From the NCBI GenBank assembly GCA_965226055.1, contig CBDDCA010000006.1, positions 258,251 through 322,250 on the forward strand: a stretch of DNA of 64,000 bases. The letters are read 5' to 3'. Made by a program: the position numbers and the translations under genes. A model generated the notes under the pieces. That model saw only the letters and a program-made list of their open reading frames with translations. It ran no database searches and was not told the DNA's origin. The stretch comes from Spirochaetia bacterium (lineage in GTDB: Bacteria; Spirochaetota; Spirochaetia; WTKD01; G963693115). The stretch's first letter is position 1. Each line of letters starts with the position of its first letter. Below are positions 1-64,000 of this stretch, one piece after another.

Positions 1-1611
1 TGCACCAAGCCGTTCATTATCATTATTTATCGAAGCAAAAATATTATTCGCCTGTAGCTTTTGCCTATACTCTTCAGCAACATCTCTATACTGTTCTACA
101 ATAGGAATAATAACTACCTGTTCAGGAGCAAGCCATACAGGAAAAGCTCCCGAGTAATGCTCTATCAATACACCAAAAAATCGTTCCAAAGATCCCAGCA
201 ACGCACGATGAATCATATAAGGACGCTTTTTTTCTCCATCTTTATCAATAAAACTCATGTTAAATCGCTCAGGCAAATTAAAATCAAATTGAATAGTCGT
301 CATTTGCCATTCTCTTCCTAGCGCATCCTTAATTTTAAAATCTATTTTAGGACCATAGAAGGCCCCTCCTCCTTCGTCTATCTCATATTCAATATGTTCT
401 TCTTCTACTGCTTTCTTTAATGCGTCTGTAACCCTTTGCCAGTCATCATCCTTGCCTACCGCTTTTTTTGGTTTTGTTGCCAAAAAAGCCTTAATATCAG
501 AGAATCCTAAATCTTTCCAAATAGAATAAGAAAATCGTAACACTTCTTTTATCTCATTTTCTACTTGATCGGGAGTACAAAAGATATGAGCATCATCCTG
601 TGTAAAACCACGAACACGTAATAATCCATGCAATACTCCTCCTTTCTCATATCGATATACAGTACCAAGCTCTGCCCAACGTAATGGAAGCTCACGATAC
701 GATCGCATCTTATTTTGATATATCAGTATATGAAAAGGACAGTTCATAGGTTTCGCATAATAATCGCTTGCATCTAACTCCATAGGAGAATACATATTCT
801 CTTTGTAAAATTCAAGATGTCCACTTTTTTCCCATAACCAGCTTTTTCCTACATGTGGCGTAAACAGTATATCATAACCATTGTGAAGATGTCTTTCACG
901 CCAATAATCCTCCACAGTCACACGAATGCGAGCTCCTTTTGGATGCCAATAAATCAACCCTGCTCCTGCCTCTTCATGAATACTAAATAAATCAAGCTCT
1001 TTACCAATCTTCCTATGATCTCTTTTTTCTACTTCTTTTAACCACTCTAAATGCTGACGTAGCTCTTTTGGTTGAGTCCATGCAGTAGCGTATATCCTTT
1101 GTAACATAGGACGCTTTTCATCTCCACGCCAATACGCTCCTGCTACAGAAAGTAACTTACACGCCTTTGCATTCAAATACTTAGTACTAGGAACATGAGG
1201 CCCCTTACATACATCAACAAAATCGTATACTGTATAGGTACTCAACTCAGCATCATCATGAAACCCACTGATAAGCTCTTGCTTATATGGTTGCTGTTCA
1301 TACAACTTCATAATATCATCACGAGTATGTACCTGTTTTGTAAATACAGATTCTTCTTTTAGTATCTCACCCATAGTATCTTCTATCCGTACTAAATCAG
1401 CTTCAGTAAGCGAATGAGGGAGATCAAAATCATAGTAAAAGCCATTTTCTATGGGCGGACCAATAGCAGTCTTTGCCTCTGGAAACAGCTGTAGCACTGC
1501 TTTTGCCATAACATGAGCAAAACTATGGCGTATACGATACAATTGTTCTTCTATAGATAATTTTTTATATTCTGATTCATTTATGTTTTCTTCCATAGTA
1601 ACCTCTTCCAT
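1..1611 (-). CDS. thrS: Threonine--tRNA ligase, partial (C-terminus runs off window start); begins at the N2 editing domain so appears to lack the N-terminal TGS domain
   Basis: Minus-strand translation from ATG at 1611 (in-frame TGA immediately upstream) gives MEEVTMEENINE...RIRHSFAHVMAKAV...GPPIENGFYYDFD...RDHRKIGKELDLF...RPYMIHRALLGSLERFFGVLIEHYSGAFPVWLAPEQV, which carries canonical ThrRS motifs. Absent from the ORF track because no stop codon falls inside the window. Confidence 0.85.
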   Translation of the reverse strand, partial: MEEVTMEENINESEYKKLSIEEQLYRIRHSFAHVMAKAVLQLFPEAKTAIGPPIENGFYYDFDLPHSLTEADLVRIEDTMGEILKEESVFTKQVHTRDDIMKLYEQQPYKQELISGFHDDAELSTYTVYDFVDVCKGPHVPSTKYLNAKACKLLSVAGAYWRGDEKRPMLQRIYATAWTQPKELRQHLEWLKEVEKRDHRKIGKELDLFSIHEEAGAGLIYWHPKGARIRVTVEDYWRERHLHNGYDILFTPHVGKSWLWEKSGHLEFYKENMYSPMELDASDYYAKPMNCPFHILIYQNKMRSYRELPLRWAELGTVYRYEKGGVLHGLLRVRGFTQDDAHIFCTPDQVENEIKEVLRFSYSIWKDLGFSDIKAFLATKPKKAVGKDDDWQRVTDALKKAVEEEHIEYEIDEGGGAFYGPKIDFKIKDALGREWQMTTIQFDFNLPERFNMSFIDKDGEKKRPYMIHRALLGSLERFFGVLIEHYSGAFPVWLAPEQVVIIPIVEQYRDVAEEYRQKLQANNIFASINNDNERLGA

Positions 1612-1676
1612 TCAATATATATTTATTGTATAGTACTCTTTACAATATTACCATACCCTACTGTTCTATATTGGAA

Positions 1677-1768
1677 ATTATAGACTGATAGTAAATATGT
1701 ATAAAATGTTGTATAATTGAGTAAAGGAGGCTGGGCTAATCTAATTTTGCTTATCCTTGCCAACCCCT
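1677..1768 (+). mobile_element. Solo 3'-terminal remnant of an IS1595-family element
   Basis: About 90% identical to 4837-4930, which is the 3' end of the degraded IS1595-like transposase gene and its terminus (..taaaggaggcwgggytartctaattttgcttat..ttgccaacccc). The copy ends only ~22 bp before the ATG of the 1791 gene. Confidence 0.5.
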
Positions 1769-1790
1769 AAAATTATTAAAAGAGGTATAT

Positions 1791-4043
1791 ATGAAGTTAA
1801 ATATATTCTATTTATTTTTTATATTTCTTGTGTTTTCACTTTTTACTTGTGAAGATATAAAGGTTAATAGTAAGGAAAAAGCCACCGCACCAGCAGAGGC
1901 ACGCAGTGTTACAGCAAGCCACACCGATACAAGTATAACTATATCATGGCAAGCCCCTACCCTTACAAGCATACACACAAAAGCAAATGGAGAAAGGCTT
2001 ACAACGACAGATGTATCGTACAAAGTATACAGAGTAGCAAAAGGAAGTGATGCCCGAAGTATAGCCCAGATTAAAACAGCAGACACGAACCCGATAGCAG
2101 TAGCAAAAGGAACAACAAGCACAACTATAAGTAACCTTACTGAAAATACCACCTATGAAATAGTAGTACAATCAGTCAATGCAACAGATAGTACACAAGT
2201 CTCTACAGGCATGCGAATAGAAGTTACTACCCTTGCTACTAATCAAGCAACCGCACCAGCAGAGGCACGCAGTGTTACGGGAAGTCCTACCGATACCAGT
2301 ATAGGCATATCATGGCAAGCACCTGCCCTTACAAGCACACACAAAAAAGCAGATGGAGAAAGGCTCACAACAGCAGATGTATCGTACAAAGTATACAGAG
2401 TAGCAAAAGGAAGCAAAGCCCGCACAATAGCCCAGATTAAAACAGCAGACACAAACCCGATAGCAGTAGCAAAAGGAACAACAAGCACAACTATAAGTAA
2501 CCTTACTATAAATACTACCTATGAAATAGTAGTACAATCAGTCAATGCCACTGACCCAACAAAAATCTCTACAGGTACACTAATAGAAGTAACTACCAAT
2601 AGTCAAGCAACTGCACCAGCAGAGGCACGCAGTGTTACAGCAAACCACACCGATACCAGTACAACTATATCATGGCAACCCCCAATACTTACAAGCACAC
2701 ACAAAAAAGCAGATGGAGAAAGGCTCACAACGGCAGATGTATCGTATAAAGTATACAGAGTAGCAAAAGGAAAGAATGCCCGCACAATAGCCCAGATTAA
2801 AACAGCAGACACAAACCCAATAGCAGTTGCAAAAGGAATAACAAGCACAACTATAAGTAACCTTACTGGAAATACTCCCTATGAAATAGTAGTACAATCA
2901 GTCAATGCCACCGACCCAACAAAAACCTCTACAGGAGTACAAATAGAAATAACTACCAATAGTCAAGCAACTGCACCAGACGAGACACACAGTGTTACAG
3001 CAAGCCACACCGATACCAGTACAACTATATCATGGCAAGCCCCTACCCTTACAAGCAGTCACAAGAAAGCAGATGGAAGATGGCTCACAACAGCAGATGT
3101 ATCGTACAAAGTATACAGAGTAGCAAAAGGAAAGAATGCTCGCACAATAGCCCAAATTAAAACAGCAGACACGAACCCGATAGCAGTAGCAAAAGGAACA
3201 ACAAGCACAACTATAAGTAACCTTACTGGAAATACCACCTATGAAATAGTAGTACAATCAGTCAATGCTACCGACCCAACAAAAACCTCTACAGGAGTAC
3301 AAATAGAAATAACCACCCCAAGCCAAGCTACCATACCAGAAGAAATCCGCTTTTTAGGAAGAAGTCGAACCGATGACAGTATATCCCTATCATGGATATA
3401 TATTTATATTACTCCAGGCAAGAAAGCAACTGGACAAAAGCTTACAGCGGCAGATATATCGTATAAAATATATAGAGTAGCAAAAGGAAAGAATGCCCGC
3501 ACAGTAGCCCAGATTAAAACAGCAGACACAAACCCGATAACAGTAGCAAAAGGAATAACAAGCACAACTATAAGTAACCTTACTATAAATACTACCTATG
3601 AAATAGTAGTACAATCAGTCAATGAAACGGACACTACAAAAGTATCTACAGGAGTACGAATAGAAGCAAATACCGATAGTCAGGCAACCGCACCAGAAGA
3701 TACACAAAGTGTTGGAGTAGATACGACCACCGATGACAGTATAAGAATATCATGGGAAGCCCCTACCCTTACAAGCACACACAAAAAAGCAGATGGAGGA
3801 AGGCTCACAACAGCAGATGTATCATATAAAGTATACAGAGTAGCAAAAGGAAGGTATCCCCGCACAATAGCCCAGATTAAAACAGCAGACACGAACCCGA
3901 TAACAGTAGCAAAAGGAATAACCCACGCAACTATAAGTAACCTTAATGGAAATACTACCTATGAAATAGTAATACAATCAGTGAATGCAACGGACACTAC
4001 AAAAGTATCTACAGGAATACGATTAGAAGTAAATACCAAATAA
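1791..4043 (+). CDS. Surface lipoprotein with six tandem ~120-aa FN3-like modules
   Basis: N-terminal signal peptide with lipobox (LFTC). Each module reads ISWQAP..Y.VYRVAKG...TTYEIVVQSVNATD, an FN3-like W/Y/YxV pattern. Preceded by the RBS agagg. Confidence 0.8.
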   Translation: MKLNIFYLFFIFLVFSLFTCEDIKVNSKEKATAPAEARSVTASHTDTSITISWQAPTLTSIHTKANGERLTTTDVSYKVYRVAKGSDARSIAQIKTADTNPIAVAKGTTSTTISNLTENTTYEIVVQSVNATDSTQVSTGMRIEVTTLATNQATAPAEARSVTGSPTDTSIGISWQAPALTSTHKKADGERLTTADVSYKVYRVAKGSKARTIAQIKTADTNPIAVAKGTTSTTISNLTINTTYEIVVQSVNATDPTKISTGTLIEVTTNSQATAPAEARSVTANHTDTSTTISWQPPILTSTHKKADGERLTTADVSYKVYRVAKGKNARTIAQIKTADTNPIAVAKGITSTTISNLTGNTPYEIVVQSVNATDPTKTSTGVQIEITTNSQATAPDETHSVTASHTDTSTTISWQAPTLTSSHKKADGRWLTTADVSYKVYRVAKGKNARTIAQIKTADTNPIAVAKGTTSTTISNLTGNTTYEIVVQSVNATDPTKTSTGVQIEITTPSQATIPEEIRFLGRSRTDDSISLSWIYIYITPGKKATGQKLTAADISYKIYRVAKGKNARTVAQIKTADTNPITVAKGITSTTISNLTINTTYEIVVQSVNETDTTKVSTGVRIEANTDSQATAPEDTQSVGVDTTTDDSIRISWEAPTLTSTHKKADGGRLTTADVSYKVYRVAKGRYPRTIAQIKTADTNPITVAKGITHATISNLNGNTTYEIVIQSVNATDTTKVSTGIRLEVNTK
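1887..4043 (+). repeat. 6 x 360-bp in-frame tandem repeat (coding)
   Basis: Repeat units start at about 1887, 2246, 2606, 2966, 3326 and 3686 and are near-identical at the DNA level. They generate the periodic antisense ORF artefacts seen in the ORF track. Confidence 0.85.
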
Positions 4044-4226
4044 GTAGGAATAATGAAAATACTAATAAGTAATTGCATAAAGGTAAAATATTCTAAACGA
4101 TATACAGAAAGAACACATCCCAAGAACCATATACCGAGAGTAATATAGTGCGACATTTCACCAGTAAAATATTGAAAGAGGTAGAGTATCAAGTAACCGA
4201 ATACTTAAAAAGTATAGGAGTAAAAA

Positions 4227-4862
4227 ATGATAGAGAAAAAAGACAGTTTTAGAGATGGAATGAAAAAAGCAGATAAAAGCGAAGACACTAAAGTTATAGA
4301 ACAGATATTAAATGAAGTAGGTAACTATTTAGTACAATTCGTTATGTGAAGTAAGTTGAGAAACAGCAACAAAATGGTATCATATATTTCGAGTAATGAT
4401 AGCAAAAAAACTCACAGTATATGAAGTATTGATAAAAAGAGAAATAGATGAAAGTTATTTCGGAGGAAAAAGAAAAGGAAAACGAGGAAGAGGAGCAACA
4501 GAAAAAACAATAGTGCTTAGATTGTATAAAAGGAGTGACCATGTGCATACACTCACAATAAGTAATACAACGACTTGCAACTCTATAGTATCATACAGAA
4601 AAAATAGCTCCTCAGAGTAGTATCTATACAGACACCTCTCCGAGTGATAATATACTTGCTGTATCAGACTTTCAGCACTATCGCATAAATCATGCAAAGG
4701 AATTTGCACACAAGCAAAATCATATAAACGAGATAGAGAATTTTTGGAATCCAATCAAAGAGACATCTGAGAAGATACAATGGAATACAAAAAAACCATT
4801 TTGAATTATACTTAAAAGAATATGAATTTCGGTTTAATTATAGACCGATAGCAAACATGTAT
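4227..4862 (+). pseudogene. IS1595-family (ISXO2-like) transposase, N-terminally truncated and frameshifted
   Basis: Fragments read EIDESYFGGKRKGKRGRGATEKTIV and later ..ENFWNPIKETSEKIQWN..LKEYEFRFNYR in a different frame. These match the conserved IS1595 DDE transposase core and its C-terminal FRYNRR motif. Stops and frame changes interrupt the reading frame. Confidence 0.6.
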
Positions 4863-5033
4863 ATATGTGTTGTAAAATTGGATAAAGGAGGCAGGGTTAG
4901 TCTAATTTTGCTTATATCCATGCCAACCCCATATTATATTTTCGCCTATACAGTTATAATTTTTAGCATTTCTGCTTATCTCTTAAAAGAGAAAAGCAGA
5001 AACATGTGTATATGCATTAACAATGCATGAGAA

Positions 5034-5993
5034 TTACTGTAATGGGTATAGTAGCTTTTGCACTTCGGGAGTATCGATATTTTCAAGGCTTACATACGTA
5101 GCACCTGTATCGATTCTTGGATTTACGCTTTTTCCTTGTAGAGCATCGTATACTGACATAACGCCTTTATATCCCATTTGAAATGGATTTTGTACAACAA
5201 AGCCATTAATAACTCCACTTTGAAGCAAAGCTATTTCTTGCTCACTAGAATCAAATCCAACAAGAATAATATCCTCTCTTCCAATTTCCTGCAATCCTAA
5301 TGCCGCTCCTACCGCAGAACCTTCGTTTGCTGCAAAAATAGCTTTAAGATCTGGATTAGCTCGTACCATATCAACGATAAGATTAGCAGATTTATCATGA
5401 TCTCCTGCACCGTACACTGGCTCAAGAACAGTTATACCAGAATACTTTTTTAATTCCTGTAAAGCTCCATCTCTTCTGTCTATCCCTGTAGAACTAGTTG
5501 CATCATGAACAATAACGCCTACTTTTCCTTCTTCACCAATAAGAGTAGCAAGCTCTTTTGCTCCTATCGCTGCAGCATTTGCATTATCAGTAGCAACAAA
5601 ACTCAATGGAATGTCACTATCTACTCCAGAATCAAACATAACTACTGGAATACCTGCTGTATTTGCTTTTTCCACATACGGAATAAGAGCTTCCTTATCT
5701 AAAGCAGCAAGCAACAGACCATCAACTCTTGATGTAATAGCATTTTCTACCATATTGATTTGTACATCAATCATTGATTCGGTAGCAGGCCCCTCAAAAG
5801 TAACTCTAATGCCAAGTTCTTCTGCCGCAGTATCAGCTCCCAGCTTTACTGTTTGCCAAAATTCATGCTGAAACCCTTTACTGATAACAGCAATATATGT
5901 GTCATCATCAGACACAGACTCTTGATTTCCACCAGCAAAAAGCATACCAGTGAACACCAACAATAAAATAGTTGAAATAATGATTTTTTTCAT
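5034..5993 (-). CDS. Sugar ABC transporter periplasmic substrate-binding protein (ribose/galactose-type PBP)
   Basis: Signal peptide, then a type I periplasmic binding fold (VISKGFQHEFWQ..., GIPVVMFDSG). Last gene of the ATPase-permease-SBP operon. Confidence 0.85.
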   Translation of the reverse strand: MKKIIISTILLLVFTGMLFAGGNQESVSDDDTYIAVISKGFQHEFWQTVKLGADTAAEELGIRVTFEGPATESMIDVQINMVENAITSRVDGLLLAALDKEALIPYVEKANTAGIPVVMFDSGVDSDIPLSFVATDNANAAAIGAKELATLIGEEGKVGVIVHDATSSTGIDRRDGALQELKKYSGITVLEPVYGAGDHDKSANLIVDMVRANPDLKAIFAANEGSAVGAALGLQEIGREDIILVGFDSSEQEIALLQSGVINGFVVQNPFQMGYKGVMSVYDALQGKSVNPRIDTGATYVSLENIDTPEVQKLLYPLQ

Positions 5994-6014
5994 TATAACC
6001 TCCTTATATTATTT

Positions 6015-6998
6015 TTATTTATTGTTCATCCCTCGTTTTATACGCTGATTATCAAGATAGACCGCTAGTATTACTACTAAGCCTATAATAATCTGCTGCC
6101 AAAATTGATTCACCTGCATAAGATTAAGCCCATTCCGTAACACACTCATAATCAAAGCTCCTATGACTGTCCCTAGTATAGTCCCTACTCCTCCCGATAA
6201 ACTTGCTCCTCCTATTACTGCAGCAGCAATTGCATCAAGCTCTAATCCTGTAGCAATAGATGGTTGCCCCGAATTCAAACGTGCAGCCATAATGATCCCT
6301 GCAAATCCACACATAGCTCCTGAGAAAGTATATACAAAAAACTTCACTAATTTTACAGAAATTCCCGAAAGCCTCGCTGCTTCTTCGTTGCTTCCAAGTG
6401 CGAAAATATATCTTCCTACTACCGTTTTTGATAATAGTAAATGAGCTATCACTGCAAACACAGCAAGATAAATAACAGGCATAGGTAATATACCGTACAT
6501 ATCATAATTATATAACAGCTTAAAATTCTGTTGTTGATTAAAATATATTGGTCTGCCACCACTCAACACTAAAGCAAACCCTCTCGCACTTATCATAACC
6601 CCAAGGGTAGCAATAAAAGGAGGCAATTCTAAATGTGCCACTACTACACCGCTAAAAGCACCACATAGTATACCAGATATAACTCCAATGACAAGTGCTG
6701 GAGCTATAGCCATGCCAGATCTTAAAAGAAGAGCTACAATGACCCCCGAAACAGCGACAATAGAACCAACAGAAAGATCAATACCTGCAGTAATAATAAC
6801 TATAGTAATACCAATAGCCACAATACCAGTTACTGCAGTTTGTTTAATTACTGTTATGATATTATCATATTTTAAGAAATAAGGACTTGCAAAAGAGAAA
6901 AATATTACAAGTAACAATAAACTTGCAAATATAGCTAATTTTTGAATAGTACTAGAATTTATCATCGATTTTTTACAGACAATTTCTTTTTGTGACAT
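6015..6998 (-). CDS. Sugar ABC transporter permease (RbsC/MglC-like)
   Basis: Polytopic membrane protein with the BPD_transp_2 pattern. Lies in an operon between the ATPase and SBP genes. Confidence 0.85.
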   Translation of the reverse strand: MSQKEIVCKKSMINSSTIQKLAIFASLLLLVIFFSFASPYFLKYDNIITVIKQTAVTGIVAIGITIVIITAGIDLSVGSIVAVSGVIVALLLRSGMAIAPALVIGVISGILCGAFSGVVVAHLELPPFIATLGVMISARGFALVLSGGRPIYFNQQQNFKLLYNYDMYGILPMPVIYLAVFAVIAHLLLSKTVVGRYIFALGSNEEAARLSGISVKLVKFFVYTFSGAMCGFAGIIMAARLNSGQPSIATGLELDAIAAAVIGGASLSGGVGTILGTVIGALIMSVLRNGLNLMQVNQFWQQIIIGLVVILAVYLDNQRIKRGMNNK

Positions 6999-7026
6999 TA
7001 TAATAACTCCTATTTATAATACATAT

Positions 7027-8547
7027 CTAATTTTCATGTTGCATATGACCAGTAGCATATAACATAATTTTTTCCTGTGTAATATCTTGTTTTTCTAATA
7101 TACCTGATACTTCTCCCGAACACATTACCAATACTCTATCACTCATCCCAACAATTTCACTTAAATCTGAAGATACCATTATGATAGAAAGCCCAGTATC
7201 AGTTAAAGAAGTAATAAGATCGTATATTTCACGTCTTGCTCCAACATCAATACCTCTTGTAGGCTCATCAAAAATCAAAACATCGCATTGCGTACACAAC
7301 CACCGAGCAATAATCACTTTTTGCTGATTTCCTCCACTTAAATAGCGTACAATCTGAGTTAAAGAAGGAGTTTTTATACGTAAAGAATCTACAAATTCTG
7401 TACAATGCTCTCTTGCAATATTTTTGTTAATGATCCCTATCTTTTTAGAATGTTCCTTTATGGTAGCAAGGATTATGTTTTCTTGTACATTGAGATTAAG
7501 AGCAAGTCCATTTTTTTTCCTATCTTCAGTCAGATATCCAATACCATGCCTTATTGCATCACGCGGAGTATTGATAGCAACTTCTTTAGAATGAACAAAT
7601 ACTTTACCACTATCCTTCGGATCTGCACCAAAGATAGCTCTCATTAACTCAGTACGACCAGCTCCCACTAAACCAGACACTCCTAGTATTTCTCCCTTAC
7701 ACAAAGAGAACGATATATTCTTTAAGTCAGGATTACGCTGTATATTTTCTACACGCAAAATTTCCTCTCCTCTATGAGGATGCCTCGTAGGAAACATATC
7801 AGTAAGCTCTCTTCCTACCATAAGATGTATAAGATGTTCAGTAGTAGTATCCGCATAGTGCAAAGTATCAATATACTGACCATCTCGAAATACAGTTACT
7901 CTGTCCGCAATTTCTTCCAGCTCCTTCAATTTATGAGAGATAAAAATAATTCCTTTTCCTTGCTCTTTTAGTCTACGTACTGTACTAAACAATACTTCTG
8001 TTTCTGCTTCACTTAATGTTGCTGTTGGCTCATCCATAATGAGAATATCACAAGACACTGAGATAGCTTTAGCAATCTCTACCATTTGCTGTTCTGCAAC
8101 ACTTAAAGTACTTACTTTTGCATATACATCAATACTATAATTAAGTAACTGCAATATTCTATTTGCTTCTTCATTTAATTTTTTCTCATTAAGCACATAC
8201 CGAGCATAGCGTGGTTCTCTCCCAATAAATATATTTTGTGCAACAGTAAGATGGGAGAAAAGATTGAATTCTTGATGAATAATACTAATACCAATTTCCT
8301 GTGCTACATGAGGATTAAGCACTTCAATTTTCTTACCACGATATATAATATCTCCTTTATCTGGTTGATATACTCCAGTAAGAATTTTCATAAGAGTAGA
8401 TTTGCCTGCCCCATTTTCACCTAAAATAGCATGTACTTCCCCTGCCTTTACATCTAAAGACACATTTTGCAACGCCTTTACTCCAGGAAAAAATTTAGAT
8501 ACATCTTGTACCTTCAACAGCATATCGCTTTTATTTTGTGCCATCAT
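7027..8547 (-). CDS. Sugar ABC transporter ATP-binding protein with duplicated ATPase (RbsA/MglA-like)
   Basis: Two nucleotide-binding domains: Walker A motifs GENGAGKST and GLVGAGRT, LSGG signatures and Walker B motifs. Confidence 0.9.
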   Translation of the reverse strand: MMAQNKSDMLLKVQDVSKFFPGVKALQNVSLDVKAGEVHAILGENGAGKSTLMKILTGVYQPDKGDIIYRGKKIEVLNPHVAQEIGISIIHQEFNLFSHLTVAQNIFIGREPRYARYVLNEKKLNEEANRILQLLNYSIDVYAKVSTLSVAEQQMVEIAKAISVSCDILIMDEPTATLSEAETEVLFSTVRRLKEQGKGIIFISHKLKELEEIADRVTVFRDGQYIDTLHYADTTTEHLIHLMVGRELTDMFPTRHPHRGEEILRVENIQRNPDLKNISFSLCKGEILGVSGLVGAGRTELMRAIFGADPKDSGKVFVHSKEVAINTPRDAIRHGIGYLTEDRKKNGLALNLNVQENIILATIKEHSKKIGIINKNIAREHCTEFVDSLRIKTPSLTQIVRYLSGGNQQKVIIARWLCTQCDVLIFDEPTRGIDVGARREIYDLITSLTDTGLSIIMVSSDLSEIVGMSDRVLVMCSGEVSGILEKQDITQEKIMLYATGHMQHEN

Positions 8548-8649
8548 TCATACCTACATACATTATCTCAAGAATACTAAATGAATTACTCTTTTTACAA
8601 TGTTTTAATATAAAAATGCACTGCAAAACAAAGAATATCCTTCCTAATA

Positions 8650-9642
8650 CTATTTACTTGTGTATTTTATAGAAACCCATATCCGAAACGAACTACTTTT
8701 TCCGTTATATTTACCACTTCCTTGAAAGCTAATTGTATACAATTTCTGTAATAGCTTCCCTTTTGCTTTACCACTTATTGTACCAGAGCTAGTATCAAAA
8801 CCTAATCCTGTCTCATCGTTAATATCAGGAGAAATAGCATAGCGACCAGATATATCACTGGGATTTGCATCAAAACTCACCGATATATCAGTATCTTTGT
8901 CAGCAATAGCCATAATGAACGGTAAGCCATTATACGGTTCTATGGTAACAGCATCATTCCCGCTTGGAGTAAATACATAGCTCCAGCCAGGAAGTTTTAC
9001 ACTCGTAACACCTGAATTATCAAATATACCTTCTACTCTAATAGTATCTTGTATATCCCATTCCTCTAAATCATGCTTAAACCCAGTGGCTCCCTTAAAC
9101 ATATTAATCATATTATTGATAGTATTGTTTACTTTCCACGTTGATATATCTTGATTAAACTGTGTCGCTCCTGCAAACATACTGTTCATATTTTTCACTT
9201 TCTCTACTTTCCACACTGATATGTCTTGATCAAACTGTGTTGCTCCTGCAAACATACCACTCATATCGGTAACATTACTGACATTCCAGCTTGATATATC
9301 TCCATTAAAATGAGTATTTCCCTTAAACATATTGCTCATATCGGTAACATTACTGACATTCCAGCTCGATATATCTCCATTAAAATTAGCTAAATCTCCA
9401 TCACTACTAAATAAACCACTCAAATCTGTCATATTACTTATATCTATATTTGAGAGATCTGTTTCCCATCCATGAAATGAAACTTCACGTTTTATATTAT
9501 TAGCTAGTACTTGTTTATCCGATGGATGATAGACAAAAGACAAGTCTGTAGATTCCTGACTACAACTAAAAAGCAGTAGCAATCCCATTCCTATCATCCA
9601 TAGAAAATAATACTTATATGCTTGAGCATTACATTGTCTCAT
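8650..9642 (-). CDS. DUF285-repeat lipoprotein, single-module paralog of the 2822-aa protein
   Basis: Lipobox LLFSC. Tandem ~25-aa DISxWNVSNVTDMSxMF repeats (PF03382-like), then a C-terminal GLGFDTSSGTISG Ig-like segment. The N- and C-termini align with the first module of ORF 10605-19073. Confidence 0.75.
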   Translation of the reverse strand: MRQCNAQAYKYYFLWMIGMGLLLLFSCSQESTDLSFVYHPSDKQVLANNIKREVSFHGWETDLSNIDISNMTDLSGLFSSDGDLANFNGDISSWNVSNVTDMSNMFKGNTHFNGDISSWNVSNVTDMSGMFAGATQFDQDISVWKVEKVKNMNSMFAGATQFNQDISTWKVNNTINNMINMFKGATGFKHDLEEWDIQDTIRVEGIFDNSGVTSVKLPGWSYVFTPSGNDAVTIEPYNGLPFIMAIADKDTDISVSFDANPSDISGRYAISPDINDETGLGFDTSSGTISGKAKGKLLQKLYTISFQGSGKYNGKSSSFRIWVSIKYTSK

Positions 9643-9786
9643 AACTATTACACCAAATATACATTGATTACTACAGCTTGTACTTTAACTATAATTATTT
9701 TTACTAAATCTTACAGAGTAAAAAAACAATATGCTATTATTATACACTATATTAAAAAAATATGCAAAAATAGGTAATAAGTTGCC

Positions 9787-9826
9787 ACGAGTTCAAGTAT
9801 TAAATGTGACAAAGGAGCAAAAAAAG
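9787..9826 (+). repeat. Solo copy of the IS30-element left inverted repeat
   Basis: Reads ccacgagttcaagtattaaatgtgacaaaggagcaaaaaaag, matching the IRL of the IS30-family element at 54786. Confidence 0.5.
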
Positions 9827-9930
9827 CGAAAATATAAAAAATACTGAATGTATCTCTTGCCTTTATTTCTTGAATTTGTAGCAGCTATCTTTTCTGTATA
9901 ACTGTGAGTAAGGTATTTTATAAGTGGCAA

Positions 9931-10536
9931 TTATATTCTACTGAATAAGATACTGAACAAAATACCAAATCCTGACAACATGATAGTCATTTGAATTCCA
10001 AAAAACCAGTACATAATAGTACTGTTTGTTTTTATCGATTCTTTCATAGATTTTATTTCTGTTGTCAAATTTTCCCGTACACTATTTATTTCTGTTGTCA
10101 AATTTTCCCGTACACTGCTTATCTCTGTTGTTAAGTTCTCCCGTATGCTGTTTATTTCTGTTGTTAAGTTCTCCCGTACACTGTTTATTTCTGTTGTTAA
10201 TTTCTTCTCTACACTGTTTATTTCTGTTGTCAAATTTTCCCGTACACTGCTTATCTCTGTTGTCAAATTCTCTCGTACGCTGTTTATTTCTGTTGTCAAA
10301 TTTTCCCGTACACTATTTATTTCTATTGTCAAATTTTCCCGTACACTGCTTATCTCTGCTGTTAAGTTCTCCCGTACACTGCTTATCTCTGCTGTTAAGT
10401 TCTCCCGTACGCTGTTTATTTCTGTTGTTAATTTCTTCTCTACACTGTTTATTTTTTCTAATAAAAAATCATATTGTGTAATTGGAGTTGCAAGCATTCC
10501 ATCTTCATTTGTAATTTTCTCTTGTACTGCTCTCAT
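9931..10536 (-). CDS. Tail-anchored coiled-coil protein with ~13 tandem 11-residue (hendecad) repeats
   Basis: Repeats of (T/A)EI(N/S)SVRENLT have hydrophobic residues at positions 1, 4 and 8 of each 11-mer. Single C-terminal TM segment (IMYWFFGIQMTIMLSGFGILFSILF). Confidence 0.55.
   Translation of the reverse strand: MRAVQEKITNEDGMLATPITQYDFLLEKINSVEKKLTTEINSVRENLTAEISSVRENLTAEISSVRENLTIEINSVRENLTTEINSVRENLTTEISSVRENLTTEINSVEKKLTTEINSVRENLTTEINSIRENLTTEISSVRENLTTEINSVRENLTTEIKSMKESIKTNSTIMYWFFGIQMTIMLSGFGILFSILFSRI
10047..10447. repeat. About 12 x 33-bp tandem repeat (VNTR) inside CDS 9931-10536
   Basis: Contiguous 33-bp units with a few substitutions each (ttatttctgttgtcaaattttcccgtacactat). 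No spacers, so it is not a CRISPR array. Confidence 0.85.
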
Positions 10537-10604
10537 AATTTTATTATATCATATTATTATCATTGAGTAAGTATGTAATCATTTGTAAGGTTGCAAATAA
10601 ACAA

Positions 10605-13600
10605 CTAGCGACAATTCCCCGCTGGAAGACACCATCCAGGCAAGTTTTTTACAGCTGTACCCTTAAACATATCTGTTTTTATCACACTGTTTGCTACATT
10701 CCAGTTACTCAAATTCTGATTAAAAACACTAGCATCAGCAAACATACTGCTCATATCGGTAACATTACTTACATTCCAATTCCCTATATCTTGATTAAAA
10801 ACATCAGCATCATAAAACATATACCTCATATTGGCAACATTACTTACATTCCAATTCCCTATATCCTGATTAAAAGCTTCAGCATCATAAAACATACTGT
10901 TCATATTGGTAACTTTACCTACATTCCATTTTGATATATCTCCATTGAAAAATTCTGTTTGATTAAACATATTGCTCATATCGGTAACTTTACTTACATT
11001 CCATAACGATACATCTCCATTAAAGTATTGTTTATCATAAAATAGCCCTCCCATGTCTGTTATGTTACTTGTATCTATCATGTTTAAGTTAGGGGCAAAT
11101 CCTTGTGCTTTTATCTCTGCTTCTATGGCTTCCTCTAACTTTTTTTTGTTTTGAGGAGTGTACTTGTATTCTATCGTAACTGATATTGTTTTTGATCTAC
11201 TGGCATCAGTATATGTATGTATTGCTTTCCCATCGCTCTTTTTACTGGTAAACTCTATAGTATAGGTCTTTGAAGCTGCTTTGGTAGGAGTACCTGATAT
11301 CTTCCCAGTATCAGCATCAAAGCTCAACCCTGTATCTGCTGTTATATCCGGACTTATACTAAAAATTCCTGCTATAGCGGGTGTTTTAGTAAGTGTTACT
11401 TCTTTATCTTTCGTTAATGGTACTCCTACATATGCCTTTACACTACCTCCTATACTAGCTCTACTTGCACTTATATTAAAATACCATGTAGGGAGTATTA
11501 CTACAGCTGTATGCTCAAACATATTTGTTTTACTCACAGTTTTATCCACATTCCATGTTTCAAGTTCTTTATTAAATACACTTGCTCCCTTAAACATATT
11601 GCTCATATCGGTAACTTTACTGACATTCCACCCTGTTATATCTTGATTAAACTTACTTGCATTAATAAACATACTACGCATATCGGTAACTTTACTGACA
11701 TTCCACCCTGTTATATCTTGATTAAACTCACTTGCCTTAAAAAACATACTGCTCATATTGGTAACGCTACTGACATTCCATCTTGATATATTTCCATTAA
11801 AATTAACTTCACTGGAAAATAGACTACTCATATCTTTTATTTTACTTGTATCTATCATAGTGAGATCGGGGGTATTTCCTTGTACAGTTATCTCTGTATT
11901 TATAGCCTGCTGTAATTCTGCTTTATTATTAGGAATATGCTTATACTCTTTAATAGTAACTAACACTTTTATAGTCCGCCTATCATCAATATATTTATGT
12001 ATGAGTGTTTTATCAGCCTCTTCACTTCTAAACTGTATGGTATACTCAGTCTGTGAAGTTACTGTGGTGGGAGTACCTGATATTATGCCAGTACTAGTAT
12101 CAAAGTTCAACCCTGTATTTGTTGTTATATTTGGACTTATACTAAAACTCCCTGTTATAACGGGCGTTTTGGTAAGTATTATTTTTTGACTGTCTAGGAG
12201 TGATAAATCTCTATAGACACTTATAGTAGTACTATTTGCACTTATACTAAAATACCATGTAGGCAACTTTTTTACTGCTGAAGCAAGAAACATATCTGTT
12301 TTTGTCACACCGCTATCTACATTCCAACTTTCAAGATCTTGGTTAAATGCATTTGCGTTATTAAACATAAAAAACATATTCGTAACACTACTGACATTCC
12401 AATTTGATATATCCCCATTAAATTTTTGTGCTCCTGCAAATATACTGCTCATATTGGTAACTTTACTTACATCCCATTTCGATACATTTCCATTAAAATG
12501 ATCTTTACTGGAAAATATATTACTCATATCTGTTATAGCACTCGTATCTATTATGTTTAGATTAGCGGTATTTCCTTGTGCATTTATCTCATCATCTACA
12601 GCCTTCTGTAATTCTGTTTTATCACTGGGCGTATACTTATACTGACTTATAGTTACATGTATCTCTATTGTCCGATCAGTATATGTATGTATTGTTTTCC
12701 CATTCTTTTCACTGGTAAACTGTATAGTATACTTAGTTTGTGAAGCTAATATAGTGGGAGTACCCGATATTGAGCCAGTGTTAGTATCAAAGTTCAACCC
12801 TGTATTTGTTGTTATATTTGGACTTATACTAAAACTCCCTGTTACATTAGACGTTTTAGTGAGTGTTATTGTTTCAGTGTTACTTAGCGATAAATCTTTG
12901 TATCCAGTTATAGTAGTTCTGTTTGCATTTATACTAAAATACCATGTAGGCAACTTCTTTACTACTGTACTTTCAAACATATTTGTTTTTATTACACTGC
13001 TTTTTACATTCCAGTTTTCCAGATTTGCACTAAACTTTGATGCAAAATTGAACATAGTTTCCATATTTGTAACTTTACTTACAGTCCAATTTTTTATATC
13101 TTGGTTAAAGCTTTGTGCAGATAGAAACATAGCTCTCATATTTATAACTTTACTTACAGTCCAATTTTTTATATCTTGGTTAAAGGCATGTGCTCCAGCA
13201 AATAAACTCTCCATATTTGTAACAGCACTTACATTCCATCCTGATATATCTCCATTAAATTTATTCGCATTCAAAAACATATTGCTCATATTTGTAACTT
13301 TACTTACATTCCATTTTGATATATCTCCATTGAAATTAGCTTTATCCTCAAATAGATTACTCATATCTGTTATAACACTTGTGTCTATTATGTTGAGATT
13401 AGCAGTATCTCCTTGTGCAGCTATCTCATCATCTACAGCTTTCTGTAACTCTGTTTTATTACTAGGAGTATGCTTATAACTTGTGGTAACTGATATTTTT
13501 ATTGTTCTATCAGTATATTTATGTGTCGCTGGATTACCTTTACTATCAGTAAAGCTACTGGTAAACTCTATAGTATAATCAGTCTTTGAAGCTGCTTTAG

Positions 13601-16600
13601 TAGGAGTTCCTGATATTGTGCCAGTGCTAGTATTAAAATCTAACCCTGTATTTACTGTTATATCTGGACTTATACTAAAACTTCCTGTTATATCAGGCGT
13701 TTTGGTAAAAGTTATTTCTTTATTTTTTGCAAGTGGAACATTTACATATGTATTTATACTACGATTACTTGCACTTATATTAAAATACCATGTAGGCAAC
13801 TTTGCTACTGCGGTATTCTTAAACATATCTGTTTTTGTCACACCACTTGCTACATTCCAGCTTTCAAGATCTTTTTCAAATGCATTTGCTCCACTGAGCA
13901 TACTACTCATATTGGTGACAGCATTTACATCCCATTCGGATATATCTCCATTGAAAGTAATATTATCCTTAAATAGATCACTCATATCTGTTATTTTACT
14001 TGTATCTATTATGTTGAGATTAGCTTCGTTTCCTTGTACATTTATCTCTGTAGTTATAGCTTGCTTTAATTCTGTTTTATTATTAGGAGTATGCTTATAC
14101 CTACGTATCTCTACCGATATTTTTATTGTCCTATCAGTATCAATATATTTATGTATTACTGTTCCATCTGTCTTTTTACTTGTAAACTGTATGGTATATT
14201 CAGTCTTTGAGATTGCTGTAAGAGGAGTACCCGATATTTTACCAGTGCTAGGATCAAAATCTAAACCTGTATTTTTTGCTATATCTGGACTAACGCTAAA
14301 ACTTCCTGTTATATTAGGTGTTTTGGTAAGGGTTATTTCTTTATCTGTTGCTAATGGTATGTTTTTATATGCAATTATCTTATTATCACTTGCACTTATG
14401 CTAAAATACCATGTAGGCAACTTTGCTACTGCGGTATTCTTAAATATATCTGTTTTTGTCACAGTCCCATCGCTTGCTACATTCCAATCTTCCAGATCTT
14501 GGTTAAATTTTGTCGCTCCCAAGAACATCTTGCCTATATCGGTAACGCTACTTATATTCCAGCTTGATATATCTTGATTAAACGCTGCCGCTGACGAAAA
14601 CATCTGATGCATATTCGTAACTTTTCCTACCTTCCAATTTGATATATCTTTATTAAAAATGGTTGCTCCCGAAAACATAGCTGTCATATTTGTAACTTTT
14701 CTTACATCCCAGCCCGACATATTGCTATTAAAATTTGCTGCTCCTAAAAACATTCGATTCATATCCGTAACTGCCCCTACATTCCACCCCGATATATCTT
14801 TATTGAAACTGGTTGCTCCCGAAAACATATTCCCCATATCATTCACATTTTGTACCTTCCAATTTGATATATCTTGATTAAAACTTGTCGCATTCCAAAA
14901 CATACCATTCATGTTAGTAACACTTTGTACCTTCCAGTTTGATATATCTTGATTAAAACTACCTGCATAATAAAACATACTGCTCATATCAATAACATTA
15001 CTTACATTCCAACCAGAAATATCCCCATTAAATGCAGCAGCTTGATTAAACATATGACTCATATCAGTAACATTACTTACATCCCACTCAGATATTTTAC
15101 CATTAAAAGTAGTATTACTATTAAATAATCCACTCATATCATCAATCTTACTAGTATCAATTATATTTAAGTCAGCAGTATTTCCTTGTAATCCTATCTC
15201 AGTATTTATATTGTTTATTAATTCTAATTTACCAGTAGGAGTATACTTATGCCCTATAGTAACTGTTATCGTTATTGTCCTATCAGTATAGGCATATATT
15301 GTTTTCCCATTCTTTTCACTGGTAAACTGTATGGTGTAAGGAGTTTTTGAAGCTACCTTTGTAGGAGTACCCGATATTGTCCCAGAGCTAGAATCAAAAC
15401 TCAAGCCTGTATTTGTTGTGATACTTGGACTTATACTAAAACTTCCTGCTATACTAGGTGTTTTGGTAACTTTTATTTCTTCACTTGCTCCTAATTTTAT
15501 ACGTGCTTGCCCTGTCAGAGCAGACTTATTTGCACTTATACTAAAATACCATGTAGGTAACTTTGCTACTGCGGTATTCTTAAACATATCTGTTTTTGTC
15601 ACAGTCCCATCGCTTGCCACCTTCCAGCTTTCAAGATCTTTGTCAAATGCACTTGCTCCTAAAAACATGCTACTCATATCAGCAACCTTGCTTACATTCC
15701 ATCCCGATACATTTTGATTGAAACTTGTTGCTCCTGAAAACATATTACTCATATCGGTAACGCTACTTACATCCCATCCCGATATATCTCCATTGAAATT
15801 AGCTTTATTCTCAAATATATTACTCATATCTGTTATATTACTTGTATTTATTATGTTTAAGTTAGCAGTATTTCCTTGTACTTCTATCTCCTTTTTTATG
15901 TTTTCCAATAACTCTGTTTTGTTGTTAGGAGTATAAAGATAAGTATTTATTGCTACTGATAGAGTGATGGATCTAGTATCGACATAAGTATATGTCGCTG
16001 GATTACCTGAGCTATCAGTAAAGCTACTGGTAAACTGTATGGTGTAAGAAGTTTGTGAAGCTGCCTCGGTAGGAGTACCCGATATTGTGCCAGTTCTAGT
16101 ATCAAAATCTAACCCTGTATTTGCTTTGATATCTGGACTTATACTGAAACTTCCTGCTATAAGGGGTGTCCTTGTCAGTATTATATCTGTTATTGGTACT
16201 TTTACTCCCTCATGTATACTATTGCTGCTTGCGCTTATACTAAAATACCATGTAGGTAATTTTGCTACTGCAGTATTCGTAAACATATTTGTTTTTGTCT
16301 TAAGGCTTGCTATATTCCAGTTTTCAATATCTCCATTAAATTTTATCGCCCCACTCAACATATTTTCCATATCAGTGACTTTACTTACATTCCACTCGGA
16401 TATATTTCCATTGAAAGTAGTGTTATCCTTAAATAGATCACTCATATCTGTTATGTTACTTGTATCTATTATGTTGAGATTAGCAGTATTTCCTTGTGCA
16501 TTTATCTCTGTAGTTATAGCTTGCTTTAATTCTGCTATATTATTGGGAGTATGCTTATATTTATGTATCTCTACTGATATTGTTATTGTTCTATCAGTAT

Positions 16601-19073
16601 AGGTATGTGTTGCTAAAGCACCTGTACTACCAGTAAAGCTACTGGTAAACTGTATGGTGTAAGAAGTTTGTGAAACTGCTTTGGTAGGAGTGCCTGATAT
16701 TGTCCCAGTGCTAGTATTAAAACTCAACCCTGTATTTGCTGTTATATCTGGACTAATACTAAAATTTCCTGCTATATCAGGCGTTTTGCTAAGGGTTATT
16801 TCTTCATTTTTTGCTAGCGGTATTCCTCTATATACATCTATACTAGCACTATTTGACTTTATGCTAAAATACCATGTAGGTAATTTTGCTACTGCGGTAT
16901 TCTTAAATATATCTGTTTTTGTCACAGCGATTGCTACATTCCAGCCTTCAAGATCTTGTGTAAACTTAGAAGCACCAGAAAACATGCTACTCATATTGGT
17001 AACCTTGCTTACATTCCATCCCGACACATTTTGATTGAAACTTGTTGCTCCTAAAAACATACTGCTCATATCGGCAACTTTACTTACATTCCATCCCGAT
17101 ACATTTTGATTGAAACTTGTTGCTCCTAAAAACATACTGCTCATATCGGTAACTTTACTTACATTCCATTTCGATATGTCTCCATTAAAACTTGTTGCTC
17201 CTGAAAACATACTGCTCATATCGGTAACTTTACTTACATTCCATTTCGATATATCTCCATTGAAAGTAGTGTTATCCTTAAATAGCCTACTCATATCTGT
17301 TATAAGACTCGTATTTATTATGTTTAGATTAGCAGTATTTCCTTGCAATCCTACCTCTGTTTTTATAGCTTCCAATAATTCTGCTTTATTTTTTGGCTTA
17401 TACTCTATAGTGAGCAATATTTCTATTGTCCTATCAGTATCAGTATAGGTATGTATTTCTGTCCTATCAGAGGAGGTACTTGTAAATGTTATAATATACT
17501 CAGTCTCTGAGGCTACCTTTGTAGGAGTACCTGATATTGTGCCAGTACTAGTATCAAAACTCAACCCTATACTCGTTATATCTGGCTTTATACCAAATTT
17601 TCCTGTTATATCAGGCGTTTTGCTAAGAGTTATTTTTTCATTATCTGCTAGTGATACCCCTTTATATACAGTGAGCTCATCAACATTAGCACTTATGCTA
17701 AAATACCATGTAGGCAATTTTGCTACTGCGGTATTTGTAAACATATCTTTTTTTGTCACAGTGCTTGCTACATTCCAGCCTTCAAGATCTTTATCAAATG
17801 CACTTGCTCCTGAAAACATACCATCCATATCTGTAATATTACTTACCTTCCACTTTGATATGTCTCCATTGAAACTTGTTGCTCCTGCAAACATATTACT
17901 CATATCGGTAACATTGCTTACATCCCACAATGATATATCTCTATTAAAGGTAGTGTCATCCTTAAATAGATCATGCATATCTTTTACAGCACTTGTATTT
18001 ATATAGTTAAAATTATCTACATCAGTATTTTTAATTGCTTCTATTAATTCGTTACGTGTTTTTACTATAGCAGTAAACACCGATACATATATAGAGAACT
18101 GGCTAGACTTTCCTAAGTAACTTCCATCCCCTGTAAAACGAATTGTATATTTTCTTCGTATACCATTTTCTTTATCCTTCAATAACCTTATTGCAGTGCC
18201 ATATATTTCTCCATTATTGTCCTTCATCTCCAATCCTGTATCTTCCGTAAGAGTTGTCGTTTTTCCATCAGTACTATTAAATTCAATACTCCATGTACCA
18301 GTAATTCCTGGAGGGCTTGTTGCAATATTGATTGGCATTAAAGGAACATTCAAGCTCGACTTGATTAACTGTTCATTATCATACCTATCTGTGATAGAGT
18401 TTCCATCACGCACAAGAGTAAATACATAATGCCAACTAGGAATACTTGTTGCAGGTACATTAGCTCCCTTAAATATATCTTGTATATTTACTGAATCTGC
18501 TACCTGCCATTTCTCTAAATCATACTGAAACACTGTTGCTTTATTAAACATGTTACTCATATCGGTAACCTTGCTCACATTCCAGCCTGATATATCTTGA
18601 TTAAAACTTGCTGCGGCTTCAAACATGTTACTCATATCGGTAACCTTGCTCACATTCCAGCCTGATATATTTTGATTAAAACTCGTTGCTCCCTTAAACA
18701 GATTACTCATATTAGTAACATTACTTACATTCCAGCCTGATATATTTCCATTAAAGGTAGTATTTCCTTCAAACATACTGCTCATATCAGTAATATTGCT
18801 TACATCCCAACTTGATATATCACCTGAAAAATTGGAAAATTCACCATCACCTTTGAATAAGCCGCTTATATCTTTTACTTTACTTGTATCTATAGTAGAG
18901 AGATCTGCTGCATTTCCGCGGGAGGCAATTTCTCGCTTAATGTTTTCAATAAGCGATTCTCTACTATCAGGAGAGTAAATAAAGTCTAAACTTAAAGATT
19001 TTTCTGGATCACAACCAGATACCAAAAAAGCGAAACATAAAAATAGCCAAAATATAAAAAATTGATACTTCAT
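10605..19073 (-). CDS. Giant modular surface lipoprotein (2822 aa) of reiterated DUF285-repeat and Ig-like (He_PIG-like) modules
   Basis: Signal peptide with lipobox LVSGC. About 8 modules of ~330 aa, each built from several DISxWNVSxVTxMSxMF repeats, then AVAKLPTWYFSI, then GLSFDTSTGTISGTPT. Confidence 0.85.
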   Translation of the reverse strand: MKYQFFIFWLFLCFAFLVSGCDPEKSLSLDFIYSPDSRESLIENIKREIASRGNAADLSTIDTSKVKDISGLFKGDGEFSNFSGDISSWDVSNITDMSSMFEGNTTFNGNISGWNVSNVTNMSNLFKGATSFNQNISGWNVSKVTDMSNMFEAAASFNQDISGWNVSKVTDMSNMFNKATVFQYDLEKWQVADSVNIQDIFKGANVPATSIPSWHYVFTLVRDGNSITDRYDNEQLIKSSLNVPLMPINIATSPPGITGTWSIEFNSTDGKTTTLTEDTGLEMKDNNGEIYGTAIRLLKDKENGIRRKYTIRFTGDGSYLGKSSQFSIYVSVFTAIVKTRNELIEAIKNTDVDNFNYINTSAVKDMHDLFKDDTTFNRDISLWDVSNVTDMSNMFAGATSFNGDISKWKVSNITDMDGMFSGASAFDKDLEGWNVASTVTKKDMFTNTAVAKLPTWYFSISANVDELTVYKGVSLADNEKITLSKTPDITGKFGIKPDITSIGLSFDTSTGTISGTPTKVASETEYIITFTSTSSDRTEIHTYTDTDRTIEILLTIEYKPKNKAELLEAIKTEVGLQGNTANLNIINTSLITDMSRLFKDNTTFNGDISKWNVSKVTDMSSMFSGATSFNGDISKWNVSKVTDMSSMFLGATSFNQNVSGWNVSKVADMSSMFLGATSFNQNVSGWNVSKVTNMSSMFSGASKFTQDLEGWNVAIAVTKTDIFKNTAVAKLPTWYFSIKSNSASIDVYRGIPLAKNEEITLSKTPDIAGNFSISPDITANTGLSFNTSTGTISGTPTKAVSQTSYTIQFTSSFTGSTGALATHTYTDRTITISVEIHKYKHTPNNIAELKQAITTEINAQGNTANLNIIDTSNITDMSDLFKDNTTFNGNISEWNVSKVTDMENMLSGAIKFNGDIENWNIASLKTKTNMFTNTAVAKLPTWYFSISASSNSIHEGVKVPITDIILTRTPLIAGSFSISPDIKANTGLDFDTRTGTISGTPTEAASQTSYTIQFTSSFTDSSGNPATYTYVDTRSITLSVAINTYLYTPNNKTELLENIKKEIEVQGNTANLNIINTSNITDMSNIFENKANFNGDISGWDVSSVTDMSNMFSGATSFNQNVSGWNVSKVADMSSMFLGASAFDKDLESWKVASDGTVTKTDMFKNTAVAKLPTWYFSISANKSALTGQARIKLGASEEIKVTKTPSIAGSFSISPSITTNTGLSFDSSSGTISGTPTKVASKTPYTIQFTSEKNGKTIYAYTDRTITITVTIGHKYTPTGKLELINNINTEIGLQGNTADLNIIDTSKIDDMSGLFNSNTTFNGKISEWDVSNVTDMSHMFNQAAAFNGDISGWNVSNVIDMSSMFYYAGSFNQDISNWKVQSVTNMNGMFWNATSFNQDISNWKVQNVNDMGNMFSGATSFNKDISGWNVGAVTDMNRMFLGAANFNSNMSGWDVRKVTNMTAMFSGATIFNKDISNWKVGKVTNMHQMFSSAAAFNQDISSWNISSVTDIGKMFLGATKFNQDLEDWNVASDGTVTKTDIFKNTAVAKLPTWYFSISASDNKIIAYKNIPLATDKEITLTKTPNITGSFSVSPDIAKNTGLDFDPSTGKISGTPLTAISKTEYTIQFTSKKTDGTVIHKYIDTDRTIKISVEIRRYKHTPNNKTELKQAITTEINVQGNEANLNIIDTSKITDMSDLFKDNITFNGDISEWDVNAVTNMSSMLSGANAFEKDLESWNVASGVTKTDMFKNTAVAKLPTWYFNISASNRSINTYVNVPLAKNKEITFTKTPDITGSFSISPDITVNTGLDFNTSTGTISGTPTKAASKTDYTIEFTSSFTDSKGNPATHKYTDRTIKISVTTSYKHTPSNKTELQKAVDDEIAAQGDTANLNIIDTSVITDMSNLFEDKANFNGDISKWNVSKVTNMSNMFLNANKFNGDISGWNVSAVTNMESLFAGAHAFNQDIKNWTVSKVINMRAMFLSAQSFNQDIKNWTVSKVTNMETMFNFASKFSANLENWNVKSSVIKTNMFESTVVKKLPTWYFSINANRTTITGYKDLSLSNTETITLTKTSNVTGSFSISPNITTNTGLNFDTNTGSISGTPTILASQTKYTIQFTSEKNGKTIHTYTDRTIEIHVTISQYKYTPSDKTELQKAVDDEINAQGNTANLNIIDTSAITDMSNIFSSKDHFNGNVSKWDVSKVTNMSSIFAGAQKFNGDISNWNVSSVTNMFFMFNNANAFNQDLESWNVDSGVTKTDMFLASAVKKLPTWYFSISANSTTISVYRDLSLLDSQKIILTKTPVITGSFSISPNITTNTGLNFDTSTGIISGTPTTVTSQTEYTIQFRSEEADKTLIHKYIDDRRTIKVLVTIKEYKHIPNNKAELQQAINTEITVQGNTPDLTMIDTSKIKDMSSLFSSEVNFNGNISRWNVSSVTNMSSMFFKASEFNQDITGWNVSKVTDMRSMFINASKFNQDITGWNVSKVTDMSNMFKGASVFNKELETWNVDKTVSKTNMFEHTAVVILPTWYFNISASRASIGGSVKAYVGVPLTKDKEVTLTKTPAIAGIFSISPDITADTGLSFDADTGKISGTPTKAASKTYTIEFTSKKSDGKAIHTYTDASRSKTISVTIEYKYTPQNKKKLEEAIEAEIKAQGFAPNLNMIDTSNITDMGGLFYDKQYFNGDVSLWNVSKVTDMSNMFNQTEFFNGDISKWNVGKVTNMNSMFYDAEAFNQDIGNWNVSNVANMRYMFYDADVFNQDIGNWNVSNVTDMSSMFADASVFNQNLSNWNVANSVIKTDMFKGTAVKNLPGWCLPAGNCR

Positions 19074-19219
19074 ATAAATATATTCAATAATACGTACAAA
19101 AAAATAAATTTACTTAATATAAATTTAGTACATTTATACGATTTTTCAACCTCTTATGTACATAATATATATTACTATATTTTATTGTCAATAATATCAT
19201 TTTCCAATACTCCCAATAT

Positions 19220-19675
19220 TTATTTCTTACGTTTTGCTCGCGTACTCTTGGGTGTATTCTTCTGTTGTGTATCATTCTCATCATTCACCATGATAGTATT
19301 AAAATTGATAGGAGGCAGTAGTATTGGGGAAATGCCAGATTTTGCTGTTAATGAAGAAATATATTCTCTTACATAAGGAAAAAGAACAGCAGGAGCATCT
19401 TTTTTTGAAAATTCTTTCAATAATGCTATATTTGGTTCTTCTGCATCTTCTTGAAACTGTCCTGCACAAATAATTTCAATATGTAACGAGTTTTCTTCAT
19501 TTTGAATTGTAACCTTTAGTTCTACATATAGCATATTATTATCTTCATCTATTGAAGATTTTGCTTCCATCTGCGGATCAATTTCAGATGATTGTATAGT
19601 AGCAGCTCTCTGGAATACTACATGAGGAAATATAATAGAATGTATTCTAATACCAAGTGATTTATTTTTTTGCAT
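19220..19675 (-). CDS. secB: Protein-export chaperone SecB
   Basis: AVLFPYVREYISSLTAKSGISPILLPPINFNTIMVN aligns with E. coli SecB [36 protein letters not shown]. Confidence 0.8.
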   Translation of the reverse strand: MQKNKSLGIRIHSIIFPHVVFQRAATIQSSEIDPQMEAKSSIDEDNNMLYVELKVTIQNEENSLHIEIICAGQFQEDAEEPNIALLKEFSKKDAPAVLFPYVREYISSLTAKSGISPILLPPINFNTIMVNDENDTQQKNTPKSTRAKRKK

Positions 19676-19760
19676 AAAACTACCTACTCTCTACTTTACT
19701 ATAAAATGCAATTTATTATTGCATCATAATATACTATTATATATTATCGCAACTGCAGCA

Positions 19761-22331
19761 TTATAACTTTATAGTGAGAAAAAAACTAATTTCTAGCTGA
19801 CGTAGCCATTTGCTCGGACTAAAAGTGTATTCAATTTTTCTATTTGAAGGATCCTTATTACTTGAACCTGCTGTTTCTTTATCTTTTATTTCTTTGTCAT
19901 CTATTTGAAACCAAGCAAGAAAATCTCCTAAACTAAATCGGTATCCTAACACAACATTTTTATTATCAAGGAATTTGCCCGAGAAGGCAGGGACTAAACT
20001 CCATATTGGAGCATAACTACGTGCAGAATTGATCTCTGTTGTATCAAATCCTGTCCGAGGGTACACTGTAAGAGGAAACTCTGGTGATGGATGTTTTTCA
20101 TATACAGTGGGAGTAAATGGAGTATCTATAGTGTATACATTGGTGAGAGAAAAATTAAACGCGGGGTTTACTTTGTACAAATAGCTTAATTTAATGGTGT
20201 GCCGATAATCATTAGAGGCAGGAAGCCATATATCATCCTTTGTCTTAAAATATACAAACCCCAATGTGTATGAAATATCTAATATATGAAAATCGGTGGT
20301 ATACTGATAACGAAATGTTGCTCCTGTACCAAATCCATGTTTTACAGGTAAATACGAAAAGCCTCTTATGTTTGAGTTTGCATAGTCAGGATCTGAAAAA
20401 TCGGGAACGACATTATATTTGTATTGACTAAATATACCTTCAAAACCATAATACCATCCAAAGTAGGGAGATACAGAGAGCTGATGATCGCCAAGCTGTA
20501 TAAGATATTTCGCAAAAGACATTGTTCCATAGCTTGGATTGGTAAATGTTGTTTCATCGTACTGGTACTTAATAGTTTTTTCTAAAATTTTTCTATTGAC
20601 ATATTGTAATTCTTCTAAAAATGCAGGACTCCATCCTGTAAACAGGGAGAGTACATGTATATCGCTAAATGTTAGTGCATAGTCTGCTCGTACAGAAGGA
20701 TACACTTTGCTAGGGTCTTGTGCTATCCAAGATATGCCAGGACTTACAGAAAATGACATTTCTCCTCTATCGTATAGTTCCTCATAATCGTATTGGAAAA
20801 ATGCATAGGCTTTAAGATAGTCTTCGTTAATGGTGTACTTTGGCAGAGCAGCTTCTTTGTCTGTTTTATTCTCAGAATCGTTTGGATCTATATAATAAAA
20901 TATATCTTCGTAATTTGATCTTAAGGTAACATAGTCCACTATTGATCCTATGCTCATAACAACATTATCAAAAAACGACTGTGAATAGATATTTTTTATT
21001 CCTGTATTCCATACATTTGAATTTCCTTTATAGTAATATCCTGTATTATACAGTTCTTGATCGAGTTCTATAATGTTTCTACGCGTTTCTCCTATATTTT
21101 TTCTTCTAAATTCTGAATTAACATTTGCTACATAATAATAACTATAGATATCAAGCTCATTAAATGCACTTGCTCCAATTAATTTTGACCATTGTAGTCC
21201 TCCTCCAACAAAATAAGGGAAATTTTTAGATTCTAAAGTTACATCTTCATTTGAGGCACTTACATCAATAGTATCATAATACGCAAGCGTTAATAGTTTT
21301 ATTCTGTCTGCCCCTTTTGTGTATTCTAATGATAAAAAGAGATCTCCATATAAATAGCGCTCTATGTTTGTTTGTGTTTCTCCTGCAGATTCCGCAATTA
21401 ATTGTATAAGAGGAAACAGCGTATATTGAGAAATAGACTGCTTTGCCATAGTAAATAATGTTGTATGTTCATTTAAGTTAGTACGATAACTCAAAAAAGG
21501 ATCAGTAATGCCTACCCCTATATCTAATTGATGAGATGTTACTGTTTCGGGATACACAACAGTGGTTCCTCCAAGTGATTGTCCGTACCGTCCTGGAGGG
21601 GGACCTTTTAGTGTTTTTACTGAGCTAATTGATTCTTTTGAGAGTATTGGCTTTGTATTATCTGATAAATGAGTGTTTGAAGGAATGGGCAAAAAATCAA
21701 TATATGCTTGATTCCATGCAGAGTCTCCTCCAAATACCGAGAATAAAGAACCATAAGAAAAAAAGGTGCCATTTTGTGGATCAATTAAAAAAGGAGAAGT
21801 AGCATTTTCTTTTTCATTTATAAATACCCCTGCTTCTGTAGTGATAATATTAAATGGATCATTGTCTACTACAGGGAGATTGTCTATAAATTCAGCGTCA
21901 TACTCCTCTTTGTTCGGTTCAATTTGTATCTTTCTTTCTGCGGTAACAATAATCTCTTGTTCAAATTCTTCACTTATATCATCTAGTACAAATAGATACG
22001 GATCACGCTCCGAAGAAGAGACTGTTCCTATTTCAATGGTATAATCAAATTCTTTTTCCTCTATTGTGATGATCTTTACTGTATAGATTCCTGCATCAAT
22101 ATCTTTGAATACAAAGTTGCCTTCTGTATCACTCACTTCAATAGCGTCCAGTTCTATAATAATGATCGTTACATCAGAGAGAGATGCGTCATTTGATGAT
22201 GTACTGGAAACTACTTTTCCATAAAAATCTATTGCAAATACTGGCACACAAAGAAACAGAAACAAAATAGACACTATATACGGTTTCATAAAAATACCCC
22301 TTAGTATTATATATACTATATCATAATACAC
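19761..22331 (-). CDS. TonB-dependent outer-membrane receptor, SusC-like (N-terminal carboxypeptidase-regulatory-like domain, plug, barrel)
   Basis: Signal peptide from the internal Met (MKPYIVSILFLFLCVPVFA), so the true start is probably near 22289. EIIVTAER TonB-box/plug start and plug motif KTLKGPPPGRYGQSLGGTTVV, followed by a long beta-rich region. Confidence 0.65.
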   Translation of the reverse strand: MYYDIVYIILRGIFMKPYIVSILFLFLCVPVFAIDFYGKVVSSTSSNDASLSDVTIIIIELDAIEVSDTEGNFVFKDIDAGIYTVKIITIEEKEFDYTIEIGTVSSSERDPYLFVLDDISEEFEQEIIVTAERKIQIEPNKEEYDAEFIDNLPVVDNDPFNIITTEAGVFINEKENATSPFLIDPQNGTFFSYGSLFSVFGGDSAWNQAYIDFLPIPSNTHLSDNTKPILSKESISSVKTLKGPPPGRYGQSLGGTTVVYPETVTSHQLDIGVGITDPFLSYRTNLNEHTTLFTMAKQSISQYTLFPLIQLIAESAGETQTNIERYLYGDLFLSLEYTKGADRIKLLTLAYYDTIDVSASNEDVTLESKNFPYFVGGGLQWSKLIGASAFNELDIYSYYYVANVNSEFRRKNIGETRRNIIELDQELYNTGYYYKGNSNVWNTGIKNIYSQSFFDNVVMSIGSIVDYVTLRSNYEDIFYYIDPNDSENKTDKEAALPKYTINEDYLKAYAFFQYDYEELYDRGEMSFSVSPGISWIAQDPSKVYPSVRADYALTFSDIHVLSLFTGWSPAFLEELQYVNRKILEKTIKYQYDETTFTNPSYGTMSFAKYLIQLGDHQLSVSPYFGWYYGFEGIFSQYKYNVVPDFSDPDYANSNIRGFSYLPVKHGFGTGATFRYQYTTDFHILDISYTLGFVYFKTKDDIWLPASNDYRHTIKLSYLYKVNPAFNFSLTNVYTIDTPFTPTVYEKHPSPEFPLTVYPRTGFDTTEINSARSYAPIWSLVPAFSGKFLDNKNVVLGYRFSLGDFLAWFQIDDKEIKDKETAGSSNKDPSNRKIEYTFSPSKWLRQLEISFFLTIKL

Positions 22332-22364
22332 TATATCATATTTATTTCATTTCCTATTTTATAT

Positions 22365-23216
22365 CTACTTAATTGCTCCGCCTATCATGCCTCTGATGAT
22401 ATATCTTTGTGCAAAAATAAATAAAATAACAATGGGGATAAGTGATAGTAATGCCGCAGTCAAAATGAGTTCCCATTGTTTGACATAGGCTCCTACAAAA
22501 TTAGCAACAGCAAGAGGAATTGTTTGTATTTGATTTCCTTTTCCTAGTACTAGAATAGGTAATAAAAAGTCATTCCATATCCATATACCATTTAATATCA
22601 ATACGGTAACATATACAGGTTTGAGAATAGGAAACACAATATAGAAAAAAGTTTGAAATGGATTGCATCCATCAACCCGTGCAGCGTCTTCTAATTCTAG
22701 TGGTATCGCTTTAATAAATCCATGAAATAAAAATATAGAAAGTGGTGCACCAAATCCAACATATGCAAATATAATGCCAGTATAAGAACGTAGCATCTTA
22801 ATGCCAACAGTAGATCCAAATATTCTAAACCATGATATTAAGGGTAACATCACTACTTGAAAAGGAATGACCATTGCACCAACAAAAATCAAAAATAATA
22901 CTGCAGATATTTTGTTCTTTGTGCGTACTAGTACCCATGCAGCCATAGAAGAACTGGTGGTTATCAATAACAGAGATACTGTGGTAATAATAGAAGAGCT
23001 TATAAAAGAAGATATATACCGTATATTTTTATCACTAAGAATAAAGGCAATATTATCAAAAATATTTGACCAATTTTCAGGAAATGATAAGGGGTTGTTT
23101 GTAATTTGAAAAGAAGATTTCGCTGAATTTATTATTACTAAGCCAAGAGGCAAGAAAACAGCAATACATAGCAGTAGGGTAATAGATTCTAATATACGTA
23201 ATATTACTTTATTCAT
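22365..23216 (-). CDS. Carbohydrate ABC transporter permease (MalG/UgpE-like)
   Basis: Six-TM permease containing the EAA-loop region (ELEDAARVDGCNPFQTFFYIVFP). Confidence 0.85.
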   Translation of the reverse strand: MNKVILRILESITLLLCIAVFLPLGLVIINSAKSSFQITNNPLSFPENWSNIFDNIAFILSDKNIRYISSFISSSIITTVSLLLITTSSSMAAWVLVRTKNKISAVLFLIFVGAMVIPFQVVMLPLISWFRIFGSTVGIKMLRSYTGIIFAYVGFGAPLSIFLFHGFIKAIPLELEDAARVDGCNPFQTFFYIVFPILKPVYVTVLILNGIWIWNDFLLPILVLGKGNQIQTIPLAVANFVGAYVKQWELILTAALLSLIPIVILFIFAQRYIIRGMIGGAIK

Positions 23217-24109
23217 TACATTTCTACCTCACGTTTTTTATTAAAATATACTTGAACAAGCGATATTACAAGTAATGCTACAAAAAATAGTACTGATTTA
23301 GATTGAGCTACTGCCATTTGACTTACTCCTTTTACTACTTTCTCTGATTCTTTTATGATATGCATTGATATTAGCTCAGTGCCTTGCATGGCTCTTCCCA
23401 TAAACATGGTGGAAGGCCCTCCGTAAGTGAGGGAATAGTTTACATCGTATTGCTTAAATGAATACAGGAGAGAGATAAATGTACATACTGTAAATGCAGG
23501 GGCTATCATAGGAATAGTAATTTTTCGAAATCTATCCCATGCACTTGCTCCATCAATCATGGCAGCTTCAAATAATGATTCAGGAATGCTCTGTAAGCCC
23601 GTGATATAAATTATCATAAGGTATCCTGCATATTGCCATACTCCCACTATTACCAGTGCTACTGTTGCATAATTTCTATCGGATAACATGAGAAAATCGG
23701 TATTAAAAAAACTAGGAAAAAATCTACTAAAAATAAATTGCCAAATATATCCTAGTATCAATCCTCCTATTAAATTAGGAAGAAAAAATCCTGCTCGATA
23801 AAAATTTCTAAATTTTAGTTTCTGTGTTACCAATAGTGCCAGTGATAAGGCACATACATTCATAAACACAATGTTAAGCGTACTGTATACTACAGTAATA
23901 ATAATTGAGTAAAGAAATCGCGGATCCTCAGAAAACATTTTTCGATAATTTTCAAAGCCAAGAAATTCTTTTACACGAATGCCGTTCCAATCAGTAAACG
24001 AATAAAAGACTCCCATAAAAAATGGGATGATCATAACCATAATAAATGCAATAAGAGCAGGGGCTAAAAATATCCAAAAATACATTGTATCGTTTTTTCT
24101 TCCTCTCAT
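23216..24109 (-). CDS. Carbohydrate ABC transporter permease (MalF/UgpA-like)
   Basis: Polytopic permease with the EAA motif (LFEAAMIDGASAWDRFRKITIP). Shares coordinate 23216 with the downstream permease gene (end of one, start of the next). Confidence 0.85.
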   Translation of the reverse strand: MRGRKNDTMYFWIFLAPALIAFIMVMIIPFFMGVFYSFTDWNGIRVKEFLGFENYRKMFSEDPRFLYSIIITVVYSTLNIVFMNVCALSLALLVTQKLKFRNFYRAGFFLPNLIGGLILGYIWQFIFSRFFPSFFNTDFLMLSDRNYATVALVIVGVWQYAGYLMIIYITGLQSIPESLFEAAMIDGASAWDRFRKITIPMIAPAFTVCTFISLLYSFKQYDVNYSLTYGGPSTMFMGRAMQGTELISMHIIKESEKVVKGVSQMAVAQSKSVLFFVALLVISLVQVYFNKKREVEM

Positions 24110-24130
24110 AGTTTTTTCTCCTCACATATA

Positions 24131-25501
24131 TTATTGTAAATATTCTAAATACTCTTTTTGTACTTCTACCATCACCTCTACATATTCAGAGATATTTCTT
24201 GCTACATCTACTACTGGGTCTACAAGTAGTGCTTGTACTACTGATTGTTTTGATTTACTCATTATTGCATGAGCAGTCATGTCATGAATACCCACTTGAT
24301 TACGCAGTATTCCAGCATACGCAGGGGGTAACGGGGGGAGTGCTATGCCTTGTACTCCATTTTTATTGATACGAGCAGGAACTTCTACTGCAATACATTC
24401 TGGTAACTCGCTTATATATTTTCCTCCATTACCGTCACTATTAGGAATATTCACTGCTGCTTCTATGTAATCTACATCCTGTATGATACCATCGATAATA
24501 ATAGCAATGCGTTCACTTATACGTTTCTCAATTTTATGTTTCTTCTGTAACATATAGCGCTGATAGTACCGATAAAAATCAAGTATTCCACGATGATCGG
24601 CTACATCGTAGGCCCATCCAAGATATTCACCAAAATGACTATCGGAAGTAATGGGCAAAAGCCCAAACTGTTCAAGAATAAACAAAAAAAGCCTGCGTTC
24701 TCCCCAAAAACGTGATGCAGATATATCTGCCATTTCAGTAGCTCCTTCTGTTTCAATAAATTCACCATGTTCCATAAGGTGCATCATATAATCACTATAG
24801 GTAGGGACTGTCTTAAAAAACTCTTTTGCTTTTGCACGAATATCAGGATATACATCTTTTTTACTGTCTTTATAGTGTGCTTCCAGTAACACACTAAAGT
24901 GATTAAGTCCACCAGCTACAAGTTCTAAATTATCAAATGATGTATGAAGCATACTAGGAAGATACCGCTCTAAAGACGCTATTTCATGACACAGTCCAAT
25001 AAATTTTATATCAGGAAATTTTTTATGTACAGTGGTACATATTCTGCTCATAGGATTGCTATAATTAAACACAAACGCATCTGGACAAATACGCTGTATG
25101 TCTTCACACATAGCAAGTATAGGAGGAACAATACGCAAAGAGTGAAACAATCCTCCTGGTCCACCATTTTCTCCATATATTTGACGAATTCCATATTGTT
25201 GGGCAATAGTTCTATCTTGATCCCATAATACAAAACGGTCTCCTATTTCTATGGAAATAATAACAAAATCAGCACCTTGTAATGCTTCCTCTCTATTGGT
25301 AGTTGCTTTAATGGTGAACTGAAGCGAAGTATCTTGTTCAAGAAATGCAAGGGTATGATCGTGCACTTCTTTCAATTTCTTTGCGTTAATATCAAGGAGT
25401 GTAATAGTACTGCCTTGTAGAGAGGGAGTACAAAAAATATCTCCTAAAGTTCCATATCCAAATTGATGACTTCCTGCACCGATAAGCACTATATTAGCCA
25501 T
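24131..25501 (-). CDS. Glycoside hydrolase family 4 (NAD+/Mn2+-dependent alpha-glucosidase or alpha-galactosidase)
   Basis: N-terminal Rossmann motif IVLIGAGS and GH4 signature FIGLCHEI. Sits between the transporter genes. Confidence 0.8.
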   Translation of the reverse strand: MANIVLIGAGSHQFGYGTLGDIFCTPSLQGSTITLLDINAKKLKEVHDHTLAFLEQDTSLQFTIKATTNREEALQGADFVIISIEIGDRFVLWDQDRTIAQQYGIRQIYGENGGPGGLFHSLRIVPPILAMCEDIQRICPDAFVFNYSNPMSRICTTVHKKFPDIKFIGLCHEIASLERYLPSMLHTSFDNLELVAGGLNHFSVLLEAHYKDSKKDVYPDIRAKAKEFFKTVPTYSDYMMHLMEHGEFIETEGATEMADISASRFWGERRLFLFILEQFGLLPITSDSHFGEYLGWAYDVADHRGILDFYRYYQRYMLQKKHKIEKRISERIAIIIDGIIQDVDYIEAAVNIPNSDGNGGKYISELPECIAVEVPARINKNGVQGIALPPLPPAYAGILRNQVGIHDMTAHAIMSKSKQSVVQALLVDPVVDVARNISEYVEVMVEVQKEYLEYLQ

Positions 25502-25546
25502 AGTATATTGTTCCTTTCTTTTTATTTTTTCTTATTATATATATTG

Positions 25547-26797
25547 TTACTGTAATGTAGCAAAAGTTTCCGTAAGCTTTACAACAAACTGATCTTCGGT
25601 CAATTCTTTTTTTGCAAACTGTTCAAACAATGGGCCAAGTACATTGTCTCTAAAATCTCCGGGTAAATAGTATTGATTCCATGCATATGTTTTTCCTTCA
25701 TTCACCCATTCCAGTAAAGATGCAGATAATGGCGCTTTTGGAGTAAGACTAACATTAGTAAAGGCAGGTATAGCTTGAATTTTATTTACCATATAATCAT
25801 GGCCCTGTGGTGTTTCAGCCATAAATCGTAAGAACGCTTTTGCTTTACTTGCATTCCCGTACTTGTTGACTACATACCATGTTGGAGGATTCACAAACAC
25901 TCCATCTGTATCTTCAAACGAAGAACCATGTGGAGCATATGCACGAGGAAATGTCACGTTTGCATTTGCTAAGTTTGGTTCAATCCAATTTCCTTGATGA
26001 ATAAATGCTGCTTTCTGAGTAGCAAAGGCATTGACTTGTGCATCATAGTCTCCTGCCACTAGCACTCGTTGATCAGAGTAATCAAATAATAGCTTTACCC
26101 ACATTACATATTCTCTTAATCGTTCTTTTTCTACTTTTCCTTCAAGTGCTTTCTCTACAACAGAAAGATCATTTCTTGCTAAGCCATTCGAAAGGTACGA
26201 GTTTATATTATGATGAGATGTTACCCAATGCATACCAGAACCTGCAGTCATAGATACTACACTGTCAAGACCTAATACTTCTTTCATATCATCAAGCTCT
26301 TCAAACGCAGCCTTGTATGCATGATAATTAGTGAGTAATGCAGGATCAATGCCTGCCATATCAAGTATTTGTGCGTTATACCCCATGCCCCATCCCTCAA
26401 TGGCTATGGGAAAACCAACAATTTTATCATCAACTTCAAATCCTACATCAGTGTATTGAGTCCACGATTCATCAGAAAGATCATCTATGTATTCTGACCA
26501 TGTTTGGTATCCTTCTTTTCCATCAATGACAAATATATCTGGGGCTTCGCCTGCATTGATATCGGCTCGCAACTGAGTAGTGAGACTACAAGAATCACCT
26601 CCACATGTTTTGACCACTACTTTCATTCCTGTAGATTGCCTAAACACTTCAGCAAACTCTTTGAGCTGAGCATCAATTTCAACTTTGTTATGCATAATTA
26701 TAATAGGACGATCTTTAGTATCTTCATTTGATCCTCCTGCCCACGCTACAGTACTGATGTATACTATCAGTAAAAAATATATACCTATTTTCTTCAT
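25547..26797 (-). CDS. Extracellular solute-binding protein of a carbohydrate ABC transporter (family 1 SBP)
   Basis: Signal peptide, 416 aa, first gene of the SBP-GH4-permease-permease operon. Confidence 0.75.
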   Translation of the reverse strand: MKKIGIYFLLIVYISTVAWAGGSNEDTKDRPIIIMHNKVEIDAQLKEFAEVFRQSTGMKVVVKTCGGDSCSLTTQLRADINAGEAPDIFVIDGKEGYQTWSEYIDDLSDESWTQYTDVGFEVDDKIVGFPIAIEGWGMGYNAQILDMAGIDPALLTNYHAYKAAFEELDDMKEVLGLDSVVSMTAGSGMHWVTSHHNINSYLSNGLARNDLSVVEKALEGKVEKERLREYVMWVKLLFDYSDQRVLVAGDYDAQVNAFATQKAAFIHQGNWIEPNLANANVTFPRAYAPHGSSFEDTDGVFVNPPTWYVVNKYGNASKAKAFLRFMAETPQGHDYMVNKIQAIPAFTNVSLTPKAPLSASLLEWVNEGKTYAWNQYYLPGDFRDNVLGPLFEQFAKKELTEDQFVVKLTETFATLQ

Positions 26798-26865
26798 AAA
26801 TTACTCCTTTAATTATTATTAGTATATCATATATGTACATATTATATTTTTATAACAAGAAAATA

Positions 26866-27265
26866 TCACGAGTTCAAGGATTAAATGCGACAAAGGAGCA
26901 AGAAACATAAAACAAGCATATTTTTTATTAGCTACTACATATAGTGTATATTTAGTATATAATTTTCAATTTAAGCACTAGAGAAATTTGCTTTATTTTT
27001 ATATTAATGCTATACTAAATGCAGAATAATAAGAGAACAATAACATTATGAGTGTACAAGCAAAAACTGATACAAAAGAAACTACTTTAATTTTAAATAA
27101 TACCGATAAGGAAAATTTGGAAAGATGTTTCTCGGAATGGAAATTCAAAGATTATCAAAGCCTTATGAGGTTCGTATCATCTATTTTAATTGAGAGCGAA
27201 GATAAAATAACAATAGGCATTAAGAAAAGTGGAGTGCTAAAAGAATTTTCACCAGCAGATCATTT
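26866..27265 (+). repeat. IS30-IRL-led ~400-bp module, copy A (carries a small ORF)
   Basis: About 97% identical to 54283-54700. Starts with the IS30 left-IR sequence atcacgagttcaaggattaaatgcgacaaaggagc. No right IR is present. Confidence 0.7.
26988..27016 (+). promoter_or_regulatory. Putative sigma70-type promoter (TTGCTT-N17-TATACT) for the small ORF inside the repeat module
   Basis: -35 at 26988-26993 and -10 at 27011-27016. The same motif sits at 54414-54442 in copy B. No experimental support. Confidence 0.3.
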
Positions 27266-27281
27266 ACTAAAAGATTCATAA
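27048..27281 (+). CDS. Small hypothetical protein (77 aa) encoded inside the repeated module; paralog of 54474-54731
   Basis: Identical over ~70 residues to the copy B ORF but with a different C-terminus. RBS-like purine-rich run upstream. Confidence 0.5.
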   Translation: MSVQAKTDTKETTLILNNTDKENLERCFSEWKFKDYQSLMRFVSSILIESEDKITIGIKKSGVLKEFSPADHLLKDS

Positions 27282-27626
27282 ATGGCAGATAATCAAAACA
27301 ATAAACCTAATGCTGAGTATAGCATTGAACATCAATTAAAGGAGTTAAAGCAAGATATAATTACCCCTCATAAATTTGCAAAGATATTTTCTGATGCTAT
27401 GCGTGAATCAAAAGGTTTAGATGAAAGTATACAAAAATGCTTAAAAGAGCTTATAGCTAAAGATGATGATATTAAAAAGGAAATTTTTGAGAGAATAAAA
27501 GATTACATCAAAGAAGAAAGAAAGTTATTTAATACATCAGTATGGAAAACATCTAAAGACATTATTCTTTTAATTGTAGGTGCTGGAATATCGTTTTTAT
27601 TTACATGGCTAGCAAAGTTTCTTTAA
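27282..27626 (+). CDS. Hypothetical small protein with a C-terminal transmembrane segment
   Basis: Its ATG overlaps the stop of 27048-27281. Charged helical N-terminal part, then LLIVGAGISFLFTWLAKFL. Confidence 0.4.
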   Translation: MADNQNNKPNAEYSIEHQLKELKQDIITPHKFAKIFSDAMRESKGLDESIQKCLKELIAKDDDIKKEIFERIKDYIKEERKLFNTSVWKTSKDIILLIVGAGISFLFTWLAKFL

Positions 27627-27673
27627 GTAGCTAAAAAGAAGCTATACATTTGATACCGCACTTGATACCACGA

Positions 27674-28360
27674 CTACTCTCTCTGTAAGTGCTCTATAAT
27701 CATTTCTTTTGCTTCTGAAATCTCTAATAACGATGTTATAAAATAGTGCATATTCTCTTTTTGATGGAATTTTCTCTCATTGACTATCTCATCATAGTTA
27801 ATACACAGTAAACTACACAGCTCTTCTCCTGTATATGCCTCATACTCATTTATCTTATTCTTGAAGCCTGTCACTATCTGTTTTTTGTCTGTTACATTAA
27901 AAGAACACATCACAGGAGTAACGGTAAACTGTATTTCTCGTGATATAAAATTAATATATTCGTGTAAATGCCGTCTCTCTCCCGCTGATTTTTTAGTATC
28001 AAATTGATCTCCATCTTTTACTTCTATGACATAACAATTCTGCACATTCTGTTTTGTTTTTTGGAATGCTACAAAATCAGGCTCAAAAGATTTCTGAGCT
28101 ATTAAGGATTTTTTTATTTGTTGTTTGTTCGCTACCCATATTCCTTCTGGATAGGAATCTGACTTTAGATAAGAGTCAATATCTGTTATTTGATTACAAC
28201 GCTCCCATATAATCTTTTCTAGTTCATTCCCTGCTGATATTACTGTAGCTTGTAACTTACTTATCAAGTTACCTAGCTTTTCATTCCCTACTATTCTTGT
28301 ATAACCACTTGGAGACTGTTTCGTATCTCTTCCTTTTGCTTCACTGAGAAGAGCATTCAT
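27674..28360 (-). CDS. Type II restriction endonuclease candidate (PD-(D/E)xK fold)
   Basis: EPDF...CYVIEVKDG fits a PD..(E)VK catalytic motif. Its start overlaps the stop of the upstream methyltransferase by 4 bp (ATGA). Confidence 0.6.
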
Positions 28361-29070
28361 GTTTCTATTATATCACATCCTAAAAAATTTCTGTTTGATT
28401 TTTTACATGCTTCAAATACAGAAAAACTACCGCTTGCAGGGTCTATTACTATATCATCCTCATTTGTTACTGCTTCAATCAATGCTTTTTGTAGCTCTAT
28501 TGGCTTGTTATGAGCATGATTTCTCTCTACTTTCTCATCCCATACATCTCTTATAGTATGAACAGTCCATACTCCCTTTGCTCTTTTAGGAGCTTTCTGA
28601 ATAACATATACATATTCTGATACTCGCCTTGTTCTATACCCCATCCCTATTCTTTGTTTATTCCATGTTATAAGATCCACTATTTCTAAATGAGTTTCTA
28701 CTAACCACTTACTAATACCATTACACAAAATAAATTTGTCTACCCATAAAAAACAATGCCCCATAGGATGCAATACTCTATCTATCTCTTTTATAAACTT
28801 GTCTATTATTTTATCTGTCATCTGTGGCAAAATAGCTCTCGCTTTTTGCCGCTCCCCTTCATTTCCATATCCTTGCTTATCTAAGATTCCTCTATACTGA
28901 GGATCAAAAAATACTACTGGGAATGTATTACTATCCAACTTAGAAAGAAGATCTAAGCCATCCATCTGCATTTTTGTGTTTAGTGTTAGTCCTTTCGCTA
29001 ATGTTATATCTCCTTGCTTAATATCTCGCTTACTCGAATATACATTATTGGGATTATACTGTGCTTTCAT
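28357..29070 (-). CDS. DNA amino-methyltransferase (N6A or N4C), beta-class
   Basis: Motif IV FFDPQY near the N-terminus and motif [15 protein letters not shown] near the C-terminus. This order indicates a beta-class, PF01555-like enzyme. Confidence 0.75.
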
Positions 29071-30632
29071 GATAAGAGAGAATAGTAGCTTTGTAACACT
29101 GGATGAGGATCTCCTTTCAACAAAGTATGTGTTAGTACTTTTCCTAACTGCACCCCTTCTTGATCAAAAGAATTGATGTTCCATAAGAACCCTTGAAACA
29201 TTACTTTATTTTCAAAGTGTGAAAGTAACGCACCAAGTGTGTACGGAGTTGCCATATCAGCATACAATACACTGGAAGGACGATTTCCTATAAACAGCTT
29301 ATGTGCATTATCATTATCCTTTCCCATTGAAAACGCCACTATCTGTGCTGCTAAGTTTGCCAACAGCTTTTGTTGACTTGTAGAGCCTTCATAGGATATA
29401 TCATGTTGCATCTGAGAATGAGTAAACGCTATAAACTGTAATGGTACAATATCAGTTCCCTGATGTAATAGCTGATAAAAACTATGCTGTCCGTTTGTCC
29501 CTGGTTCTCCAAACACTACCGGTCCAGTAGTATAGTCAATACGTTCCCCAAAACGATTTACTTGTTTTCCATTACTCTCCATATCAAGCTGTTGTAAATG
29601 AGCAGGAAAACGAGATAACGCCTGACTATACGGAAGCACTGCAGTGTAAGGATACTTAAGAACATTACGTTCGTACACACCAATAAGAGCATCTATCATT
29701 GCAGGATTTTGCATAACAGGAGCAGTATACGCTATCTTATCACTCTCATGTGTACCACGTAAAAACTCCCGTGTTATATCGCTTCCATAGGCAAGATTTA
29801 AGAGACATACTCCCACCGCACTACTTACCGAATAGCGTCCACCAATATAATCATCAATAAAAAAAGAATCGAGGTAATCTTTTGATTGTGCTAAAGGACT
29901 TGTTTCAGAGGTTACACATACCATATGCTTTTTGGGATGTTTAATACCTGCTTGTTGTAACCATTCTAACGCAAACTGAGCATTGGTAAGCGTTTCTTGT
30001 GTTGTCCCACTCTTTGAAACTAAAATAAACAATGTTGTTTCTGGATTAGCAAACAATAATTGTTCTCCCGTATCATCAGGGTCAACATTACTTATAAACC
30101 CTACTTTTCGTATAGGAATATCTTTTCTTTTTGCGTATACATAGGAACGCAAAGCAAGATATACAGCACGAGGGCCAAGATCTGAACCTCCTATTCCTAT
30201 TTGAATAAAAGTATCAAAAGGTTTTCCTGTTTCTCCTACTATTTCTTGGGCATGTACTTTTTTTGCAAAATTTTCACAAAGGCGTATCTGTTCGGCATAA
30301 AATTCATTATAATTTCTCCCTTCTTTTTGGACTACAGTGTCTAACTGTCCACGAAGAGCATGGTGTAATACCATACGCTGTTCGCCAGTGTTTACTATTT
30401 CCCCATTTACAAGCTGAGAAAACATTTCTTTGAGTTGTTGTTCTTCTGACAGAGCATAGAGTTGCTGAAGTATCTCATCGTTTACTCTTTTTGCAGAAAA
30501 ATTATAGCGGTATCCAGCTCCTGCTACATCATATTGTTGAATACGTTTTGCATCAAATTGTTCATAACTAAACAATGGCATATCACTTAACTTCTTAAAA
30601 TTAGTACAATCATTTAAGTTCTTATTACTCAT
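29067..30632 (-). CDS. pgi: Glucose-6-phosphate isomerase
   Basis: 521 aa with PGI family sequence features ([18 protein letters not shown]). Its stop overlaps the methyltransferase start by 4 bp. Confidence 0.9.
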
Positions 30633-30829
30633 ATATTCAGTATAATAGAATTACTATATTTTATTTCAAATATCCTTTCGCATACCTAGTAACAATACTC
30701 CTATACCAGCTTAACCTATTAAAAAGTAAAAGGCACAGCACTAATACCGTAAACTTAATACTATCTTAACAATTTTTTAATTATTATCTCATATAGATAC
30801 TCTATACTGTAAGAAAAAAAGGAGATACT

Positions 30830-31816
30830 ATGAAAAAATTTAGTTTCATATTACTAATAGTGATAAGTACAATCACTATTGTACCCGTTTTTGCCAATGG
30901 CAATAAAGAAGAAGCAGATAGCTCTAATAATTGGGCAATAAAAAGAGAAGCACAGATCCCCGAAGTGAATGCAAGTAATGTACAAGGAAGCATCATTATT
31001 GCAGGAAGTTCTACTGTATTTCCTGTTGCTGAAAAACTTGCAGATATTTTTCGTGAAGACGGATATACAGGAAATATAAAAGTAGACAGTATTGGAAGTG
31101 GTGCTGGGTTTGAACGCTGGACAAAAGGAGAAACAGATATTGCTAATGCAAGTCGCCCTATTAAAGAAAAAGAAATAAACACTGCACAATCAATAGGAAG
31201 AGATCCTATTGGGTTTCTGATAGGAATTGACGCATTAGTAGTGATAGTAAATCCTGAAAACGACTGGCTTAATGATGTGAGCATTGAAATGCTTGCAAAA
31301 ATTTTTAGCTCTGATAAATGGAGTGATGTAAATCCAAGCTGGCCAAATGCTATGATTGAAAAATTTTCACCAGGAACTGATAGCGGTACATTTGATTACT
31401 TCGTAGAAGCTGTATTTGACAAAGATAAAGAACCACTACTCTCTGCAAACTCACTCCAGCTTTCCGAAGATGACAATATTCTCTCAAGGGGGGTACAAAG
31501 CTCTAAATACGGTATTGGGTACTTTGGATATGCATACTACAATGAAGCAAAAGATACACTCAAAGCTATTAGTATTTCAGGAAGCGTGCCTTCCGAAAAA
31601 AGTGTATACGACAATACATACCCATTAGCACGCCCATTGTACATGTATTCTTCTGCTTCAATTATGCAAGAAAAACAACAAATAGCTGCATTTTTAGCGT
31701 ATACATTGAATAATATAGAAAGCGTTATCACAGAAGTAGGATATTTTCCTGCACGTCAGGCTGATTATACTAACAGTAACAAAGCATGGATGCAAGCAAT
31801 GGAAGGAAACTATTAA
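30830..31816 (+). CDS. pstS: Phosphate ABC transporter substrate-binding protein PstS
   Basis: Signal peptide, SBP fold and GSSTVFP motif. First gene of pstSCAB-phoU. RBS aggaga 7 nt upstream. Confidence 0.9.
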   Translation: MKKFSFILLIVISTITIVPVFANGNKEEADSSNNWAIKREAQIPEVNASNVQGSIIIAGSSTVFPVAEKLADIFREDGYTGNIKVDSIGSGAGFERWTKGETDIANASRPIKEKEINTAQSIGRDPIGFLIGIDALVVIVNPENDWLNDVSIEMLAKIFSSDKWSDVNPSWPNAMIEKFSPGTDSGTFDYFVEAVFDKDKEPLLSANSLQLSEDDNILSRGVQSSKYGIGYFGYAYYNEAKDTLKAISISGSVPSEKSVYDNTYPLARPLYMYSSASIMQEKQQIAAFLAYTLNNIESVITEVGYFPARQADYTNSNKAWMQAMEGNY

Positions 31817-31837
31817 AATAGTAACTATCGTATAACT

Positions 31838-32764
31838 ATGAAAATGCCACGATTACAAGATAAAAATAAGTACCGTCATATCCCAAGAATACATGAACGA
31901 GGTATTGAATGGGTTCTTACCATATGTGGAGTACTCTCTATAATAATAACAATAGCCATCGTGCTCTTTCTTGGCAAAGACGCTCTCCCGTTCTTTCAAG
32001 ACGAAGAAGTTTCATTATGGGAATTTTTTACTTCGACATCGTGGCAACCTGCATTAGGACAGTTAGGCATACTTCCTTTGTTTAATGCAACATTACTTAC
32101 TAGTTTTATAGCCTTACTTTTTGCTACGCCCATTGGTGTTTTTACTGCTATATACTTAAGCGAGTTTGCCAGTACAAGAATACGAAACATACTAAAACCT
32201 ATATTAGAAATGCTTGCAGGCATTCCTTCAATAGTATACGGGTTTTTTGCAGTAGTATTTGTTACCCCTTTACTTCGAACAATTATTGGAAGTGATGTAG
32301 TGAACATTTATAATAATCTTTCTGCAGGTTTAATGATGGGGGTACTCATACTTCCAATTATTACTTCTATGGTAGAAGATTCTCTTCATGCCATACCAAA
32401 CACATTACGGAGTGGAGCCTACGCCTTAGGAGCAACGAAATTTCAGACTGCAACACAGATCGTACTTCCTGCAGCATTTTCTGGAGTATCAGCAAGTATT
32501 ATTATTGGATTATCGCGTGCCATAGGAGAAACTACTATAGCAGCCTTAGCTGCAGGAGCAGGAGCTAATTTCACCTTTAATCCATTTGAATCTGCCGAAA
32601 CTATGACAGGCTATATTCTACGTATTAGCGGTGGAGATGTAAGCTATAATACTATAGACTATACCAGCATTTTTGCTATTGGCATTACATTATTTTTTAT
32701 TACCCTTGGACTAAATATGTTAGGGCAGTATATCAGTAACAAATATAGAGAGGTATACGATTGA
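31838..32764 (+). CDS. pstC: Phosphate ABC transporter permease PstC
   Basis: Six-TM permease with the EAA region (IPNTLRSGAYALGATKFQT). Confidence 0.9.
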   Translation: MKMPRLQDKNKYRHIPRIHERGIEWVLTICGVLSIIITIAIVLFLGKDALPFFQDEEVSLWEFFTSTSWQPALGQLGILPLFNATLLTSFIALLFATPIGVFTAIYLSEFASTRIRNILKPILEMLAGIPSIVYGFFAVVFVTPLLRTIIGSDVVNIYNNLSAGLMMGVLILPIITSMVEDSLHAIPNTLRSGAYALGATKFQTATQIVLPAAFSGVSASIIIGLSRAIGETTIAALAAGAGANFTFNPFESAETMTGYILRISGGDVSYNTIDYTSIFAIGITLFFITLGLNMLGQYISNKYREVYD

Positions 32765-33921
32765 TGAATCTTAAAACAGTAAAAGAAAAATTTCAAATAC
32801 TCTGCTTATTTGCATCATCACTTTTTTCCATACTCATACTCATTACGCTTTTATTCCAAATTCTCAATGAGAATTTTGGATATGTAATGTACGAATACTC
32901 AATAGAAGAAAAAGAGCTTCTCAGCACACCATTGGAACAAGCCAGCAAAGAAGAGATGATTGTTCTCTTAAAAGAAACATTACGCCCTTCTTTACAACGA
33001 AATTTAACAGAAGACACAGCATTTGAAAACCAAACTATTGACACTTTACGCAACCATGTTCGTCAGTACATTCTGAAAGAAAAAATTGTCAAATCATGGT
33101 CACTCTATGATTCTATTACAAAAAAAGATGAAATCTTTGCACAAGCTACCAGTACTAAAAACCGAATAGTATTTCATTCTTGGCTAAACCCTAACTTCAT
33201 AATTTCAAAACAAAGTACCGAAGCAAGTACAACAGGAATTCGAACTGCTATACTTGGTACATTATGGGTTATTACGATTGCTGCTTTATTTTCTATTCCG
33301 TTTGGTGTTGCAACTGCAATATATCTGGAAGAATACGCAAAAAAAAATATGCTCACAAACATTATTACCACCAATATTTATAATCTTGCAGGAGTTCCCT
33401 CTGTTATATATGGATTACTTGGACTAGCACTCTTTGTTCGTATTTTTGAACCTATCACACAAGGAAGAACAATACTATCTGCTGGACTTACCTTAGGGCT
33501 TATGTGTTTACCTATGATAATCATCAACTCTCAAGAAGCCATTAAAGCTGTCCCTAACACCTTACGTTATTCTAGTTATGCACTTGGAGCAACAAAATGG
33601 CAAACCATCCTGTACCATGTACTTCCCTACTCTTTAGAACGCATTATTACAGGCATTATACTTGCTCTTTCTCGAGCAATAGGAGAAACCGCTCCTCTTG
33701 TTATCATAGGGGCAGCAACATTTATCAGTGTAGATCCCAACAACATCTTTGCCAGCTTTACTGCATTACCCATTCAAATATATCAATGGGCATCACGCCC
33801 TCAACACATTTATTACAACACAAGCTCAGCAGCAATTATCGTATTACTTATTCTCATTTTAATAGTAAACATTATTCCTATTAGTATACGAAATAGGCTG
33901 TCAAAAAAAGTAAAAATATAA
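32761..33921 (+). CDS. pstA: Phosphate ABC transporter permease PstA (with a long N-terminal periplasmic insertion)
   Basis: The C-terminal 280 aa form a PstA-type permease (VPNTLRYSSYALGATKWQT). The N-terminal ~110 aa are an extra hydrophilic loop after TM1. Confidence 0.85.
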   Translation: MMNLKTVKEKFQILCLFASSLFSILILITLLFQILNENFGYVMYEYSIEEKELLSTPLEQASKEEMIVLLKETLRPSLQRNLTEDTAFENQTIDTLRNHVRQYILKEKIVKSWSLYDSITKKDEIFAQATSTKNRIVFHSWLNPNFIISKQSTEASTTGIRTAILGTLWVITIAALFSIPFGVATAIYLEEYAKKNMLTNIITTNIYNLAGVPSVIYGLLGLALFVRIFEPITQGRTILSAGLTLGLMCLPMIIINSQEAIKAVPNTLRYSSYALGATKWQTILYHVLPYSLERIITGIILALSRAIGETAPLVIIGAATFISVDPNNIFASFTALPIQIYQWASRPQHIYYNTSSAAIIVLLILILIVNIIPISIRNRLSKKVKI

Positions 33922-33941
33922 GAGAATGAAAGTAGGACATT

Positions 33942-34727
33942 ATGAACACAAAAAATAACACCCTCTTACAAACAAAAAAACTCAATTTTTATTATAACTA
34001 CGATAAAAAGAAACCTTCAAGTATGATACATGCACTTACAGATATTTCTCTTGAAATAGAGCACAACACAATCTGTGCACTTATAGGACCTTCTGGGTGT
34101 GGAAAGAGTACTTTCTTACGTTGTATAAACCGTATGAACGATCTCATCCCTCATACAAAAGCGGAAGGGGAAATTCTTGTAAAAGGAAAAAATATCTTTG
34201 ATTCTGAAGTAGATCCAGTAGAAGTACGAAAAGAGATAGGAATGGTATTTCAAAAGCCCAATCCTTTTCCTAAAAGTATTTATGAAAATATAGCATGGGG
34301 GGCACGTATCAATGGTATCACTAAAAACCTTGATGAACTGGTAGAAAAAAACCTTGTGAATGCTGGACTATGGGATGAAGTAAAAGATAAACTAAAATCA
34401 AGTGCACTCTCTCTATCAGGAGGACAACAACAACGACTTTGCATTGCTCGTACATTAGCAATAAATCCGCAAATAATTCTTATGGATGAACCAACATCGG
34501 CACTTGATCCCATATCAACGTCTGTAATTGAGAACTTGATTATTGAGCTAAGAAAATCTTATACTATAATTATAGTAACTCATAATATGCAACAGGCAGG
34601 AAGAATATCAGACGATACCGCATTTTTCCTTAATGGTGTCCTCATAGAATGCGACAAAACAGCAGACATGTTTGTAAAACCCAAAAACATAAAAACAGAA
34701 GAATATATTACTGGCAAATTCGGATAA
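33942..34727 (+). CDS. pstB: Phosphate ABC transporter ATP-binding protein PstB
   Basis: Walker [18 protein letters not shown] signature and Walker [12 protein letters not shown]. Confidence 0.9.
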
Positions 34728-34743
34728 ATTTATAGGAGATAAT

Positions 34744-35403
34744 ATGACATTAATAAGAGAACATTTTAATCAAGCACAAAATGAAATAGAGAAACGCATC
34801 ATTCGTTTTTCTTCAATGATATCAGATACATTACACAAAGCATTTAATACAGTGCTAGCATTAGATTTATCAGAAGCGAAACAGATTATTGAACACGATA
34901 AACTAATTGATGAAGAACAACGTAAAATTGAAGAAGCATGTGTAAAAATACTTGCAACGGAACAACCAGTGGCATCAGATTTACGGAGTTTAGTAGCATA
35001 CATAAAAGAGCTTTCTCTGTATGAAAAAATTGGAGATTATGCAAAAAGTATGTGCTTAAATACCGAGATGGTAACAAAACAGCTTATTGAAGAATATTCT
35101 CCTCATATCATTGCTCAACGAAAGGTAGTATTTGAAATGCTTGAAAGTACTATTGAAGCTTTAGTAAAAAAAGACGCAAACTTAGCACGCGATACTGCTC
35201 AAAAAGATAATCAACTTGACAAAAATTACCGTGCCACACAAAGAGAGCTCCTTAAAAAACTTGATAACAATGATATACATCATGAAAGTATAGTTGCATT
35301 TATCAATATTATTAAATGTTTTGAAAGAATTGGAGACATGATAAGCATCATTGACGAATTGATAGTATATGCTGTTAATGGCATACATGAAGACCTAAAC
35401 TAA
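34744..35403 (+). CDS. phoU: Phosphate signalling complex protein PhoU
   Basis: Two PhoU repeats (E..D..A motifs). Immediately downstream of pstB. Confidence 0.85.
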   Translation: MTLIREHFNQAQNEIEKRIIRFSSMISDTLHKAFNTVLALDLSEAKQIIEHDKLIDEEQRKIEEACVKILATEQPVASDLRSLVAYIKELSLYEKIGDYAKSMCLNTEMVTKQLIEEYSPHIIAQRKVVFEMLESTIEALVKKDANLARDTAQKDNQLDKNYRATQRELLKKLDNNDIHHESIVAFINIIKCFERIGDMISIIDELIVYAVNGIHEDLN

Positions 35404-35417
35404 AAAGCTATTGTTGT

Positions 35418-36128
35418 ATGTCAGTGTCATCCCTGCCATCTGTTCTTATTGCTGATGATGATAAAGAAATATGTAAGCTTATTGAAATACTTATAAAGCC
35501 CATAAGTAGCACTACCACAATAACAAATACTGGAAAACAAACCTTACAATGTATTGAAACATCTATACCAGATGTTATTATACTTGATCTCAGTTTTCCT
35601 GATCTTGACGGATTTTCAATTTGCTCATGGATTCGCAAGAATGAAACAATACCACAACCTATCATTATAGTACTTACCGCAAGAAATTCGGACAAAGATA
35701 AAATAAACAGCTTTGATATTGGTGCAGATGAATACATAAGCAAACCGTTTAGTCCAGCATTTCTTAGTAAAAGAATACATATGCTATGGCAACAAAAAAA
35801 TAGTAGCAACAGTGCCACAACCAACACTACAAAGATTCAGTTTAATGAAATCGTGCTTGATATAGAACAAAAAAGAGCATTTATCGAAGAGAGTGAAATA
35901 TATCTTACCTTTATGGAATGGCAGATACTTTTATTATTTATGAAACATCCCGGAAAAGTATTATCACGTTCTTTCATTATCCAACATGTAAAAGGAGATA
36001 ACTTTATTATATATGATAGAGTAATTGATGTTCATATTGTAGCATTACGAAAAAAATTAGGACACTTAAAATCATATATCTGCACAAAACGAAGTATGGG
36101 ATATTATCTTGATAATACAAAAAAATAA
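35418..36128 (+). CDS. OmpR/PhoB-family response regulator
   Basis: Receiver domain (LIADDD...DVIILDL) and a C-terminal winged-helix trans_reg_C domain. Confidence 0.85.
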   Translation: MSVSSLPSVLIADDDKEICKLIEILIKPISSTTTITNTGKQTLQCIETSIPDVIILDLSFPDLDGFSICSWIRKNETIPQPIIIVLTARNSDKDKINSFDIGADEYISKPFSPAFLSKRIHMLWQQKNSSNSATTNTTKIQFNEIVLDIEQKRAFIEESEIYLTFMEWQILLLFMKHPGKVLSRSFIIQHVKGDNFIIYDRVIDVHIVALRKKLGHLKSYICTKRSMGYYLDNTKK

Positions 36129-37161
36129 TAACAATACCCTCGATTATACAAACTATCTCAGCTTATTAAAAGCATCAAACTTTTTATCACCTTGGTGTAT
36201 AATAAATAAAAATCTCACTATTGTAGAAGCACATCAAAAAATAACATCATTTTCAAAGTTTGATACTGTAGTAGGACTTCATATTCTTCAAGCGTTTCTC
36301 AGTCATATATTAGAAGAACATCTTGAACAATTTCTTCTCACTGAAGAAAGAAGCAACACTATCGTAGTTCCAATCCATGAACAGCAATATCATATTGAAA
36401 TATCAAAAATACAAAATAGCCCCTATATATTGCTTATATTTATGAAGCTACAAGACAGTACACTTGATAAGAATGAAAAAACAGAGGAAATATTTATTCA
36501 AAATATATCACATGAATTACGTACTCCCCTTACTATTATATTAGGCTATATTGAACACATTACCACCAATCAAACTACTGATACATTTAAGGAAGAACTG
36601 TACTGTATTCAACAACAAGGACATCGACTGCACAATATTATTGATGCTCTTACATACCTATACTTTCCTAAACATTTTCAACAACAAACACCTGACACAT
36701 ATGAAAACATTAACAATATCATTACAGAATTCTTAGGCACACAAATTACCAAAAAAAAGAAATCATATATTTCCTTTATTCAGTGTCAAAAAAACACACA
36801 CATAAACATAAACAAAGTACTCTTATATATCGTTCTCTACAACCTTATTGATAATGCTATAAAATTTTCTTCAAACGAACCGCATATCATCATTACTGCC
36901 AAAGATAAAAAAGATACCATAGTAGTATCAATACAAGACCAAGGAATGGGCATTCCAGAACATCTTCACGAAAAAATATTTGAACGATTTTATCGTGTTA
37001 CTAGCACCGATCACCAAACAACACAAGGCTCAGGACTTGGACTGACAATAACAAAAAAAATCATACAGACAATGAACAGTAGCATACAGCTACAGAGTGC
37101 TGTACACAAAGGAACTACTGTAATACTCACCTTTCCGAAAGACACTCATAAAAATGTATAG
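36109..37161 (+). CDS. Sensor histidine kinase (PhoR-like, apparently soluble with no TM segments)
   Basis: H-box ISHELRTPLTII, N-box LIDNAIKFS, G-box GSGLGLTI. Overlaps the response-regulator gene. Confidence 0.85.
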   Translation: MIIQKNNNNTLDYTNYLSLLKASNFLSPWCIINKNLTIVEAHQKITSFSKFDTVVGLHILQAFLSHILEEHLEQFLLTEERSNTIVVPIHEQQYHIEISKIQNSPYILLIFMKLQDSTLDKNEKTEEIFIQNISHELRTPLTIILGYIEHITTNQTTDTFKEELYCIQQQGHRLHNIIDALTYLYFPKHFQQQTPDTYENINNIITEFLGTQITKKKKSYISFIQCQKNTHININKVLLYIVLYNLIDNAIKFSSNEPHIIITAKDKKDTIVVSIQDQGMGIPEHLHEKIFERFYRVTSTDHQTTQGSGLGLTITKKIIQTMNSSIQLQSAVHKGTTVILTFPKDTHKNV

Positions 37162-37179
37162 CTATCATTTTCTGTAGTG

Positions 37180-38484
37180 CTAAGGAATAATGTTACTTAC
37201 AAGATAGTCTCTATTATACATGATAACTCTACCCAACTTATACTCTCTCCATTTCACAAGAATAGGTTGAGGAACAATATTCTTTTCTTGCTCCAACTGT
37301 GTTACAGTGAACATCGTACTATCATATATAGTAGCTATTTCTAAACGCTCTTTGAGCATTGTTACTAAATTACCATCAACAGACCATAATTTTATTCTTG
37401 CATCCTTTCCTGCACTTGCAATACTATTGCTCTTTCCATTAAAAGCAACTGTCCATATACGATCATTATTATCCTTAATACTTCGTTCTAAAGTAGCATT
37501 TTTTACATTCCATATATTTATACTCTCATCAGCACTACTACTAATAATATACTTTGAATCAGCACTAAACCCAACAGCATATATATTTGAAGCATGTCCT
37601 TTTAGTACACGACTTGCTCGCAGTCCTTCTTTAGACGACTTTGCCTGTGCTAAGTCATCCAACGAGTATACTATTATCGTACAATCATCACTAGCACTTG
37701 CAAGATATTTTCCATCTGCACTAAACGCCAACGCATTGACATCTCCGTAATGTCTTCTAAAGCTCTGTAAAGCAGTTATGTTTCTGTCTTGCTTTGCCAT
37801 TTCTGTATTAAAAGGAACATTCCAAAATCGTACAATATTATCTGTACCACCACTTGCAAGATATGTTCCGTCAGAACTATATGCTATAACATGTATCTCC
37901 TGTTGTGTCTGTAGCTCATCTATAAGCTGTGCATTCTCTACATCCCATATACGAATACTTCCATCTTTTCCCGCACTTGCAAGAGTATTTTCACTAGGAT
38001 GAAATGCTATAGTATACCCCTCGTTCTGTGAGATAGTATGATTTTGTGACTTATCCTGAAATTGAGCTTGAATTTGAGTAAGGATATTCCCTTTATTTGT
38101 TAGATCCCAAATAGTAATAGTACCATCAACACTCACACTTGCTACCAACGTTCCACTAGGACTATATAGTACTTGAGAAATAGCAGAGCTATGTCCTTCT
38201 AAACTACGAATAATCTGATAACTGTTTAGGTCCCATAGTTTGACTGTATTATCTTTTGATCCACTCACAAGAAAATTACCACTAGGAGAAAATGCAATGC
38301 TAACAACATCATCACTATGAATGGGCTGTGGCTCTAACCTTTCTAAGCCTACTTGTTGCATAAAATCAAGGGCTGACCCCTTCGCTACTTCCTGCTCTTC
38401 CTTATATGATGTACAGCTTGTTGCTACCAAGAGAACATAAAAAAAAGAGATTATAAATATACACTGTAATAATTGCTGTTTCAT
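37180..38484 (-). CDS. WD40-repeat lipoprotein
   Basis: Lipobox LVATSC, then seven or more WD-like repeats (e.g. GSKDNTVKLWD, SVDGTITIWD). Confidence 0.75.
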   Translation of the reverse strand: MKQQLLQCIFIISFFYVLLVATSCTSYKEEQEVAKGSALDFMQQVGLERLEPQPIHSDDVVSIAFSPSGNFLVSGSKDNTVKLWDLNSYQIIRSLEGHSSAISQVLYSPSGTLVASVSVDGTITIWDLTNKGNILTQIQAQFQDKSQNHTISQNEGYTIAFHPSENTLASAGKDGSIRIWDVENAQLIDELQTQQEIHVIAYSSDGTYLASGGTDNIVRFWNVPFNTEMAKQDRNITALQSFRRHYGDVNALAFSADGKYLASASDDCTIIVYSLDDLAQAKSSKEGLRASRVLKGHASNIYAVGFSADSKYIISSSADESINIWNVKNATLERSIKDNNDRIWTVAFNGKSNSIASAGKDARIKLWSVDGNLVTMLKERLEIATIYDSTMFTVTQLEQEKNIVPQPILVKWREYKLGRVIMYNRDYLVSNIIP

Positions 38485-38668
38485 GTAAATACACTATGAG
38501 TGTATTCTTATTATCTGCAATTTTAATCAAAAATTTTACTACTTTGATAAATATATTAGTATTTATTTTCCTGCATGTATACAACATAAGTACTAGATAC
38601 TCCTCTATAGCAGATACTTGCACCAATAATACAGATTTTATCAAATGTTCATTATAAAACTCCTATTA

Positions 38669-41116
38669 TCAAATTCCCAGTGCATTCAACCTCAGTCTCT
38701 CTGTTGTAGTTTGTACAGTCTTTGCTTGATACCCCTTAAGCGGAATAAGATTTTGGTGAATAGCATCCAATATAGTATGTTTAGTAGGAAAATACTCCAA
38801 TTCCAAATCAGCAGGAGGCGTAATAAGATTTTTTGCACCAACAACAAAAGGAGGAGCATCTAAATAATCAAATACCACTGTACTAAGATTACTTGCTACA
38901 GTATGCATAAATGAACCTCTTTCCACTGCATCACTTACTAATAGTACCTTTCCTGTTTTTTTTACCGATTCTATAAGAATATCATATTGTAATGGATTTA
39001 TAAAACGAAGATCAATAACATCTGATTCTATACCATGTTTTGTCGAGAGATACTGTGATGCTTCCAATGCTGGATACAGAGTTGGCCCTACTGTAATAAT
39101 ACTAAGATGCTTTCCGTTTCTCCGCTGTACAGGAACACCCAATTCTACTGTATAATGCTCCTGTGGTACTCCCTGTGAATAAAACAGCTCTCCTTTACTA
39201 TACAATTTTTGACTTTCAAAAAATATCACAGGGTTACTTGCACTCAATGCTGTAGCAAGCATCCCTTTTGCATCATAGGGAGTGACAGGATACATGACTT
39301 GTAACCCAGGTATGTGTGCCACAAGAGATGTCCAATCTTGTGAATGCTGTGGCCCATACTTAGTTCCCACTGATACACGCAGCACTAATGGCATTTGTAA
39401 TGCTAACGCACTCATGCCTTGCCACTTTGACATCTGATTAAATACTTCATCTCCAGCCCTCCCAAGAAAATCACAATACATAAGCTCCACTAATGCCCGT
39501 CCTCCACTGAGAGCATACCCTATAGCTGTACCAACAATAGCACTTTCTGCAATAGGAGGGTTAAACAATCTATGATATGGCAACGACTCAGTTAAGCCAC
39601 GATAACACGCAAACGCTCCTCCCCAATCTCTATTTTCTTCTCCATATAATATCAACTTTGAATCAGTATATGCACTATGTAGCACAGCTTCAAATATCCC
39701 ATCACGCAATGTATACACCTGAGATTCTGGATATGGTTTTTTTTGTTCATCAAAAGCATAGCGTTTTTTACTTAATAGCTGTTTTACACGAGAATTTTCC
39801 TCTTGTGGAATACGTACTTCTGGTATATCATTTGTAGTGTATGCTTTTTGAGAAAACATTCTATTCTCAATAGCAGCAACAGTAACAAAAGGATTTTCCT
39901 CTGTACGAATAACAAGCTCAAGTGTCTTCTTTATTTTTATCATAACATCTTCATGAAAAGAAGAACATGCTTCTTCACTTACAATAGCATGAGATAGCAA
40001 ATAATTAGCATACTCTATAATTGGATCTTTTTCCTTAAAGCTATCAATTTCCTCTTTTGTTCTATATGAAGAAACATCAGAAGAAGAATGACCTGAAATT
40101 CTATATGTAATCGTATCAAGCAAAACAGGCCCACGCCCTTGTAATAGAATTTCTTTTTTTCTCCGCGTAGCATCAGCCACCGCTAATGGATTAAAGCCAT
40201 CGACTCTTTCTGCATACATAGCATTTGCATTCACCCCCGATGCAATACGAGCCATAACCCCTATCCCCATAGTTTCCCCAACAGTTTGCCCTCCCATACC
40301 ATAAAAATTATTAAAGATATTCATCAGATATGGCGGAGCTCCCTCTTTATCCCAAAGACTATAGTACTGTTCCATTGAAGAAAACATAAGAGCTTCCCAT
40401 ACTGCTCCACATGCCATAGCAGCATCCCCTATATTTGCAATTACTATGCCCGGTGTATTATGTATTTTTTTATACAAAGCAGCCCCCAATGCAATAGTAG
40501 CACTGCCTCCCACTATAGCATTATTTGGCATACTTCCCAACGGAAAAAAGAATGCATGCATTGATCCTCCGATCCCTGCATTAAATCCATTTTCTCTTGC
40601 AAAAATTTCCGAAAGCAACCCATACAATACACAATATTCCGCAACATCATACATATTTTTTGCGAGCTTATGCTTTTCAACAATATGTAGCAGAGTACCT
40701 TCTCTATAATTCAAGAACAATGTATATAAATCATTTTCATTTAAGCCTCGAATAGCCGAAAAACATTTTGCTATAATCTCACCATGACTACGATGAGAAC
40801 CAAAAATAATATCATTTTTTTCTAAAGCAAGACATTGTCCTACAGCAGCTGATTCCTGTCCAATAGATAAATGTACTGCCCCTCTATGAGTGTAGCGTAT
40901 GTTCTGATATTCTCCCTTTGTTTTTATAGCACTAAGCATTTGCTCAAATTCTCGAATTATGAGCATATCATAATATACTCTTCTTAACCTTTCTCTCCCG
41001 TACCGTTCCAGTTCTCTATAAAAATGAGGTTGATACGCATTTATTGGAATAGACGCAGACTCTAACACATCTGCTTTGCGTATTTCATCTTTTTGTAACA
41101 ATATACTCTTTGGCAT
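38669..41116 (-). CDS. Fused E1 alpha/beta component of a TPP-dependent 2-oxoacid (pyruvate/acetoin-type) dehydrogenase
   Basis: The N-terminal half has the E1 alpha TPP motif (IGDAAMACGAVWEAL...NNFYGMGG). The C-terminal half has transketolase-like pyrimidine-binding and C-terminal domains. Confidence 0.8.
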   Translation of the reverse strand: MPKSILLQKDEIRKADVLESASIPINAYQPHFYRELERYGRERLRRVYYDMLIIREFEQMLSAIKTKGEYQNIRYTHRGAVHLSIGQESAAVGQCLALEKNDIIFGSHRSHGEIIAKCFSAIRGLNENDLYTLFLNYREGTLLHIVEKHKLAKNMYDVAEYCVLYGLLSEIFARENGFNAGIGGSMHAFFFPLGSMPNNAIVGGSATIALGAALYKKIHNTPGIVIANIGDAAMACGAVWEALMFSSMEQYYSLWDKEGAPPYLMNIFNNFYGMGGQTVGETMGIGVMARIASGVNANAMYAERVDGFNPLAVADATRRKKEILLQGRGPVLLDTITYRISGHSSSDVSSYRTKEEIDSFKEKDPIIEYANYLLSHAIVSEEACSSFHEDVMIKIKKTLELVIRTEENPFVTVAAIENRMFSQKAYTTNDIPEVRIPQEENSRVKQLLSKKRYAFDEQKKPYPESQVYTLRDGIFEAVLHSAYTDSKLILYGEENRDWGGAFACYRGLTESLPYHRLFNPPIAESAIVGTAIGYALSGGRALVELMYCDFLGRAGDEVFNQMSKWQGMSALALQMPLVLRVSVGTKYGPQHSQDWTSLVAHIPGLQVMYPVTPYDAKGMLATALSASNPVIFFESQKLYSKGELFYSQGVPQEHYTVELGVPVQRRNGKHLSIITVGPTLYPALEASQYLSTKHGIESDVIDLRFINPLQYDILIESVKKTGKVLLVSDAVERGSFMHTVASNLSTVVFDYLDAPPFVVGAKNLITPPADLELEYFPTKHTILDAIHQNLIPLKGYQAKTVQTTTERLRLNALGI

Positions 41117-41222
41117 ACTTATTTATAGTGTATCATGTATTTTTATTGAAAAAAACTACTACTTGCACTCAATCTTCAATATTGTTAGGATACATACATT
41201 TTCACTTTCTTTTTGGCATCTC

Positions 41223-42032
41223 TCATACTACAGATGAAGGCGAAAAGTGAGCTATGGCTAACGATACTTTGTGTAAAAATCCAGCTGCTTGTACTTCATT
41301 ATATGCTCTACTATCAAAAGAAAATGATAATGTCACATACGGCTTAAAAGATACTCCCCCATCAGCTGTATATCTTGCCTGTGGCACAATAGGACTTATT
41401 CCTAATATGCCCGTCTGTGGAATAGTGAGAACAGGAGTATAGTGTTCTATCCCATATGATCCAAAATTACTTATAGTAAATGTAGCTCCTTTAAGGGACT
41501 GTGCATCTATACTATTGTTTCTACACTTATGTATAAGAATTTTTGCATTCTGTGATATTTCGTTAAGAGACTGTGTATGTGCATTTCGTAACACTGGCAT
41601 TAGTACCCCAGAAGGACTATTTACCATAAAAGAAAGATGTACCGAACTATGCTCAACAATTTGGTTTCCATCTTCTCGCAAAGAATTTATAAAAGTACAC
41701 TCTGCAAGCACACGAGAACAAATATACAAAAACATATCATTTAGAGTAATAGTTTTATTCTGTGTTTTATATTGCTTATGGGATCGCTGAACAGATCTTG
41801 CATCTGCTGACATTGTTATTGTGCGCTGCTCAATGCTCCTTACCTGTTCTTGTTGCAATAAAAACGAACGAATAGTAGCTTCTTCTATCCTTAACAAAGA
41901 GTTCTGTTCAATATACAAGTGAAACAATGGGTAAAGGGAAACAAACTGTTCAAAACTCCACCCTCTTTGTGTAAGATAGCGTTTTGCTCGGGGACTTAGA
42001 TGCACAGAAGGAAGAGTAGCTATTTCTGTCAT
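41223..42032 (-). CDS. E2-like acyltransferase core (PSBD plus catalytic domain) with no lipoyl domain and the catalytic His replaced
   Basis: N-terminal peripheral-subunit-binding motif (LSPRAKRYLTQRGWSFEQ). A 2-oxoacid dehydrogenase acyltransferase fold ends in LSFSFDSRAYNEV where the DHRxxDG motif is expected. Confidence 0.7.
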   Translation of the reverse strand: MTEIATLPSVHLSPRAKRYLTQRGWSFEQFVSLYPLFHLYIEQNSLLRIEEATIRSFLLQQEQVRSIEQRTITMSADARSVQRSHKQYKTQNKTITLNDMFLYICSRVLAECTFINSLREDGNQIVEHSSVHLSFMVNSPSGVLMPVLRNAHTQSLNEISQNAKILIHKCRNNSIDAQSLKGATFTISNFGSYGIEHYTPVLTIPQTGILGISPIVPQARYTADGGVSFKPYVTLSFSFDSRAYNEVQAAGFLHKVSLAIAHFSPSSVV

Positions 42033-42087
42033 ATATATTTGCTATTATACATTACTTTCACTTTCATATGTCTCTCTCCATTTATTA

Positions 42088-43044
42088 TCATATTGGTATC
42101 TTAATCCATGCTTGAGGCACATCTGTATCATTGATACTGTATCCTTCTTTTTCTTTAGAACTAATATACGGTAAAATTACTATCTTATCTTTATTTGTAT
42201 TAAGCCATGCTCCCCACCAACTAAATGTACTACTTGCAATTATTTGATGCTTACATTTACTTAGCAAATATAAATCTTCATGTCCTTTTGAAAGTGAATT
42301 TCCGTCCATAATAGTAAAGGATATATGAGAGAAACGATGAGCTTGCCTTTTAACCCATGCAGGATCATCACTAAAGAAAAAATAATGTGGATGCTGTAAT
42401 TTTTTCTGCATAATATGTATTGCAGCAAGATAATAATCTATACCTACCAAATTGCCTATAGTAACAACATCTGTCCTACGAATATGAACTCCCACTGATT
42501 GCTTTTTACTCAATATGATGTTTTCGTATTTTAAAGAATAGCTGCCAAGTGGATTACGAAGGGTACATTGCTGAAGAATATCACTTCGATACTCTTCAAA
42601 AAATGTATGACATTGAAACCAACCATCAAGGTACACATTATTCCCCAGACGAAATAAAGATTGTACATACTCATCTGGATACCCATATTTAACATGATGA
42701 TTATTAAACGTTTTCAAACAATATATCTTTGTAAGATACCGTTTAAGAAATAATGCTACTTTCATAGGAACATTCATTTTCCTTATAAGAGATAATAAAG
42801 CATGCACTCTCCTATAATATTTGTAAGAAGGTATTAGTAAGCAACCATATTGAGCAATAATATTATATTCATCAAGAAAAAGAATACGAGCTTTTATACT
42901 GTTACCAGCAGAATCTTTCACAAAATAATCATAATCTAAAAAATCAAGAACAACATAGGTATTATTTTTTCTTGCTAAGGCATAGGCTGTAGCGTATTGA
43001 AATAACTGATTACCAAGTCTCCCTTGTACTTTAACAGCTATCAT
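42088..43044 (-). CDS. Glycosyltransferase family 11 (alpha-1,2-fucosyltransferase-like)
   Basis: The N-terminal MIAVKVQGRLGNQLFQYATAYALA is the GT11 signature. Its start overlaps the 3' end of the upstream gene (43031-43044). Confidence 0.8.
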   Translation of the reverse strand: MIAVKVQGRLGNQLFQYATAYALARKNNTYVVLDFLDYDYFVKDSAGNSIKARILFLDEYNIIAQYGCLLIPSYKYYRRVHALLSLIRKMNVPMKVALFLKRYLTKIYCLKTFNNHHVKYGYPDEYVQSLFRLGNNVYLDGWFQCHTFFEEYRSDILQQCTLRNPLGSYSLKYENIILSKKQSVGVHIRRTDVVTIGNLVGIDYYLAAIHIMQKKLQHPHYFFFSDDPAWVKRQAHRFSHISFTIMDGNSLSKGHEDLYLLSKCKHQIIASSTFSWWGAWLNTNKDKIVILPYISSKEKEGYSINDTDVPQAWIKIPI

Positions 43045-43990
43045 ATCTTATACCATATTTATCCCTTCCATTGAGGACGTACCCCCCCCCCCCCAATTTC
43101 CACAGCATGCCTTTTACAATATTCTTAAAAGATTGATATAACGAAGGTTTCATTTTTTTCTGTAATAATTTCTCTGGTAAAAAATATTGATGAAAATAAA
43201 ACCATACATCAAAAGGATGAGGAGGATCAATCATATGAAAATATTCGGGATATCCAATGGCAAGACGAGCATATATATTTTGTTCTACTCCAATAAATGT
43301 ACCATGAGAAGACATGTTATCCTTCAATGTATAGTAAAGATTATGTATTTTTAAGAGAATAGAGCTATGAATAAGAAATAAGCCTCCAACATGTTCTCTT
43401 GTTCGCAAGGTCAATGTAGCTATATTTTCTTTCTCCTTCGCATATTGTTGAACATCAAACCTTTGTTCTGTTTTTGTCATTACTACTTTATGGGGAGACA
43501 TAGTAGTTACTTTTTCTACATCAGGCCACTGTCTAATTTCTCTTGGTTTCAAATCGTAATCATACCTACGCTTTCTTCCTCTAAACGCTCCAATATCCAT
43601 CCACATAAACCACTGCGACCGAAACACATTTAACTCATACGCTTCTTTTACAAAATGTAATTTTTCGTTCCATATAATATACAGCTCAGGATCATGTATA
43701 TCTTTTTCTTTATTTTTTGCATGATGTTCTTGATACAATGCATAATGAGCATACTCATGAAGCTGATGAAATTCTTTTATAATAACAACAGTATTTTCTT
43801 GATACTTTTTCCTTAATCGTAAAAAATAGGGAGCATGCTCTTTATCAGTAAATATAACGAGCGGGAGTTTCATATTACAGAGAAAATTTTTTATCCACTG
43901 TTTATACATATCATCACTATGTTTTGATTTCTTAAGACGATAATATGCAGTCACTATTGTGAGACTATTCTTAACAATACTTTCCTCCAA
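43031..43990 (-). CDS. Putative polysaccharide/LPS biosynthesis protein (HtrL/YibB-like, tentative), tandem copy 1, with a G13 tract near its 3' end
   Basis: Reads IVTAYYRLKKSKH...WFMWMDIGAFRG. The poly-G at 43082-43094 (coding strand) encodes GGGG and sets the frame of the 16-aa tail. Confidence 0.55.
   Translation of the reverse strand: MEESIVKNSLTIVTAYYRLKKSKHSDDMYKQWIKNFLCNMKLPLVIFTDKEHAPYFLRLRKKYQENTVVIIKEFHQLHEYAHYALYQEHHAKNKEKDIHDPELYIIWNEKLHFVKEAYELNVFRSQWFMWMDIGAFRGRKRRYDYDLKPREIRQWPDVEKVTTMSPHKVVMTKTEQRFDVQQYAKEKENIATLTLRTREHVGGLFLIHSSILLKIHNLYYTLKDNMSSHGTFIGVEQNIYARLAIGYPEYFHMIDPPHPFDVWFYFHQYFLPEKLLQKKMKPSLYQSFKNIVKGMLWKLGGGGYVLNGRDKYGIRYDSC
43082..43094 (-). repeat. Homopolymeric G13 (C13 on the + strand) inside the CDS
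   Basis: Counted directly. Its paralogous position in copy 2 holds 14 residues. Confidence 0.9.
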
Positions 43991-44039
43991 ACACTAGTAC
44001 AAGTATATCATACTAGTACTATTTTTATTTAAGTCAACA

Positions 44040-44078
44040 ATAACGATCACGAGTTCAAGGAGTAACTGCGACAAAGGA
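44040..44078 (+). repeat. Solo IS30-type left-IR copy at the junction of the tandem gene duplication
   Basis: Reads cacgagttcaaggagtaactgcgacaaaggagcaaaaaac. Confidence 0.5.
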
Positions 44079-44114
44079 GCAAAAAACATACTGTTACCTA
44101 ATTTATGTGATCTA

Positions 44115-45119
44115 TCAAAAATAAGACAAGATGCCATTAGTATACAACAAAAATTCTATTTTATAAGCAAACTCTCTTTCCTTCCTTATTATTATTCCAT
44201 TGGGGTGTACCCCCCCCCCCCCCAATTTCCACAGCATGCCTTTTACAATATTCTTAAAAGATTGATACAACGAAGGCTTTATTTTTTTCTGTAATAATTT
44301 CTCTGGTAAAAAATATTGATGAAAATAAAACCATACATCAAAAGCATGAGAAGGATCAATCATATGAAAATATTCAGGATATCCAATGGCAAGACGAGCA
44401 TATATATTTTGGTCTACTCCAATAAATGTACCATGAGAAAACATATTATCCTTCAATGTATAATAAAGATTATGTATTTTTAAGAGAATAGAGCTATGAA
44501 TAAGAAATAAGCCTCCAACATGTTCTCTTGTTCGCAAGGTCAATGTAGCTATATTTTCTTTCTCTTTCGCATATTGTTGAACATCAAACTCTTCCTCTGT
44601 TTTTATCATTACTGCTTTATGGGGAGACATAGTAGTTACTTTTTCTACATCAGGCCACTGTCTAATTTCTCTTGGTTTCAAATCGTAATCATACCTACGC
44701 TTTCTTCCTCTAAACGCTCCAATATCCATCCACATAAACCACTGCGACCGAAACACATTTAACTCATACGCTTCTTTTACAAAATGTAATTTTTCGTTCC
44801 ATATAATATACAGCTCAGGATCATGTATATCTTTTTGTATATCTTTTGCATGATGTTCTTGATACAATGCATAATGAGCATACTCATGAAGCTGATGAAA
44901 TTCTTTTATAATAACAACAGTATTTTCTTGATACTTTTTCCTTAATCGTAAAAAATAGGGAGCATGCTCTTTATCAGTAAATATAACGAGCGGGAGTTTC
45001 ATATTACAGAGAAAATTTTTTATCCACTGTTTATACATATCATCACTATGTTTTGATTTCTTAAGACGATAATATGCAGTCACTATTGTGAGACTATTCT
45101 TAGCAATACTTTCCTCCAA
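44115..45119 (-). CDS. Putative polysaccharide/LPS biosynthesis protein (HtrL/YibB-like, tentative), tandem copy 2, with a G14 tract
   Basis: More than 95% identical to copy 1 up to the poly-G. The 14-G tract gives a different 31-aa C-terminal tail. Confidence 0.55.
   Translation of the reverse strand: MEESIAKNSLTIVTAYYRLKKSKHSDDMYKQWIKNFLCNMKLPLVIFTDKEHAPYFLRLRKKYQENTVVIIKEFHQLHEYAHYALYQEHHAKDIQKDIHDPELYIIWNEKLHFVKEAYELNVFRSQWFMWMDIGAFRGRKRRYDYDLKPREIRQWPDVEKVTTMSPHKAVMIKTEEEFDVQQYAKEKENIATLTLRTREHVGGLFLIHSSILLKIHNLYYTLKDNMFSHGTFIGVDQNIYARLAIGYPEYFHMIDPSHAFDVWFYFHQYFLPEKLLQKKIKPSLYQSFKNIVKGMLWKLGGGGVHPNGIIIRKEREFAYKIEFLLYTNGILSYF
44210..44223 (-). repeat. Homopolymeric G14 (C14 on the + strand) inside the CDS
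   Basis: Counted directly. Confidence 0.9.
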
Positions 45120-45224
45120 ACACTAGTACAAGTATATCATACTAGTACTATTTTTATTTAAGTCAACAATAACGATACTATACCAATAGCCCAAAATTAT
45201 AAGGGCTATTGATATATGCAAGTA

Positions 45225-46250
45225 TTACTCTTCCACTAATACAGGAGGTGGTGTTTGTTCTGAGTCTTGAAACATAGCTTCTTCATTTTCTTCAGGTTCT
45301 TGAGCAAAAAAGTGATCATCATCAACAAGGAAACGATCTTCTACTGTCGAGTTATTAAGAATAAATGCAACAGTATCGCGTCCTCCTTTTGTTTTTGCAT
45401 AATAGGTATCAGCAAAAAAGTATATATCTAATTCAAGAGCATCTCCTGATTTTTGAGTTACTTTTATACTGATACTTTTTGTTTCTTCTTGCAATGCTAC
45501 AGATGTAAGATCTTTCGCTTCTAAGAAAAACATATCTGTGAGATACTTTTCTGCAAGCACAGCATCAATCTTTTTATCAGAACCTACTAAACTCCATCCC
45601 TCATCGTTTCTTTCTAGTAGCATAGTACTTGACAACACTTTTGTCTTATCATCATATCGTTGTATTTGATACTGAGATACATTTTCTACAGCATTATTAC
45701 TAGGAAACAAACGAAGGTCTGCCCAATCCAGATAATCATACTGTAGGTAAGACACCATAGTATCATCTATTTGATATACAGAGGGACTATCATCAATTTG
45801 AGCAAAACTATTTGCTCCTGAAGCATCGCTCACTCGCAATGAAATCAGCTGGGATCCATCCTCTGCTGAAAGAACTAAGGAATACGCAGTATCGCCTAAC
45901 TGATACTGTGATACATCTTTTGGATCTTTCGATACGAGCCTTCCTTTTTTTACCTTTGCTACTGTATTGAGGAACGATTGCACTATATCTTGATTTACAG
46001 GATAATTTTTTACATCCACATCCTCTTCTTCTCTTGTGAGCGTCCATATATTGTTCAATTTTTTGAGAACAAATTTTTCGCTCGTACCAATTCCTTCTAC
46101 ATTAGCTATATCAACAGTACCAATAAGTGGCTGTGATACTTTTTTTCTCTGCTGTGATTGAGGCTTTGTTACTGTAGCTATGGTATACACTAGCACTAAT
46201 ATCACAAATATCACAGTGAGTATTACAATATTTTTTGTATTTTTAGTCAC
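45225..46250 (-). CDS. DUF4340-like membrane-anchored protein (last gene of the ABC-2/GldG cluster)
   Basis: N-terminal TM anchor. Follows the canonical ABC ATPase, ABC-2 permease and GldG-like genes. Confidence 0.6.
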   Translation of the reverse strand: MTKNTKNIVILTVIFVILVLVYTIATVTKPQSQQRKKVSQPLIGTVDIANVEGIGTSEKFVLKKLNNIWTLTREEEDVDVKNYPVNQDIVQSFLNTVAKVKKGRLVSKDPKDVSQYQLGDTAYSLVLSAEDGSQLISLRVSDASGANSFAQIDDSPSVYQIDDTMVSYLQYDYLDWADLRLFPSNNAVENVSQYQIQRYDDKTKVLSSTMLLERNDEGWSLVGSDKKIDAVLAEKYLTDMFFLEAKDLTSVALQEETKSISIKVTQKSGDALELDIYFFADTYYAKTKGGRDTVAFILNNSTVEDRFLVDDDHFFAQEPEENEEAMFQDSEQTPPPVLVEE

Positions 46251-46267
46251 AATTATTCTCCTTTATT

Positions 46268-48013
46268 TTAATATCGTCTCCGAGAAAGATTTCTTCTCAT
46301 AAAAAGTACTACTGCCCCAACAATAACTATAAGTAAAGGGACAAAAAAGTTATTGATCAACTGAACAACAAACATATACCCTTCTTTTTTTGCTTCGTCT
46401 TGAATCTTATTTAACTGAAGATTACGTACATTCTTTGACTTTATCTGTAATAACTCTACATCAGCACTTAACCATTCTGTTGAGTTAGATACAAAAGAAA
46501 TATTATACTGTGCATTAGAAAATTGATAGAGAGGACTTATAAAATAATGACTTCCCGCAGCAAGAAACCTTGCCTGTTCGGTACTTGATATATACTCTTC
46601 TATACTCTCCTCTGGGGTACTTATAATCCCTGCTTCTACTGCACTTGATAATGGGCCATTAAATACAGAGATAAGATTATATTGTTTTGTATTCTCTTCA
46701 TTTTTAGAAGTAAAAAATCCAGTGTTATCAGGAACTACATTAAAGCCGTTTCCTTGTGCATTAGGCCCTACTGTCCATCCATCTTCTGTAGTTTTCACTA
46801 TATTTGTTACATAGTCTGCAACATCATCGCGAACAACTATTGGGCTTGTCCAATACATATCCAAGCCTGCAAAACGGTTTGTAATAGGATGATCTAAGGC
46901 AACATTTTGCTGAGCAATGGTAGGCCACATTGGATAACTTTGAAAAATACTTACTCCTGCACCACCACTTAAAGGAATCTGCTTATTAAGAGAATCAAGT
47001 GCTATTTCATCTTTTATAGTAAGCCCATAACTCTCTATCATTTTATTAAGGACTGTGTCATTGGCTGTTGCAAATAAGCCTCTTTGTAAATCAACATTCG
47101 CTCTATCAACTGCAAAAAACACTCCTTTTCCTTGCATAACAAATTGGTCTATACGATATGCTAACTCATTGGACACATCCTGATTTCCTAAAATATACAA
47201 CACATCCACATCATCAGGAAACGGAGCATCATCTTTTTCTATTATTTTGACTTCAAAATCTTGCTCAAGTATTTGTTGTATCACTTGCCTATTCTGTTGA
47301 TCATCATAGTATGTATCAAGAAACAACACTCCAACAACACGTGCATCATCATTATATGTTTCTACTATTTTTGATACTACTTGATACTCAATAATGGATG
47401 GTTCTAATGTAAAAGGGATAACACTGTTTCGTTCTTGATAAGAAATAACAATGCCTGAATATACCACCGCAAAAGATGCCTCGTTCTTTTCAACAAACTG
47501 TATCTGTCTTGGTTCTAAGCCTTTTCCACGTAATTCTTCTTCGCTCAATGTTTCTGGATCAATCTCCTCTACAATAATACTCCCAGAACTCCGTGCTGCT
47601 ATTTCTTGTAATGTATCAAGAATTTGCTGTGTTCCTTGTGCTTGCAGTTTTAATTTAGGACTAATATAATAATCTATGTATACAATATCCTCAAGGTCTC
47701 TTAGTATATCAATGGTCACCTGAGAGATTGAATATACTTTATTTTCTGTAGTATCAATACGAAAGGGAAATACCAACGAGTTTATTAGCACTAACACGAT
47801 TACTGCAAAGAATACAATAGAAACAAACTGTTCCTTTGCTTTTTTCTGCCATATCCCCCCTCCCTTAGCTCCTTTCTTTACTTTCTTCTGAGATACAGTA
47901 GAACTTTCTCCTTGAGATGCTGTATCTTTCTGAGTATCATCCTGTTGTGCTGGCACAGATGATACATTTTTTATATCTTCATTTCTTTCATCATTACTCA
48001 TGTCTACCTCCAT
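46268..48013 (-). CDS. GldG-like ABC-transporter auxiliary protein (ABC_transp_aux family)
   Basis: 581 aa with N- and C-terminal TM segments and a large extracytoplasmic domain. Placed in the operon as in the gldA/gldF/gldG arrangement. Confidence 0.7.
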   Translation of the reverse strand: MEVDMSNDERNEDIKNVSSVPAQQDDTQKDTASQGESSTVSQKKVKKGAKGGGIWQKKAKEQFVSIVFFAVIVLVLINSLVFPFRIDTTENKVYSISQVTIDILRDLEDIVYIDYYISPKLKLQAQGTQQILDTLQEIAARSSGSIIVEEIDPETLSEEELRGKGLEPRQIQFVEKNEASFAVVYSGIVISYQERNSVIPFTLEPSIIEYQVVSKIVETYNDDARVVGVLFLDTYYDDQQNRQVIQQILEQDFEVKIIEKDDAPFPDDVDVLYILGNQDVSNELAYRIDQFVMQGKGVFFAVDRANVDLQRGLFATANDTVLNKMIESYGLTIKDEIALDSLNKQIPLSGGAGVSIFQSYPMWPTIAQQNVALDHPITNRFAGLDMYWTSPIVVRDDVADYVTNIVKTTEDGWTVGPNAQGNGFNVVPDNTGFFTSKNEENTKQYNLISVFNGPLSSAVEAGIISTPEESIEEYISSTEQARFLAAGSHYFISPLYQFSNAQYNISFVSNSTEWLSADVELLQIKSKNVRNLQLNKIQDEAKKEGYMFVVQLINNFFVPLLIVIVGAVVLFMRRNLSRRRY

Positions 48014-48765
48014 TTTCTGTTAATAAGTACTTGTCTATTTAAAAATAAGAATAGAGCCGATACTGCAAGATAATATATAACATCTCTCGTATCAATAAGC
48101 CCTTTTACAAAACTGTCAAGATGTGTGGGCAAAGCAATATAGTCTATAAGCTGTGCTAAAAAACGTGGCAAGGCAGGCAAATTTGGAAGATATGCTATAA
48201 GGGTAAGCAAAAAAAGCACAAGTGCAGTTAAAAGGAAATTAGATATTTGATTTTTCGAAAGCGATGAGAGAAAACACCCAAGACTCACTTCGGTAGTAGT
48301 AAGCAGTATAATACCCAGATAGTTTGCAAAAAGTACGCCTAGCTCAAAATCACCAAACGGCAACAACGATAGCGTAAGAATAGTATTTATTACAATCATC
48401 ACAAGAAACAAGCTCAATGCCCCTAAAAACTTTCCTAACACTAACTGCCATTCAGTAAAAGGAAGGGTAAGTAGTAATTCATCTGAACCCGTTTTTTTCT
48501 CTTCTGACCATGTACGCATCGTTACCGCTGGTACTACTATAATAAAAAATATAGGAATAATACTAAAAATAGTGCGAAAATCTGCCCTATTTTGCACAAA
48601 AAATGCTTGAAATTGAAATGTCCATAAAGAGACAATCAATGTAAAAAAGAAAATAAGAATATATGCAATGGGAGAGCTAAAATATTGTTTTAACTCTTTT
48701 TTTACTAATATAAATGTCATGCTACTCTCCTGATTGTTTAGTAATTTTTTCAAAAATGGATTCAA
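48004..48765 (-). CDS. ABC-2 family transporter permease
   Basis: Six-TM, 253-aa protein overlapping the ATPase gene. Confidence 0.8.
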   Translation of the reverse strand: MNPFLKKLLNNQESSMTFILVKKELKQYFSSPIAYILIFFFTLIVSLWTFQFQAFFVQNRADFRTIFSIIPIFFIIVVPAVTMRTWSEEKKTGSDELLLTLPFTEWQLVLGKFLGALSLFLVMIVINTILTLSLLPFGDFELGVLFANYLGIILLTTTEVSLGCFLSSLSKNQISNFLLTALVLFLLTLIAYLPNLPALPRFLAQLIDYIALPTHLDSFVKGLIDTRDVIYYLAVSALFLFLNRQVLINRKWR

Positions 48766-49663
48766 GGCTGGTACTTTTTTGACTTAATTCCCGTAATCGG
48801 ATACGCTCTTTACTTGCCCAATCAAAAAATATCTCACCTTTCATATACTCAGATAAACCAGTGATAATAACCTTCGTGGAATCATCTTTTTCTTCAACAA
48901 TGTCTACTTTATTCACTCCCTCAACATTTCCTAGAGAAAGCACTGTTTCTTTAGGAACATTGCCTACCAACTCTAAGGAAAATATATCTTCTCCTTTTAG
49001 CTGATGAGATATTTCCTCACTTGTTCCTTCTGCTACAATTTTTCCTTCATTTACAATAAGCACACGCTTACATAACACTTCAACTTCTTGTAGTATGTGA
49101 GTAGAGAGAATAACTGTTTTTGTTTCTCCTAGTTCTTGAATAACTTTCCGTATTTCTTTAATCTGATTTGGGTCTAGTCCTGATGTAGGTTCATCTAAAA
49201 TAACTACTGCAGGATCATGGATAATAGCCTGTGCAAGCCCTACCCTTTGCCTCATTCCTTTTGAAAGACTGGAAATAGGTTTGTACACAAAATCACTAAT
49301 ACCACAACGCTGTATTCCCTTATCTATTGCAGCACCTAAGTCTACCGAACTAATGCCTCTCGCTCTTCCAATAAACTGCAAGTACTCATACACGAGAAGA
49401 TCTTCGTACAGTGGAGTAGTTTCGGGCAAATATCCGACTTGCGATTTTGTAAAAACAGTGTCTTCCACCACACTTTTTCCTGCTATCTTTACTGTTCCAC
49501 TATGTGGATTATGATAGCCTGTTATCATTTTCATAATAGTAGTTTTTCCTGCCCCATTAGGACCAAGGAGACCCACTATTTCTCCTTCAGGTACAAAAAA
49601 ACTTACATCTCTTACTGCTGTAAATGTATCATACCTTTTTGTTACATTTTTTAATTCAATCAT
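48722..49663 (-). CDS. ABC transporter ATP-binding protein
   Basis: Walker A GPNGAGKTT, LSKGMRQRVGLA signature and Walker B ILDEPTSGLD. Confidence 0.9.
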   Translation of the reverse strand: MIELKNVTKRYDTFTAVRDVSFFVPEGEIVGLLGPNGAGKTTIMKMITGYHNPHSGTVKIAGKSVVEDTVFTKSQVGYLPETTPLYEDLLVYEYLQFIGRARGISSVDLGAAIDKGIQRCGISDFVYKPISSLSKGMRQRVGLAQAIIHDPAVVILDEPTSGLDPNQIKEIRKVIQELGETKTVILSTHILQEVEVLCKRVLIVNEGKIVAEGTSEEISHQLKGEDIFSLELVGNVPKETVLSLGNVEGVNKVDIVEEKDDSTKVIITGLSEYMKGEIFFDWASKERIRLRELSQKSTSLESIFEKITKQSGE

Positions 49664-49835
49664 ATGATAGAAATCCTCCTAGTCAATAGAGTTAATATTG
49701 TGTAATGATCAACTATTTATTTAAACTTTACTCCAGTATACAAATATACTAAACACTATGCAAGAGTTACGGGGAATAATTTTTGGGGAAATTAGAGGGT
49801 ACATTAGATAGTAGAACCATAAGTTTGTACTGTTT

Positions 49836-50699
49836 TTAATGAGAGATACTATTAACTTTTAAACTATCTTTGAAAAATAATATTTCTTTTCCATTCTTAG
49901 TTTTATTAGCAAAATGTTTTAGAATAAAAGGTTTTCTATTTTTTACCCAAGAAAAATTTTCATTTATTTCCTCTTTATCATCATAAGAAACAATCCAAGA
50001 AAATTTTTTAATATTTTTAATTTTTTCACTTAAGATTTTATGCTGATCTTGTTTATAAAAGTTTAAGTATAAATCTTTTCCTTTATTAAAATAGGGAGGA
50101 TCAAAATAAAATATTGTCTGCTTATTTTTTTCTTCTTTTTGAATTTTATCAATTAGTTCTAAAACATCTAGATTATGCAGAGTTATTTGTTCTTTATACC
50201 TTGCTATTAATTTGATTTTTTTTATTATTGTATCTTTATTGAATCTACAATTTAATTTATATTTTCCTTTTTGTTTTAAGCCTCCAATAGGACCTCCTTT
50301 TAAAATTCCTGAAAAATTTGCCCTATTTAAAAATAATGTAGAAAAGCCTACCTCTAATGATGAAAAATTTTGTATCTCTTTTTGTATTTCTTTTTGTTTT
50401 TTCCAATTTTCTATACTTATTTCTGTATCATGTATGAGTGTGCATAACTCATCAGTTTTATTCAAAACACAATACCAAAAAGAATAAATAGATTTGTCTA
50501 AATCATTTAAAGTTATTTTTTTAAATTTATTTTCTAATAAAAGATATAAACCAACTGAAGCTCCTCCACAAAAAGGCTCTACATAATGATCATTTATTTT
50601 ATTATCAGTGCAAATTTGAGAAATAAATTTTGAAAGCCTATTCTTTCCTCCTGGATATCTTAATGGTGAATAAAATTTATTTTTAATCATTTTTACCAT
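49836..50699 (-). CDS. Dam-family (D12 class, alpha) N6-adenine DNA methyltransferase
   Basis: LRYPGGK, EPFCGGASV and DPPYF motifs. Very AT-rich coding sequence. Overlaps the upstream gene by 17 bp. Confidence 0.8.
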   Translation of the reverse strand: MVKMIKNKFYSPLRYPGGKNRLSKFISQICTDNKINDHYVEPFCGGASVGLYLLLENKFKKITLNDLDKSIYSFWYCVLNKTDELCTLIHDTEISIENWKKQKEIQKEIQNFSSLEVGFSTLFLNRANFSGILKGGPIGGLKQKGKYKLNCRFNKDTIIKKIKLIARYKEQITLHNLDVLELIDKIQKEEKNKQTIFYFDPPYFNKGKDLYLNFYKQDQHKILSEKIKNIKKFSWIVSYDDKEEINENFSWVKNRKPFILKHFANKTKNGKEILFFKDSLKVNSISH

Positions 50700-51969
50700 A
50701 GTAATGCTTTAATATTTTCCCTACAATTTTAGAACACTGTAAAATATTTGTTTTATCATATTCAATATTTGCGTGAGCATATTTTGCTAATAACGATTCA
50801 AAATCAGAATTTTTTTTCAAAATGTCTGTGCCAATACTATTGAAATTTAATTCTTTTTGATCTAACATATCAGATGCTTTAATTTCTTTCATAAATTCTC
50901 CAAAAACAGCATCATCACTTGCTCGTTTATCTCCCTCATTTTCAAAATATTTTCTTCCAGCAGCCTCCATTATTAGTCTCAAAGACATACCTATAATAGG
51001 TAAGATATTTTTATCTCTTTTAAATGTTTCATAAATTTCATCTAGTATACTATACAAATCATTAACTTTTCCTTTTTTTAGTTCTAATTTTTCTCCAAAT
51101 AAAGTATCTACGATTGCTTTATCTCTAGGAGTTTTTCTTAGTTTTTTTTGTAAATTATTATCTTTTATCACATTCTTGCTACTCTGTTCTGTAAAATTTC
51201 TAATATTTAATTCTTTATCATCAATTAAAGGTTTTATTGATCCTCTATTTTTTCTTGTACTTATTTGTTTACTTTGAATCAATTGTATTAATTTTTCAAA
51301 AATTAATTGTAATTTTTCATCCTTTTCATATGAAGGATAAACACTCTCTAATTTATTATTTGAATCAAAATAAAAACCTAATTTGTAAAAATTATCTACA
51401 GTCAAAATTTCTGTTTTAATAAAATTTTGATCTAGTGCTTTATAATTCTCACTTATTAAATGTGTTGCTTCTTCAATTTTTAAAAATAAACTTTTTTCCT
51501 TTTTCAAATGATAATGATCAAAATAATCTTGTTGTAAAGCAGACCAAGTATTATTTCTTATATTATCTGCTTGTATAATTGTTAATGCTGTTTTCTCATT
51601 ACATAAAACACAAGAAATTTCTTTTAAGTTTACTAAATTTTTTGGTGGACTAGATGGAAATAATTTTTTTTCTATTACAACAGACCATTGTGGATTTTGT
51701 AAATATTTTAATACTACTATTCTTTTATTACCATCATAAACAATATGTTTTTTATTTTTAAAAACAACAATTGGTAATTTATTAAGATGATAGAAATCTC
51801 CCATTTCTTCAATTAGCTTTGGAATATTCCATTTATCTCTATCATCCTTTATGGCTTTTTTTATTATTTCTAAATCTCCAATATCTTCTCCAATTGGATC
51901 TCTTGGATTTTCAGTCCATAAATGTAATTCCGATATTTTTATCTCTTTGATTTTTTGATCATCACCCAT
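50683..51969 (-). CDS. ParB/Srx-superfamily (DGQHR/DUF262-like) nuclease-domain protein with an uncharacterised ~300-aa C-terminal region
   Basis: N-terminal ISELHLWTENPRDP (ParB NPR box) and VYDGNKRIVVL (a DG..R motif). AT-rich and translationally coupled to the methyltransferase. Confidence 0.55.
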   Translation of the reverse strand: MGDDQKIKEIKISELHLWTENPRDPIGEDIGDLEIIKKAIKDDRDKWNIPKLIEEMGDFYHLNKLPIVVFKNKKHIVYDGNKRIVVLKYLQNPQWSVVIEKKLFPSSPPKNLVNLKEISCVLCNEKTALTIIQADNIRNNTWSALQQDYFDHYHLKKEKSLFLKIEEATHLISENYKALDQNFIKTEILTVDNFYKLGFYFDSNNKLESVYPSYEKDEKLQLIFEKLIQLIQSKQISTRKNRGSIKPLIDDKELNIRNFTEQSSKNVIKDNNLQKKLRKTPRDKAIVDTLFGEKLELKKGKVNDLYSILDEIYETFKRDKNILPIIGMSLRLIMEAAGRKYFENEGDKRASDDAVFGEFMKEIKASDMLDQKELNFNSIGTDILKKNSDFESLLAKYAHANIEYDKTNILQCSKIVGKILKHYYGKND

Positions 51970-52016
51970 ATATTTAATTCCTCCACCTCTCTTGCTTAAT
52001 CTACTTAATAAGTATA

Positions 52017-64000: not shown

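Follow-up and report, generated by a model that had tools for sequence, protein, structure and literature searches.

An FN3-repeat lipoprotein gene lies between thrS and the gene for a ribose-type ABC substrate-binding protein (SBP) in a 64-kb stretch of spirochaetal DNA, the whole of which is referred to here as the window. It is flanked by two remnants of an IS, placed by BLAST against an intact IS from a close relative, the Spirochaetia MAG OZ244590.1, whose thrS has 97.5% nucleotide identity to that of the window. The features of the locus are as follows.

1-1596, minus strand: thrS, the 5' 532 codons, running off the start of the window; 99% amino acid identity to the 590-aa ThrS of OZ244590.1
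1597-1670, no strand: conserved non-IS DNA, the thrS leader and divergent intergenic region; the same in the relative save for a 1-bp indel
1676-1767, plus strand: upstream solo right-end remnant, matching IS positions 636-727 of the reference at 89% identity
1677-1705, minus strand: promoter-like TTTATA-17-TATAAT directed toward thrS, 10/12 consensus matches
1689-1717, plus strand: promoter-like TAGTAA-17-TATAAT directed toward the FN3 gene, -10 at 1712-1717, 9/12 consensus matches
1751-1767: terminal inverted repeat (IR) of the upstream remnant, IR-like GGGGTTGGCAAGGATAA on the minus strand with 2 mismatches
1768-1790, plus strand: 23-bp spacer with the RBS AGAGG at 1781-1785, 5 nt before the ATG at 1791; identical in the relative
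1791-4043, plus strand: FN3-repeat lipoprotein gene, a 750-aa ORF with a signal peptide and Cys20
1879-4039, plus strand: tandem repeats 360 nt long, each coding for one FN3 domain (TRF: period 360, 6.0 copies, 84% matches)
4044-4337, no strand: non-IS DNA 3' of the FN3 gene, reaching to the truncated IS; alignment to IS 1-135 not significant (z = 0.3)
4338-4930, plus strand: downstream 5'-truncated, decayed IS copy, matching IS positions 131-727 at 88% identity
4914-4930: terminal IR of the downstream copy
5034-5993, minus strand: SBP gene, convergent with the FN3 gene (Peripla_BP_4, E = 2.2e-60)

The initial annotation had recognised the repeats flanking the FN3 gene, the RBS and a TATAAT in the IS-derived sequence. 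These are present, and the repeats are both on the plus strand, but several details needed correction. The upstream segment had been placed at 1677-1768 and the TATAAT at 1722-1727, each somewhat downstream of its position above; the gap between remnant and ATG is 23 bp and not 22 bp; and identity between the two copies, given as about 90%, is 83% with gaps counted (79 of 95 aligned columns).

The lipoprotein contains six fn3 stretches (E = 6.7e-28). Its ortholog in the relative (locus L006) has 9.0 repeat copies and 1111 aa, and the ORF is intact in both genomes. The family comprises 21 proteins out of 5.8 billion, all encoded on six contigs of this lineage; it is native and multi-copy there, and import of the gene is not required. 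Window positions 4053-4226, in the 3' flank, are 76-80% similar to positions 9816-10029 of locus L009, near a paralogue, and about 122 bp of this flank (roughly 4154-4275) are missing from the relative. IS1016-like flanks were not found around the paralogues examined, save for one fresh insertion inside the L004 paralogue. The 590-aa ThrS has the domains tRNA_SAD, tRNA-synt_2b and HGTP_anticodon. A search of the whole window against Rfam returned no known RNA.

The IS1016-subgroup element and its remnants

The source element is present in OZ244590.1 as three identical live copies of 727 bp, each encoding a transposase of 219 aa and ending in a perfect 17-bp terminal IR, GGGGCTGGCATGGATAA, which starts GGGGCTGG. 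AT-rich 8-bp target site duplications (TSDs) surround all three (TAATTTAA, AAATTTTA and AAAAATAA). These copies define the true ends of the element, which the initial annotation had proposed to seek in intact copies, and they identify the 92-bp upstream segment as an IS right end, as it had claimed. Elements of the IS1016 subgroup are about 700-745 bp long, with short terminal IRs that begin GGGgctg (ISfinder). The OZ244590.1 copies have the size, the ends and the 7-9-bp AT-rich TSDs of this subgroup. The intact transposase scores 166 bits against NF033547 (cutoff 75) and 115 bits against PF12762 (cutoff 27). Its signature, E-IDESYFG(53)IYTD-TYPS-Y(24)HINGIENFWNQSK(15)LYLKECEFRFN, fits the published catalytic pattern of the subgroup, E-DESYFG(53)VYTD----Y(24)HINGIENFWSQAK(14)LFIKECEFRFN (PMC12561309). 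By sequence, both window remnants are thus assigned to an element of the IS1016 subgroup (IS1595 family) with a predicted DDE transposase of the IS1595/ISXO2 type.

The best annotated match of the transposase is ISEc69/ISEc75, at about 58% amino acid identity (57.9% for ISEc69). On the source contig the other known copy of the element is a 121-aa fragment, and a metagenome scan with the IS right end gave 0 matches. This IS1016-subgroup element of an uncultured Spirochaetia lineage is previously undescribed. OZ244590.1 carries at least three live copies and one miniature derivative of 183 bp (locus L003). Insertions are found in AT-rich 8-mers of non-coding DNA and, once, in the AT-rich signal-peptide codons of an FN3 paralogue (L004). 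In the relative, 44 bp separate the end of one live copy from an amtB/P-II-like operon downstream of it, which has the same orientation.

In the window, a 33-nt core is present at two places and no others, 1722-1754 and 4883-4915, each time on the plus strand; 100 shuffles gave 0 matches. The upstream 92 bp consist of the last ~23 transposase codons, the stop codon and the 17-bp terminal IR. Both right ends differ from the IR of the live element at 2 of 17 positions, and their right flanks are unrelated to each other. Missing from the downstream copy is everything before IS position 131, the left end included. Relative to the reference it shows 59 substitutions in 589 aligned positions, deletions of 6 bp (one) and 1 bp (two), and insertions of 1 bp (two) and 2 bp (one). 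Its coding sequence carries frameshifts and an in-frame TGA, the latter near its 5' end at about 4356-4358 (read from the printed sequence). Its transposase fragment scores 21.9 bits against PF12762, which is below the cutoff, but the 88% DNA identity to an intact element that passes both profiles establishes what it is. After gap correction the pseudogene keeps DESYFG, IYTD and HINEIENFWNQSK...EFRFN. The earlier description of a degraded IS1595-type transposase therefore stands.

No IRL-like sequence with 3 or fewer mismatches occurs in the 64-kb window, and two sequences with 4 mismatches do not represent ends of the IS. The element's sole transposase ORF in the window is truncated and disrupted; there are no functional outer ends and no functional transposase. 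As no left end remains, the IS-FN3-IS unit is immobile.

Could more of the element survive in diverged form? Window 4151-4337 and an extra 137 bp upstream of the relative's remnant were considered as strongly diverged IS 5' parts, on peptide resemblances such as WYHKLR to WYHMFR; neither alignment was significant against shuffles (z = 0.3-1.6). No more than 3 nt separate the start of the upstream remnant from the deletion junction seen in the L003 miniature, and descent from an element of that kind was considered. The relative's upstream remnant is longer, however, which shows the boundary in the window to be a later, lineage-specific truncation.

Origin of the arrangement

Locus L006 of OZ244590.1 has the layout of the window (SBP, remnant, FN3, remnant, thrS). 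Since it is common to both genomes, whose neutral divergence is about 7%, this layout predates their split. Other relatives are arranged differently. In L007, whose ThrS is 86% identical, the thrS leader DNA is largely kept up to about window position 1655, but RbsD adjoins thrS, there is no IS at the locus and the 92 bp are missing; the segment is thus not host-gene sequence. A host gene containing it in an IS-free relative would have told against an IS origin, and the opposite was seen. In L005 the SBP gene is followed by genes for a 545-aa protein and RbsD, and more distant relatives have other genes at the FN3 position. The remnants coincide with the synteny breakpoints, at the exact edges of the segment that sets this lineage apart from its distant relatives. 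They explain the break next to thrS, and there is good support for the initial proposal of a rearrangement of the locus by IS activity.

How, then, did the FN3 gene come to lie between two dead IS copies? We lean, if only slightly, towards the explanation that the same-direction pair of IS1016-subgroup copies, or deletions adjacent to them, placed the gene here, and that an IS end now supplies its transcription or the path for read-through. A directly oriented pair, as a compound or pseudo-compound transposon, may have captured or moved the gene; alternatively, adjacent deletions mediated by IS ends may have left it between thrS and the ABC operon. The IS copies would afterwards have decayed while continuing to exchange sequence by gene conversion. 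Directly oriented IS pairs are the typical mobilising arrangement of the subgroup (PMC12561309, PMC7835479, PMC6535587), and two copies of the same IS around a passenger, as in a compound transposon, are what the window contains (1676-1767 and 4338-4930). Movement of the FN3 gene as a cassette, which the initial annotation suggested, is no more than possible. Among family members, the paralogues examined and the metagenome scan, the IS-FN3-IS unit turned up at no other site. The left boundaries of the window remnants are deleted and no TSD is readable; with neither a TSD nor an outer left end surviving, insertion as one unit and two separate insertions are not distinguishable.

A credible alternative, to which we would give rather less than an even chance, is that two copies inserted independently beside a resident FN3 gene, fell in the same orientation by chance and each decayed, with no cassette moved. 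The target preference of the element, extending even to the signal-peptide codons of a paralogue, favours this reading, as do the frequency of insertion in the relative, the unrelated right flanks of the two window copies and the native status of the FN3 family. However, the shared orientation must then be fortuitous, an even chance in itself, both copies must happen to coincide precisely with the borders of the lineage-specific segment, and insertions alone leave the loss of the RbsD-type neighbours unexplained.

The two remnants in the relative share one internal deletion junction and are identical over their last 98 bp; across 209 columns they differ at 10, all within the first 111. The common junction and identical tail point to gene conversion or duplication between the remnants. 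As the window's downstream copy does not have this deletion, later gene conversion is the better explanation of the junction. A tandem duplication of an ancestral FN3-IS segment, followed by deletion of the first FN3 gene and most of the first IS to leave a solo right end, is very unlikely: the junction and tail in the relative and the recombination-prone FN3 arrays (6 vs 9 copies) would suit it, but in both genomes the homology of the upstream to the downstream copy goes precisely as far as the IS terminus, as transposition predicts and an arbitrary duplication endpoint would not, the undeleted downstream copy of the window fits later gene conversion better, and the relative's extra 137 bp match nothing near the downstream copy. 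The locus illustrates how dead IS copies may live on as short direct repeats between which sequence is still exchanged.

Upstream of IS position 636, the relative keeps about 245 bp after the thrS leader that are gone in the window. Despite this loss the FN3 ORF, its RBS and its first 99 nt are unchanged. The upstream remnant shows 12% divergence between window and relative, more than the roughly 7% of neutral sites, while its flanks are nearly identical; this indicates no purifying selection on the remnant as a whole, a comparison confounded by gene conversion in the relative.

Transcription of the FN3 gene

In three paralogues a conserved element abuts the RBS. The thrS-linked FN3 gene has the IS end in its place, and homology with the paralogues begins only at the RBS. 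The IS right end would thus have taken the place of the upstream element that the paralogues keep. With the native element displaced, transcription of the FN3 gene from or through the remnant is plausible, most likely from the outward TAGTAA-17-TATAAT in the former 3' end of the transposase gene or by read-through across the remnant. The -10 hexamer is ancestral to the IS, being present in the reference IS, the miniature and both of the relative's remnants.

The initial annotation held that transcription must start inside the IS. A -10 does lie there, and the paralogue element has been lost to the IS end, but "must" is too strong. The -35 TAGTAA matches at 3/6 positions and the pair falls below the threshold of the promoter-scan tool; in the AT-rich DNA of the window there are 110 TATAAT hexamers, of which 77 have an equally good match; 74 bp of conserved non-IS DNA (1597-1670) lie upstream; and read-through would meet neither a terminator nor a stable structure in the remnant or in 1722-1800. 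A hybrid promoter, with -35 TTTGCT at 1746 and -10 TAAAAT at 1768 (8/12), was rejected, as its start would fall inside the RBS. The opposite-strand TTTATA-17-TATAAT is probably not the thrS promoter, since in the relative it is ~170 bp further from thrS. The repeated motif CACGAGTTCAAGGATTAAATGCGACAAAGGAGC was considered as a native promoter motif of lipoprotein genes and is in fact the left IR of an IS30-family element. That element lies at 54784-~55866, with four solo copies.

The remnant may instead be neutral for expression, with the FN3 promoter in the thrS-proximal 74 bp and read-through into the gene, or with the gene silent; we regard this as tenable, if on the doubtful side. Those 74 bp are almost perfectly conserved while the remnant has diverged by 12%, they contain CTTCCA-18-TATAGT at 1605/1629 (TTTCCA-18-TATAGT in the relative), and 1722-1800 has no terminator or stable structure. 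Yet the block is more simply taken as leader and promoter of thrS, an essential gene, and in the relative at least some 360 bp separate it from the ATG of the FN3 gene. The loss of ~245 bp in the window with the gene unaltered favours a promoter within the retained 92 bp, and the ORF intact in both genomes also speaks against this reading.

A stronger claim would be that the right end is a portable promoter retained by the host, serving the FN3 gene here and the amtB operon in the relative, and that the flanking repeats are a working recombination substrate. We think this unlikely. If true, the whole surface-protein unit could undergo gene conversion, be excised or be amplified, a spirochaetal counterpart of the IS1016-driven copy-number variation of the cap locus.

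In sum, the locus is an old and unexceptional transposon scar at the site of a genome rearrangement, from which the FN3 gene may now take its promoter. The direct value of the analysis is in annotation, as the ends, the target duplication, the 183-bp miniature and the live copies of the element are now defined. The locus indicates that an IS end can replace the native upstream region of a gene, and that the lineage-restricted family of FN3/DUF285 surface proteins is being reshaped by IS insertions, by the scars they leave and by gain or loss of repeats. The IS is new and its arrangement known, and current understanding is not challenged.

Comparison with known systems

IS-borne outward promoters can activate adjacent genes, a general phenomenon. 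The present locus resembles such cases in having an IS end 23 bp from a start codon, a perfect -10 facing outward and a native element that appears to have been displaced. We know of no outward promoter described for IS1016-subgroup elements; if confirmed, the one proposed here would document promoter donation for the subgroup. Promoters are not mentioned in PMC12561309 or PMC7835479.

ISApl4 of Actinobacillus pleuropneumoniae, which forms the pseudo-compound transposon Tn7560, is an IS1016-subgroup element of 712 bp (727 bp here) with a transposase of 217 aa (219 aa here). It shares the catalytic signature, the 8-bp AT-rich duplications, mostly non-coding insertion and a same-orientation pair around a passenger (PMC12561309). 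This likeness rests on the published description, the closest amino acid comparison being with ISEc69/ISEc75. Unlike the two dead copies here, which have no left end, the copies of Tn7560 are intact, identical and shown to be active, and its passenger is a set of resistance genes rather than a surface lipoprotein gene of an uncultured spirochaete (PMC12561309). In ISEc69-mcr-2-ORF-ISEc69 (Tn7052) the passenger likewise lies between directly oriented IS1016-like copies; that structure is plasmid-borne, intact and experimentally mobilisable, whereas the one in the window is chromosomal and decayed (PMC7835479).

The cap locus of Haemophilus influenzae differs in that the FN3 unit as a whole was not seen to vary in copy number here, only its internal repeats (6 vs 9), and the direct repeats left are short, 92 bp in the window and about 209 bp in the relative. 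The two are alike in that a locus for a surface structure lies between IS1016 copies, one of them truncated (the IS1016-bexA partial deletion), and the recombination between copies that drives duplication and deletion at the cap locus has its parallel in the exchange between the relative's remnants (PMC6535587).

An IS1016-subgroup element and its remnants

Between thrS, the threonyl-tRNA synthetase gene (-), and the gene for a ribose-type ABC substrate-binding protein (SBP) lies an FN3-repeat lipoprotein gene flanked by degraded insertion sequence (IS) segments.

1676-1767, +: upstream remnant, IS positions 636-727 (last transposase codons, stop codon, right inverted repeat)
1791-4043: FN3 lipoprotein gene, 750 aa, signal peptide ending at Cys20, six fn3 stretches
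4338-4930, +: downstream remnant, IS positions 131-727

The repeated IS end on both sides of the gene, proposed in the initial annotation, is borne out: the 64-kb window contains exactly two instances of a 33-nt core, TAAAGGAGGCWGGGYTARTCTAATTTTGCTTAT (1722-1754 and 4883-4915, both + strand), and shuffles of the window sequence contain none. A repeat-family search of the window also recovered the pair, as family D20. The two copies can be aligned across about 92 bp, and 79/95 aligned columns match, not the ~90% first reported. The assignment to an IS1595-type element holds, with several positions revised. The upstream segment, first placed at 1677-1768, maps to 1676-1767 against the IS reference, and the spacer between the IS terminus (1767) and the ATG (1791) is 23 bp instead of 22, with its AGAGG ribosome binding site (RBS) at 1781-1785. 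The TATAAT within the IS-derived segment is at 1712-1717, not 1722-1727.

When one genome per species was scanned, the shared end sequence was matched in a single record, OZ244590.1, a 2.36-Mb Spirochaetia MAG chromosome with four matches. Three are identical elements of 727 bp, the source of the IS reference, with terminal inverted repeats perfect over 17 bp (GGGGCTGGCATGGATAA), 8-bp target duplications (TAATTTAA, AAATTTTA, AAAAATAA) and an intact 219-aa ORF (IS positions 45-704). The protein scores 166 bits against NCBIfam NF033547 (IS1595 family transposase) and 115 bits against Pfam PF12762. It bears the catalytic signature of the IS1016 subgroup, E-DESYFG(53)IYTD----Y(24)HINGIENFWNQSK(15)LYLKECEFRFN, a pattern published in PMC12561309. 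The nearest annotated relatives are ISEc69 and ISEc75 (~58% aa identity), plus multi-copy Neisseria IS1016-like elements. This is a new member of the IS1016 subgroup, in Spirochaetia, and its definition is part of what the present analysis adds. The fourth match is internally deleted.

L003 (OZ244590.1) 7785-7967: miniature IS derivative, 183 bp

It consists of the left ~80 bp fused to the right ~95 bp and keeps both inverted repeats whole. It lies downstream of a 232-aa ORF, and its flanks show no clear target duplication.

The IS is prolific in the lineage, and its targets are AT-rich 8-mers. One live copy in OZ244590.1 (L004 6935-7661, opposite orientation) interrupts a paralogous FN3 lipoprotein gene within its signal-peptide codons and is flanked by the target duplication TTATTTTT; removal of the IS and one duplication copy restores MKYISILYLFFIFLVLSLLSCEDLK…. 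Another intact copy (L001, oriented 556-1282) has its right end 44 bp upstream of ORF 1327-2568, which encodes a 413-aa ammonium-transporter (amtB)-like protein and is followed by a 113-aa P-II-like gene, both in the orientation of the IS and with functions inferred from N-terminal sequences only. The gene on the other side of this IS is divergent, and the operon may depend on transcription out of the element.

The downstream remnant differs from the IS reference by 59 substitutions in 589 positions, one 6-bp and two 1-bp deletions, and two 1-bp and one 2-bp insertions, with an in-frame TGA close to its 5' end. No left inverted repeat of the IS is present anywhere in the 64-kb window, and the sole other copy known on the 957-kb contig of the source genome is a C-terminal fragment of 121 aa. 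The window structure is therefore immobile.

The locus in related genomes

OZ244590.1 comes from a very close relative of the window's source: the two thrS genes share 97.5% DNA identity and differ by 6 amino acids, with 7% divergence at 4-fold sites. In OZ244590.1 the orthologous locus (L006) repeats the window's arrangement, running from the ABC operon and SBP gene through an IS remnant, the FN3 gene and a second IS remnant to thrS, and the bracketed layout is therefore older than the split of the two genomes. The upstream remnant there is longer: it combines IS about 268-300 with 537-727 and has 137 bp of DNA before it; the window lacks about 245 bp kept in OZ244590.1 around this remnant. 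The downstream remnant has an internal deletion in OZ244590.1 that is absent from the window copy. Both OZ244590.1 remnants carry the identical deletion junction, …GGAAAAACA joined to TTGGAATCAATC…, and in their 209 common columns the differences (10/10) all fall in the first 111, leaving the last 98 bp identical (for this clustering, (111/209)^10 ~ 0.002, a rough, post-hoc figure). Together, the shared junction and identical tail indicate that the flanking copies exchanged sequence, by gene conversion or duplication, once decay had begun.

In a more distant relative (86% ThrS identity), an RbsD gene is immediately upstream of thrS, and no IS, FN3 gene or ABC operon is present at that locus. 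In another relative (77% SBP identity), a 545-aa protein and then RbsD come after the SBP gene, and the window position matching its E1-dehydrogenase neighbour is about 34 kb distant. Since both lack the whole arrangement, the IS remnants coincide with the borders of a lineage-specific segment, a synteny breakpoint. The initial annotation correctly recognized an IS scar; to this are added evidence of its ancient age and of exchange between its copies, and its position at the breakpoint.

The fn3 stretches are encoded by an array of a 360-nt unit (6.0 copies, window 1879-4039). Only 21 related proteins, spread over six contigs, were found at E ≤ 1e-20 in a 5.8-billion-sequence database; OZ244590.1 alone carries 13 or more members of the family, and many of these are fusions with DUF285 repeats. 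These are surface proteins restricted to one lineage. The OZ244590.1 array has 9.0 copies (L006 6231-9474; 1111-aa protein) compared with 6.0 in the window, and the window repeats pair best with its last six, at ~88% identity versus 94-97% for the flanking genes; the array evolves fast or in concert. The 3' flank of the gene (window 4053-4226) is 76-80% similar to L009 9816-10029, downstream of a DUF285 gene adjoining a paralogous FN3 gene in OZ244590.1, which suggests a paralogous locus as the source of gene and flank. The orthologous locus of OZ244590.1 lacks about 122 bp of the window (roughly 4154-4275).

Elsewhere the window contains further DUF285 genes and homopolymers.

8650-19073, -: DUF285 (BspA-like) repeat lipoprotein gene cluster
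43082-43094: C13 homopolymer, near a minus-strand gene start
44210-44223: C14 homopolymer, near a minus-strand gene start
56138-56152: G15 homopolymer, just upstream of or inside the 5' end of ORF 56191-60906 (1571-aa FN3/DUF285 protein)

Many repeat families are nested within a 2822-aa ORF of the cluster (10605-19073), and a tandem array of a 33-nt unit occupies about 9954-10514 in ORF 9931-10536. The C13 and C14 tracts are inside a 300-nt repeat pair (43066-43365 and 44195-44494, 95% identical). The homopolymers could serve slipped-strand phase variation or be artefacts of long-read assembly.

Transcription of the FN3 gene

What drives the FN3 gene? Co-transcription from the upstream gene is impossible because thrS is divergent. 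The initial claim that transcription must start inside the IS sequence is reduced to about even odds. An element abutting the RBS, ATTCAAG…TTTGAACTTGTGA-GGAG, is conserved in three FN3 paralogues of OZ244590.1.

L008 ~5960-6000: paralogue upstream element
L009 ~5960-6000: paralogue upstream element
L004 ~6850-6885: paralogue upstream element (reconstructed)

The window gene lacks this element; the IS end occupies its place, and paralogue homology begins at the RBS. Upstream of the ATG, sequence common to the window and OZ244590.1 is confined to the thrS leader, the terminal 92 bp of the IS and the spacer; the window has lost about 245 bp of the DNA in between, and its FN3 gene is unaffected. 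The retained 92 bp contain TAGTAA-17-TATAAT, with a −10 ancestral to the IS. The divergence of thrS, the displaced paralogue element, the retained 92 bp, the ancestral −10 and the live L001 copy beside the amtB/P-II-like operon all count for a promoter within the IS. The −35 is poor, equally weak ones accompany 77/110 TATAAT hexamers in the window, and the site goes unreported by a promoter scan. Alternatively, a promoter in the 74-bp thrS leader could give a transcript reading through the remnant: window 1722-1800 has no stable fold (z = +1.5) and no predicted terminator. Hardly any difference separates the window from OZ244590.1 in that leader, in the 23-bp spacer or over the first 99 nt of the FN3 gene; in the upstream remnant only 81/92 positions match, and as a whole it has no sign of constraint in this comparison.

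The paralogue element resembles the outer end of an IS30-like left inverted repeat (IR). Such elements may be scars of old IS30-type insertions, supplying promoters, or else a regulatory palindrome mimicked or targeted by the IS. IS30-type sequences are also present in the window.

54784-55866, +: IS30-family element, 321-aa transposase ORF 54892-55857
9786-9818, +: solo IS30 left IR
26867-26899, +: solo IS30 left IR
44048-44080, +: solo IS30 left IR
54284-54316, +: solo IS30 left IR

In the full element the left IR reads CACGAGTTCAAGGATTAAATGCGACAAAGGAGC; the right IR, near 55832-55864, has diverged. Each solo IR faces a minus-strand gene start from 56-143 bp upstream. Window segments 54282-54770 and 26865-27349 share 91% identity, and the sequence looks like a non-autonomous IS30 derivative.

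Origin of the bracketed structure

The most economical reading is that the structure would be the fossil of a directly oriented IS pair, or the product of adjacent deletions mediated by an IS end. Two independent insertions flanking the FN3 gene are a serious rival, given an IS that is abundant in the lineage, aims at AT-rich 8-mers and has interrupted even the signal-peptide codons of the paralogue at L004. Both window remnants have lost their left ends, and with them the target duplication that would choose between a pair and independent insertions. An IS-FN3-IS unit in a second context was not found among FN3 family members, paralogues or the metagenome scan for the IS end. Tandem duplication is unlikely because the homology of the upstream and downstream copies ends precisely at the IS terminus.

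For a fossil pair, known systems offer a likeness. Directly oriented IS1016-subgroup copies bracket moved genes in Tn7560, with its ISApl4 pair (PMC12561309), and in ISEc69-mcr-2 (PMC7835479). At the Haemophilus influenzae cap locus, truncation of one of the IS1016 copies is common, and duplication there has been ascribed to the flanking pair (PMC6535587). The direct orientation of the window remnants is the characteristic mode in which elements of this subgroup bracket and move genes.

What the first reader, a model, noticed from the sequence alone, without database searches (positions are those of the whole stretch)
9931..10536. Tail-anchored hendecad (11-residue) coiled-coil protein encoded by a 33-bp VNTR between the two DUF285 genes
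About 13 near-perfect copies of TEINSVRENLT (33-bp DNA repeats, 10047-10447) place hydrophobic residues at positions 1, 4 and 8. That is the a-d-h pattern of 11/3 right-handed coiled coils such as the YadA stalk and tetrabrachion. A single C-terminal TM helix and a short tail follow. The near-identical DNA repeats predict strain-to-strain copy-number variation and so variable stalk length. The gene is sandwiched between two DUF285 lipoprotein genes, so it may belong to the same surface system.
Basis: partly seen in the sequence, partly recalled or inferred. Interest (0 to 1): 0.55.

Follow-up and report, generated by a model that had tools for sequence, protein, structure and literature searches.

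The report
Headless Bdr/DUF1640-type membrane-anchored coiled-coil protein
This is a real gene for a small protein that is almost entirely one long 11-residue-repeat helix ending in a membrane anchor; it is an unusual "headless" relative of a known but functionally unexplained family (DUF1640/CCDC90-like, which includes the Borrelia Bdr proteins), and it most likely points into the cell, not out from the surface.

Summary
ORF 9931-10536 (-) encodes 201 aa: a 25-aa N-terminus, 13 tandem 11-residue units (consensus TTEINSVRENL; I/V/L spaced 3-4-4), one C-terminal transmembrane segment and a 3-residue tail. Variation among the units is mostly synonymous, so it is coding. AlphaFold2 models one helix (18-199, pLDDT 92). 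A syntenic ortholog in a related Spirochaetia MAG is 226 aa, with 14 hendecads plus two heptads, so stalk length does change between relatives.

It passes Pfam's cut-off for CCDC90-like/DUF1640, but over stalk and anchor only. In plasmids its annotated relatives are almost all Borrelia Bdr proteins (33-38% identity over about 90% of its length). It shares phrog_9415 with Bdr. It lacks the DUF1640 head, the Bdr N-terminal domain and the KID repeat. Its only close relatives are six proteins of 72-226 aa that share a short N-terminal motif and the anchor.

There is no signal peptide, and family members have matrix-facing stalks or sit at the inner membrane, so the rod most likely lies in the cytoplasm. 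The YadA-like surface-stalk reading is not supported. Adjacency to DUF285 genes is conserved, but any functional link is untested. Verdict: a new headless variant of a known kind, of modest interest, with function unknown.

The parts
9931..10536 (-). Complete ORF, 201 codons plus stop (stop at 9931-9933)
   Evidence: An independent gene call exists for the 226-aa ortholog in MAG OZ244590.1.
10543..10551 (-). Extended -10 box TGATATAAT, 6 nt upstream of the ATG. No Shine-Dalgarno motif is present. A leaderless transcript is inferred.
   Evidence: Read from the sequence. The box, the spacer and the ATG are identical in L001. The TTGACA/TATAAT scan did not list it because it has no -35 match.
10462..10536 (-). 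N-terminal 25 aa, MRAVQEKITNEDGMLATPITQYDFL. Hydrophilic, with no signal peptide. Acts as a 'mini-head'.
   Evidence: AF2 pLDDT is 51-69 for residues 1-20.
10444..10485 (-). Clade-specific motif P-I-T-Q-Y-D-F-L-L-E-K-I-N-S (aa 18-31) at the start of the stalk. Candidate degenerate beta-layer neck.
   Evidence: Conserved in P0045, P0155, P0156 and P0158. The DUF1640 neck consensus is [aliphatic]-A-T-K-[polar]-[DE] (PMC4786415). The resemblance is not proven.
10033..10461 (-). Stalk of 13 tandem 33-bp / 11-aa units (aa 26-168). Core I(a), V(d), L(h).
   Evidence: Of 37 unit-to-consensus differences, 26 fall at codon position 3. Codon changes are 25 synonymous and 11 nonsynonymous.
9943..10020 (-). 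C-terminal transmembrane anchor TIMYWFFGIQMTIMLSGFGILFSILF (aa 173-198). It carries a W-x-x-G interface motif and a conserved polar Q.
9934..9942 (-). Three-residue tail SRI beyond the membrane segment
8650..9642 (-). Context: downstream 330-aa DUF285 / PARCEL-repeat lipoprotein-like gene with its own promoter-like site (9768-9739)
   Evidence: Synteny is conserved in L001/L007.
10605..19073 (-). Context: upstream 2822-aa DUF285 + He_PIG giant lipoprotein-like gene. A weak terminator-like hairpin lies at its stop (10623-10607).
   Evidence: Synteny is conserved.

Best explanation
The ORF encodes a tail-anchored protein of the cytoplasmic membrane. It belongs to the head-neck-stalk-anchor world of DUF1640/CCDC90-like proteins, the group that also contains the Borrelia Bdr proteins and several prophage proteins. 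It is a reduced version that lacks the globular head.

Shown here:
- Residues 18-172 form an uninterrupted amphipathic helix with 11/3 periodicity and a narrow hydrophobic stripe (about 65 degrees) made of I, V and L.
- A single transmembrane segment sits 3 residues from the C-terminus.
- A short conserved N-terminal motif sits exactly where DUF1640 proteins carry their beta-layer neck.

Inferred:
- The helices associate in parallel, probably as a trimer as in the family, into a nearly straight, slightly right-handed rod of about 21-23 nm.
- There is no signal peptide and the C-terminal tail is only 3 residues, so the rod stays on the cytoplasmic side. It would present the conserved 25-residue N-terminal peptide at a fixed distance from the membrane, acting as a spacer or scaffold.
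- The polar Q and the small residues in the anchor help the membrane segments pack together.

Rod length is set by the repeat array. The array changes by in-frame block duplication or deletion of 33-bp units, and occasionally 21-bp units, which keeps the 3/4 hydrophobic spacing. Within this small clade the stalk ranges from about 25 to 168 residues.

The gene appears to have its own extended -10 promoter abutting the ATG, so the mRNA is inferred to be leaderless. The cellular function and binding partner are unknown, as they are for all prokaryotic members of the family.
For: It is coding:
- Variation among units is 26 of 37 at the third codon position, with 25 synonymous and 11 nonsynonymous codon changes.
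- The ortholog differs by indels that are multiples of 3 and that preserve the 3-4 / 3-4-4 spacing.
- Divergent homologs at 40-52% identity conserve both the N-terminal motif and the anchor.
- The ortholog is called as a gene in the MAG.

Structure:
- The AF2 monomer is one helix, residues 18-199, with pLDDT above 95 across the repeats.
- The periodicity peak is at 3.667. The stalk is 29% hydrophobic, and a, d and h lie within 65 degrees of each other.

Family:
- PF07798 CCDC90-like scores 38.7 bits against a cut-off of 33.5, matching profile positions 49-172 of 175. The ortholog scores 34.5 bits.
- 31 of the 52 short proteins among the best phmmer hits also match PF07798.
- 29 of the 150 best hits are tail-anchored, and many have FDT..G..QAE heads and LATKxDL necks.
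- tblastn against plasmids gives 263 Borrelia/Borreliella records, the listed hits almost all annotated 'Bdr family repetitive protein', at 33-38% identity over 87-96% of the query, with E-values down to 6e-19.
- BLASTP against a Bdr protein gives E 4e-27 and the alignment runs into the anchor.
- phrog_9415 matches both this protein (79 bits) and Bdr (39 bits).
- The phage hits include APSE-1 and Liberibacter SC2 proteins annotated 'DUF1640 domain-containing protein'.
- An anchor-only profile comparison between this clade and canonical members gives probability 85% and E 6e-6, aligning on W-x-x-G.

Topology:
- There is no N-terminal hydrophobic segment.
- The coiled coils of MCUR1 and of Put6/Put7 face the matrix (bioRxiv 10.1101/2025.10.14.682030, PMC7519068).

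Length variation:
- The protein is 201 aa here and 226 aa in the ortholog.
- The window array contains a block duplication at a 231-bp shift (96% identical). The L001 array contains a perfect duplication at a 120-bp shift.
- Bdr repeat numbers also differ between Borrelia strains (PMC3303823).
Against: - The Pfam, PHROG and BLAST scores are carried largely by the repetitive coiled coil. That region is compositionally biased and could be convergent. The Apolipoprotein model, clearly a non-specific match, scores even higher at 70 bits.
- The head that defines DUF1640 and the N-terminal domain that defines Bdr are both absent. The KID repeat model scores only 12 bits.
- Oligomeric state was not tested; only a monomer could be modelled.
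- Topology is inferred, and the charge bias around the membrane segment is weak (+1 on the N-side against R plus the C-terminal carboxylate).
- There are no expression data, and the leaderless promoter is a reading of the sequence only.
- The neck motif matches the beta-layer consensus at only 3-4 of 6 positions.
Confidence: 0.6

Rival explanations
1. Periplasmic or surface stalk belonging to the DUF285 lipoprotein system. The anchor sits in the inner membrane and the 21-25 nm rod spans the periplasm or reaches the surface, where it spaces or tethers the giant DUF285 lipoproteins in the manner of a YadA-type stalk.
For: The order giant DUF285 gene, hendecad gene, small DUF285 gene is conserved in the related MAG. 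A 72-aa paralog in that MAG lies 1.4 kb downstream of another DUF285+fn3 giant gene. A SecB-like gene lies directly upstream of the giant gene.
Against: There is no signal peptide or N-terminal hydrophobic segment. Exporting an acidic 170-residue N-terminal domain through a C-terminal anchor with a 3-residue tail has no known route; this rests on established knowledge of tail-anchored proteins. Family members are matrix-facing or associated with the inner membrane. DUF285 genes occupy about 22% of this window, so adjacency is weak evidence. The gene has its own promoter-like site.
Confidence: 0.1
2. A lipid-surface-binding amphipathic 11-mer protein of the apolipoprotein / perilipin / alpha-synuclein / LEA type. 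The helix would lie flat on a membrane or lipid body and would not form a coiled coil.
For: The top Pfam hit is Apolipoprotein A1/A4/E at 70.3 bits. The top PDB sequence hits are apolipoproteins A-IV, A-I and E, with E-values down to 1e-7. All share 11-residue periodicity.
Against: The Apolipoprotein score is below the family cut-off of 90 bits. The same model hits 51 of the 52 unrelated short hendecad proteins, so the match is non-specific. Only 29% of stalk residues are hydrophobic, and they form a stripe about 65 degrees wide, not the broad face of class A lipid-binding helices. The stalk has a net charge of -9.
Confidence: 0.07
3. A remnant or cargo gene of a prophage, for example an XhlA-like accessory protein of a holin/lysis module. 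Its position next to the DUF285 genes would then be incidental.
For: phrog_9415 matches at 79 bits. Prophage-borne relatives include Bdr on cp32, downstream of the blyA/blyB holin genes, APSE-1 P47 and a Liberibacter SC2 DUF1640 protein. There is a weak XhlA match to the anchor region: 15 bits here and 22-26 bits for the three Bdr proteins.
Against: There are no phage genes in the neighbourhood; the neighbours are DUF285 genes, sugar ABC transporters, a SecB-like gene and a GH4 gene. The chromosomal synteny is conserved in a second genome. All XhlA scores are far below the cut-off of 34.7 bits.
Confidence: 0.06
4. A non-coding minisatellite. The ORF would be an artefact, since a stop-free repeat unit stays open in several frames.
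For: Two frames on the opposite strand are also open across the array (139 and 141 aa). The exact protein is absent from the 15-billion-protein collection. No Shine-Dalgarno motif is present.
Against: Unit variation is biased to the third codon position and to synonymous changes in the minus-strand frame. The ORF extends beyond the array into a conserved N-terminus and a transmembrane segment. Homologs with quite different repeats conserve both ends. Indels respect coiled-coil spacing. The ortholog is called as a gene.
Confidence: 0.03

Closest known systems
DUF1640 / CCDC90-like family (Pfam PF07798): prokaryotic and organellar head-neck-stalk-anchor membrane proteins, including human MCUR1 and CCDC90B and yeast Put6/Put7
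   Same: Both have a long coiled-coil stalk, often built of (T/S)xEIxxVRxxL-type hendecads in bacteria, ending in one C-terminal transmembrane anchor that commonly opens with W-x-x-G. A short motif sits at the start of the stalk where the family has its beta-layer neck. The protein passes the Pfam cut-off.
   Different: There is no globular head: 25 residues stand in place of the FDT..G..QAE domain, and Pfam profile positions 1-48 are unmatched. The neck motif is degenerate (P-I-T-Q-Y-D against Φ-A-T-K-x-D/E). The repeats are unusually regular and young.
Borrelia Bdr (Borrelia direct repeat) proteins: NCBIfam NF040499 N-terminal domain plus Pfam PF02524 KID repeat
   Same: Both occur in spirochaetes and are about 200 aa. 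Both have tandem 11-residue units with I-x-x-V-x-x-N-L, occasional 7-residue units, and a C-terminal hydrophobic anchor with W-x-x-G-I. Repeat number differs between relatives. Identity is 33-38% over about 90% of the length, and both match phrog_9415.
   Different: The Bdr N-terminal domain is absent and the KID repeat model is not matched. This gene is chromosomal and appears once in this window, with no plasmid or cp32-prophage context; Bdr genes form a multi-copy family on plasmids and prophages. A Bdr representative ranks only about 146th of the 150 best phmmer hits, so it is no closer than generic bacterial DUF1640 proteins.
   Same: Both have 11/3 periodicity with an a-d-h core.
   Different: This protein has no signal peptide, no beta-barrel or S-layer anchor and no sequence relationship. 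The only PDB matches to adhesins are marginal (E 0.16-0.71). The predicted topology is cytoplasmic.
Exchangeable apolipoproteins and other 11-mer amphipathic lipid-binding repeats
   Same: Both have 11-residue periodicity, and this gives the highest raw Pfam and PDB sequence scores.
   Different: The score is below the family threshold, the hydrophobic stripe is narrow, and the same match is shared non-specifically by nearly all hendecad proteins.

Membership tests
DUF1640 / CCDC90-like (PF07798; head-neck-stalk-anchor) | Whole-protein score above Pfam's gathering cut-off | tested here: met
   38.7 bits against 33.5. The ortholog scores 34.5 bits. The score comes from stalk and anchor only (profile positions 49-172), so it is biased by the coiled coil.
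DUF1640 / CCDC90-like (PF07798; head-neck-stalk-anchor) | N-terminal globular head domain (about 45-60 aa, FDT..L..G..QAE type or another head type) | tested here: not met
   Only 25 residues precede the stalk. Profile positions 1-48 are unmatched. AF2 shows no folded domain.
DUF1640 / CCDC90-like (PF07798; head-neck-stalk-anchor) | Beta-layer neck motif [aliphatic]-A-T-K-[polar]-[DE] at the start of the stalk (PMC4786415) | tested here: inconclusive
   The window has P-I-T-Q-Y-D at the start of the stalk. Clade members have P-A-T-H-Y-D and P-V-T-K-Y-D. That is 3-4 of 6 positions. A beta-layer can only be seen in a trimer model or a solved structure.
DUF1640 / CCDC90-like (PF07798; head-neck-stalk-anchor) | Coiled-coil stalk followed by a single C-terminal transmembrane anchor | tested here: met
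   The anchor-only hhalign comparison with canonical members gives probability 85%.
DUF1640 / CCDC90-like (PF07798; head-neck-stalk-anchor) | Trimeric assembly | not testable with these tools
   Only monomer prediction was available. The trimeric state of the family is taken from Adlakha et al. 2019 (Structure 27:464) from memory; the paper is not held. The beta-layer constructs were trimeric (PMC4786415).
Bdr (Borrelia direct repeat) family | Bdr N-terminal domain (NCBIfam NF040499, cut-off 40 bits) | tested here: not met
   Bdr controls score 94-95 bits. The model is absent from the best 25 NCBIfam matches shown for the window protein (33 families matched at E<=1). The ortholog has no match at E<=0.01.
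Bdr (Borrelia direct repeat) family | KID repeat (PF02524, cut-off 20.8 bits) | tested here: not met
   Fragments score 12.3-12.4 bits. Bdr controls score 71-83 bits.
Bdr (Borrelia direct repeat) family | Central tandem 11-residue repeats plus a C-terminal hydrophobic anchor, with repeat number varying between strains | tested here: met
   Bdr strain variation is reported in PMC3303823.
Bdr (Borrelia direct repeat) family | Multi-copy paralogous family on Borrelia linear plasmids and cp32 plasmids/prophages | tested here: not met
   The context is chromosomal in a non-Borrelia Spirochaetia genome. There is one copy in the window. The related MAG has two paralogs, 226 aa and 72 aa.
Trimeric autotransporter adhesin stalk (YadA-like) | Signal peptide, C-terminal beta-barrel translocator, and head/neck domains | tested here: not met
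   There is no N-terminal hydrophobic segment. The C-terminus is a single 26-residue helix. No TAA family appears among the best 25 Pfam or NCBIfam matches shown.

The most novel reading that the evidence does not exclude
These proteins could form a small spirochaete-restricted clade of headless neck-stalk-anchor proteins. In at least two of the genomes where they occur, a long-stalk and a mini-stalk paralog are present together (226 + 72 aa; 119 + 80 aa). Under this reading, the repeat-encoded rod is a length-adjustable cytoplasmic ruler or docking platform that works with the adjacent SecB-like chaperone in the export or biogenesis of the giant DUF285/PARCEL surface lipoproteins beside which the genes sit. 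It would also be the nearest chromosomal analogue of the enigmatic Borrelia Bdr proteins outside Borrelia, offering a simpler system in which to find out what Bdr/DUF1640 rods do.
Probability: 0.1. Interest if true: 0.6.

Novelty: new variant of a known kind. Interest (0 to 1): 0.3.

Why it matters
Tail-anchored hendecad rods of the DUF1640/CCDC90-like/Bdr type are widespread in bacteria, prophages and mitochondria. Their function in prokaryotes is unknown, and Bdr function has been open since the late 1990s.

This clade reduces the architecture to a 25-residue N-terminal peptide, a rod and an anchor. The rod varies naturally from about 25 to 168 residues while both ends stay conserved. That makes it a convenient minimal case for asking whether rod length matters and what the N-terminal tip binds.

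For genome annotation, it shows that such ORFs should be labelled as DUF1640/Bdr-like inner-membrane proteins. They should not be labelled as surface adhesin stalks or apolipoprotein-like proteins.

The finding does not overturn anything. It extends a known family.

Tried and rejected
1. The first full-length search of the 5.8-billion-protein database was swamped by repeat words (8000 candidates) and gave only 4 unrelated hendecad proteins. I repeated it with repeat-trimmed alignments.
2. Exact look-ups of the window protein, its DUF285 neighbour, P0045, P0155 and P0158 found no contigs. The genomic context of three of the six clade members therefore could not be examined.
3. The metagenome scan returned only one weak, unrelated locus, L005 (15% identity). 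No strain-level alleles were obtained.
4. PDB sequence search gave only apolipoprotein-type periodicity matches. I rejected these as non-specific.
5. I considered strict Bdr membership and rejected it.
6. The XhlA / holin-accessory idea has only sub-threshold scores.
7. I looked for a paralog in the window at the site syntenic with the MAG's 72-aa paralog and found none.
8. The original Bdr papers (PMC2640845, PMC101917, PMC116504, PMC538826) and Adlakha et al. 2019 are not held. Statements about them rest on citing papers or on memory and are marked as such.
9. I did not run a fold search, because a single long helix gives meaningless matches.
10. The intrinsic-terminator scan found no terminator after the stop codon, only a hairpin inside the ORF.
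Full report
OBSERVATION. The minus-strand ORF 9931-10536 exists and encodes 201 aa. Tandem Repeats Finder reports a 33-bp array at 10052-10454 with 12.2 copies, 86% matches and score 515. In codon register, 13 units of 11 residues cover aa 26-168, which is nt 10033-10461. Eleven internal units read T-T/A/I-E-I-N/S-S-V/I-R/E-E/K-N/K-L. The first unit (LEKINSVEKKL) and the last (TTEIKSMKESI) are diverged.

Hydrophobic residues follow an unbroken 3-4-4 spacing from residue 29 to 168. The hydrophobicity spectrum peaks at 11/3 = 3.667 residues, with amplitude 1.29 against 0.10 at 3.5. Residues 173-198 (TIMYWFFGIQMTIMLSGFGILFSILF) are the only hydrophobic segment, with a mean Kyte-Doolittle score of 1.82 over 19 residues. 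Three residues, SRI, follow it. The N-terminus is polar and has no signal peptide. The repeats are near-perfect as protein, but as DNA they differ by 0-18 of 33 nt between units.

IS IT A GENE? Frames on the opposite strand are also open across the array, so openness alone proves nothing. Four observations show that the minus-strand frame is the coding one.
- Of the 37 nucleotide differences between internal units and their consensus, 26 lie at codon position 3. Of the differing codons, 25 are synonymous and 11 are not. For example, E-N-L is written both as GAGAACTTA and as GAAAATTTG.
- A syntenic ortholog exists in a complete 2.36-Mb Spirochaetia MAG chromosome (OZ244590.1; locus L001). It is 226 aa with nearly identical ends, and it is called as a gene there.
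- The two arrays differ by in-frame changes that respect coiled-coil rules. The ortholog has 14 hendecads plus two 7-residue units (NGIRENL), giving the spacing ...3-4-3-4-4....
- Divergent homologs with quite different repeats conserve both the N-terminal motif and the anchor.

No Shine-Dalgarno motif precedes the ATG. Instead an extended -10 box, TGATATAAT, lies 6 nt upstream, and it is identical in the ortholog. This places a transcription start at or next to the A of the ATG, so I infer a leaderless mRNA. This has not been shown experimentally.

STRUCTURE. AlphaFold2 run as a monomer without an alignment gives one continuous helix from residue 18 to 199. The mean pLDDT is 91.9, above 95 over the repeats, and the first residues have low confidence. 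On an 11/3 helix the I, V and L positions (a, d, h) lie within 65 degrees of each other. Only 29% of stalk residues are hydrophobic, and the stalk has a net charge of -9. This is the narrow seam of a coiled-coil core, not the wide face of a lipid-surface helix. Thirteen hendecads correspond to about 21 nm of helix, and the ortholog's stalk to about 25 nm. The oligomeric state could not be tested with the tools available.

WHAT FAMILY?

Pfam. CCDC90-like/DUF1640 (PF07798) scores 38.7 bits against a gathering cut-off of 33.5, but only over profile positions 49-172 of 175, which are stalk and anchor. The ortholog also passes, at 34.5 bits. The numerically best Pfam hit is Apolipoprotein (70 bits, cut-off 90), and the PDB sequence hits to apolipoproteins have the same origin. 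These are periodicity artefacts, because the same model matches 51 of 52 unrelated short hendecad proteins.

Bdr. A tblastn search of 72,556 plasmids hit 274 records. Of these, 263 are Borrelia or Borreliella, and the listed hits are almost all annotated 'Bdr family repetitive protein'. Identity is 33-38% over 87-96% of the query, with E-values down to 6e-19. A pairwise BLASTP against the Bdr protein of N40 cp32-4 gives 33% identity over 177 residues and E 4e-27. That alignment runs into the anchor, where W-x-x-G-I is shared. [quoted passage not shown] Their repeat number differs between strains (PMC3303823).

PHROGs and phages. Both this protein (79 bits) and Bdr (39 bits) match phrog_9415, a family of unknown function. 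In the phage collection the best annotated relatives are 'DUF1640 domain-containing protein' of Hamiltonella phage APSE-1 and of Liberibacter phage SC2.

Exhaustive search. A phmmer search of 1.84 billion representative proteins found 1591 hits at E<=1e-3, but none closer than the 50% clustering level. Among the 150 best, 29 are tail-anchored proteins, mostly of 120-250 aa. Many of these show the canonical architecture: an FDT..L..G..QAE head, an LATKxDL neck, hendecads of the type (S/T)xEIxxVRxxL or TAKIDxVExxL, and an anchor opening with W-x-x-G. Of the 52 short hits, 31 match PF07798. One representative is itself a Bdr protein, but it ranks about 146th. Bdr is therefore not specially close to this protein. 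It is simply the Borrelia branch of the same world.

Anchor-only comparison. A profile-profile comparison of this clade against canonical members, using the anchor region only, gives probability 85% and E 6e-6, aligned on the last stalk unit and W-x-x-G.

WHAT IS DIFFERENT? The protein has no head. Only 25 residues precede the stalk. The Bdr N-terminal domain (NF040499) is not matched, while Bdr controls score 94-95 bits. The KID repeat model scores 12 bits against a cut-off of 20.8.

Its true close relatives form a very small set in a database of 5.8 billion protein clusters:
- the 226-aa ortholog;
- P0045 (119 aa) and P0158 (80 aa), both on one 727-kb contig;
- P0155 (72 aa);
- P0156 (72 aa), on the same MAG chromosome as the ortholog.

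All share the N-terminal motif D-D/G-x-L-x-T/A-P-[IVA]-T-[QKH]-Y-D-[FLI]-L-L/V-E-K-[IM]-N-S. All share the anchor I-K-T-(x4)-Y-W-x-x-G-I-[QHN]-x-x-I-x-L-[ST]-G-F. The N-terminal motif sits exactly where DUF1640 proteins carry their beta-layer neck, whose consensus is [aliphatic]-A-T-K-[polar]-[DE] (Hartmann et al. 2016, PMC4786415). P-V-T-K-Y-D, P-A-T-H-Y-D and P-I-T-Q-Y-D match that consensus at 3-4 of 6 positions. This is suggestive, not proven.

Between these conserved ends the stalk ranges from about 25 residues in the 72-aa paralogs to 168 residues, and it mixes 7- and 11-residue units. At least two of the genomes carry a long and a mini paralog together.

REPEAT DYNAMICS. The window and the MAG are 94.6% identical over 4.6 kb of the adjacent ABC-transporter genes, and 82-87% identical in the giant DUF285 gene. 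They are close relatives, not isolates of one strain. The window array contains a block duplication: units 1-5 resemble units 8-12 at a 231-bp shift with 96% identity, and units 7 and 11 are identical. The MAG array contains a perfect duplication at a 120-bp shift, which copied the terminal unit into the interior and so created the heptad junctions. The array therefore evolves by unequal recombination of multi-unit blocks, independently in each lineage. This supports the prediction that stalk length is labile. Strain-level VNTR behaviour was not tested, because the single metagenome scan found no further alleles.

TOPOLOGY AND THE 'SURFACE SYSTEM' IDEA. There is no signal peptide, there is a single hydrophobic segment, and the C-terminal tail is 3 residues long. 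This makes it a classical tail-anchored protein. Established knowledge of such proteins places the N-terminal domain in the cytoplasm. In the family, the coiled coil of MCUR1 extends into the mitochondrial matrix (bioRxiv 10.1101/2025.10.14.682030). Put6 and Put7 are matrix-facing (PMC7519068). [quoted passage not shown] The matrix is topologically equivalent to the bacterial cytoplasm. The YadA / tetrabrachion analogy therefore holds only for the 11/3 periodicity.

The genomic association with DUF285 genes is real. The gene order is conserved in the MAG. The MAG's mini paralog lies 1.4 kb downstream of another DUF285+fn3 giant gene. A SecB-like gene lies directly upstream of the giant gene in the window. 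However, DUF285 genes occupy about a fifth of this window. The hendecad gene appears to have its own promoter. The contexts of the other clade members could not be retrieved. A functional link remains speculation.

MECHANISM PROPOSED. I propose a parallel homo-oligomeric rod, probably trimeric, that is nearly straight and slightly right-handed. It is tail-anchored in the cytoplasmic membrane and projects about 21-25 nm into the cytoplasm. It presents a short conserved N-terminal peptide or N-cap. Its length is set by an evolvable repeat array.

The helicity, periodicity, anchor, family relationship and length variation are shown. Oligomerisation, orientation, the neck beta-layer, the leaderless transcript and any scaffold role are inferred. 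My confidence in the overall picture is about 0.6. The cellular function is unknown.

NOVELTY AND SCORE. The architecture and family are known. This is a reduced, headless variant confined, as far as the searches could see, to a handful of genomes. The two whose organism could be identified are this window's source and the MAG, both Spirochaetia. It would not surprise a coiled-coil or Borrelia specialist, but it is a tidy minimal member of a family whose function is still open. Interest 0.3.

Noticed in passing
window 10543-10551 (-); also upstream of 27674-28360 (-), 29067-30632 (-), 56191-60906 (+) and 61691-62458 (-): Five of 41 large ORFs have a -10-like box ending 4-9 nt before the start codon. 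None of the five has a Shine-Dalgarno motif. Two of them carry the identical sequence TGATATAAT followed by 6 nt and the ATG. This suggests leaderless mRNAs are used in this organism. Only 16 of the 41 ORFs have an obvious Shine-Dalgarno motif.
   Followed up: partly
window 10007-10024 (-), inside the ORF: A terminator-like hairpin, CAGTAC-TATTAT-GTACTG followed by GTTTTTTGG, lies inside the coding region just where the membrane anchor begins. In L001 the stem keeps pairing through a G-U wobble. It could be coincidence, or it could produce a truncated transcript lacking the anchor.
   Followed up: no
L006 8001-8219 (MAG OZ244590.1, 2134909-2151127): A 72-aa mini paralog (P0156) has the same N-terminal motif and anchor but only about 2 stalk units. 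It lies between a DUF285+fn3 giant gene and parE/parC-like genes. The syntenic region of the window (after 60964) does not align and has no such ORF.
   Followed up: partly
window 19220-19675 (-): A SecB-like gene (PF02556, 47.5 bits) lies immediately upstream of the 2822-aa DUF285 lipoprotein gene. It may be a dedicated export chaperone for the giant protein.
   Followed up: no
window 10605-19073 (-) and 56191-60906 (+): Two giant lipoprotein-like proteins are present. The first, of 2822 aa, has 18 DUF285/PARCEL stretches and 9 He_PIG Ig-like domains in a repeated supermodule of about 300 aa. The second, of 1571 aa, has fn3 domains plus a DUF285 end. Their DNA is full of 75/150-bp tandem repeats. 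They diverge much faster than the neighbouring transporter genes (82-87% against 94.6% identity to the MAG).
   Followed up: partly
window 1791-4043 (+): A 750-aa protein is built on a 360-bp tandem repeat (6 copies, 84% matches) that encodes fn3-like domains.
   Followed up: no
window 43031-43990 (-) and 44115-45119 (-): Two adjacent ORFs of about 320-334 aa have identical 30-nt upstream sequences (agtactagtatgatatacttgtactagtgt). This indicates a tandem gene duplication that included the promoter or leader.
   Followed up: no
window 54892-55857 (+): An IS30-like transposase (HTH_38 plus an rve integrase core) lies just upstream of the second DUF285 giant gene.
   Followed up: no
L002-L004 (Borrelia cp32 plasmids): On cp32, the bdr gene sits directly downstream of blyA (holin), two blyB genes and a BBA14 lipoprotein gene. 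Bdr proteins give sub-threshold matches to the XhlA holin-accessory family (22-26 bits against 34.7). This hints that Bdr/DUF1640 proteins on prophages may belong to lysis cassettes.
   Followed up: partly

Follow-up and report, generated by a model that had tools for sequence, protein, structure and literature searches.

A lipoyl-less E2-like protein with a degenerate active site, encoded beside a fused E1 in a Spirochaetia genome: a candidate non-catalytic relic of a decayed 2-oxoacid dehydrogenase operon

An E2-like protein that has no lipoyl domain and carries a serine in place of the catalytic histidine raises the question of what it can still do for the E1 encoded next to it, and of what such an E1 does. 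In the window, that is, the whole 64,000-nucleotide stretch of DNA analysed here, the gene for this 269-aa protein (41223..42032, minus strand), a truncated, His-less derivative of an operon dihydrolipoyl acyltransferase, is followed after a spacer of 106 bp (41117..41222, minus strand) by that of an 815-aa TPP-dependent 2-oxoacid dehydrogenase E1, in which the alpha and beta parts are fused (38669..41116, minus strand). The earlier note on this DNA had placed the E2-like gene downstream of E1; on the minus strand it actually lies upstream (5′). On balance, and with moderate confidence, we read the pair as a non-catalytic, E3BP-like E2 relic kept beside the orphaned E1 of a decayed operon.

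The CAT-like catalytic (inner core) domain of the E2-like protein is complete (residues 53-265; 41238..41876, minus strand). PF00198, the 2-oxoacid dehydrogenase catalytic domain, is its sole Pfam match (E = 5.5e-43, residues 62-262), and among PDB sequences it is most similar to the E2p catalytic domain of 1eaa (E = 1.2e-24). Residues 66-265 of the AF2 model have pLDDT > 90, and Foldseek ranks E2 cores highest for this model, with TM ~0.8. These results all agree with the CAT-like E2 fold that had been assigned from the sequence alone. The orthologues have IRKVIAERMxxSL at the place of helix H1 (IRSFLLQQEQVRS), and the two align without a gap.

Within this fold, the active-site motif D240-S-R-A-Y-N-E246 (41295..41315, minus strand), which aligns to DH(R/Q)xxDG, is degenerate. 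His610 of the A. vinelandii E2p (1eaa) corresponds to Ser241 (codon AGT, 41310-41312) in a phmmer alignment (LSLSYDHRVINGAAAARF versus LSFSFDSRAYNEVQAAGF) that contains no indel; a mis-alignment hiding a shifted His, the refutation envisaged by the earlier note, was looked for and not found. Besides the change of His to Ser, the motif has Asn for Asp and Glu for Gly, which turns DHRAYDG into DSRAYNE. His, Asp and Gly are each invariant in the 65 orthologous E2s (65/65), against which the window and its near-identical relative alone have Ser/Asn/Glu. Of the 148 nearest cluster representatives, 144 carry the His. The replacement of the general-base His by Ser and of the following Asp-Gly by Asn-Glu thus stands as originally described. 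The motif Arg varies between the two strains (DSR versus DSS). The oxyanion Ser of A. vinelandii (Ser558) is kept as Ser188, where FTISN aligns with FTISS and FT(V/I)(T/S)N, and Asn614 is kept as Asn245. Over the whole catalytic domain, the protein departs from the family at 18 of 49 near-invariant positions, where the other E2s do so at no more than 6 (median 1). Its distance to outgroups is 1.27 as against 0.97-1.06 for the sister E2s. The C-terminal hydrophobic 'knob', fdlllA in the orthologues, reads FSPSSVV, which makes a large 24- or 60-mer core doubtful.

In the alignment, residues 1-8 match the start of the lipoyl domain, residues 9-33 the first helix of the peripheral-subunit-binding domain (PSBD) and residues 53 onwards H1, with gaps in between. 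Against the 65 orthologues, the alignment has a gap for the lipoyl domain and its linker, and the Pfam search gave no Biotin_lipoyl (PF00364) match. An upstream in-frame lipoyl exon was also sought, but the 55 nt between the stop codon of the preceding GT11 gene and the E2-like start leave no room for one. The first eight codons, MTEIATLP (42009..42032, minus strand), were aligned by MAFFT with MAEEVILP, MANEIILP and MAKEVILP, the lipoyl starts of the nearest full-length E2s, and the start region is conserved at the DNA level with the remnant 'MAEMIF' in the sister lineage, L002; these codons are probably the retained first residues of a deleted lipoyl domain, a weakly supported reading, as it concerns 8 residues only. 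Of the PSBD (residues 9-33, SPRAKRYLTQRG..FEQF; 41934..42008, minus strand), a 45-position family-specific HMM recovered positions 2-20 only, which make up the first helix, at E about 0.003-0.015, and Pfam E3_binding (PF02817) gave no match even at E <= 10. In the AF2 model a helix at residues 14-23 (pLDDT ~60) is followed by disorder, with pLDDT < 50 for residues 29-64. The PSBD claimed earlier is therefore present as its first helix, the remainder being deleted or unrecognisable, and with half of it gone the two-helix fold cannot form.

The possible partners are also missing from the surroundings. Family-specific HMMs, run over all six frames of the 64-kb window, found neither a lipoyl domain nor an E3, and a phmmer search of all frames with an LplA lipoate-protein ligase sequence was equally negative. 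The search covered this window of a ~2.4-Mb genome together with the 21 kb syntenic to it in the sister genome, which contained no lipoyl domain, E3 or LplA either. The absences of a lipoyl domain and of an adjacent E3, both pointed out in the earlier note, are in keeping with these results. The 106-bp spacer holds neither an E3 gene nor a terminator-like site.

Comparison with about 85 related loci (two of which, L001 and L051, cover a single place in one genome) indicates what the pair derives from. The fused E1 is widespread. Immediately upstream of it, 61 loci carry a full-length E2 (393-582 aa), and in 32 of these 61 an E3 of ~1.35 kb sits between the two, at the position of the window's spacer. 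A DeoR regulator is found in 41 loci, and sugar-catabolic genes are also frequent flankers. The usual full E2 is built of lipoyl domain, PSBD and catalytic domain, whereas the window has a truncated E2 and no E3; among the related loci, the truncated 269-aa form is confined to the window lineage (L001/L051). The canonical operon E2s (e.g., L003 5180-6613 and L085 3150-4580) occupy the same place directly upstream of the fused E1, and their catalytic domains are 38-40% identical to that of the window protein, with FDxRAY, QAA and SPRAKxYL..QF as common signatures. In contrast to them, the window protein is without the lipoyl domain, half of the PSBD, the linkers and the adjoining E3, and has Ser/Asn/Glu in its motif. 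As judged by these comparisons, the usual operon is DeoR regulator - E2 - optional E3 - fused E1 alpha/beta, and the window pair is its decayed remainder. Such a system had been called unexpected in a treponeme; the fused-E1 operon is in fact common in Spirochaetales MAGs, and the nearest genome, OZ244590.1, is labelled only 'Spirochaetia bacterium'.

The E1 combines E1_dh, Transket_pyr and Transketolase_C domains in one chain, with the alpha part at ~residues 1-440 and the beta part at ~455-815, and its PDB matches are E1 alpha and beta chains. Its 815 aa lie within the length range of the family (~815-820 aa), and over the full length it is 52-63% identical to hundreds of family members. The motifs GSHRSHGE, GDA..NNFYGMG, YRISGHS, PIAES and QHSQDW are all intact, and with them all of the TPP-binding and catalytic features (GDx..NN, the PIxE Glu, and the GHS and QHSQ histidines). 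In the window E1, 24 of the 277 positions that are near-invariant in the family are broken (e.g., H301Y, P80A, P345S, and W764L); 24-28 otherwise-invariant positions are changed across the clade, compared with a median of 2 in other members. Unlike the E2-like protein, E1 shows no overall acceleration in its distance to outgroups. No gene of the neighbourhood is better conserved, and its dN/dS versus L001 is 0.18. The 'acetoin-type' specificity suggested for it earlier is not borne out, as none of the acetoin-family NCBIfam models matched either window protein and the best partial NCBIfam matches, all well below cut-offs, were the PDH E1 beta and alpha models. The acetoin system AcoA/B/C/L, in which E1 alpha/beta, E2 and E3 cleave a C-C bond next to a carbonyl, further differs in that AcoC has a lipoyl domain.

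The E2-like gene is under purifying selection and is not a pseudogene. Its dN/dS versus L001 is 0.19 (21 synonymous versus 14 non-synonymous differences; binomial p = 2e-6), an estimate from one genome pair only 4% apart; the catalytic domain alone gives p = 1.3e-5, and the value is not distinguishable from those of E1 or the neighbouring genes. In L002 the situation is different. The E1 there is 81% identical to that of the window and, with dN/dS of 0.16 at dS of 0.66, the most conserved gene of the neighbourhood, whereas the interval between GT11 and E1 holds only stop-ridden E2 fragments, including 'SFTFDSRAYHD'. As this pseudogene still reads FDSRAY, the change of His to Ser predates the split and is ancestral to the clade. 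The strong purifying selection on an E1 whose E2 is wrecked means that E1 can persist without E2, and the idea that this E1 works without lipoate is upheld to the extent that a cis-encoded lipoyl partner is dispensable. Counting against an E1-binding or scaffold role of the E2-like protein are its half PSBD with a low-confidence model and the L002 E1, which needs no E2-like protein.

A known parallel to the motif is found in eukaryotic E3BP (protein X, PDB 6h60), an E2 paralogue and non-catalytic core subunit (PMC9681731). The human protein reads SSDSRVVDD where E2p reads SCDHRVVDG, again a change of His to Ser and of Gly to an acidic residue, so that DSRVVDD parallels DSRAYNE of the window. 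However, E3BP keeps its lipoyl domain and a complete E3-binding PSBD and co-assembles with catalytic E2p, while the window protein has no lipoyl domain, half a PSBD, no E3 within 64 kb and no known catalytic E2. Its origin is bacterial and independent of eukaryotic E3BP.

In the ancestor of this small Spirochaetia clade, the E3 gene and the regulator and sugar genes were dropped from the locus, and the E2 gene underwent two in-frame internal deletions, one removing the lipoyl domain with its linker and the other the second half of the PSBD region with its linker, as well as the change from DHRAYDG to DSRAYNE. The resulting protein thus possesses neither a swinging arm for acylation nor the catalytic His, to which most of the rate acceleration is due, and a third of its otherwise invariant core positions have drifted. 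We propose that it is no longer a lipoate-dependent acyltransferase and that purifying selection keeps it as a non-catalytic, E3BP-like subunit, probably a trimeric core-domain protein still associating with the E1 whose gene follows after 106 bp. This E1 would then act without cis-encoded E2 and E3, either as a stand-alone TPP decarboxylase or carboligase, or with partners encoded elsewhere. Since the sister lineage lost the relic, it would be helpful rather than indispensable. With the lipoyl domain and His of E2 lost and E3 gone, E1 is probably no longer part of the usual three-enzyme complex. The description 'non-catalytic, E3BP-like' given in the earlier note agrees well with the loss of 18 of 49 near-invariant positions, His, Asp and Gly among them, and with the same changes in human E3BP. 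Zero activity is nevertheless not provable from sequence, as substitutions of His375 in E. coli E2o keep 0.5-60% of the activity (PMC5986005).

For this reason, the E2-like protein might be thought of as a slow but working catalytic-domain-only E2, with its lipoyl carrier and E3 encoded elsewhere in the genome. The catalytic domain of E. coli E2o is active on its own when a lipoyl domain is provided in trans (PMC5986005), and natural split systems exist: in L087 and L088, the genes for E1a and E1b are accompanied by those for a free lipoyl protein of 79 aa, a lipoyl-less E2 of 264 aa, E3, and LplA. Such lipoyl-less E2s (P0108 in L087/L088, and P0093) are ~260 aa long, match PF00198 only, and lie near E1 in sugar-related clusters. 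Ser188 and Asn245 of the window protein, the purifying selection on its gene, and the intact GHS and QHSQ histidines of E1 would all suit a working enzyme. However, the split-system E2s have an intact DHRVIDG and are accompanied by the free lipoyl protein, E3 and lipoate-protein ligase, none of which was found within the 64 kb, whereas the window protein has changed at His, Asp, Gly and 15 other near-invariant positions, and the sister lineage discarded the E2 gene while keeping E1. We therefore regard a working E2 as unlikely. It seems similarly improbable that the E2-like gene is functionless, caught at a not-yet-disrupted stage of gene loss in which only E1 matters. The E3, regulator and accessory genes gone from the locus, the two large deletions, the 18 of 49 invariant positions lost, and a motif Arg that differs between strains are what one would expect of such a course, and the sister lineage could be its end point. 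Yet neither genome shows a disruption of the 810-nt ORF, its dN/dS is significantly below 1 and like that of E1 and the neighbours, and both deletions are in frame and leave a complete, confidently folded catalytic domain.

A further explanation draws on the neighbourhood. The E1 and a structural E2 relic may have been recruited to glycan genes for a lipoate-independent, TPP-dependent transfer of a C2 unit from pyruvate to a surface-glycan sugar. The window, L001 and L002 share the order GT11 - (E2 relic) - E1 - WD40 lipoprotein, no terminator-like site was found between GT11, the E2-like gene and E1, and L002 also has an epimerase/GDP-mannose-dehydratase-type gene, a cytidylyltransferase-like gene, and more glycosyltransferases. 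An E1 changed at 24-28 invariant positions yet under strong purifying selection would fit a changed function, and Plm8/Plm9 and AviB1/AviB2 from avilamycin provide a precedent, from branched-sugar biosynthesis, of stand-alone E1-type TPP proteins acting without E2 or E3 beside glycosylation genes (PMC4802897). Those proteins, however, consist of two separate subunits and belong to actinomycete antibiotic clusters rich in NDP-deoxysugar genes, whereas the window E1 is a fused chain of catabolic-complex descent without adjacent deoxysugar genes; the likeness considered here is that at the level of the family. The adjacency may be an accident of ancestral operon collapse. The window cluster is small (one GT11 gene and two HtrL/YibB-like genes) and lacks deoxysugar genes, NDP-sugar 4,6-dehydratase included, and the WD40 lipoprotein gene and E1 are 184 bp apart. 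Of the earlier remark that the genes sit beside glycosyltransferases, the adjacency itself holds in three genomes. A glycan role is, in our view, quite unlikely; if true, it would explain the selection on E1 after the loss of E2 and E3, its changed residues, and the conserved order of GT11, E2 relic and E1.

A non-catalytic E2 relic beside an orphaned E1 thus remains the reading that we prefer. The case is limited to a few uncultured genomes and is mostly one of gene decay, and its general importance is modest. It would nonetheless offer a natural snapshot of the dismantling of a 2-oxoacid dehydrogenase, in which the loss of E3 and the swinging arm is followed by a stage where the E2 core lives on for a while as a pseudoenzyme, and E1 is the last to remain, with E3BP-type changes of His to Ser and Gly to an acidic residue having arisen independently in a bacterium. 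The E2-like protein may serve as a compact model for roles of the E2 core apart from catalysis, and the E1 is flagged as probably having a role outside the classical complex. The locus also points to the sugar-linked operon of DeoR regulator, E2, E3, and fused E1, which is widespread but uncharacterised.

The two genes lie on the minus strand of the window, where the 269-aa E2-like ORF (41223-42032) comes first and is followed, after a spacer of 106 bp, by the 815-aa ORF (38669-41116). The short protein is therefore encoded upstream of the long one, and not downstream of it as the earlier note had placed it. The long protein carries Pfam E1_dh, Transket_pyr, and Transketolase_C in one chain and is therefore a fused E1 alpha/beta, as had been proposed. 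The sole Pfam domain in the short protein is the 2-oxoacid dehydrogenase acyltransferase catalytic domain PF00198 (E = 5.5e-43, residues 62-262), and a PDB sequence search is consistent with the Pfam assignments of both. In NCBIfam, they match PDH-type E2 and E1 models below threshold only, and neither matches the acetoin models. An Rfam scan of the window gave no matches, and a promoter scan, which returned fewer sites than the shuffles, was uninformative on operon signals.

Relatives of the fused E1 run into the thousands (52-64% identity) and are spread over Spirochaetales, Chloroflexota, Ignavibacteria, Lentisphaerae/Kiritimatiellia, Clostridia, and other groups. We compared 80 genome loci and six loci reached via metagenome proteins. 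In 61 loci, the fused E1 is directly preceded by a full-length E2 (393-582 aa; lipoyl, peripheral-subunit-binding (PSBD), and catalytic domains), with an E3 gene between the two in 32 of them. Of the loci, 41 include a DeoR regulator, 25 an SDR like sorbitol-6-phosphate or lactaldehyde dehydrogenases, 23 a 447-aa protein with no Pfam, NCBIfam, or PDB match, and 18 a Zn-alcohol dehydrogenase; FGGY kinases, RhaA, FucI, and a class II aldolase are also recurrent. Because full E2, E3, DeoR, and sugar-catabolic genes recur in the compared loci, the family is a complete, uncharacterised 2-oxoacid-dehydrogenase-type complex within carbohydrate (often 6-deoxyhexose) catabolism. Our literature search found no paper on what the fused E1 operon does, nor on a link to rhamnose regulons.

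The widespread operon order, carried by Spirochaetota, Chloroflexota, Ignavibacteria, Lentisphaerae/Kiritimatiellia, and Clostridia, is DeoR, E2, (E3), fused E1ab, 447-aa protein, SDR, FGGY kinase, and Zn-ADH, often beside RhaA, FucI, or class II aldolase. Examples among L003-L086 are L004 (4398-15541), where the start of the 447-aa gene overlaps the E1 stop, and L085 (1-10906). The 'split' E2 of L086 was considered as an intermediate stage of decay and rejected, as the break is a frameshift inside a full-length gene (3099-4569, Logan assembly). It separates the lipoyl domain from the PSBD, whose helix resumes in another frame, and reflects an error of assembly or else a pseudogene at an early stage.

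Since A. vinelandii E2p LSLSYDHRVINGAAAARF aligns by phmmer to the window protein LSFSFDSRAYNEVQAAGF with zero indels, the catalytic His610 corresponds to window Ser241 (codon AGT at 41310-41312). The His to Ser replacement read in the earlier note is thus borne out, and no shifted catalytic His is present in this alignment. The equivalents of A. vinelandii Ser558 (FTISN) and Asn614 are kept. The window motif reads FDSRAYNE, as against FDHRAYDG in the nearest full-length E2s (L003, L085, L086), and its His, Asp, and Gly are each found in 65 of 65 orthologous E2s; the Asp-Gly to Asn-Glu change that had been described is likewise real. In the core, 18 of 49 near-invariant positions are broken (median 1, maximum 6 in the others). 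The distance to outgroups is 1.27 versus 0.97-1.06 for sister E2s, and the C-terminal hydrophobic motif is FSPSSVV where the orthologues have fdlllA.

Among 5.8 billion protein clusters, a single relative exceeds 90% identity, namely P0121 (96%), the next best being full-length E2s at about 38-40%. Exact look-ups of the two window proteins led to no contig; P0121 did, being encoded on the circular 2.36-Mb MAG chromosome OZ244590.1 ('Spirochaetia bacterium'), at a locus fully syntenic with the window. Within the compared loci, the truncated 269-aa form is confined to the window lineage (L001 and L051 being a single site of one genome). When 1.84 billion representatives were scanned exhaustively with HMMER, the outcome agreed, with the His retained in 144 of the 148 nearest; the other four comprise one frameshift artefact and three full-length proteins with Asn, Arg, or Thr. 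Full-length E2 homologues without the catalytic His thus occur in other organisms (P0287, DNRAVDS; P0362, NRQTVED; P0363, DTRALDS), and therefore His-less E2 paralogues may recur sporadically in bacteria. No specific description of a lipoyl-less, His-less bacterial E2 was found in the literature.

The absence of a lipoyl domain and of an adjacent E3, both noted earlier, was confirmed: searches of the 64-kb window in six frames, by lipoyl-domain and E3 HMMs specific to the family and by phmmer with an LplA sequence, found no match. Nor is there room for an upstream lipoyl exon, because only 55 nt separate the stop codon of the preceding GT11 gene from the E2-like start codon. The PSBD is a different matter. 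Pfam E3_binding gives no match even at E <= 10, and an HMM of 45 positions made from the PSBDs of 58 orthologues matches at positions 2-20 only (E about 0.003-0.015, the search space being small). Of the PSBD previously claimed, the first helix, SPRAKRYLTQRG, is thus present, and the remainder is either deleted or beyond recognition. AlphaFold2 gives a pLDDT of about 60 for helix 14-23, below 50 for residues 29-64, and above 90 for the catalytic domain (about 66-265), which superposes on solved E2 cores with a TM of about 0.8.

When the protein is aligned with 65 orthologous E2s, its residues 1-8 (MTEIATLP) fall on the start of the lipoyl domain (MAEEVILP in L003), with the rest of that domain and the linker gapped. 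Residues 9-33 then fall on PSBD helix 1 and are followed by another gap, about 100 residues long; from residue 53 onward the protein runs gap-free over catalytic helix H1 and the whole core. We had considered LLRIEEATIRSFL as PSBD helix 2 (GRIxxxDVxxFL) and dropped this placement, as the 67-sequence alignment sets IRSFLLQQEQVRS gap-free on H1 (IRKVIAERMxxSL). A 4-sequence alignment favours helix 2 over H1, and the identity of residues 34-52 differs between alignments; the H1 placement is preferred because the lengths match exactly. The two gaps show how the gene arose from the operon E2, by two in-frame deletions.

The sister lineage L002 encodes an E1 81% identical to that of the window in the shared context GT11, x, E1, WD40, with no E2 gene called and no E2 remnant seen by tblastn at 1e-5. 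Relaxed tblastn and blastn of its 470-bp spacer recovered an E2 gene start (MAEMIF..., 88% over 26 nt) and a stop-interrupted C-terminal fragment, SFTFDSRAYHD (33 nt at 91%). Since this remnant has the Ser, the His to Ser change is older than the split, with the E2 relic lost in L002 afterwards. The relic is thus shown to be dispensable in L002. No gene of the neighbourhood is as well conserved as E1 (81% amino-acid identity; other genes 55-71%), which has a dS of 0.66 and a dN/dS of 0.16 across the split and clearly has a function without need for a cis-encoded E2 or E3. The window E1 retains GSHRSHGE, the TPP motif GDA...NNFYGMG, YRISGHS, PIAES, and QHSQDW. At 277 near-invariant positions, 24-28 are changed in the window, L001, and L002 (family median 2), including H301Y, P80A, P345S beside the GHS loop, and W764L, which suggests altered partner or substrate constraints.

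Several other genes of the region deserve mention. In each of the three clade genomes, the gene just downstream of the orphan E1 encodes a conserved WD40 beta-propeller of seven repeats that has a signal peptide and a lipobox-like Cys (window 37180-38484, minus strand; L001 13457-14761; L002 10699-11982). Two minus-strand HtrL/YibB-like tandem paralogues (43031-43990 and 44115-45119) share 95% identity over 308 aa, with divergence confined to the C-terminus; as there is only one copy in L001, the duplication is recent. An acquired restriction-modification island may be represented by a D12-class adenine DNA methyltransferase and the 428-aa ORF after it, which has no Pfam match (49836-51969, minus strand; GC 23% at 50001-52000). 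The window also has an IS30-like transposase with HTH_38 and an rve integrase core (54892-55857, plus strand) and very large repeat proteins of 2822 aa (10605-19073, minus strand; 18 DUF285 stretches and He_PIG Ig domains), 1571 aa (56191-60906, plus strand; fn3 and DUF285), and 750 aa (1791-4043, plus strand; fn3). Blocks with an AT skew of about 0.4 coincide with the two plus-strand repeat genes. L001 carries, some 8 kb upstream of its syntenic locus, a 782-aa ORF (1-1766) with a weak Cas12f1-like TNB (TnpB-type) match. Elsewhere, L087 (1-12795) and L088 hold a split lipoate system inside a sugar ABC/LacI cluster, with separate E1a and E1b, a free 79-aa lipoyl protein, E3, the lipoate ligase LplA, and a lipoyl-less 264-aa E2 that, unlike the window protein, keeps the motif His (DHRVIDG). 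A split transketolase, an FGGY kinase, and a 466-aa protein are also present; comparison showed the last to be unrelated to the 447-aa protein of the fused-E1 operon.

The E2-like/E1 pair is shown to be the product of decay of an E2-(E3)-E1 operon, with loss of motif residues. Human E3BP (6h60), a non-catalytic core subunit (PMC9681731), has SSDSRVVDD where E2p has SCDHRVVDG, the same pair of changes, His to Ser and Gly to acidic. By this analogy, we infer that the E2-like protein is a non-catalytic, E3BP-like relic that would still serve E1 structurally. The observation in the earlier note was essentially right, apart from gene order and PSBD extent; its interpretation was partly right, the non-catalytic reading agreeing with the motif loss and the E3BP analogy, and incomplete. 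That the gene is merely en route to loss is improbable, as the selection signal speaks against it: the window and OZ244590.1 differ by 21 synonymous and 14 non-synonymous changes, giving a dN/dS of 0.19 (binomial p = 2e-6; catalytic domain alone p = 1.3e-5), the same as for E1 (0.18) and neighbours (0.05-0.23). In the window lineage, the gene is shown not to be a pseudogene, and its ORF persists under selection.

Some remaining part in catalysis, with partners encoded at other places in the genome, keeps a similarly small probability because, in E. coli E2o, His375 substitutions lower efficiency only 2- to 178-fold and the free catalytic domain functions with a lipoyl domain in trans (PMC5986005), and because natural split systems such as L087 exist, albeit with a His-containing E2. 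Recruitment of E1 to a role with the neighbouring glycosyltransferases would have a precedent in E1 alpha/beta-like proteins that attach two-carbon branches to deoxysugars (PMC4802897) and would suit the conserved gene order; it is nevertheless very unlikely, the window cluster consisting of one GT11 and two HtrL/YibB-like genes only, without an NDP-sugar pathway. Under the preferred reading as an E3BP-like relic, what is new is a bacterial, independently evolved, lipoyl-less E2 relic of this kind beside an orphan fused E1.

Follow-up and report, generated by a model that had tools for sequence, protein, structure and literature searches.

Analysis of a 64,000-nucleotide stretch of contig CBDDCA010000006.1 (referred to as the window) revealed two long poly-G tracts at the 3' ends of tandem genes for HtrL/YibB-family proteins, at a locus for fucosylated surface glycans; the organism is an uncultured member of the Spirochaetia. 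With a probability of roughly 0.55, these tracts are recent, slippage-prone sequences that would cause C-terminal phase variation and not on/off switching. The tracts would probably slip during replication, and gain or loss of a single G would replace one short, unstructured tail at the C terminus with a different one. The swap would be confined to the tails, because the tracts follow the catalytic domain and a C-terminal amphipathic helix. The identity of the tail may then matter; the effect of the swap on enzyme function is probably small, and translation of the fucosyltransferase gene that follows might be affected secondarily.

Results

Between the start codon and the tract, the two gene copies differ at 21 of 896 nucleotides (97.7% identity) and at 13 amino acids, in agreement with the preliminary description, which had put the identity above 95%. 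The period of the tandem repeat is 1129 bp. Identity between the copies starts approximately 57 nucleotides 5' of the TTG start codon (44047 and 45176), and the promoter-like TTGACT-16-TAGTAT site is identical in both (Table 1). The remnant of fucT downstream of copy 2 indicates that the duplicated segment spanned the region from the promoter to the start of fucT. An assembly artifact was rejected as the source of the duplication on the grounds of the 21 differences and the unlike flanks. A search against Rfam detected no RNA family in the window. Database gene calls for HtrL/YibB-like proteins begin at an internal ATG and drop the conserved N-terminal strand.

Table 1 Features of the HtrL/YibB locus and of the third poly-G tract (window positions)
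Feature	Position	Strand	Basis or remark
GT11 fucosyltransferase gene (fucT)	42088..43044	-	ORF and Pfam; ATG at 43044
HtrL/YibB-family putative glycosyltransferase, copy 1 (319 aa at G13)	43031..43990	-	ORF and Pfam
Poly-G tract 1 (G13, coding strand)	43082..43094	-	37 nt 5' of the fucT ATG
Promoter-like TTGACT-16 nt-TAGTAT, upstream of copy 1	44010..44037	-	Consensus scan
HtrL/YibB-family putative glycosyltransferase, copy 2 (334 aa at G14)	44115..45119	-	ORF and Pfam
Degenerate remnant of the fucT 5' end, downstream of copy 2	44154..44177	-	Alignment with locus L001 and copy 1
Poly-G tract 2 (G14, coding strand)	44210..44223	-	Starts at the third base of a Leu codon
Promoter-like TTGACT-16 nt-TAGTAT, upstream of copy 2, within the duplicated unit	45139..45166	-	Consensus scan
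G15 in codons 14-18 of a 1.6-kaa FN3/DUF285 (PARCEL) surface lipoprotein gene	56138..56152	+	Outside the duplicated locus

The tentative assignment of both proteins to the HtrL/YibB family in the preliminary description holds. The Pfam model HtrL_YibB (PF09612) matched copy 1 with 30.4 bits and copy 2 with 28.8 bits (gathering cut-off, 24.1) and was present in 31 of 34 database homologs, and the predicted structure revealed a Rossmann-like GT-A glycosyltransferase fold. The family motifs TIVTAYY, IWNEK, WxDIG, GKDQ, and WFY are shared with the homologs. Alignment of 28 sequences revealed complete or almost complete conservation at Y104, I106, W107, K110, W130, D132, G134, G234, and Q237. The scores obtained with the models for the Escherichia coli YibB equivalog, TIGR02192 (44.9 bits; cut-off, 264.9) and NF008462 (26.3 bits; cut-off, 342), were far below the cut-offs, which indicates distant family members and not YibB orthologs.

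The AlphaFold model (pLDDT 86, pTM 0.84) was confident in the core, with values of approximately 60 in helices 273-299 and below 50 for residues 301-319. In copy 1, an amphipathic C-terminal helix (residues ~273-299) followed by a disordered tail was predicted; the hydrophobic moment of the protein peaks at residues 276-299. A PDB sequence search with the family profile gave no significant match, and the fold was assigned from the predicted structure. A literature search turned up no characterised member of the HtrL/YibB family. Based on the model, both copies are putative GT-A-fold glycosyltransferases. WFYFHQYF marks the end of the conserved HtrL_YibB region (window positions ~43181 in copy 1 and ~44310 in copy 2), and most of the 34 homologs terminate a few residues beyond this motif. 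The extension LPEKLL...MLWKL was present in the closest relatives only, and none of the homologs matched the tails that follow the tracts.

Direct reading of the plus strand confirmed the C13 and C14 runs that had been described earlier, which represent the G-runs of the two minus-strand paralogs (Table 1). Both tracts are located about 30 codons downstream of the last conserved residue, within the predicted disordered tail. The window has a G+C content of 34.7%, and all other G/C runs in it comprise at most 6 nucleotides, except for the third tract, G15. The number of G/C runs of at least 13 nucleotides expected by chance in the window is ~3.7e-5. The G13 and G14 runs are not chance products. 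Both lie within the length range of hypermutable contingency loci (G/C runs of about 8 or more).

AAATT and the common downstream CAATGGAA are 21 nucleotides apart in both copies, with an interval consisting of G13 and TACGTCCT in copy 1 and of G14 and TACACCC in copy 2, and CAATGGAA is read as ..AAT GGA.. (Asn-Gly) by both. The ORF tails quoted for the two copies in the preliminary description were confirmed exactly. The accompanying claim that the copies continue in different frames was not borne out: an indel of 1 nucleotide just 3' of the tract compensates for the difference in tract length. It is the divergent DNA downstream of CAATGGAA, and not the frame, that gives the two copies unlike tails.

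Translation of the three frames revealed tails of 7, 10, or 16 residues after GGGG in copy 1 and of 5, 15, or 31 residues in copy 2, which begin after residue ~303. All tract lengths from G10 to G17 yielded products of 308 to 335 amino acids, which end 5 to 31 residues after the run. These computed frames support the earlier proposal that tract length would select among alternative C-terminal tails. An on/off tract terminates the protein prematurely or abolishes its function upon a change in length; here, the full conserved domain was retained in every frame. Retention of the whole enzyme (308-334 aa) in three frames indicates that the tract is not an on/off switch. The earlier comparison with classic phase-variable glycosyltransferase genes is appropriate with respect to the hypermutable length and misleading with respect to the outcome, since classic tracts inactivate the enzyme, whereas here the domain is kept. 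A 3'-end homopolymer whose frames alter the last residues, as found in both genes, corresponds to C-terminal phase variation in the sense of Snyder et al. 2010.

A scan of genome collections returned one related MAG, the Spirochaetia MAG OZ244590.1. This closest relative harbors a syntenic locus with a single copy of the gene and with GGAGGGAGAG at the tract site. In the related loci, every G/C run is shorter than 7 nucleotides. The presence of GGAGGGAGAG instead of a tract in the closest relative indicates that the tract is recent. The single copy in OZ244590.1 ends with ..EGETPSME and a stop codon; the distance between AAATT and CAATGGAA is 17 nucleotides, and the sequence is read as TCA ATG GAA TAA. 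Relative to this gene, copy 1 and copy 2 are both in the +1 frame.

The species is represented in the databases once, by one contig of a MAG that was probably assembled from long reads; related records of the same source type are tagged with 6-14x coverage. The difference of 13 versus 14 nucleotides between the paralogs is the sole hint of length heterogeneity. It had been taken as direct proof of slippage, an interpretation that did not stand, because a difference of one nucleotide in a single, probably long-read MAG lies within the homopolymer error of the consensus. Pattern scans of metagenomes spanning the tracts of htrL and of the lipoprotein gene gave no matches, and exact look-ups with the proteins of the window matched no indexed contig. 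RNA polymerase slippage on runs of this length could also blur phases set at the DNA level. Annotation of the locus calls for caution, as the tail sequences and the apparent overlap with fucT hang on a homopolymer length that is poorly fixed by a MAG consensus.

The GT11 gene does not carry a repeat tract inside its coding sequence as the Helicobacter pylori fucosyltransferase genes do; within 42088-43044, G/C runs do not exceed 6 nucleotides and A/T runs do not reach 8. At G13, copy 1 overlaps the start of fucT by 14 nucleotides. As had been suggested, the tail frame of copy 1 decides whether this overlap exists: the stop codon moves with tract length and is located 14 nucleotides before the fucT start, 3 nucleotides before it (in the fucT frame), or 14 nucleotides past it. 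Between tract 1 and fucT, a consensus scan of the coding strand identified no promoter-like site, and no terminator was found; fucT is probably cotranscribed with copy 1. A fucT promoter spanning the tract was rejected, since the consensus scan found none. Folding of the htrL-fucT junction at tract lengths of G10 to G17 resulted in the same structure, with a start-site accessibility of 0.38-0.40. A switch at the level of mRNA structure was rejected because the folds were identical.

The third tract is positioned in the 5' coding region of the lipoprotein gene (ATG at 56099, ORF to 60906), in the part encoding the signal peptide. G15 is out of frame, and G13 or G16 would be in frame. This tract is the classical contingency locus of the window. 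It is conserved in the relative with identical flanks, and this sequence conservation suggests that the lineage does use poly-G.

Discussion

By analogy, the locus fits the known and fairly ordinary class of "C-terminal phase variation." This term was applied to Helicobacter canadensis, in which tracts of G11-G14 are present at the 3' ends of eight genes (rfbB among them) and in which tract-length variation was seen in sequencing reads (Snyder et al. 2010, PMC2823697). The two systems share 3'-end poly-G tracts of 11-14 nucleotides, several of which are in clusters for glycans or surface structures (rfbB, G14), and a near-full-length protein in three frames, with a few to ~20 differing C-terminal residues. 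The present locus differs in its spirochaete host and its tandem HtrL/YibB pair and is known from one consensus; in addition, one of its tracts moves the stop codon over the start of the gene that follows. The H. pylori genes futA, futB, and futC are subject to poly-C phase variation (C14-C16) (PMC2806470). Here too a long G/C homopolymer is found at a fucosyltransferase locus, and futC is a GT11 gene like that at 42088-43044. In H. pylori, the tract is within the fucosyltransferase coding sequence and acts as an on/off switch, whereas here the GT11 gene is tract free and the run lies in the tail of the preceding gene.

Campylobacter jejuni has a low-G+C genome in which rare long poly-G runs are concentrated in surface-glycan genes. 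Most of these tracts are located within the gene body and lead to premature termination. LOS, capsule, and flagellar glycosylation genes are among the poly-G contingency loci of C. jejuni named in PMC3025981, and HtrL_YibB members are found in LOS loci, including that of C. jejuni (PMC4172580). The present locus shares with C. jejuni the low G+C content and the rare long poly-G tracts at surface-glycan genes; its tracts are at the 3' end of the gene instead. The preliminary description had considered phase-variable glycosyltransferase loci little documented in treponemes. G/C homopolymer tracts as such are already on record there: genomes of cultivable treponemes contain tens of them, and slipped-strand mispairing has been reported (PMC8049484). 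The poly-G tracts in Treponema pallidum tpr and OMP promoters act on transcription (Giacani et al. 2007, as cited in PMC8049484). Those tracts are promoter located, whereas here they are in glycosyltransferase tails, and the organism is placed as a Spirochaetia bacterium.

Other explanations of the tracts were weighed against C-terminal phase variation. Classical translational phase variation, in which tract length turns the HtrL-like enzymes on and off as in the Campylobacter, Haemophilus, and Neisseria glycosyltransferases named in the preliminary description, is very improbable. The length of 13-14 nucleotides is typical of contingency loci, the tracts are in a surface-glycan locus, and the nearby lipoprotein gene has the classical arrangement. 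However, truncation occurs in no frame, the tract lies beyond both the last conserved residue and the extension shared with the relatives, and the tail is predicted to be disordered. The tracts might also be a neutral by-product: drift would have turned the purine-rich GGAGGGAGAG into pure G, which lengthened within a dispensable tail, and 13 versus 14 would be an error of homopolymer calling in a MAG consensus of low coverage. This explanation is unlikely, although the ancestral sequence was G rich, conservation and the structural model both point to a dispensable tail, and the 6-14x coverage tags of the related MAG records agree with it. The lipoprotein G15, which is one base short of in frame in two independent MAGs, would likewise fit systematic miscalling. 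On the other hand, apart from G15 there are no other long G runs in 64 kb of 35% G+C DNA, and long unbroken tracts were kept in both paralogs despite 21 substitutions elsewhere, which exceeds what drift would usually permit, although gene conversion between the copies could account for it. With regard to C-terminal phase variation itself, a point against it is that both copies are in the same non-ancestral frame; this could reflect chance (1 in 3) or selection for the frame, and the latter is not predicted by a model in which the tail is purely indifferent.

It is quite unlikely that the tract of copy 1 mainly tunes termination-reinitiation coupling to fucT and hence the level of fucosylation. 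Such coupling would be consistent with the three computed htrL stop positions around the fucT start and with the lack of a promoter-like site or terminator between tract and fucT. It would also agree with a functional link between HtrL and GT11, whose genes are adjacent in loci L001 (identical to L002) and L003 and fused in P0034, and with the poly-C-dependent phase variation of the H. pylori GT11 gene futC (PMC2806470). In addition, fucT has no Shine-Dalgarno sequence at a functional spacing, but about half of the genes in the window also have none, so that this says little. All three stop positions are nevertheless plausible for coupling, and neither the predicted mRNA structure nor the accessibility of the start is affected by tract length. 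Moreover, the tract of copy 2 is similarly long, yet no downstream partner is present within 100 nucleotides, and in OZ244590.1, which has no tract, the htrL stop is located 18 nucleotides upstream of fucT. A genuine frame-dependent reinitiation switch on fucT, formed by the 3'-terminal poly-G of the upstream gene, is more doubtful still. If it were true, a host-associated spirochaete could vary the fucosylation of its surface (host-glycan mimicry) heritably and reversibly, with both enzyme genes intact.

If the tracts slip, as C-terminal phase variation implies, a spirochaete would join Campylobacter, Helicobacter, and Neisseria as users of poly-G around genes for surface glycans and surface proteins. 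The locus would then represent a clean natural case of the C-terminal class, which has been studied little and which preserves the enzyme while only its tail, or translation of the following gene, changes.

Poly-G tracts in the duplicated htrL genes

Analysis of the tandem pair of putative HtrL/YibB-family glycosyltransferase genes (htrL, copy 1 and copy 2) revealed a poly-G tract at the 3' end of each. Reading of the window sequence bore out the C13 and C14 positions of the preliminary description, and the C-terminal tails quoted there matched the ORF translations exactly. The window has a G+C content of 34.7%, and its only G or C runs longer than 6 are these two and a third tract, a G15 in a surface lipoprotein gene. 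Because only ~3.7e-5 runs of at least 13 G/C are expected from composition, the htrL tracts are real features and not chance.

Poly-G tracts and the ORFs that carry them
Feature	Position	Strand	Description
Copy 1 ORF	43031..43990	-	319 aa
C13	43082-43094	+	poly-C; G13 near the 3' end of the copy 1 ORF (minus strand)
Copy 2 ORF	44115..45119	-	334 aa
C14	44210-44223	+	poly-C; G14 near the 3' end of the copy 2 ORF (minus strand)
G15 (third tract)	56138-56152	+	13 codons into the gene with ATG 56099 (gene 56099-60906)

The two copies of the duplicated unit are offset by 1129 bp. Identity sets in ~57 nt ahead of the TTG start (44047 / 45176), and the unit includes a promoter-like TTGACT-16-TAGTAT ahead of both copies; no terminator-like site was found at the duplicated locus. 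Over the 896 nt from start codon to tract, 21 nucleotides and 13 residues distinguish the copies (dN/dS ~0.45); the resulting 97.7% nucleotide identity agrees with the >95% proposed earlier.

Protein family and neighboring fucosyltransferase

The HtrL/YibB assignment, at first tentative, was strengthened, since copies 1 and 2 score 30.4 and 28.8 bits against Pfam HtrL_YibB, above its gathering score of 24.1. The family motifs TIVTAYY, IWNEK, WxDIG, and GKDQ are present in a 28-sequence alignment. Both copies score far under the NCBI YibB equivalog cut-offs and are thus distant members of the family, whose proteins are regarded in the literature as uncharacterized parts of LOS/LPS loci (PMC4172580). 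A profile search of PDB sequences returned no match for the HtrL-like proteins. At the 5' ends of the genes (43975-43990, 45104-45119), no ATG precedes the nearly invariant TIVTAYY strand; the start is TTG (43990 / 45119) or an in-frame ATT 12 nt downstream, 5 nt past GGAGG. The database proteins P0001, P0002, and P0035 are called from an internal ATG (MKLPLVIF), with the loss of ~39 conserved residues.

The gene downstream of copy 1 (fucT, 42088..43044) encodes a clear GT11 fucosyltransferase (Pfam, E 3.8e-25). The 532-aa database protein P0034 is a natural fusion of an N-terminal GT11 and a C-terminal HtrL_YibB domain, which supports a shared pathway for the two enzymes.

Reading frame and alternative C-terminal tails

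The copies had been described as continuing in different frames past the run. This proved wrong: G13+TACGTCCT in copy 1 and G14+TACACCC in copy 2 both occupy 21 nt before the shared CAATGGAA, which is therefore read as AAT GGA (Asn-Gly) in each. In the alignment, the additional G of copy 2 is compensated by a 1-nt deletion a few bases 3'. The tails are unlike because the DNA past CAATGGAA has diverged. Copy 1 continues into the genuine fucT; in copy 2 the ancestral TAATAATAA (Ile-Ile-Ile) is retained, and behind it lies what is left, in degenerate form, of the fucT 5' end.

The conserved region of the homolog alignments stops at WFYFHQYF (window ~43181 / 44310), and most homologs (245-270 aa) end a few residues later. 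Only the closest relatives share a ~30-residue extension, LPEKLLQKKMKPSLYQSFKNIVKGMLWKL, which is predicted to be helical (pLDDT ~60) and has the highest amphipathic moment of the protein. Beyond this helix comes the G-run. The predicted structure gives residues 301-319 a pLDDT of <50, and no homolog in the 28-sequence alignment has residues matching them. Enumeration of the tails of both copies for G10-G17 gave, after GGGG, 16 (observed G13), 7, or 10 aa for copy 1 and 31 (observed G14), 5, or 15 aa for copy 2, with protein lengths of 308-335 aa.

Nearest relative and origin of the tract

The nearest relative is the 2.36-Mb chromosome OZ244590.1 ("MAG: Spirochaetia bacterium"). Synteny at this locus is complete (ABC transporter, DUF4340, htrL, GT11, E2, E1, WD40), with 84% identity for HtrL and ~94% for the compared flanking proteins (GT11 and DUF4340 products). 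It has a single htrL copy with TTGGAGGGAGAGACGCCCTCAATGGAATAATAATAA at the tract position (protein end, LEGETPSME), and no G/C run of at least 7 occurs in the related loci L001-L004. This comparison indicates that the tract arose recently from a purine-rich decamer; it is either older than the duplication or was passed from one copy to the other by gene conversion. Each copy is shifted by +1 from the ancestral frame, which is regained at G12/G15 in copy 1 (end, TSSMEGINMV) and G13/G16 in copy 2 (end, YTPME).

In L003, from a more distant MAG, fucT and not htrL is tandemly duplicated (GT11 copies 7991-8946 / 9043-9998, 92.8% nucleotide identity), and a cytidylyltransferase-like gene and an unknown 299-aa gene form a 1.9-kb perfect duplication (9-1899 / 3339-5229). 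Tandem duplication recurs at this duplication-prone glycan island. Elsewhere in the window (49836-51969), a gene for a D12-class N6-adenine DNA methyltransferase and a 428-aa ORF without a Pfam match overlap, possibly as a restriction-modification pair; they adjoin ABC transporter genes, where the relative has a DUF4468 gene instead.

Possible consequences of tract slippage

The htrL tracts are nonrandom and belong to a known class. Closest to them is the C-terminal phase variation defined for Helicobacter canadensis, where tracts of G11-G14 lie at the 3' end of eight genes, rfbB among them, and alter only a few residues at the C terminus (PMC2823697). Slippage here would likewise exchange C-terminal tails with little effect on the enzyme, the most likely reading (probability about 0.55). 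The parallel previously drawn with classic phase-variable glycosyltransferases does not hold: all conserved residues are retained in every frame from G10 to G17, so the on/off arrangement was rejected, and true switching of the enzymes is very improbable. In H. pylori, a poly-C tract inside the GT11 gene futC switches that gene (PMC2806470); the GT11 gene here has no tract.

The 13-versus-14 difference had been taken as direct proof of slippage. Related records bear contig tags such as ctg26443_14x_c and ctg143019_6.49x_l, which we read as modest-coverage long-read assemblies. In such assemblies ±1 errors are common in 13- to 15-mers, so the difference is weak evidence. The species was found once in a 15-billion-protein collection, a genome-collection scan for further carriers of the locus returned only OZ244590.1, and metagenome scans across the tracts gave no match. 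That the tract is neutral or mis-measured is a lesser, though appreciable, possibility.

Somewhat less probable still, and unsupported, is control of fucT by the copy 1 tract through translational coupling. As proposed earlier, the tail frame does decide the overlap: translation of copy 1 would stop 14 nt beyond the fucT ATG at G13, 14 nt before it in the G14 frame, and 3 nt before it, in the fucT frame, at G12/G15. Coupling is plausible because fucT has neither a Shine-Dalgarno sequence at functional spacing nor a predicted promoter of its own. However, about half of the gene starts examined window-wide (n = 40) also lack detectable Shine-Dalgarno pairing, all three stops are close enough for reinitiation, folding predictions give no change in mRNA structure or start accessibility from G10 to G17, and the equally long copy 2 tract is not followed by a start within 100 nt. 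The missing pairing, with TATAAT-like boxes near the ATG at several starts, is a hint that initiation in this organism is often independent of Shine-Dalgarno pairing or uses short leaders. Tail switching, as the favored reading, makes the htrL tracts less consequential than initially proposed.

A third tract in a surface lipoprotein gene

The third tract, G15, falls among the signal-peptide codons of a gene for a ~1600-aa FN3 + DUF285/PARCEL surface lipoprotein, with AAGGAG preceding the ATG. At G15 the gene is out of frame, with a stop 13 codons further on; at G13 or G16 the frame stays open across a signal peptide whose lipobox is LVGC. The OZ244590.1 ortholog (L005, tract at 9930-9944) shares the G15 and its exact flanks, and it too is out of frame. 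In addition, a 1-nt insertion at ~12160-12175 (ATAGTTAGCAGG versus ATAGCAGCAGG in the window) breaks this ortholog into ORFs of 724 and 876 aa; either it is a pseudogene or the assembly has an indel error there. An IS30-like transposase gene (HTH_38 + rve, 54892-55857) lies directly upstream of the window gene. Other large repeat-rich surface-protein genes (1791-4043, 8650-9642, 10605-19073) include one with six 360-nt FN3-type repeats and ORFs of 330 and 2822 aa with many 75-nt DUF285/PARCEL-type repeats. The flanks of the three tracts (43077-43099, 44205-44228, 56133-56157) are alike, AAAT(T/C)-Gn-TAC(A/G)(C/T), and the OZ244590.1 htrL site reads AAATT-GGAGGGAGAG-ACGCC; the likeness may be coincidence or short-patch copying between tracts.

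Phase-variable glycosyltransferase loci had been called little documented in treponemes. This stands for glycosyltransferase tails only, and the placement of the source organism among the treponemes is only presumed; catalogues of G/C homopolymer tracts already exist for treponeme genomes (PMC8049484), and poly-G promoter switches are known from T. pallidum. The same one-short G15 in two MAGs could equally be explained by systematic homopolymer miscalling. The lipoprotein G15, which has the canonical layout of a contingency locus, conserved in two species, makes a stronger case for classical phase variation than do the tracts of htrL, and it suggests that this lineage uses poly-G switches.

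What the first reader, a model, noticed from the sequence alone, without database searches (positions are those of the whole stretch)
49836..51969. AT-rich two-gene island: a ParB/DGQHR-like nuclease-domain protein translationally coupled to a Dam-family methyltransferase, a candidate restriction or defence module
The 428-aa upstream protein has a ParB/Srx-type N-terminus (SELHLWTENPRDP ... VYDGNKRIV, a DG..R box like those of DUF262/DndB/GmrS) and a ~300-aa C-terminal region with no recognisable motif. It overlaps a D12-class adenine methyltransferase by 17 bp. The pair is conspicuously more AT-rich than the flanking ABC-transporter and rnz genes, which suggests horizontal acquisition. ParB-like domains act as the nuclease or NTPase modules of several anti-phage systems. 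A ParB-like protein paired with a Dam-family methyltransferase does not match a canonical type II R-M pair.
Basis: partly seen in the sequence, partly recalled or inferred. Interest (0 to 1): 0.7.

Follow-up and report, generated by a model that had tools for sequence, protein, structure and literature searches.

The report
Divergent PD-λ-5 phage-defence gene pair
This AT-rich two-gene insert (a ParB-fold/HEPN-like protein plus a DNA adenine methylase) is a distant member of PD-λ-5, a family already shown to protect E. coli from phages but with no known mechanism, so the find is real but not new in kind.

Summary
Two intact minus-strand ORFs, A (50683-51969, 428 aa) and B (49836-50699, 287 aa), overlap by 17 nt (8 nt from B's second ATG). 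They lie in a 2,196-bp segment (49789-51984) with 23.3% GC against 35.1% elsewhere. B is a D12 adenine methyltransferase with intact FxGxG and DPPY motifs. It matches PADLOC PD-Lambda-5_B at 1.6e-110 and is 43% identical to an E. coli PD-λ-5-type methylase. A has no Pfam hit, but it hits 15 PD-Lambda-5_A models (E ≥ 1.6e-10). Profile-profile alignment to the E. coli prototype family gives 98.4% probability over 383 columns. Its model has a ParB-CTPase-fold N-terminus and a HEPN-like C-terminal bundle that lacks Rx4-6H but keeps an R331/H399 dyad shared with the prototype. In 84 loci from many phyla, a B-type methylase accompanies A every time. A sister genome, 97% identical in the flanks, carries a Cas12-like gene plus CRISPR array at the same site, so this is a defence hotspot.

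The parts
49789..51984 (.). Strain-specific cassette (2,196 bp) containing only genes A and B. It lies between the conserved rnz gene and the gld-like ABC-transporter operon.
   Evidence: blastn against sister genome L090: flanks are 96.7-97.3% identical, and homology stops at 51985 and resumes at 49788. GC 0.233 vs 0.351, z = -3.95. No flanking repeats beyond AT-rich chance matches.
50683..51969 (-). Gene A, 428 aa: a PD-λ-5A-like protein with a ParB-CTPase-fold N-terminus, a helical middle domain, a disordered linker and a HEPN-like C-terminus.
   Evidence: ORF. 15 PADLOC PD-Lambda-5_A models, best 1.6e-10. hhalign to the prototype family: 98.4%, E 8e-15, 383 columns. AF2 model pLDDT 85.4. 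308 homologues, no Pfam hit.
51670..51969 (-). A residues 1-100: ParB/Srx (CTPase-fold) domain with box-I-like L-W-T-E-N-P-R (17-23) and P-motif D-G-N-K-R (79-83; the family consensus is DGNRR).
51220..51669 (-). A residues ~101-250: conserved helical middle domain with invariant C120, W142 and R239 and near-invariant C123, R134 and H136. It possibly corresponds to the DNA-binding part of ParB.
   Evidence: High pLDDT and helices 125-232. Foldseek alignments to ParB/Noc span 240-280 columns. Conservation data. It aligns to the prototype's middle region in hhalign.
51085..51219 (-). A residues ~251-295: low-confidence, poorly conserved linker. The E. coli prototype's linker is about 70 aa longer.
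   Evidence: pLDDT below 50 for residues 264-285. The hhalign gap structure shows it.
50686..51084 (-). A residues 296-428: HEPN-like helical bundle with invariant Y306, R331, H399 and S413. There is no Rx4-6H motif, because Leu occupies position -5 from H399.
49836..50699 (-). Gene B, 287 aa: D12-class N6-adenine DNA methyltransferase of the PD-λ-5B clade. Motif I is FCGGAS (residues 43-48) and motif IV is DPPY (200-203).
   Evidence: PF02086 4e-18. PADLOC PDLC04018 1.6e-110, full length. 43% identical to E. coli PD-λ-5-type B (3e-81) and 44% identical to the P2-hotspot methylase. Nearest solved structure is 7m6b at 7e-12. Motif conservation.
50683..50699 (-). A/B overlap of 17 nt, or 8 nt if B starts at the ATG at 50690. 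It suggests translational coupling.
   Evidence: Sequence read directly. In 62 of 84 related loci B follows A with a gap of -23 to +62 nt, and about 38 of those overlap (start codons were chosen heuristically).
51980..51984 (-). GGAGG ribosome-binding site of A, 10 nt upstream of the ATG. It is the first sequence of the cassette after the homology break.
   Evidence: Sequence read and compared with L090.
52011..52040 (-). Promoter-like TTTACA-18-TATACT at the 3' end of rnz, in the conserved flank. It is a candidate driver of whatever cargo sits in the hotspot. Read-through from rnz is the alternative.
   Evidence: Consensus scan, 10 of 12 matches. The site count in the region is not above the shuffled expectation, so this is only a candidate. 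The sequence is conserved in L090.

Best explanation
The segment 49789-51984 is a horizontally acquired two-gene anti-phage module of the PD-λ-5 family. It sits in a strain-variable defence hotspot between rnz and a gld-like ABC-transporter operon.

Gene B is an active-looking D12 N6-adenine DNA methyltransferase that marks the host's own DNA.

Gene A is the sensor/effector. Its N-terminus has the ParB-CTPase fold with the nucleotide-binding GNRR-type P-motif. A helical, possibly DNA-binding, middle domain follows. A flexible linker then leads to a HEPN-like bundle whose conserved R331/H399 dyad (with Y306 and S413) is the likely nuclease site.

Inferred mechanism: A is held inactive on, or by, B-methylated host DNA. 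It is licensed when it meets DNA lacking the mark, or another infection cue read through the nucleotide pocket. The HEPN-like domain then cuts nucleic acid, which blocks phage replication. Translational coupling (A first, B overlapping) fixes the ratio of the two proteins.

What is shown: the ORFs, the motifs, the folds, full-length homology to the validated family, obligate A-B linkage, and acquisition at a hotspot. What is inferred: the methylation specificity, what A senses, the substrate of the HEPN-like domain, and whether the outcome is direct immunity or abortive infection.

My confidence is about 0.9 that this is a PD-λ-5-family defence module. It is about 0.4 for the specific methylation-gated effector mechanism.
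For: - PADLOC: B matches PD-Lambda-5_B at 1.6e-110 over its full length, and A matches 15 PD-Lambda-5_A models. All 48 aligned clade members hit those A models.
- An E. coli prototype-type locus was recovered (L092). Its A scores 5.1e-168 against PDLC03998. The locus spans 2,460 bp, against 2,461 bp published for PD-λ-5, and sits in a P2 prophage hotspot.
- The window's B is 43% identical to that locus's B.
- hhalign of the window clade against the prototype clade gives 98.4%, E 8e-15, over 383 columns. It aligns GNRR, R331/R402 and H399/H473.
- Linkage: a B-type methylase is present in 84 of 84 loci from Bacteroidota, Proteobacteria, Spirochaetota, Actinomycetota, CPR and DPANN archaea. A-B distance matrices correlate at r = 0.73, with 0 of 2,000 permutations reaching that value.
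- Hotspot: the sister genome has a Cas12-like gene plus an 8-repeat CRISPR array at the same site.
- Other members sit in defence or mobile contexts: inside a type I R-M island, next to MmeI and toxin-antitoxin genes, and in Tn7-like cargo.
- Experimental basis for the family: PD-λ-5 ('ParB/HEPN, methyltransferase') reduced plaquing or plaque size for 9 of 10 phages and had to be cloned in a Δmrr host, which implies active methylation (PMC9519451).
Against: - A is only about 16% identical to the prototype, and pairwise BLASTP is not significant (E 1.3). Function is therefore transferred across a long evolutionary distance.
- No phage-defence assay exists for this sub-clade.
- The HEPN-like domain lacks the defining Rx4-6H motif, so RNase activity cannot be assumed. 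I could not measure the R331-H399 distance because model coordinates are not exposed.
- The window's A has K82 where 79 of 81 relatives have R. This could weaken nucleotide binding.
- Vassallo et al. recorded no escape plaques for PD-λ-5, and stronger protection against T-even phages than against λvir or T7. That is not the behaviour of a simple 'cut unmethylated DNA' R-M system.
- No promoter or terminator of its own was found inside the cassette.
Confidence: 0.7

Rival explanations
1. Classical type II-like restriction-modification. A is a sequence-specific DNA endonuclease that uses the ParB-type domain as its nuclease. It cleaves sites left unmethylated by B, and the C-terminal bundle serves only for dimerisation or DNA recognition.
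For: The gene pair, the coupling and the strict co-inheritance look like R-M operons. ParB/Srx-fold proteins with DNA-nicking activity are known (cited in PMC12839542). Surveys file PD-λ-5 with RM-related systems.
Against: The prototype gave no escape plaques and protected best against T-even phages with hypermodified DNA (PMC9519451). The C-terminal domain carries invariant polar residues Y306, R331, H399 and S413, which are typical of a catalytic site rather than an interface. No PD-(D/E)xK, HNH, GIY-YIG or PLD nuclease signature was detected. The GNRR motif matches the NTP-binding P-motif of ParB CTPases.
Confidence: 0.15
2. Abortive-infection or addiction module in which methylation is not used for self/non-self discrimination of incoming DNA. 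A is a nucleotide-gated toxin. B either neutralises it (toxin-antitoxin-like, stabilising the island) or writes a mark whose breakdown products act as the alarm signal when phage degrade the chromosome.
For: [quoted passage not shown] It gave no escape plaques and its strongest effect was on T-even phages, which degrade host DNA. The ParB fold is a nucleotide-binding switch with versatile NTP specificity (PMC12704722). There is a precedent for a methylome-derived m6-dAMP trigger (PMC12871103). B-type methylases also pair with Abi-like ABC ATPases, with or without A.
Against: There is no direct evidence for any ligand. The published text available here does not state whether PD-λ-5 is Abi or direct immunity. 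Strong co-diversification of A's N-terminal part with B (r = 0.76) is equally expected if both read the same DNA motif.
Confidence: 0.12
3. Not a defence system. A is a ParB/DndB-like regulator or a partition/nucleoid-occlusion protein, and B is an orphan epigenetic methylase.
For: The top Foldseek hits are ParB and Noc. DndB is a ParB-like regulator of a modification operon (PMC12704722).
Against: Fold matches are marginal in E-value (2e-3) and 10-16% identical. There is no ParBc or HTH Pfam hit at E ≤ 1. There is no ParA, and no C-terminal dimerisation domain; a HEPN-like bundle with invariant R/H sits there instead. The cassette is strain-specific and is replaced by CRISPR-Cas in the sister genome. 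The homologous E. coli system protects against phage (PMC9519451).
Confidence: 0.03

Closest known systems
PD-λ-5 (Vassallo et al. 2022, Nat Microbiol; PADLOC/DefenseFinder 'PD-Lambda-5'), prototype from E. coli ECOR7. A prototype-type locus was recovered here as L092.
   Same: Same two-gene layout, with A followed by B. B is the same D12 methylase clade (43% identity; PDLC04018 at 1.6e-110). A has the same domain order, ParB fold then helical middle then linker then HEPN-like bundle. A shares the same signature residues (NPR, GNRR, the R...H dyad) and aligns over its full length by hhalign (98.4%). Both sit in mobile or defence hotspots.
   Different: A is about 16% identical and not detectable by pairwise BLASTP. 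It is 428 aa against 501 aa, because its linker is shorter. The P-motif context is DGN(R/K)R against EGNRR. None of the ~25 PADLOC A models represents this sub-clade (best E 1e-10 to 1e-17). The host is a low-GC bacterium rather than an enterobacterial P2 prophage.
Methylase + ABC-type (AAA_15/AAA_21) ATPase pairs and A+ATPase+B triads
   Same: They use the same PD-λ-5B-type methylase clade. The E. coli P2-hotspot methylase is 44% identical to B and scores 1.6e-122 against PDLC04018. 25 of 84 window-type loci also carry the ATPase.
   Different: The window has no such ATPase. The adjacent ABC ATPase belongs to the conserved transporter operon. In E. coli and C. butyricum the ATPase replaces A altogether.
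GmrSD / BrxU / DUF262-DUF1524 type IV restriction enzymes
   Same: An N-terminal ParB/Srx-superfamily nucleotide-binding domain is fused to a C-terminal nuclease-type effector, with a role in defence.
   Different: There is no PF03235 (DUF262) or DUF1524 hit. The motif is GNRR rather than DGQQR. The C-terminus is HEPN-like rather than a His-Me finger. GmrSD has no cognate methylase and attacks modified DNA.
[quoted passage not shown] 2013)
   Same: They show the same recurring combination of a ParB-superfamily domain, a HEPN domain and, for MAE_28990, a methylase in conflict systems.
   Different: The domains are on separate polypeptides. Homology to the window's proteins was not tested here.
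Canonical ParB / Noc CTP-gated DNA clamps
   Same: They share the N-terminal fold and the arginine-rich P-motif. The middle helical region may correspond to the ParB DNA-binding domain.
   Different: There is no ParA partner, no parS context, no ParBc/HTH Pfam signal and no C-terminal dimerisation domain. Asn replaces the catalytic Glu of GERR. Pairing with a methylase is obligate.
Type II R-M systems with Dam-family (D12) methylases, e.g. DpnII/MboI-type
   Same: They have a D12 adenine methylase adjacent to, and co-transcribed with, a partner that presumably depends on the methylation state.
   Different: The partner has none of the known restriction-endonuclease folds. B scores below the TIGR00571 'dam' cut-off (59 vs 114.85 bits).

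Membership tests
PD-λ-5 defence system | Component B: D12-class adenine methyltransferase matching the PD-Lambda-5_B models. | tested here: met
   PDLC04018 at 1.6e-110 over residues 8-285 of 287. 43% identity to the E. coli prototype-type B, 3e-81. FxGxG and DPPY motifs are intact.
PD-λ-5 defence system | Component A: a homologue of PD-λ-5A ('ParB/HEPN'). | tested here: met
   15 PD-Lambda-5_A models, best 1.6e-10, two of which cover residues 6-280. hhalign of A1 vs the prototype alignment A2 gives 98.4%, E 8e-15, over 383 columns spanning residues 1-401. Caveat: pairwise BLASTP to L092 A is not significant.
PD-λ-5 defence system | A and B are adjacent and co-inherited. | tested here: met
   17-nt (or 8-nt) overlap in the window. 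B is present in 84 of 84 related loci and directly downstream in 62. Mantel r = 0.73.
PD-λ-5 defence system | Confers resistance to phage. | not testable with these tools
   This has been shown only for the E. coli ECOR7 system (PMC9519451). The window's sub-clade has not been tested.
ParB/Srx (ParB-CTPase fold) superfamily | The N-terminal domain adopts the ParB/Srx fold. | tested here: met
ParB/Srx (ParB-CTPase fold) superfamily | Box II P-motif (GxxR / GERR-like) and a box I NPR-type motif. | tested here: met
   G80, N81 and R83 are invariant, and position 82 is R in 79 of 81 sequences (K in the window). E20, N21, P22 and R23 are invariant. The equivalence to GERR rests on my knowledge of ParB and on the hhalign and Foldseek matches, not on a residue-level structural superposition.
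Canonical partition ParB / Noc | ParBc + HTH + C-terminal dimerisation domain, a ParA partner, and parS/NBS sites. | tested here: not met
   No ParBc or HTH Pfam hit at E ≤ 1 in any of 48 members. The C-terminus is HEPN-like. The neighbours are rnz and an ABC-transporter operon, with no ParA.
HEPN superfamily | Four-helix up-down bundle of the HEPN type. | tested here: inconclusive
HEPN superfamily | Catalytic Rx4-6H motif. | tested here: not met
   H399 is invariant (80 of 81), but positions -5, -6 and -7 are L, L/I/V and A/G. The conserved Arg (R331, 80 of 81) lies 68 residues upstream on another helix. The prototype clade has the same arrangement, R402...H473. I therefore call the domain 'HEPN-like' and do not file it as a canonical HEPN RNase.
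GmrSD / DUF262-DUF1524 type IV restriction | DUF262 (PF03235, DGQQR) N-domain and DUF1524 His-Me-finger C-domain. | tested here: not met
   Neither Pfam family is hit at E ≤ 1. The motif is DGN(R/K)R. One UniRef label 'DUF262 domain-containing' on P0094 is a source annotation only.
Type II restriction-modification | A cognate restriction endonuclease of a known nuclease fold next to the methylase. | tested here: not met
   A has no hit to any Pfam or NCBIfam restriction-enzyme family. Its folds are ParB and HEPN-like.
Dam (TIGR00571) orthologues | Score above the NCBIfam trusted cut-off. | tested here: not met
   59 bits against a cut-off of 114.85. B is a D12-class enzyme but not a Dam orthologue, so GATC specificity should not be assumed.

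The most novel reading that the evidence does not exclude
The methylase may not simply shield self DNA from a nuclease. In this reading, A is a nucleotide-gated switch. Its ParB-fold pocket reads an infection signal: either loading onto mark-free incoming DNA in the manner of an NTP-dependent ParB clamp, or binding methylome-derived nucleotides released when phage degrade the chromosome. That signal licenses a non-canonical HEPN-like nuclease whose active site is built from an R...H dyad on two different helices instead of Rx4-6H. This would be a new sensing logic for R-M-like immunity and a new catalytic variant of the HEPN fold. It would be shared by a family that reaches CPR bacteria and DPANN archaea.
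Probability: 0.15. Interest if true: 0.75.

Novelty: new member of a known kind. Interest (0 to 1): 0.35.

Why it matters
PD-λ-5 gave one of the broadest protection profiles in the Vassallo et al. screen, yet I found no mechanistic study of it.

This window adds a compact 428-aa 'short form' of component A that is very distant in sequence and has no dedicated PADLOC model. Comparing the two clades reduces the family to a small invariant core: NPR, GNRR, and one Arg plus one His in the C-terminal bundle. These are direct targets for mutagenesis.

The work also shows three further points:
- The PD-λ-5B methylase clade is a modular hub. It pairs with the ParB/HEPN-like protein, with an Abi-type ABC ATPase, or with both.
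- The system is spread across bacterial phyla, CPR and DPANN archaea.
- The rnz/ABC-operon interval in this organism is a defence hotspot that swaps this cassette for a miniature type V CRISPR-Cas locus.

For genome annotation, the practical gain is that a 'hypothetical protein + DNA adenine methylase' pair can be labelled as a PD-λ-5-family defence module.

Tried and rejected
- Pfam and NCBIfam on A, and on all 48 clade members: no credible hit, not even ParBc, DUF262, DndB or any HEPN family. Sequence-profile libraries other than PADLOC do not see this protein.
- PDB sequence search with A: nothing at E ≤ 10.
- tblastn of A against 50,697 phage genomes: no match. The window-type clade is not obviously phage-borne, unlike the E. 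coli prototype.
- Exact look-ups of the window's own A and rnz proteins in the contig index returned nothing. I found the sister genome through the 90% cluster of rnz instead.
- Foldseek against AFDB50 was unavailable.
- blastn of the window's B gene against E. coli genomes found only methylase + AAA-ATPase pairs. I reached the prototype in a second step, using the E. coli methylase as the query.
- Boundary repeats, att-like sites, terminators, tRNA or other RNA genes at the cassette edges: none found. I therefore reject integron-cassette, tRNA-island and transposon explanations for this copy. Cargo exchange by recombination in the conserved flanks is the simplest reading.
- Plasmid-partition ParB or Noc: rejected (see the membership table).
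- GmrSD-type type IV enzyme: rejected (no DUF262 or DUF1524).
- I checked whether the methylase's central block is hypervariable, which would argue for diversifying specificity. It is instead the most conserved block (residues 121-165), while 76-120 and 166-195 vary. This does not settle the question of specificity, so I draw no conclusion from it.
- I did not determine the host taxon. There is no rRNA or Rfam hit in the window, and I judged a further database-wide protein search not worth its cost for a peripheral point.
Full report
**1. The observation.**
A is 50683-51969 (428 aa) and B is 49836-50699 (287 aa). They overlap by 17 nt. B also has a second in-frame ATG at 50690 that would overlap A's stop codon by 8 nt (ATGATTAA).
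The region is sharply AT-rich. GC is 0.21-0.26 across 49750-52000 against 0.35-0.40 on both sides. For the exact strain-specific segment, GC is 0.233 against 0.351 for the rest of the window. No other 2,196-bp window falls below 0.304 (z = -3.95). GC3 is 0.11-0.12 against 0.23-0.30 in the neighbouring genes.
One side holds an ABC-transporter ATPase at the head of a GldF/GldG-like operon. The other holds RNase Z (above the NCBIfam cut-offs), followed by FabV and an IS30 transposase.

**2. What the two proteins are.**
B hits Pfam MethyltransfD12 at 4e-18. It scores below the cut-off of the Dam equivalog (59 vs 114.85 bits), so it is a D12-class adenine methylase but not a Dam orthologue. Motif I (FCGGAS) and motif IV (DPPY) are intact and conserved in 84 relatives.
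A has no hit in Pfam, NCBIfam or the PDB sequence set.
The defence-system library PADLOC gives the key lead. B matches PD-Lambda-5_B (PDLC04018) at 1.6e-110 over its whole length. A matches 15 different PD-Lambda-5_A models, best 1.6e-10, mostly over residues 1-170, with two models reaching residue 280.
PD-λ-5 was discovered by functional selection in E. coli ECOR7. The authors annotated it 'ParB/HEPN, methyltransferase'. [quoted passage not shown] **3. Structure of A.**
A has 308 detectable homologues. Most are 415-460 aa, full-length, 37-48% identical and without Pfam domains.
An AlphaFold2 model built on 48 of them has mean pLDDT 85.4. The low-confidence stretches are residues 264-285 and 376-388.
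Foldseek against the PDB puts CDP/CTP-bound ParB and Noc structures on top (probability 0.98-0.99, E about 2e-3, 240-280 aligned columns).
So A consists of a ParB-CTPase fold, a helical middle domain, a flexible linker and a HEPN-like bundle. This is the architecture reported for PD-λ-5A.
Residue conservation across 81 sequences, down to ~27-30% identity, picks out these invariant positions:
- ParB part: L17, W18, E20, N21, P22, R23 and D79, G80, N81, R83.
- Middle domain: K88, C120, W142 and R239.
- C-terminal bundle: F291, Y306, R331, H399 and S413.
Two details matter. First, the window's protein is the only one with Lys at position 82, where 79 of 81 have Arg. Second, the HEPN hallmark Rx4-6H is absent. 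Positions -5 to -7 from H399 are hydrophobic or small, and the conserved Arg lies 68 residues upstream on another helix.

**4. Direct link to the validated prototype.**
I used an E. coli methylase of the same clade as a stepping stone and recovered prototype-type loci from complete E. coli genomes.
L092 (strain EC6622) lies in the P2-prophage hotspot between the replication endonuclease and the portal gene. It has a 501-aa protein scoring 5.1e-168 against PDLC03998 over its full length, followed by a 294-aa methylase. Together they span 2,460 bp, against the published 2,461 bp.
The window's B is 43% identical to that methylase (3e-81).
The window's A shows no significant pairwise similarity to the 501-aa protein (E 1.3). 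It matches a second E. coli variant only over the first 87 residues (33% identity, 1e-6).
A profile-profile comparison settles the relationship. The window clade (A1) against 32 prototype-family proteins (A2) gives 98.4% probability, E 8e-15, over 383 aligned columns. The alignment covers window residues 1-401 and prototype residues 1-475 at 16% identity.
It pairs ENPR with NPR, DGNRR with EGNRR, MSLR331L with VMLR402V, and KYAH399 with QYVH473. R402 and H473 are invariant in the prototype family. The extra length of the prototype lies mainly in the linker.
All 48 members of the window clade hit the PADLOC A models, but never better than about 1e-17. The clade is therefore a distinct sub-family without its own model. 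An exhaustive profile search of 1.84 billion representatives finds 153 clusters at E ≤ 1e-30 and 1,277 at E ≤ 1e-3.

**5. Genomic behaviour.**
I examined 84 loci encoding a window-type A. They come from Bacteroidota, Alpha-, Beta- and Gammaproteobacteria, Leptospiria and Spirochaetaceae, Fibrobacteria, Coriobacteriia, many CPR/Patescibacteria, and Pace-, Woese- and Nanoarchaeota. A relative of the window's B is present in every one. The arrangements are:
- B directly downstream on the same strand in 62 loci (gap -23 to +62 nt; about 38 overlap).
- An ABC-type AAA_15/AAA_21 ATPase between A and B in 7 loci.
- Convergent A and B in 13 loci, mostly with an ATPase-B operon.
- Some other arrangement in 2 loci.
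The ATPase is present in 25 of 84 loci. It resembles PtuA, GajA, AriA and AbiL ATPases.
Pairwise distance matrices of A and B correlate at r = 0.73, with 0 of 2,000 permutations as high. This shows co-inheritance as a unit, although shared history contributes to the value.
The same methylase clade also occurs with the ATPase alone. Examples are E. coli P2 hotspots, integrase-adjacent islets and a C. butyricum megaplasmid.
Contexts of other members include a type I R-M island, MmeI plus toxin-antitoxin genes and Tn7-like transposon cargo.

**6. Acquisition.**
The flanking genes rnz and the ABC ATPase have ≥90% identical counterparts in a second genome (a 2.36-Mb contig). A and B are singletons.
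The two genomes align at 96.7-97.3% identity up to window position 51985 and again from 49788. The variable segment is therefore 49789-51984. It begins at the GGAGG ribosome-binding site of A and ends 48 nt after B's stop codon.
In the sister genome the interval holds a 782-aa Cas12f/Cas12u-like gene and a CRISPR array of eight identical 36-nt repeats with 30-nt spacers.
I found no repeats, tRNA genes or terminators at the borders. A promoter-like TTTACA-18-TATACT sits in the conserved flank at the end of rnz. Promoter-like sites are not enriched in the region, so this is only a candidate.
The site thus behaves as a defence-cargo hotspot, probably exchanged by recombination in the conserved flanks.

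**7. Mechanism.**
Shown:
- An intact adenine methylase.
- A ParB-fold domain with the arginine P-motif that binds nucleotide triphosphate in ParB-family proteins.
- A HEPN-like bundle with an invariant Arg/His pair shared with the validated prototype.
- Obligate linkage of A and B.
Established for the family: phage protection, and in-vivo methylation inferred from the Δmrr requirement (PMC9519451).
Inferred: B marks host DNA, and A is the sensor/effector whose activity is gated by that mark. The ParB-fold module acts as the nucleotide-dependent DNA-engaging or signal-reading switch. The HEPN-like module acts as the nuclease.
I give about 0.4 to this specific model, for three reasons. The prototype produced no escape plaques. 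It worked best against T-even phages. The Rx4-6H motif is missing.
Rivals:
- A true ParB-type restriction endonuclease (0.15).
- An Abi/addiction logic in which the mark or its breakdown products serve as the signal (0.12). A methylome-derived m6-dAMP trigger has a precedent in PMC12871103, and versatile nucleotide binding by the ParB fold is documented in PMC12704722.
- A non-defence ParB/DndB-like regulator (0.03).

**8. Comparison and verdict.**
The pair passes every testable membership criterion for PD-λ-5.
It fails the criteria for canonical ParB/Noc, GmrSD, type II R-M and Dam orthology. It fails the motif criterion for canonical HEPN, so I call that domain 'HEPN-like'.
I found no mechanistic study of PD-λ-5. 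Surveys list it only as HEPN-containing and RM-related. ParB-HEPN fusions and ParB + HEPN + methylase operons were already catalogued in 2013 (PMC3710099).
It is a new, very divergent member of a known kind rather than a new kind of system.
Its value lies in three things: the minimal conserved core it defines for mutagenesis, the modular methylase hub, and the hotspot swap with CRISPR-Cas.
Interest: 0.35.

Noticed in passing
L090:7088-10125 (sister genome ena:ERZ25071788 ctg26443_14x_c), equivalent to window 49789-51984: At the same rnz/ABC-operon interval the sister genome has a 782-aa Cas12f/Cas12u-like ORF (PADLOC Cas12f 3.6e-8). It is followed by a CRISPR array of eight identical 36-nt repeats (TTTGTAGGGAGTGTTATTTTTGACCCTAACTACAAG) with 30-nt spacers, then a 147-aa DUF4468 ORF. 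No cas1 or cas2 is in the interval. This looks like a compact type V locus that may deserve its own look.
   Followed up: partly
window 54284-55857: Synteny with the sister genome also breaks upstream of fabV at 54283/54284. The window then has an AT-rich stretch (GC about 0.28), an 85-aa ORF with no Pfam hit (54474-54731) and an IS30-family transposase (54892-55857). The sister genome has dprA and polA there instead. This may be an IS-associated rearrangement or a second variable region.
   Followed up: partly
window 51723-51725 (codon 82 of gene A): The window's A has Lys at position 82 of the P-motif (DGNKR), where 79 of 81 relatives have Arg (DGNRR). The change is conservative, but it lies in the presumed nucleotide-phosphate-binding motif.
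   Followed up: partly
L087:5826-8386, L088, L089, L093:1149-3788, L094:1349-4061 (E. coli); L006:4834-7356 (C. butyricum megaplasmid): PD-λ-5B-type methylases (PDLC04018 up to 1.6e-122) occur paired only with a 525-577-aa ABC-type AAA ATPase (PtuA/GajA/AriA/AbiL-like) and no ParB/HEPN protein. They sit in P2-prophage hotspots and next to integrases. PADLOC offers no system name for this pair beyond generic ATPase hits. It may be an unnamed methylase + ATPase defence module.
   Followed up: partly
L069:1051-11835 (Undibacterium sp. Ji67W): The cargo end of a Tn7-like transposon (TnsA, Mu-type transposase, TniB, TniQ) carries a prototype-type PD-λ-5 A+B pair, a DUF6602 gene, an IS, and a window-type A (416 aa) with no adjacent methylase. 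Either two A paralogues share one methylase or the IS disrupted a second pair.
   Followed up: partly
L091:3409-5713 (E. coli 2014C-3655): A lambdoid prophage carries a PD-λ-5 variant just downstream of the antiterminator Q gene. Its methylase and a 467-aa 'ParB/Srx' protein are convergent rather than co-directional. The same convergent layout is seen in Collinsella and gut alphaproteobacterial loci.
   Followed up: no
window 56191-60906: A 1,571-aa ORF has four Fn3 repeats and C-terminal DUF285 repeats. It lies in a region of higher GC (0.43-0.47) and very strong positive AT skew (up to 0.56). It is probably a large surface protein.
   Followed up: no
window 10605-19073: A very long ORF of 2,822 aa lies on the minus strand. 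I did not examine it.
   Followed up: no
L020, L029, L046 and L015, L019, L024-L045 (DPANN archaea and CPR/Patescibacteria): A large share of window-type A+B pairs come from ultra-small episymbiotic lineages: Pace-, Woese- and Nanoarchaeota, Saccharibacteria, Wolfe-, Kaiser-, Woese- and Moraniibacteria. This suggests the compact module is favoured in reduced genomes.
   Followed up: no
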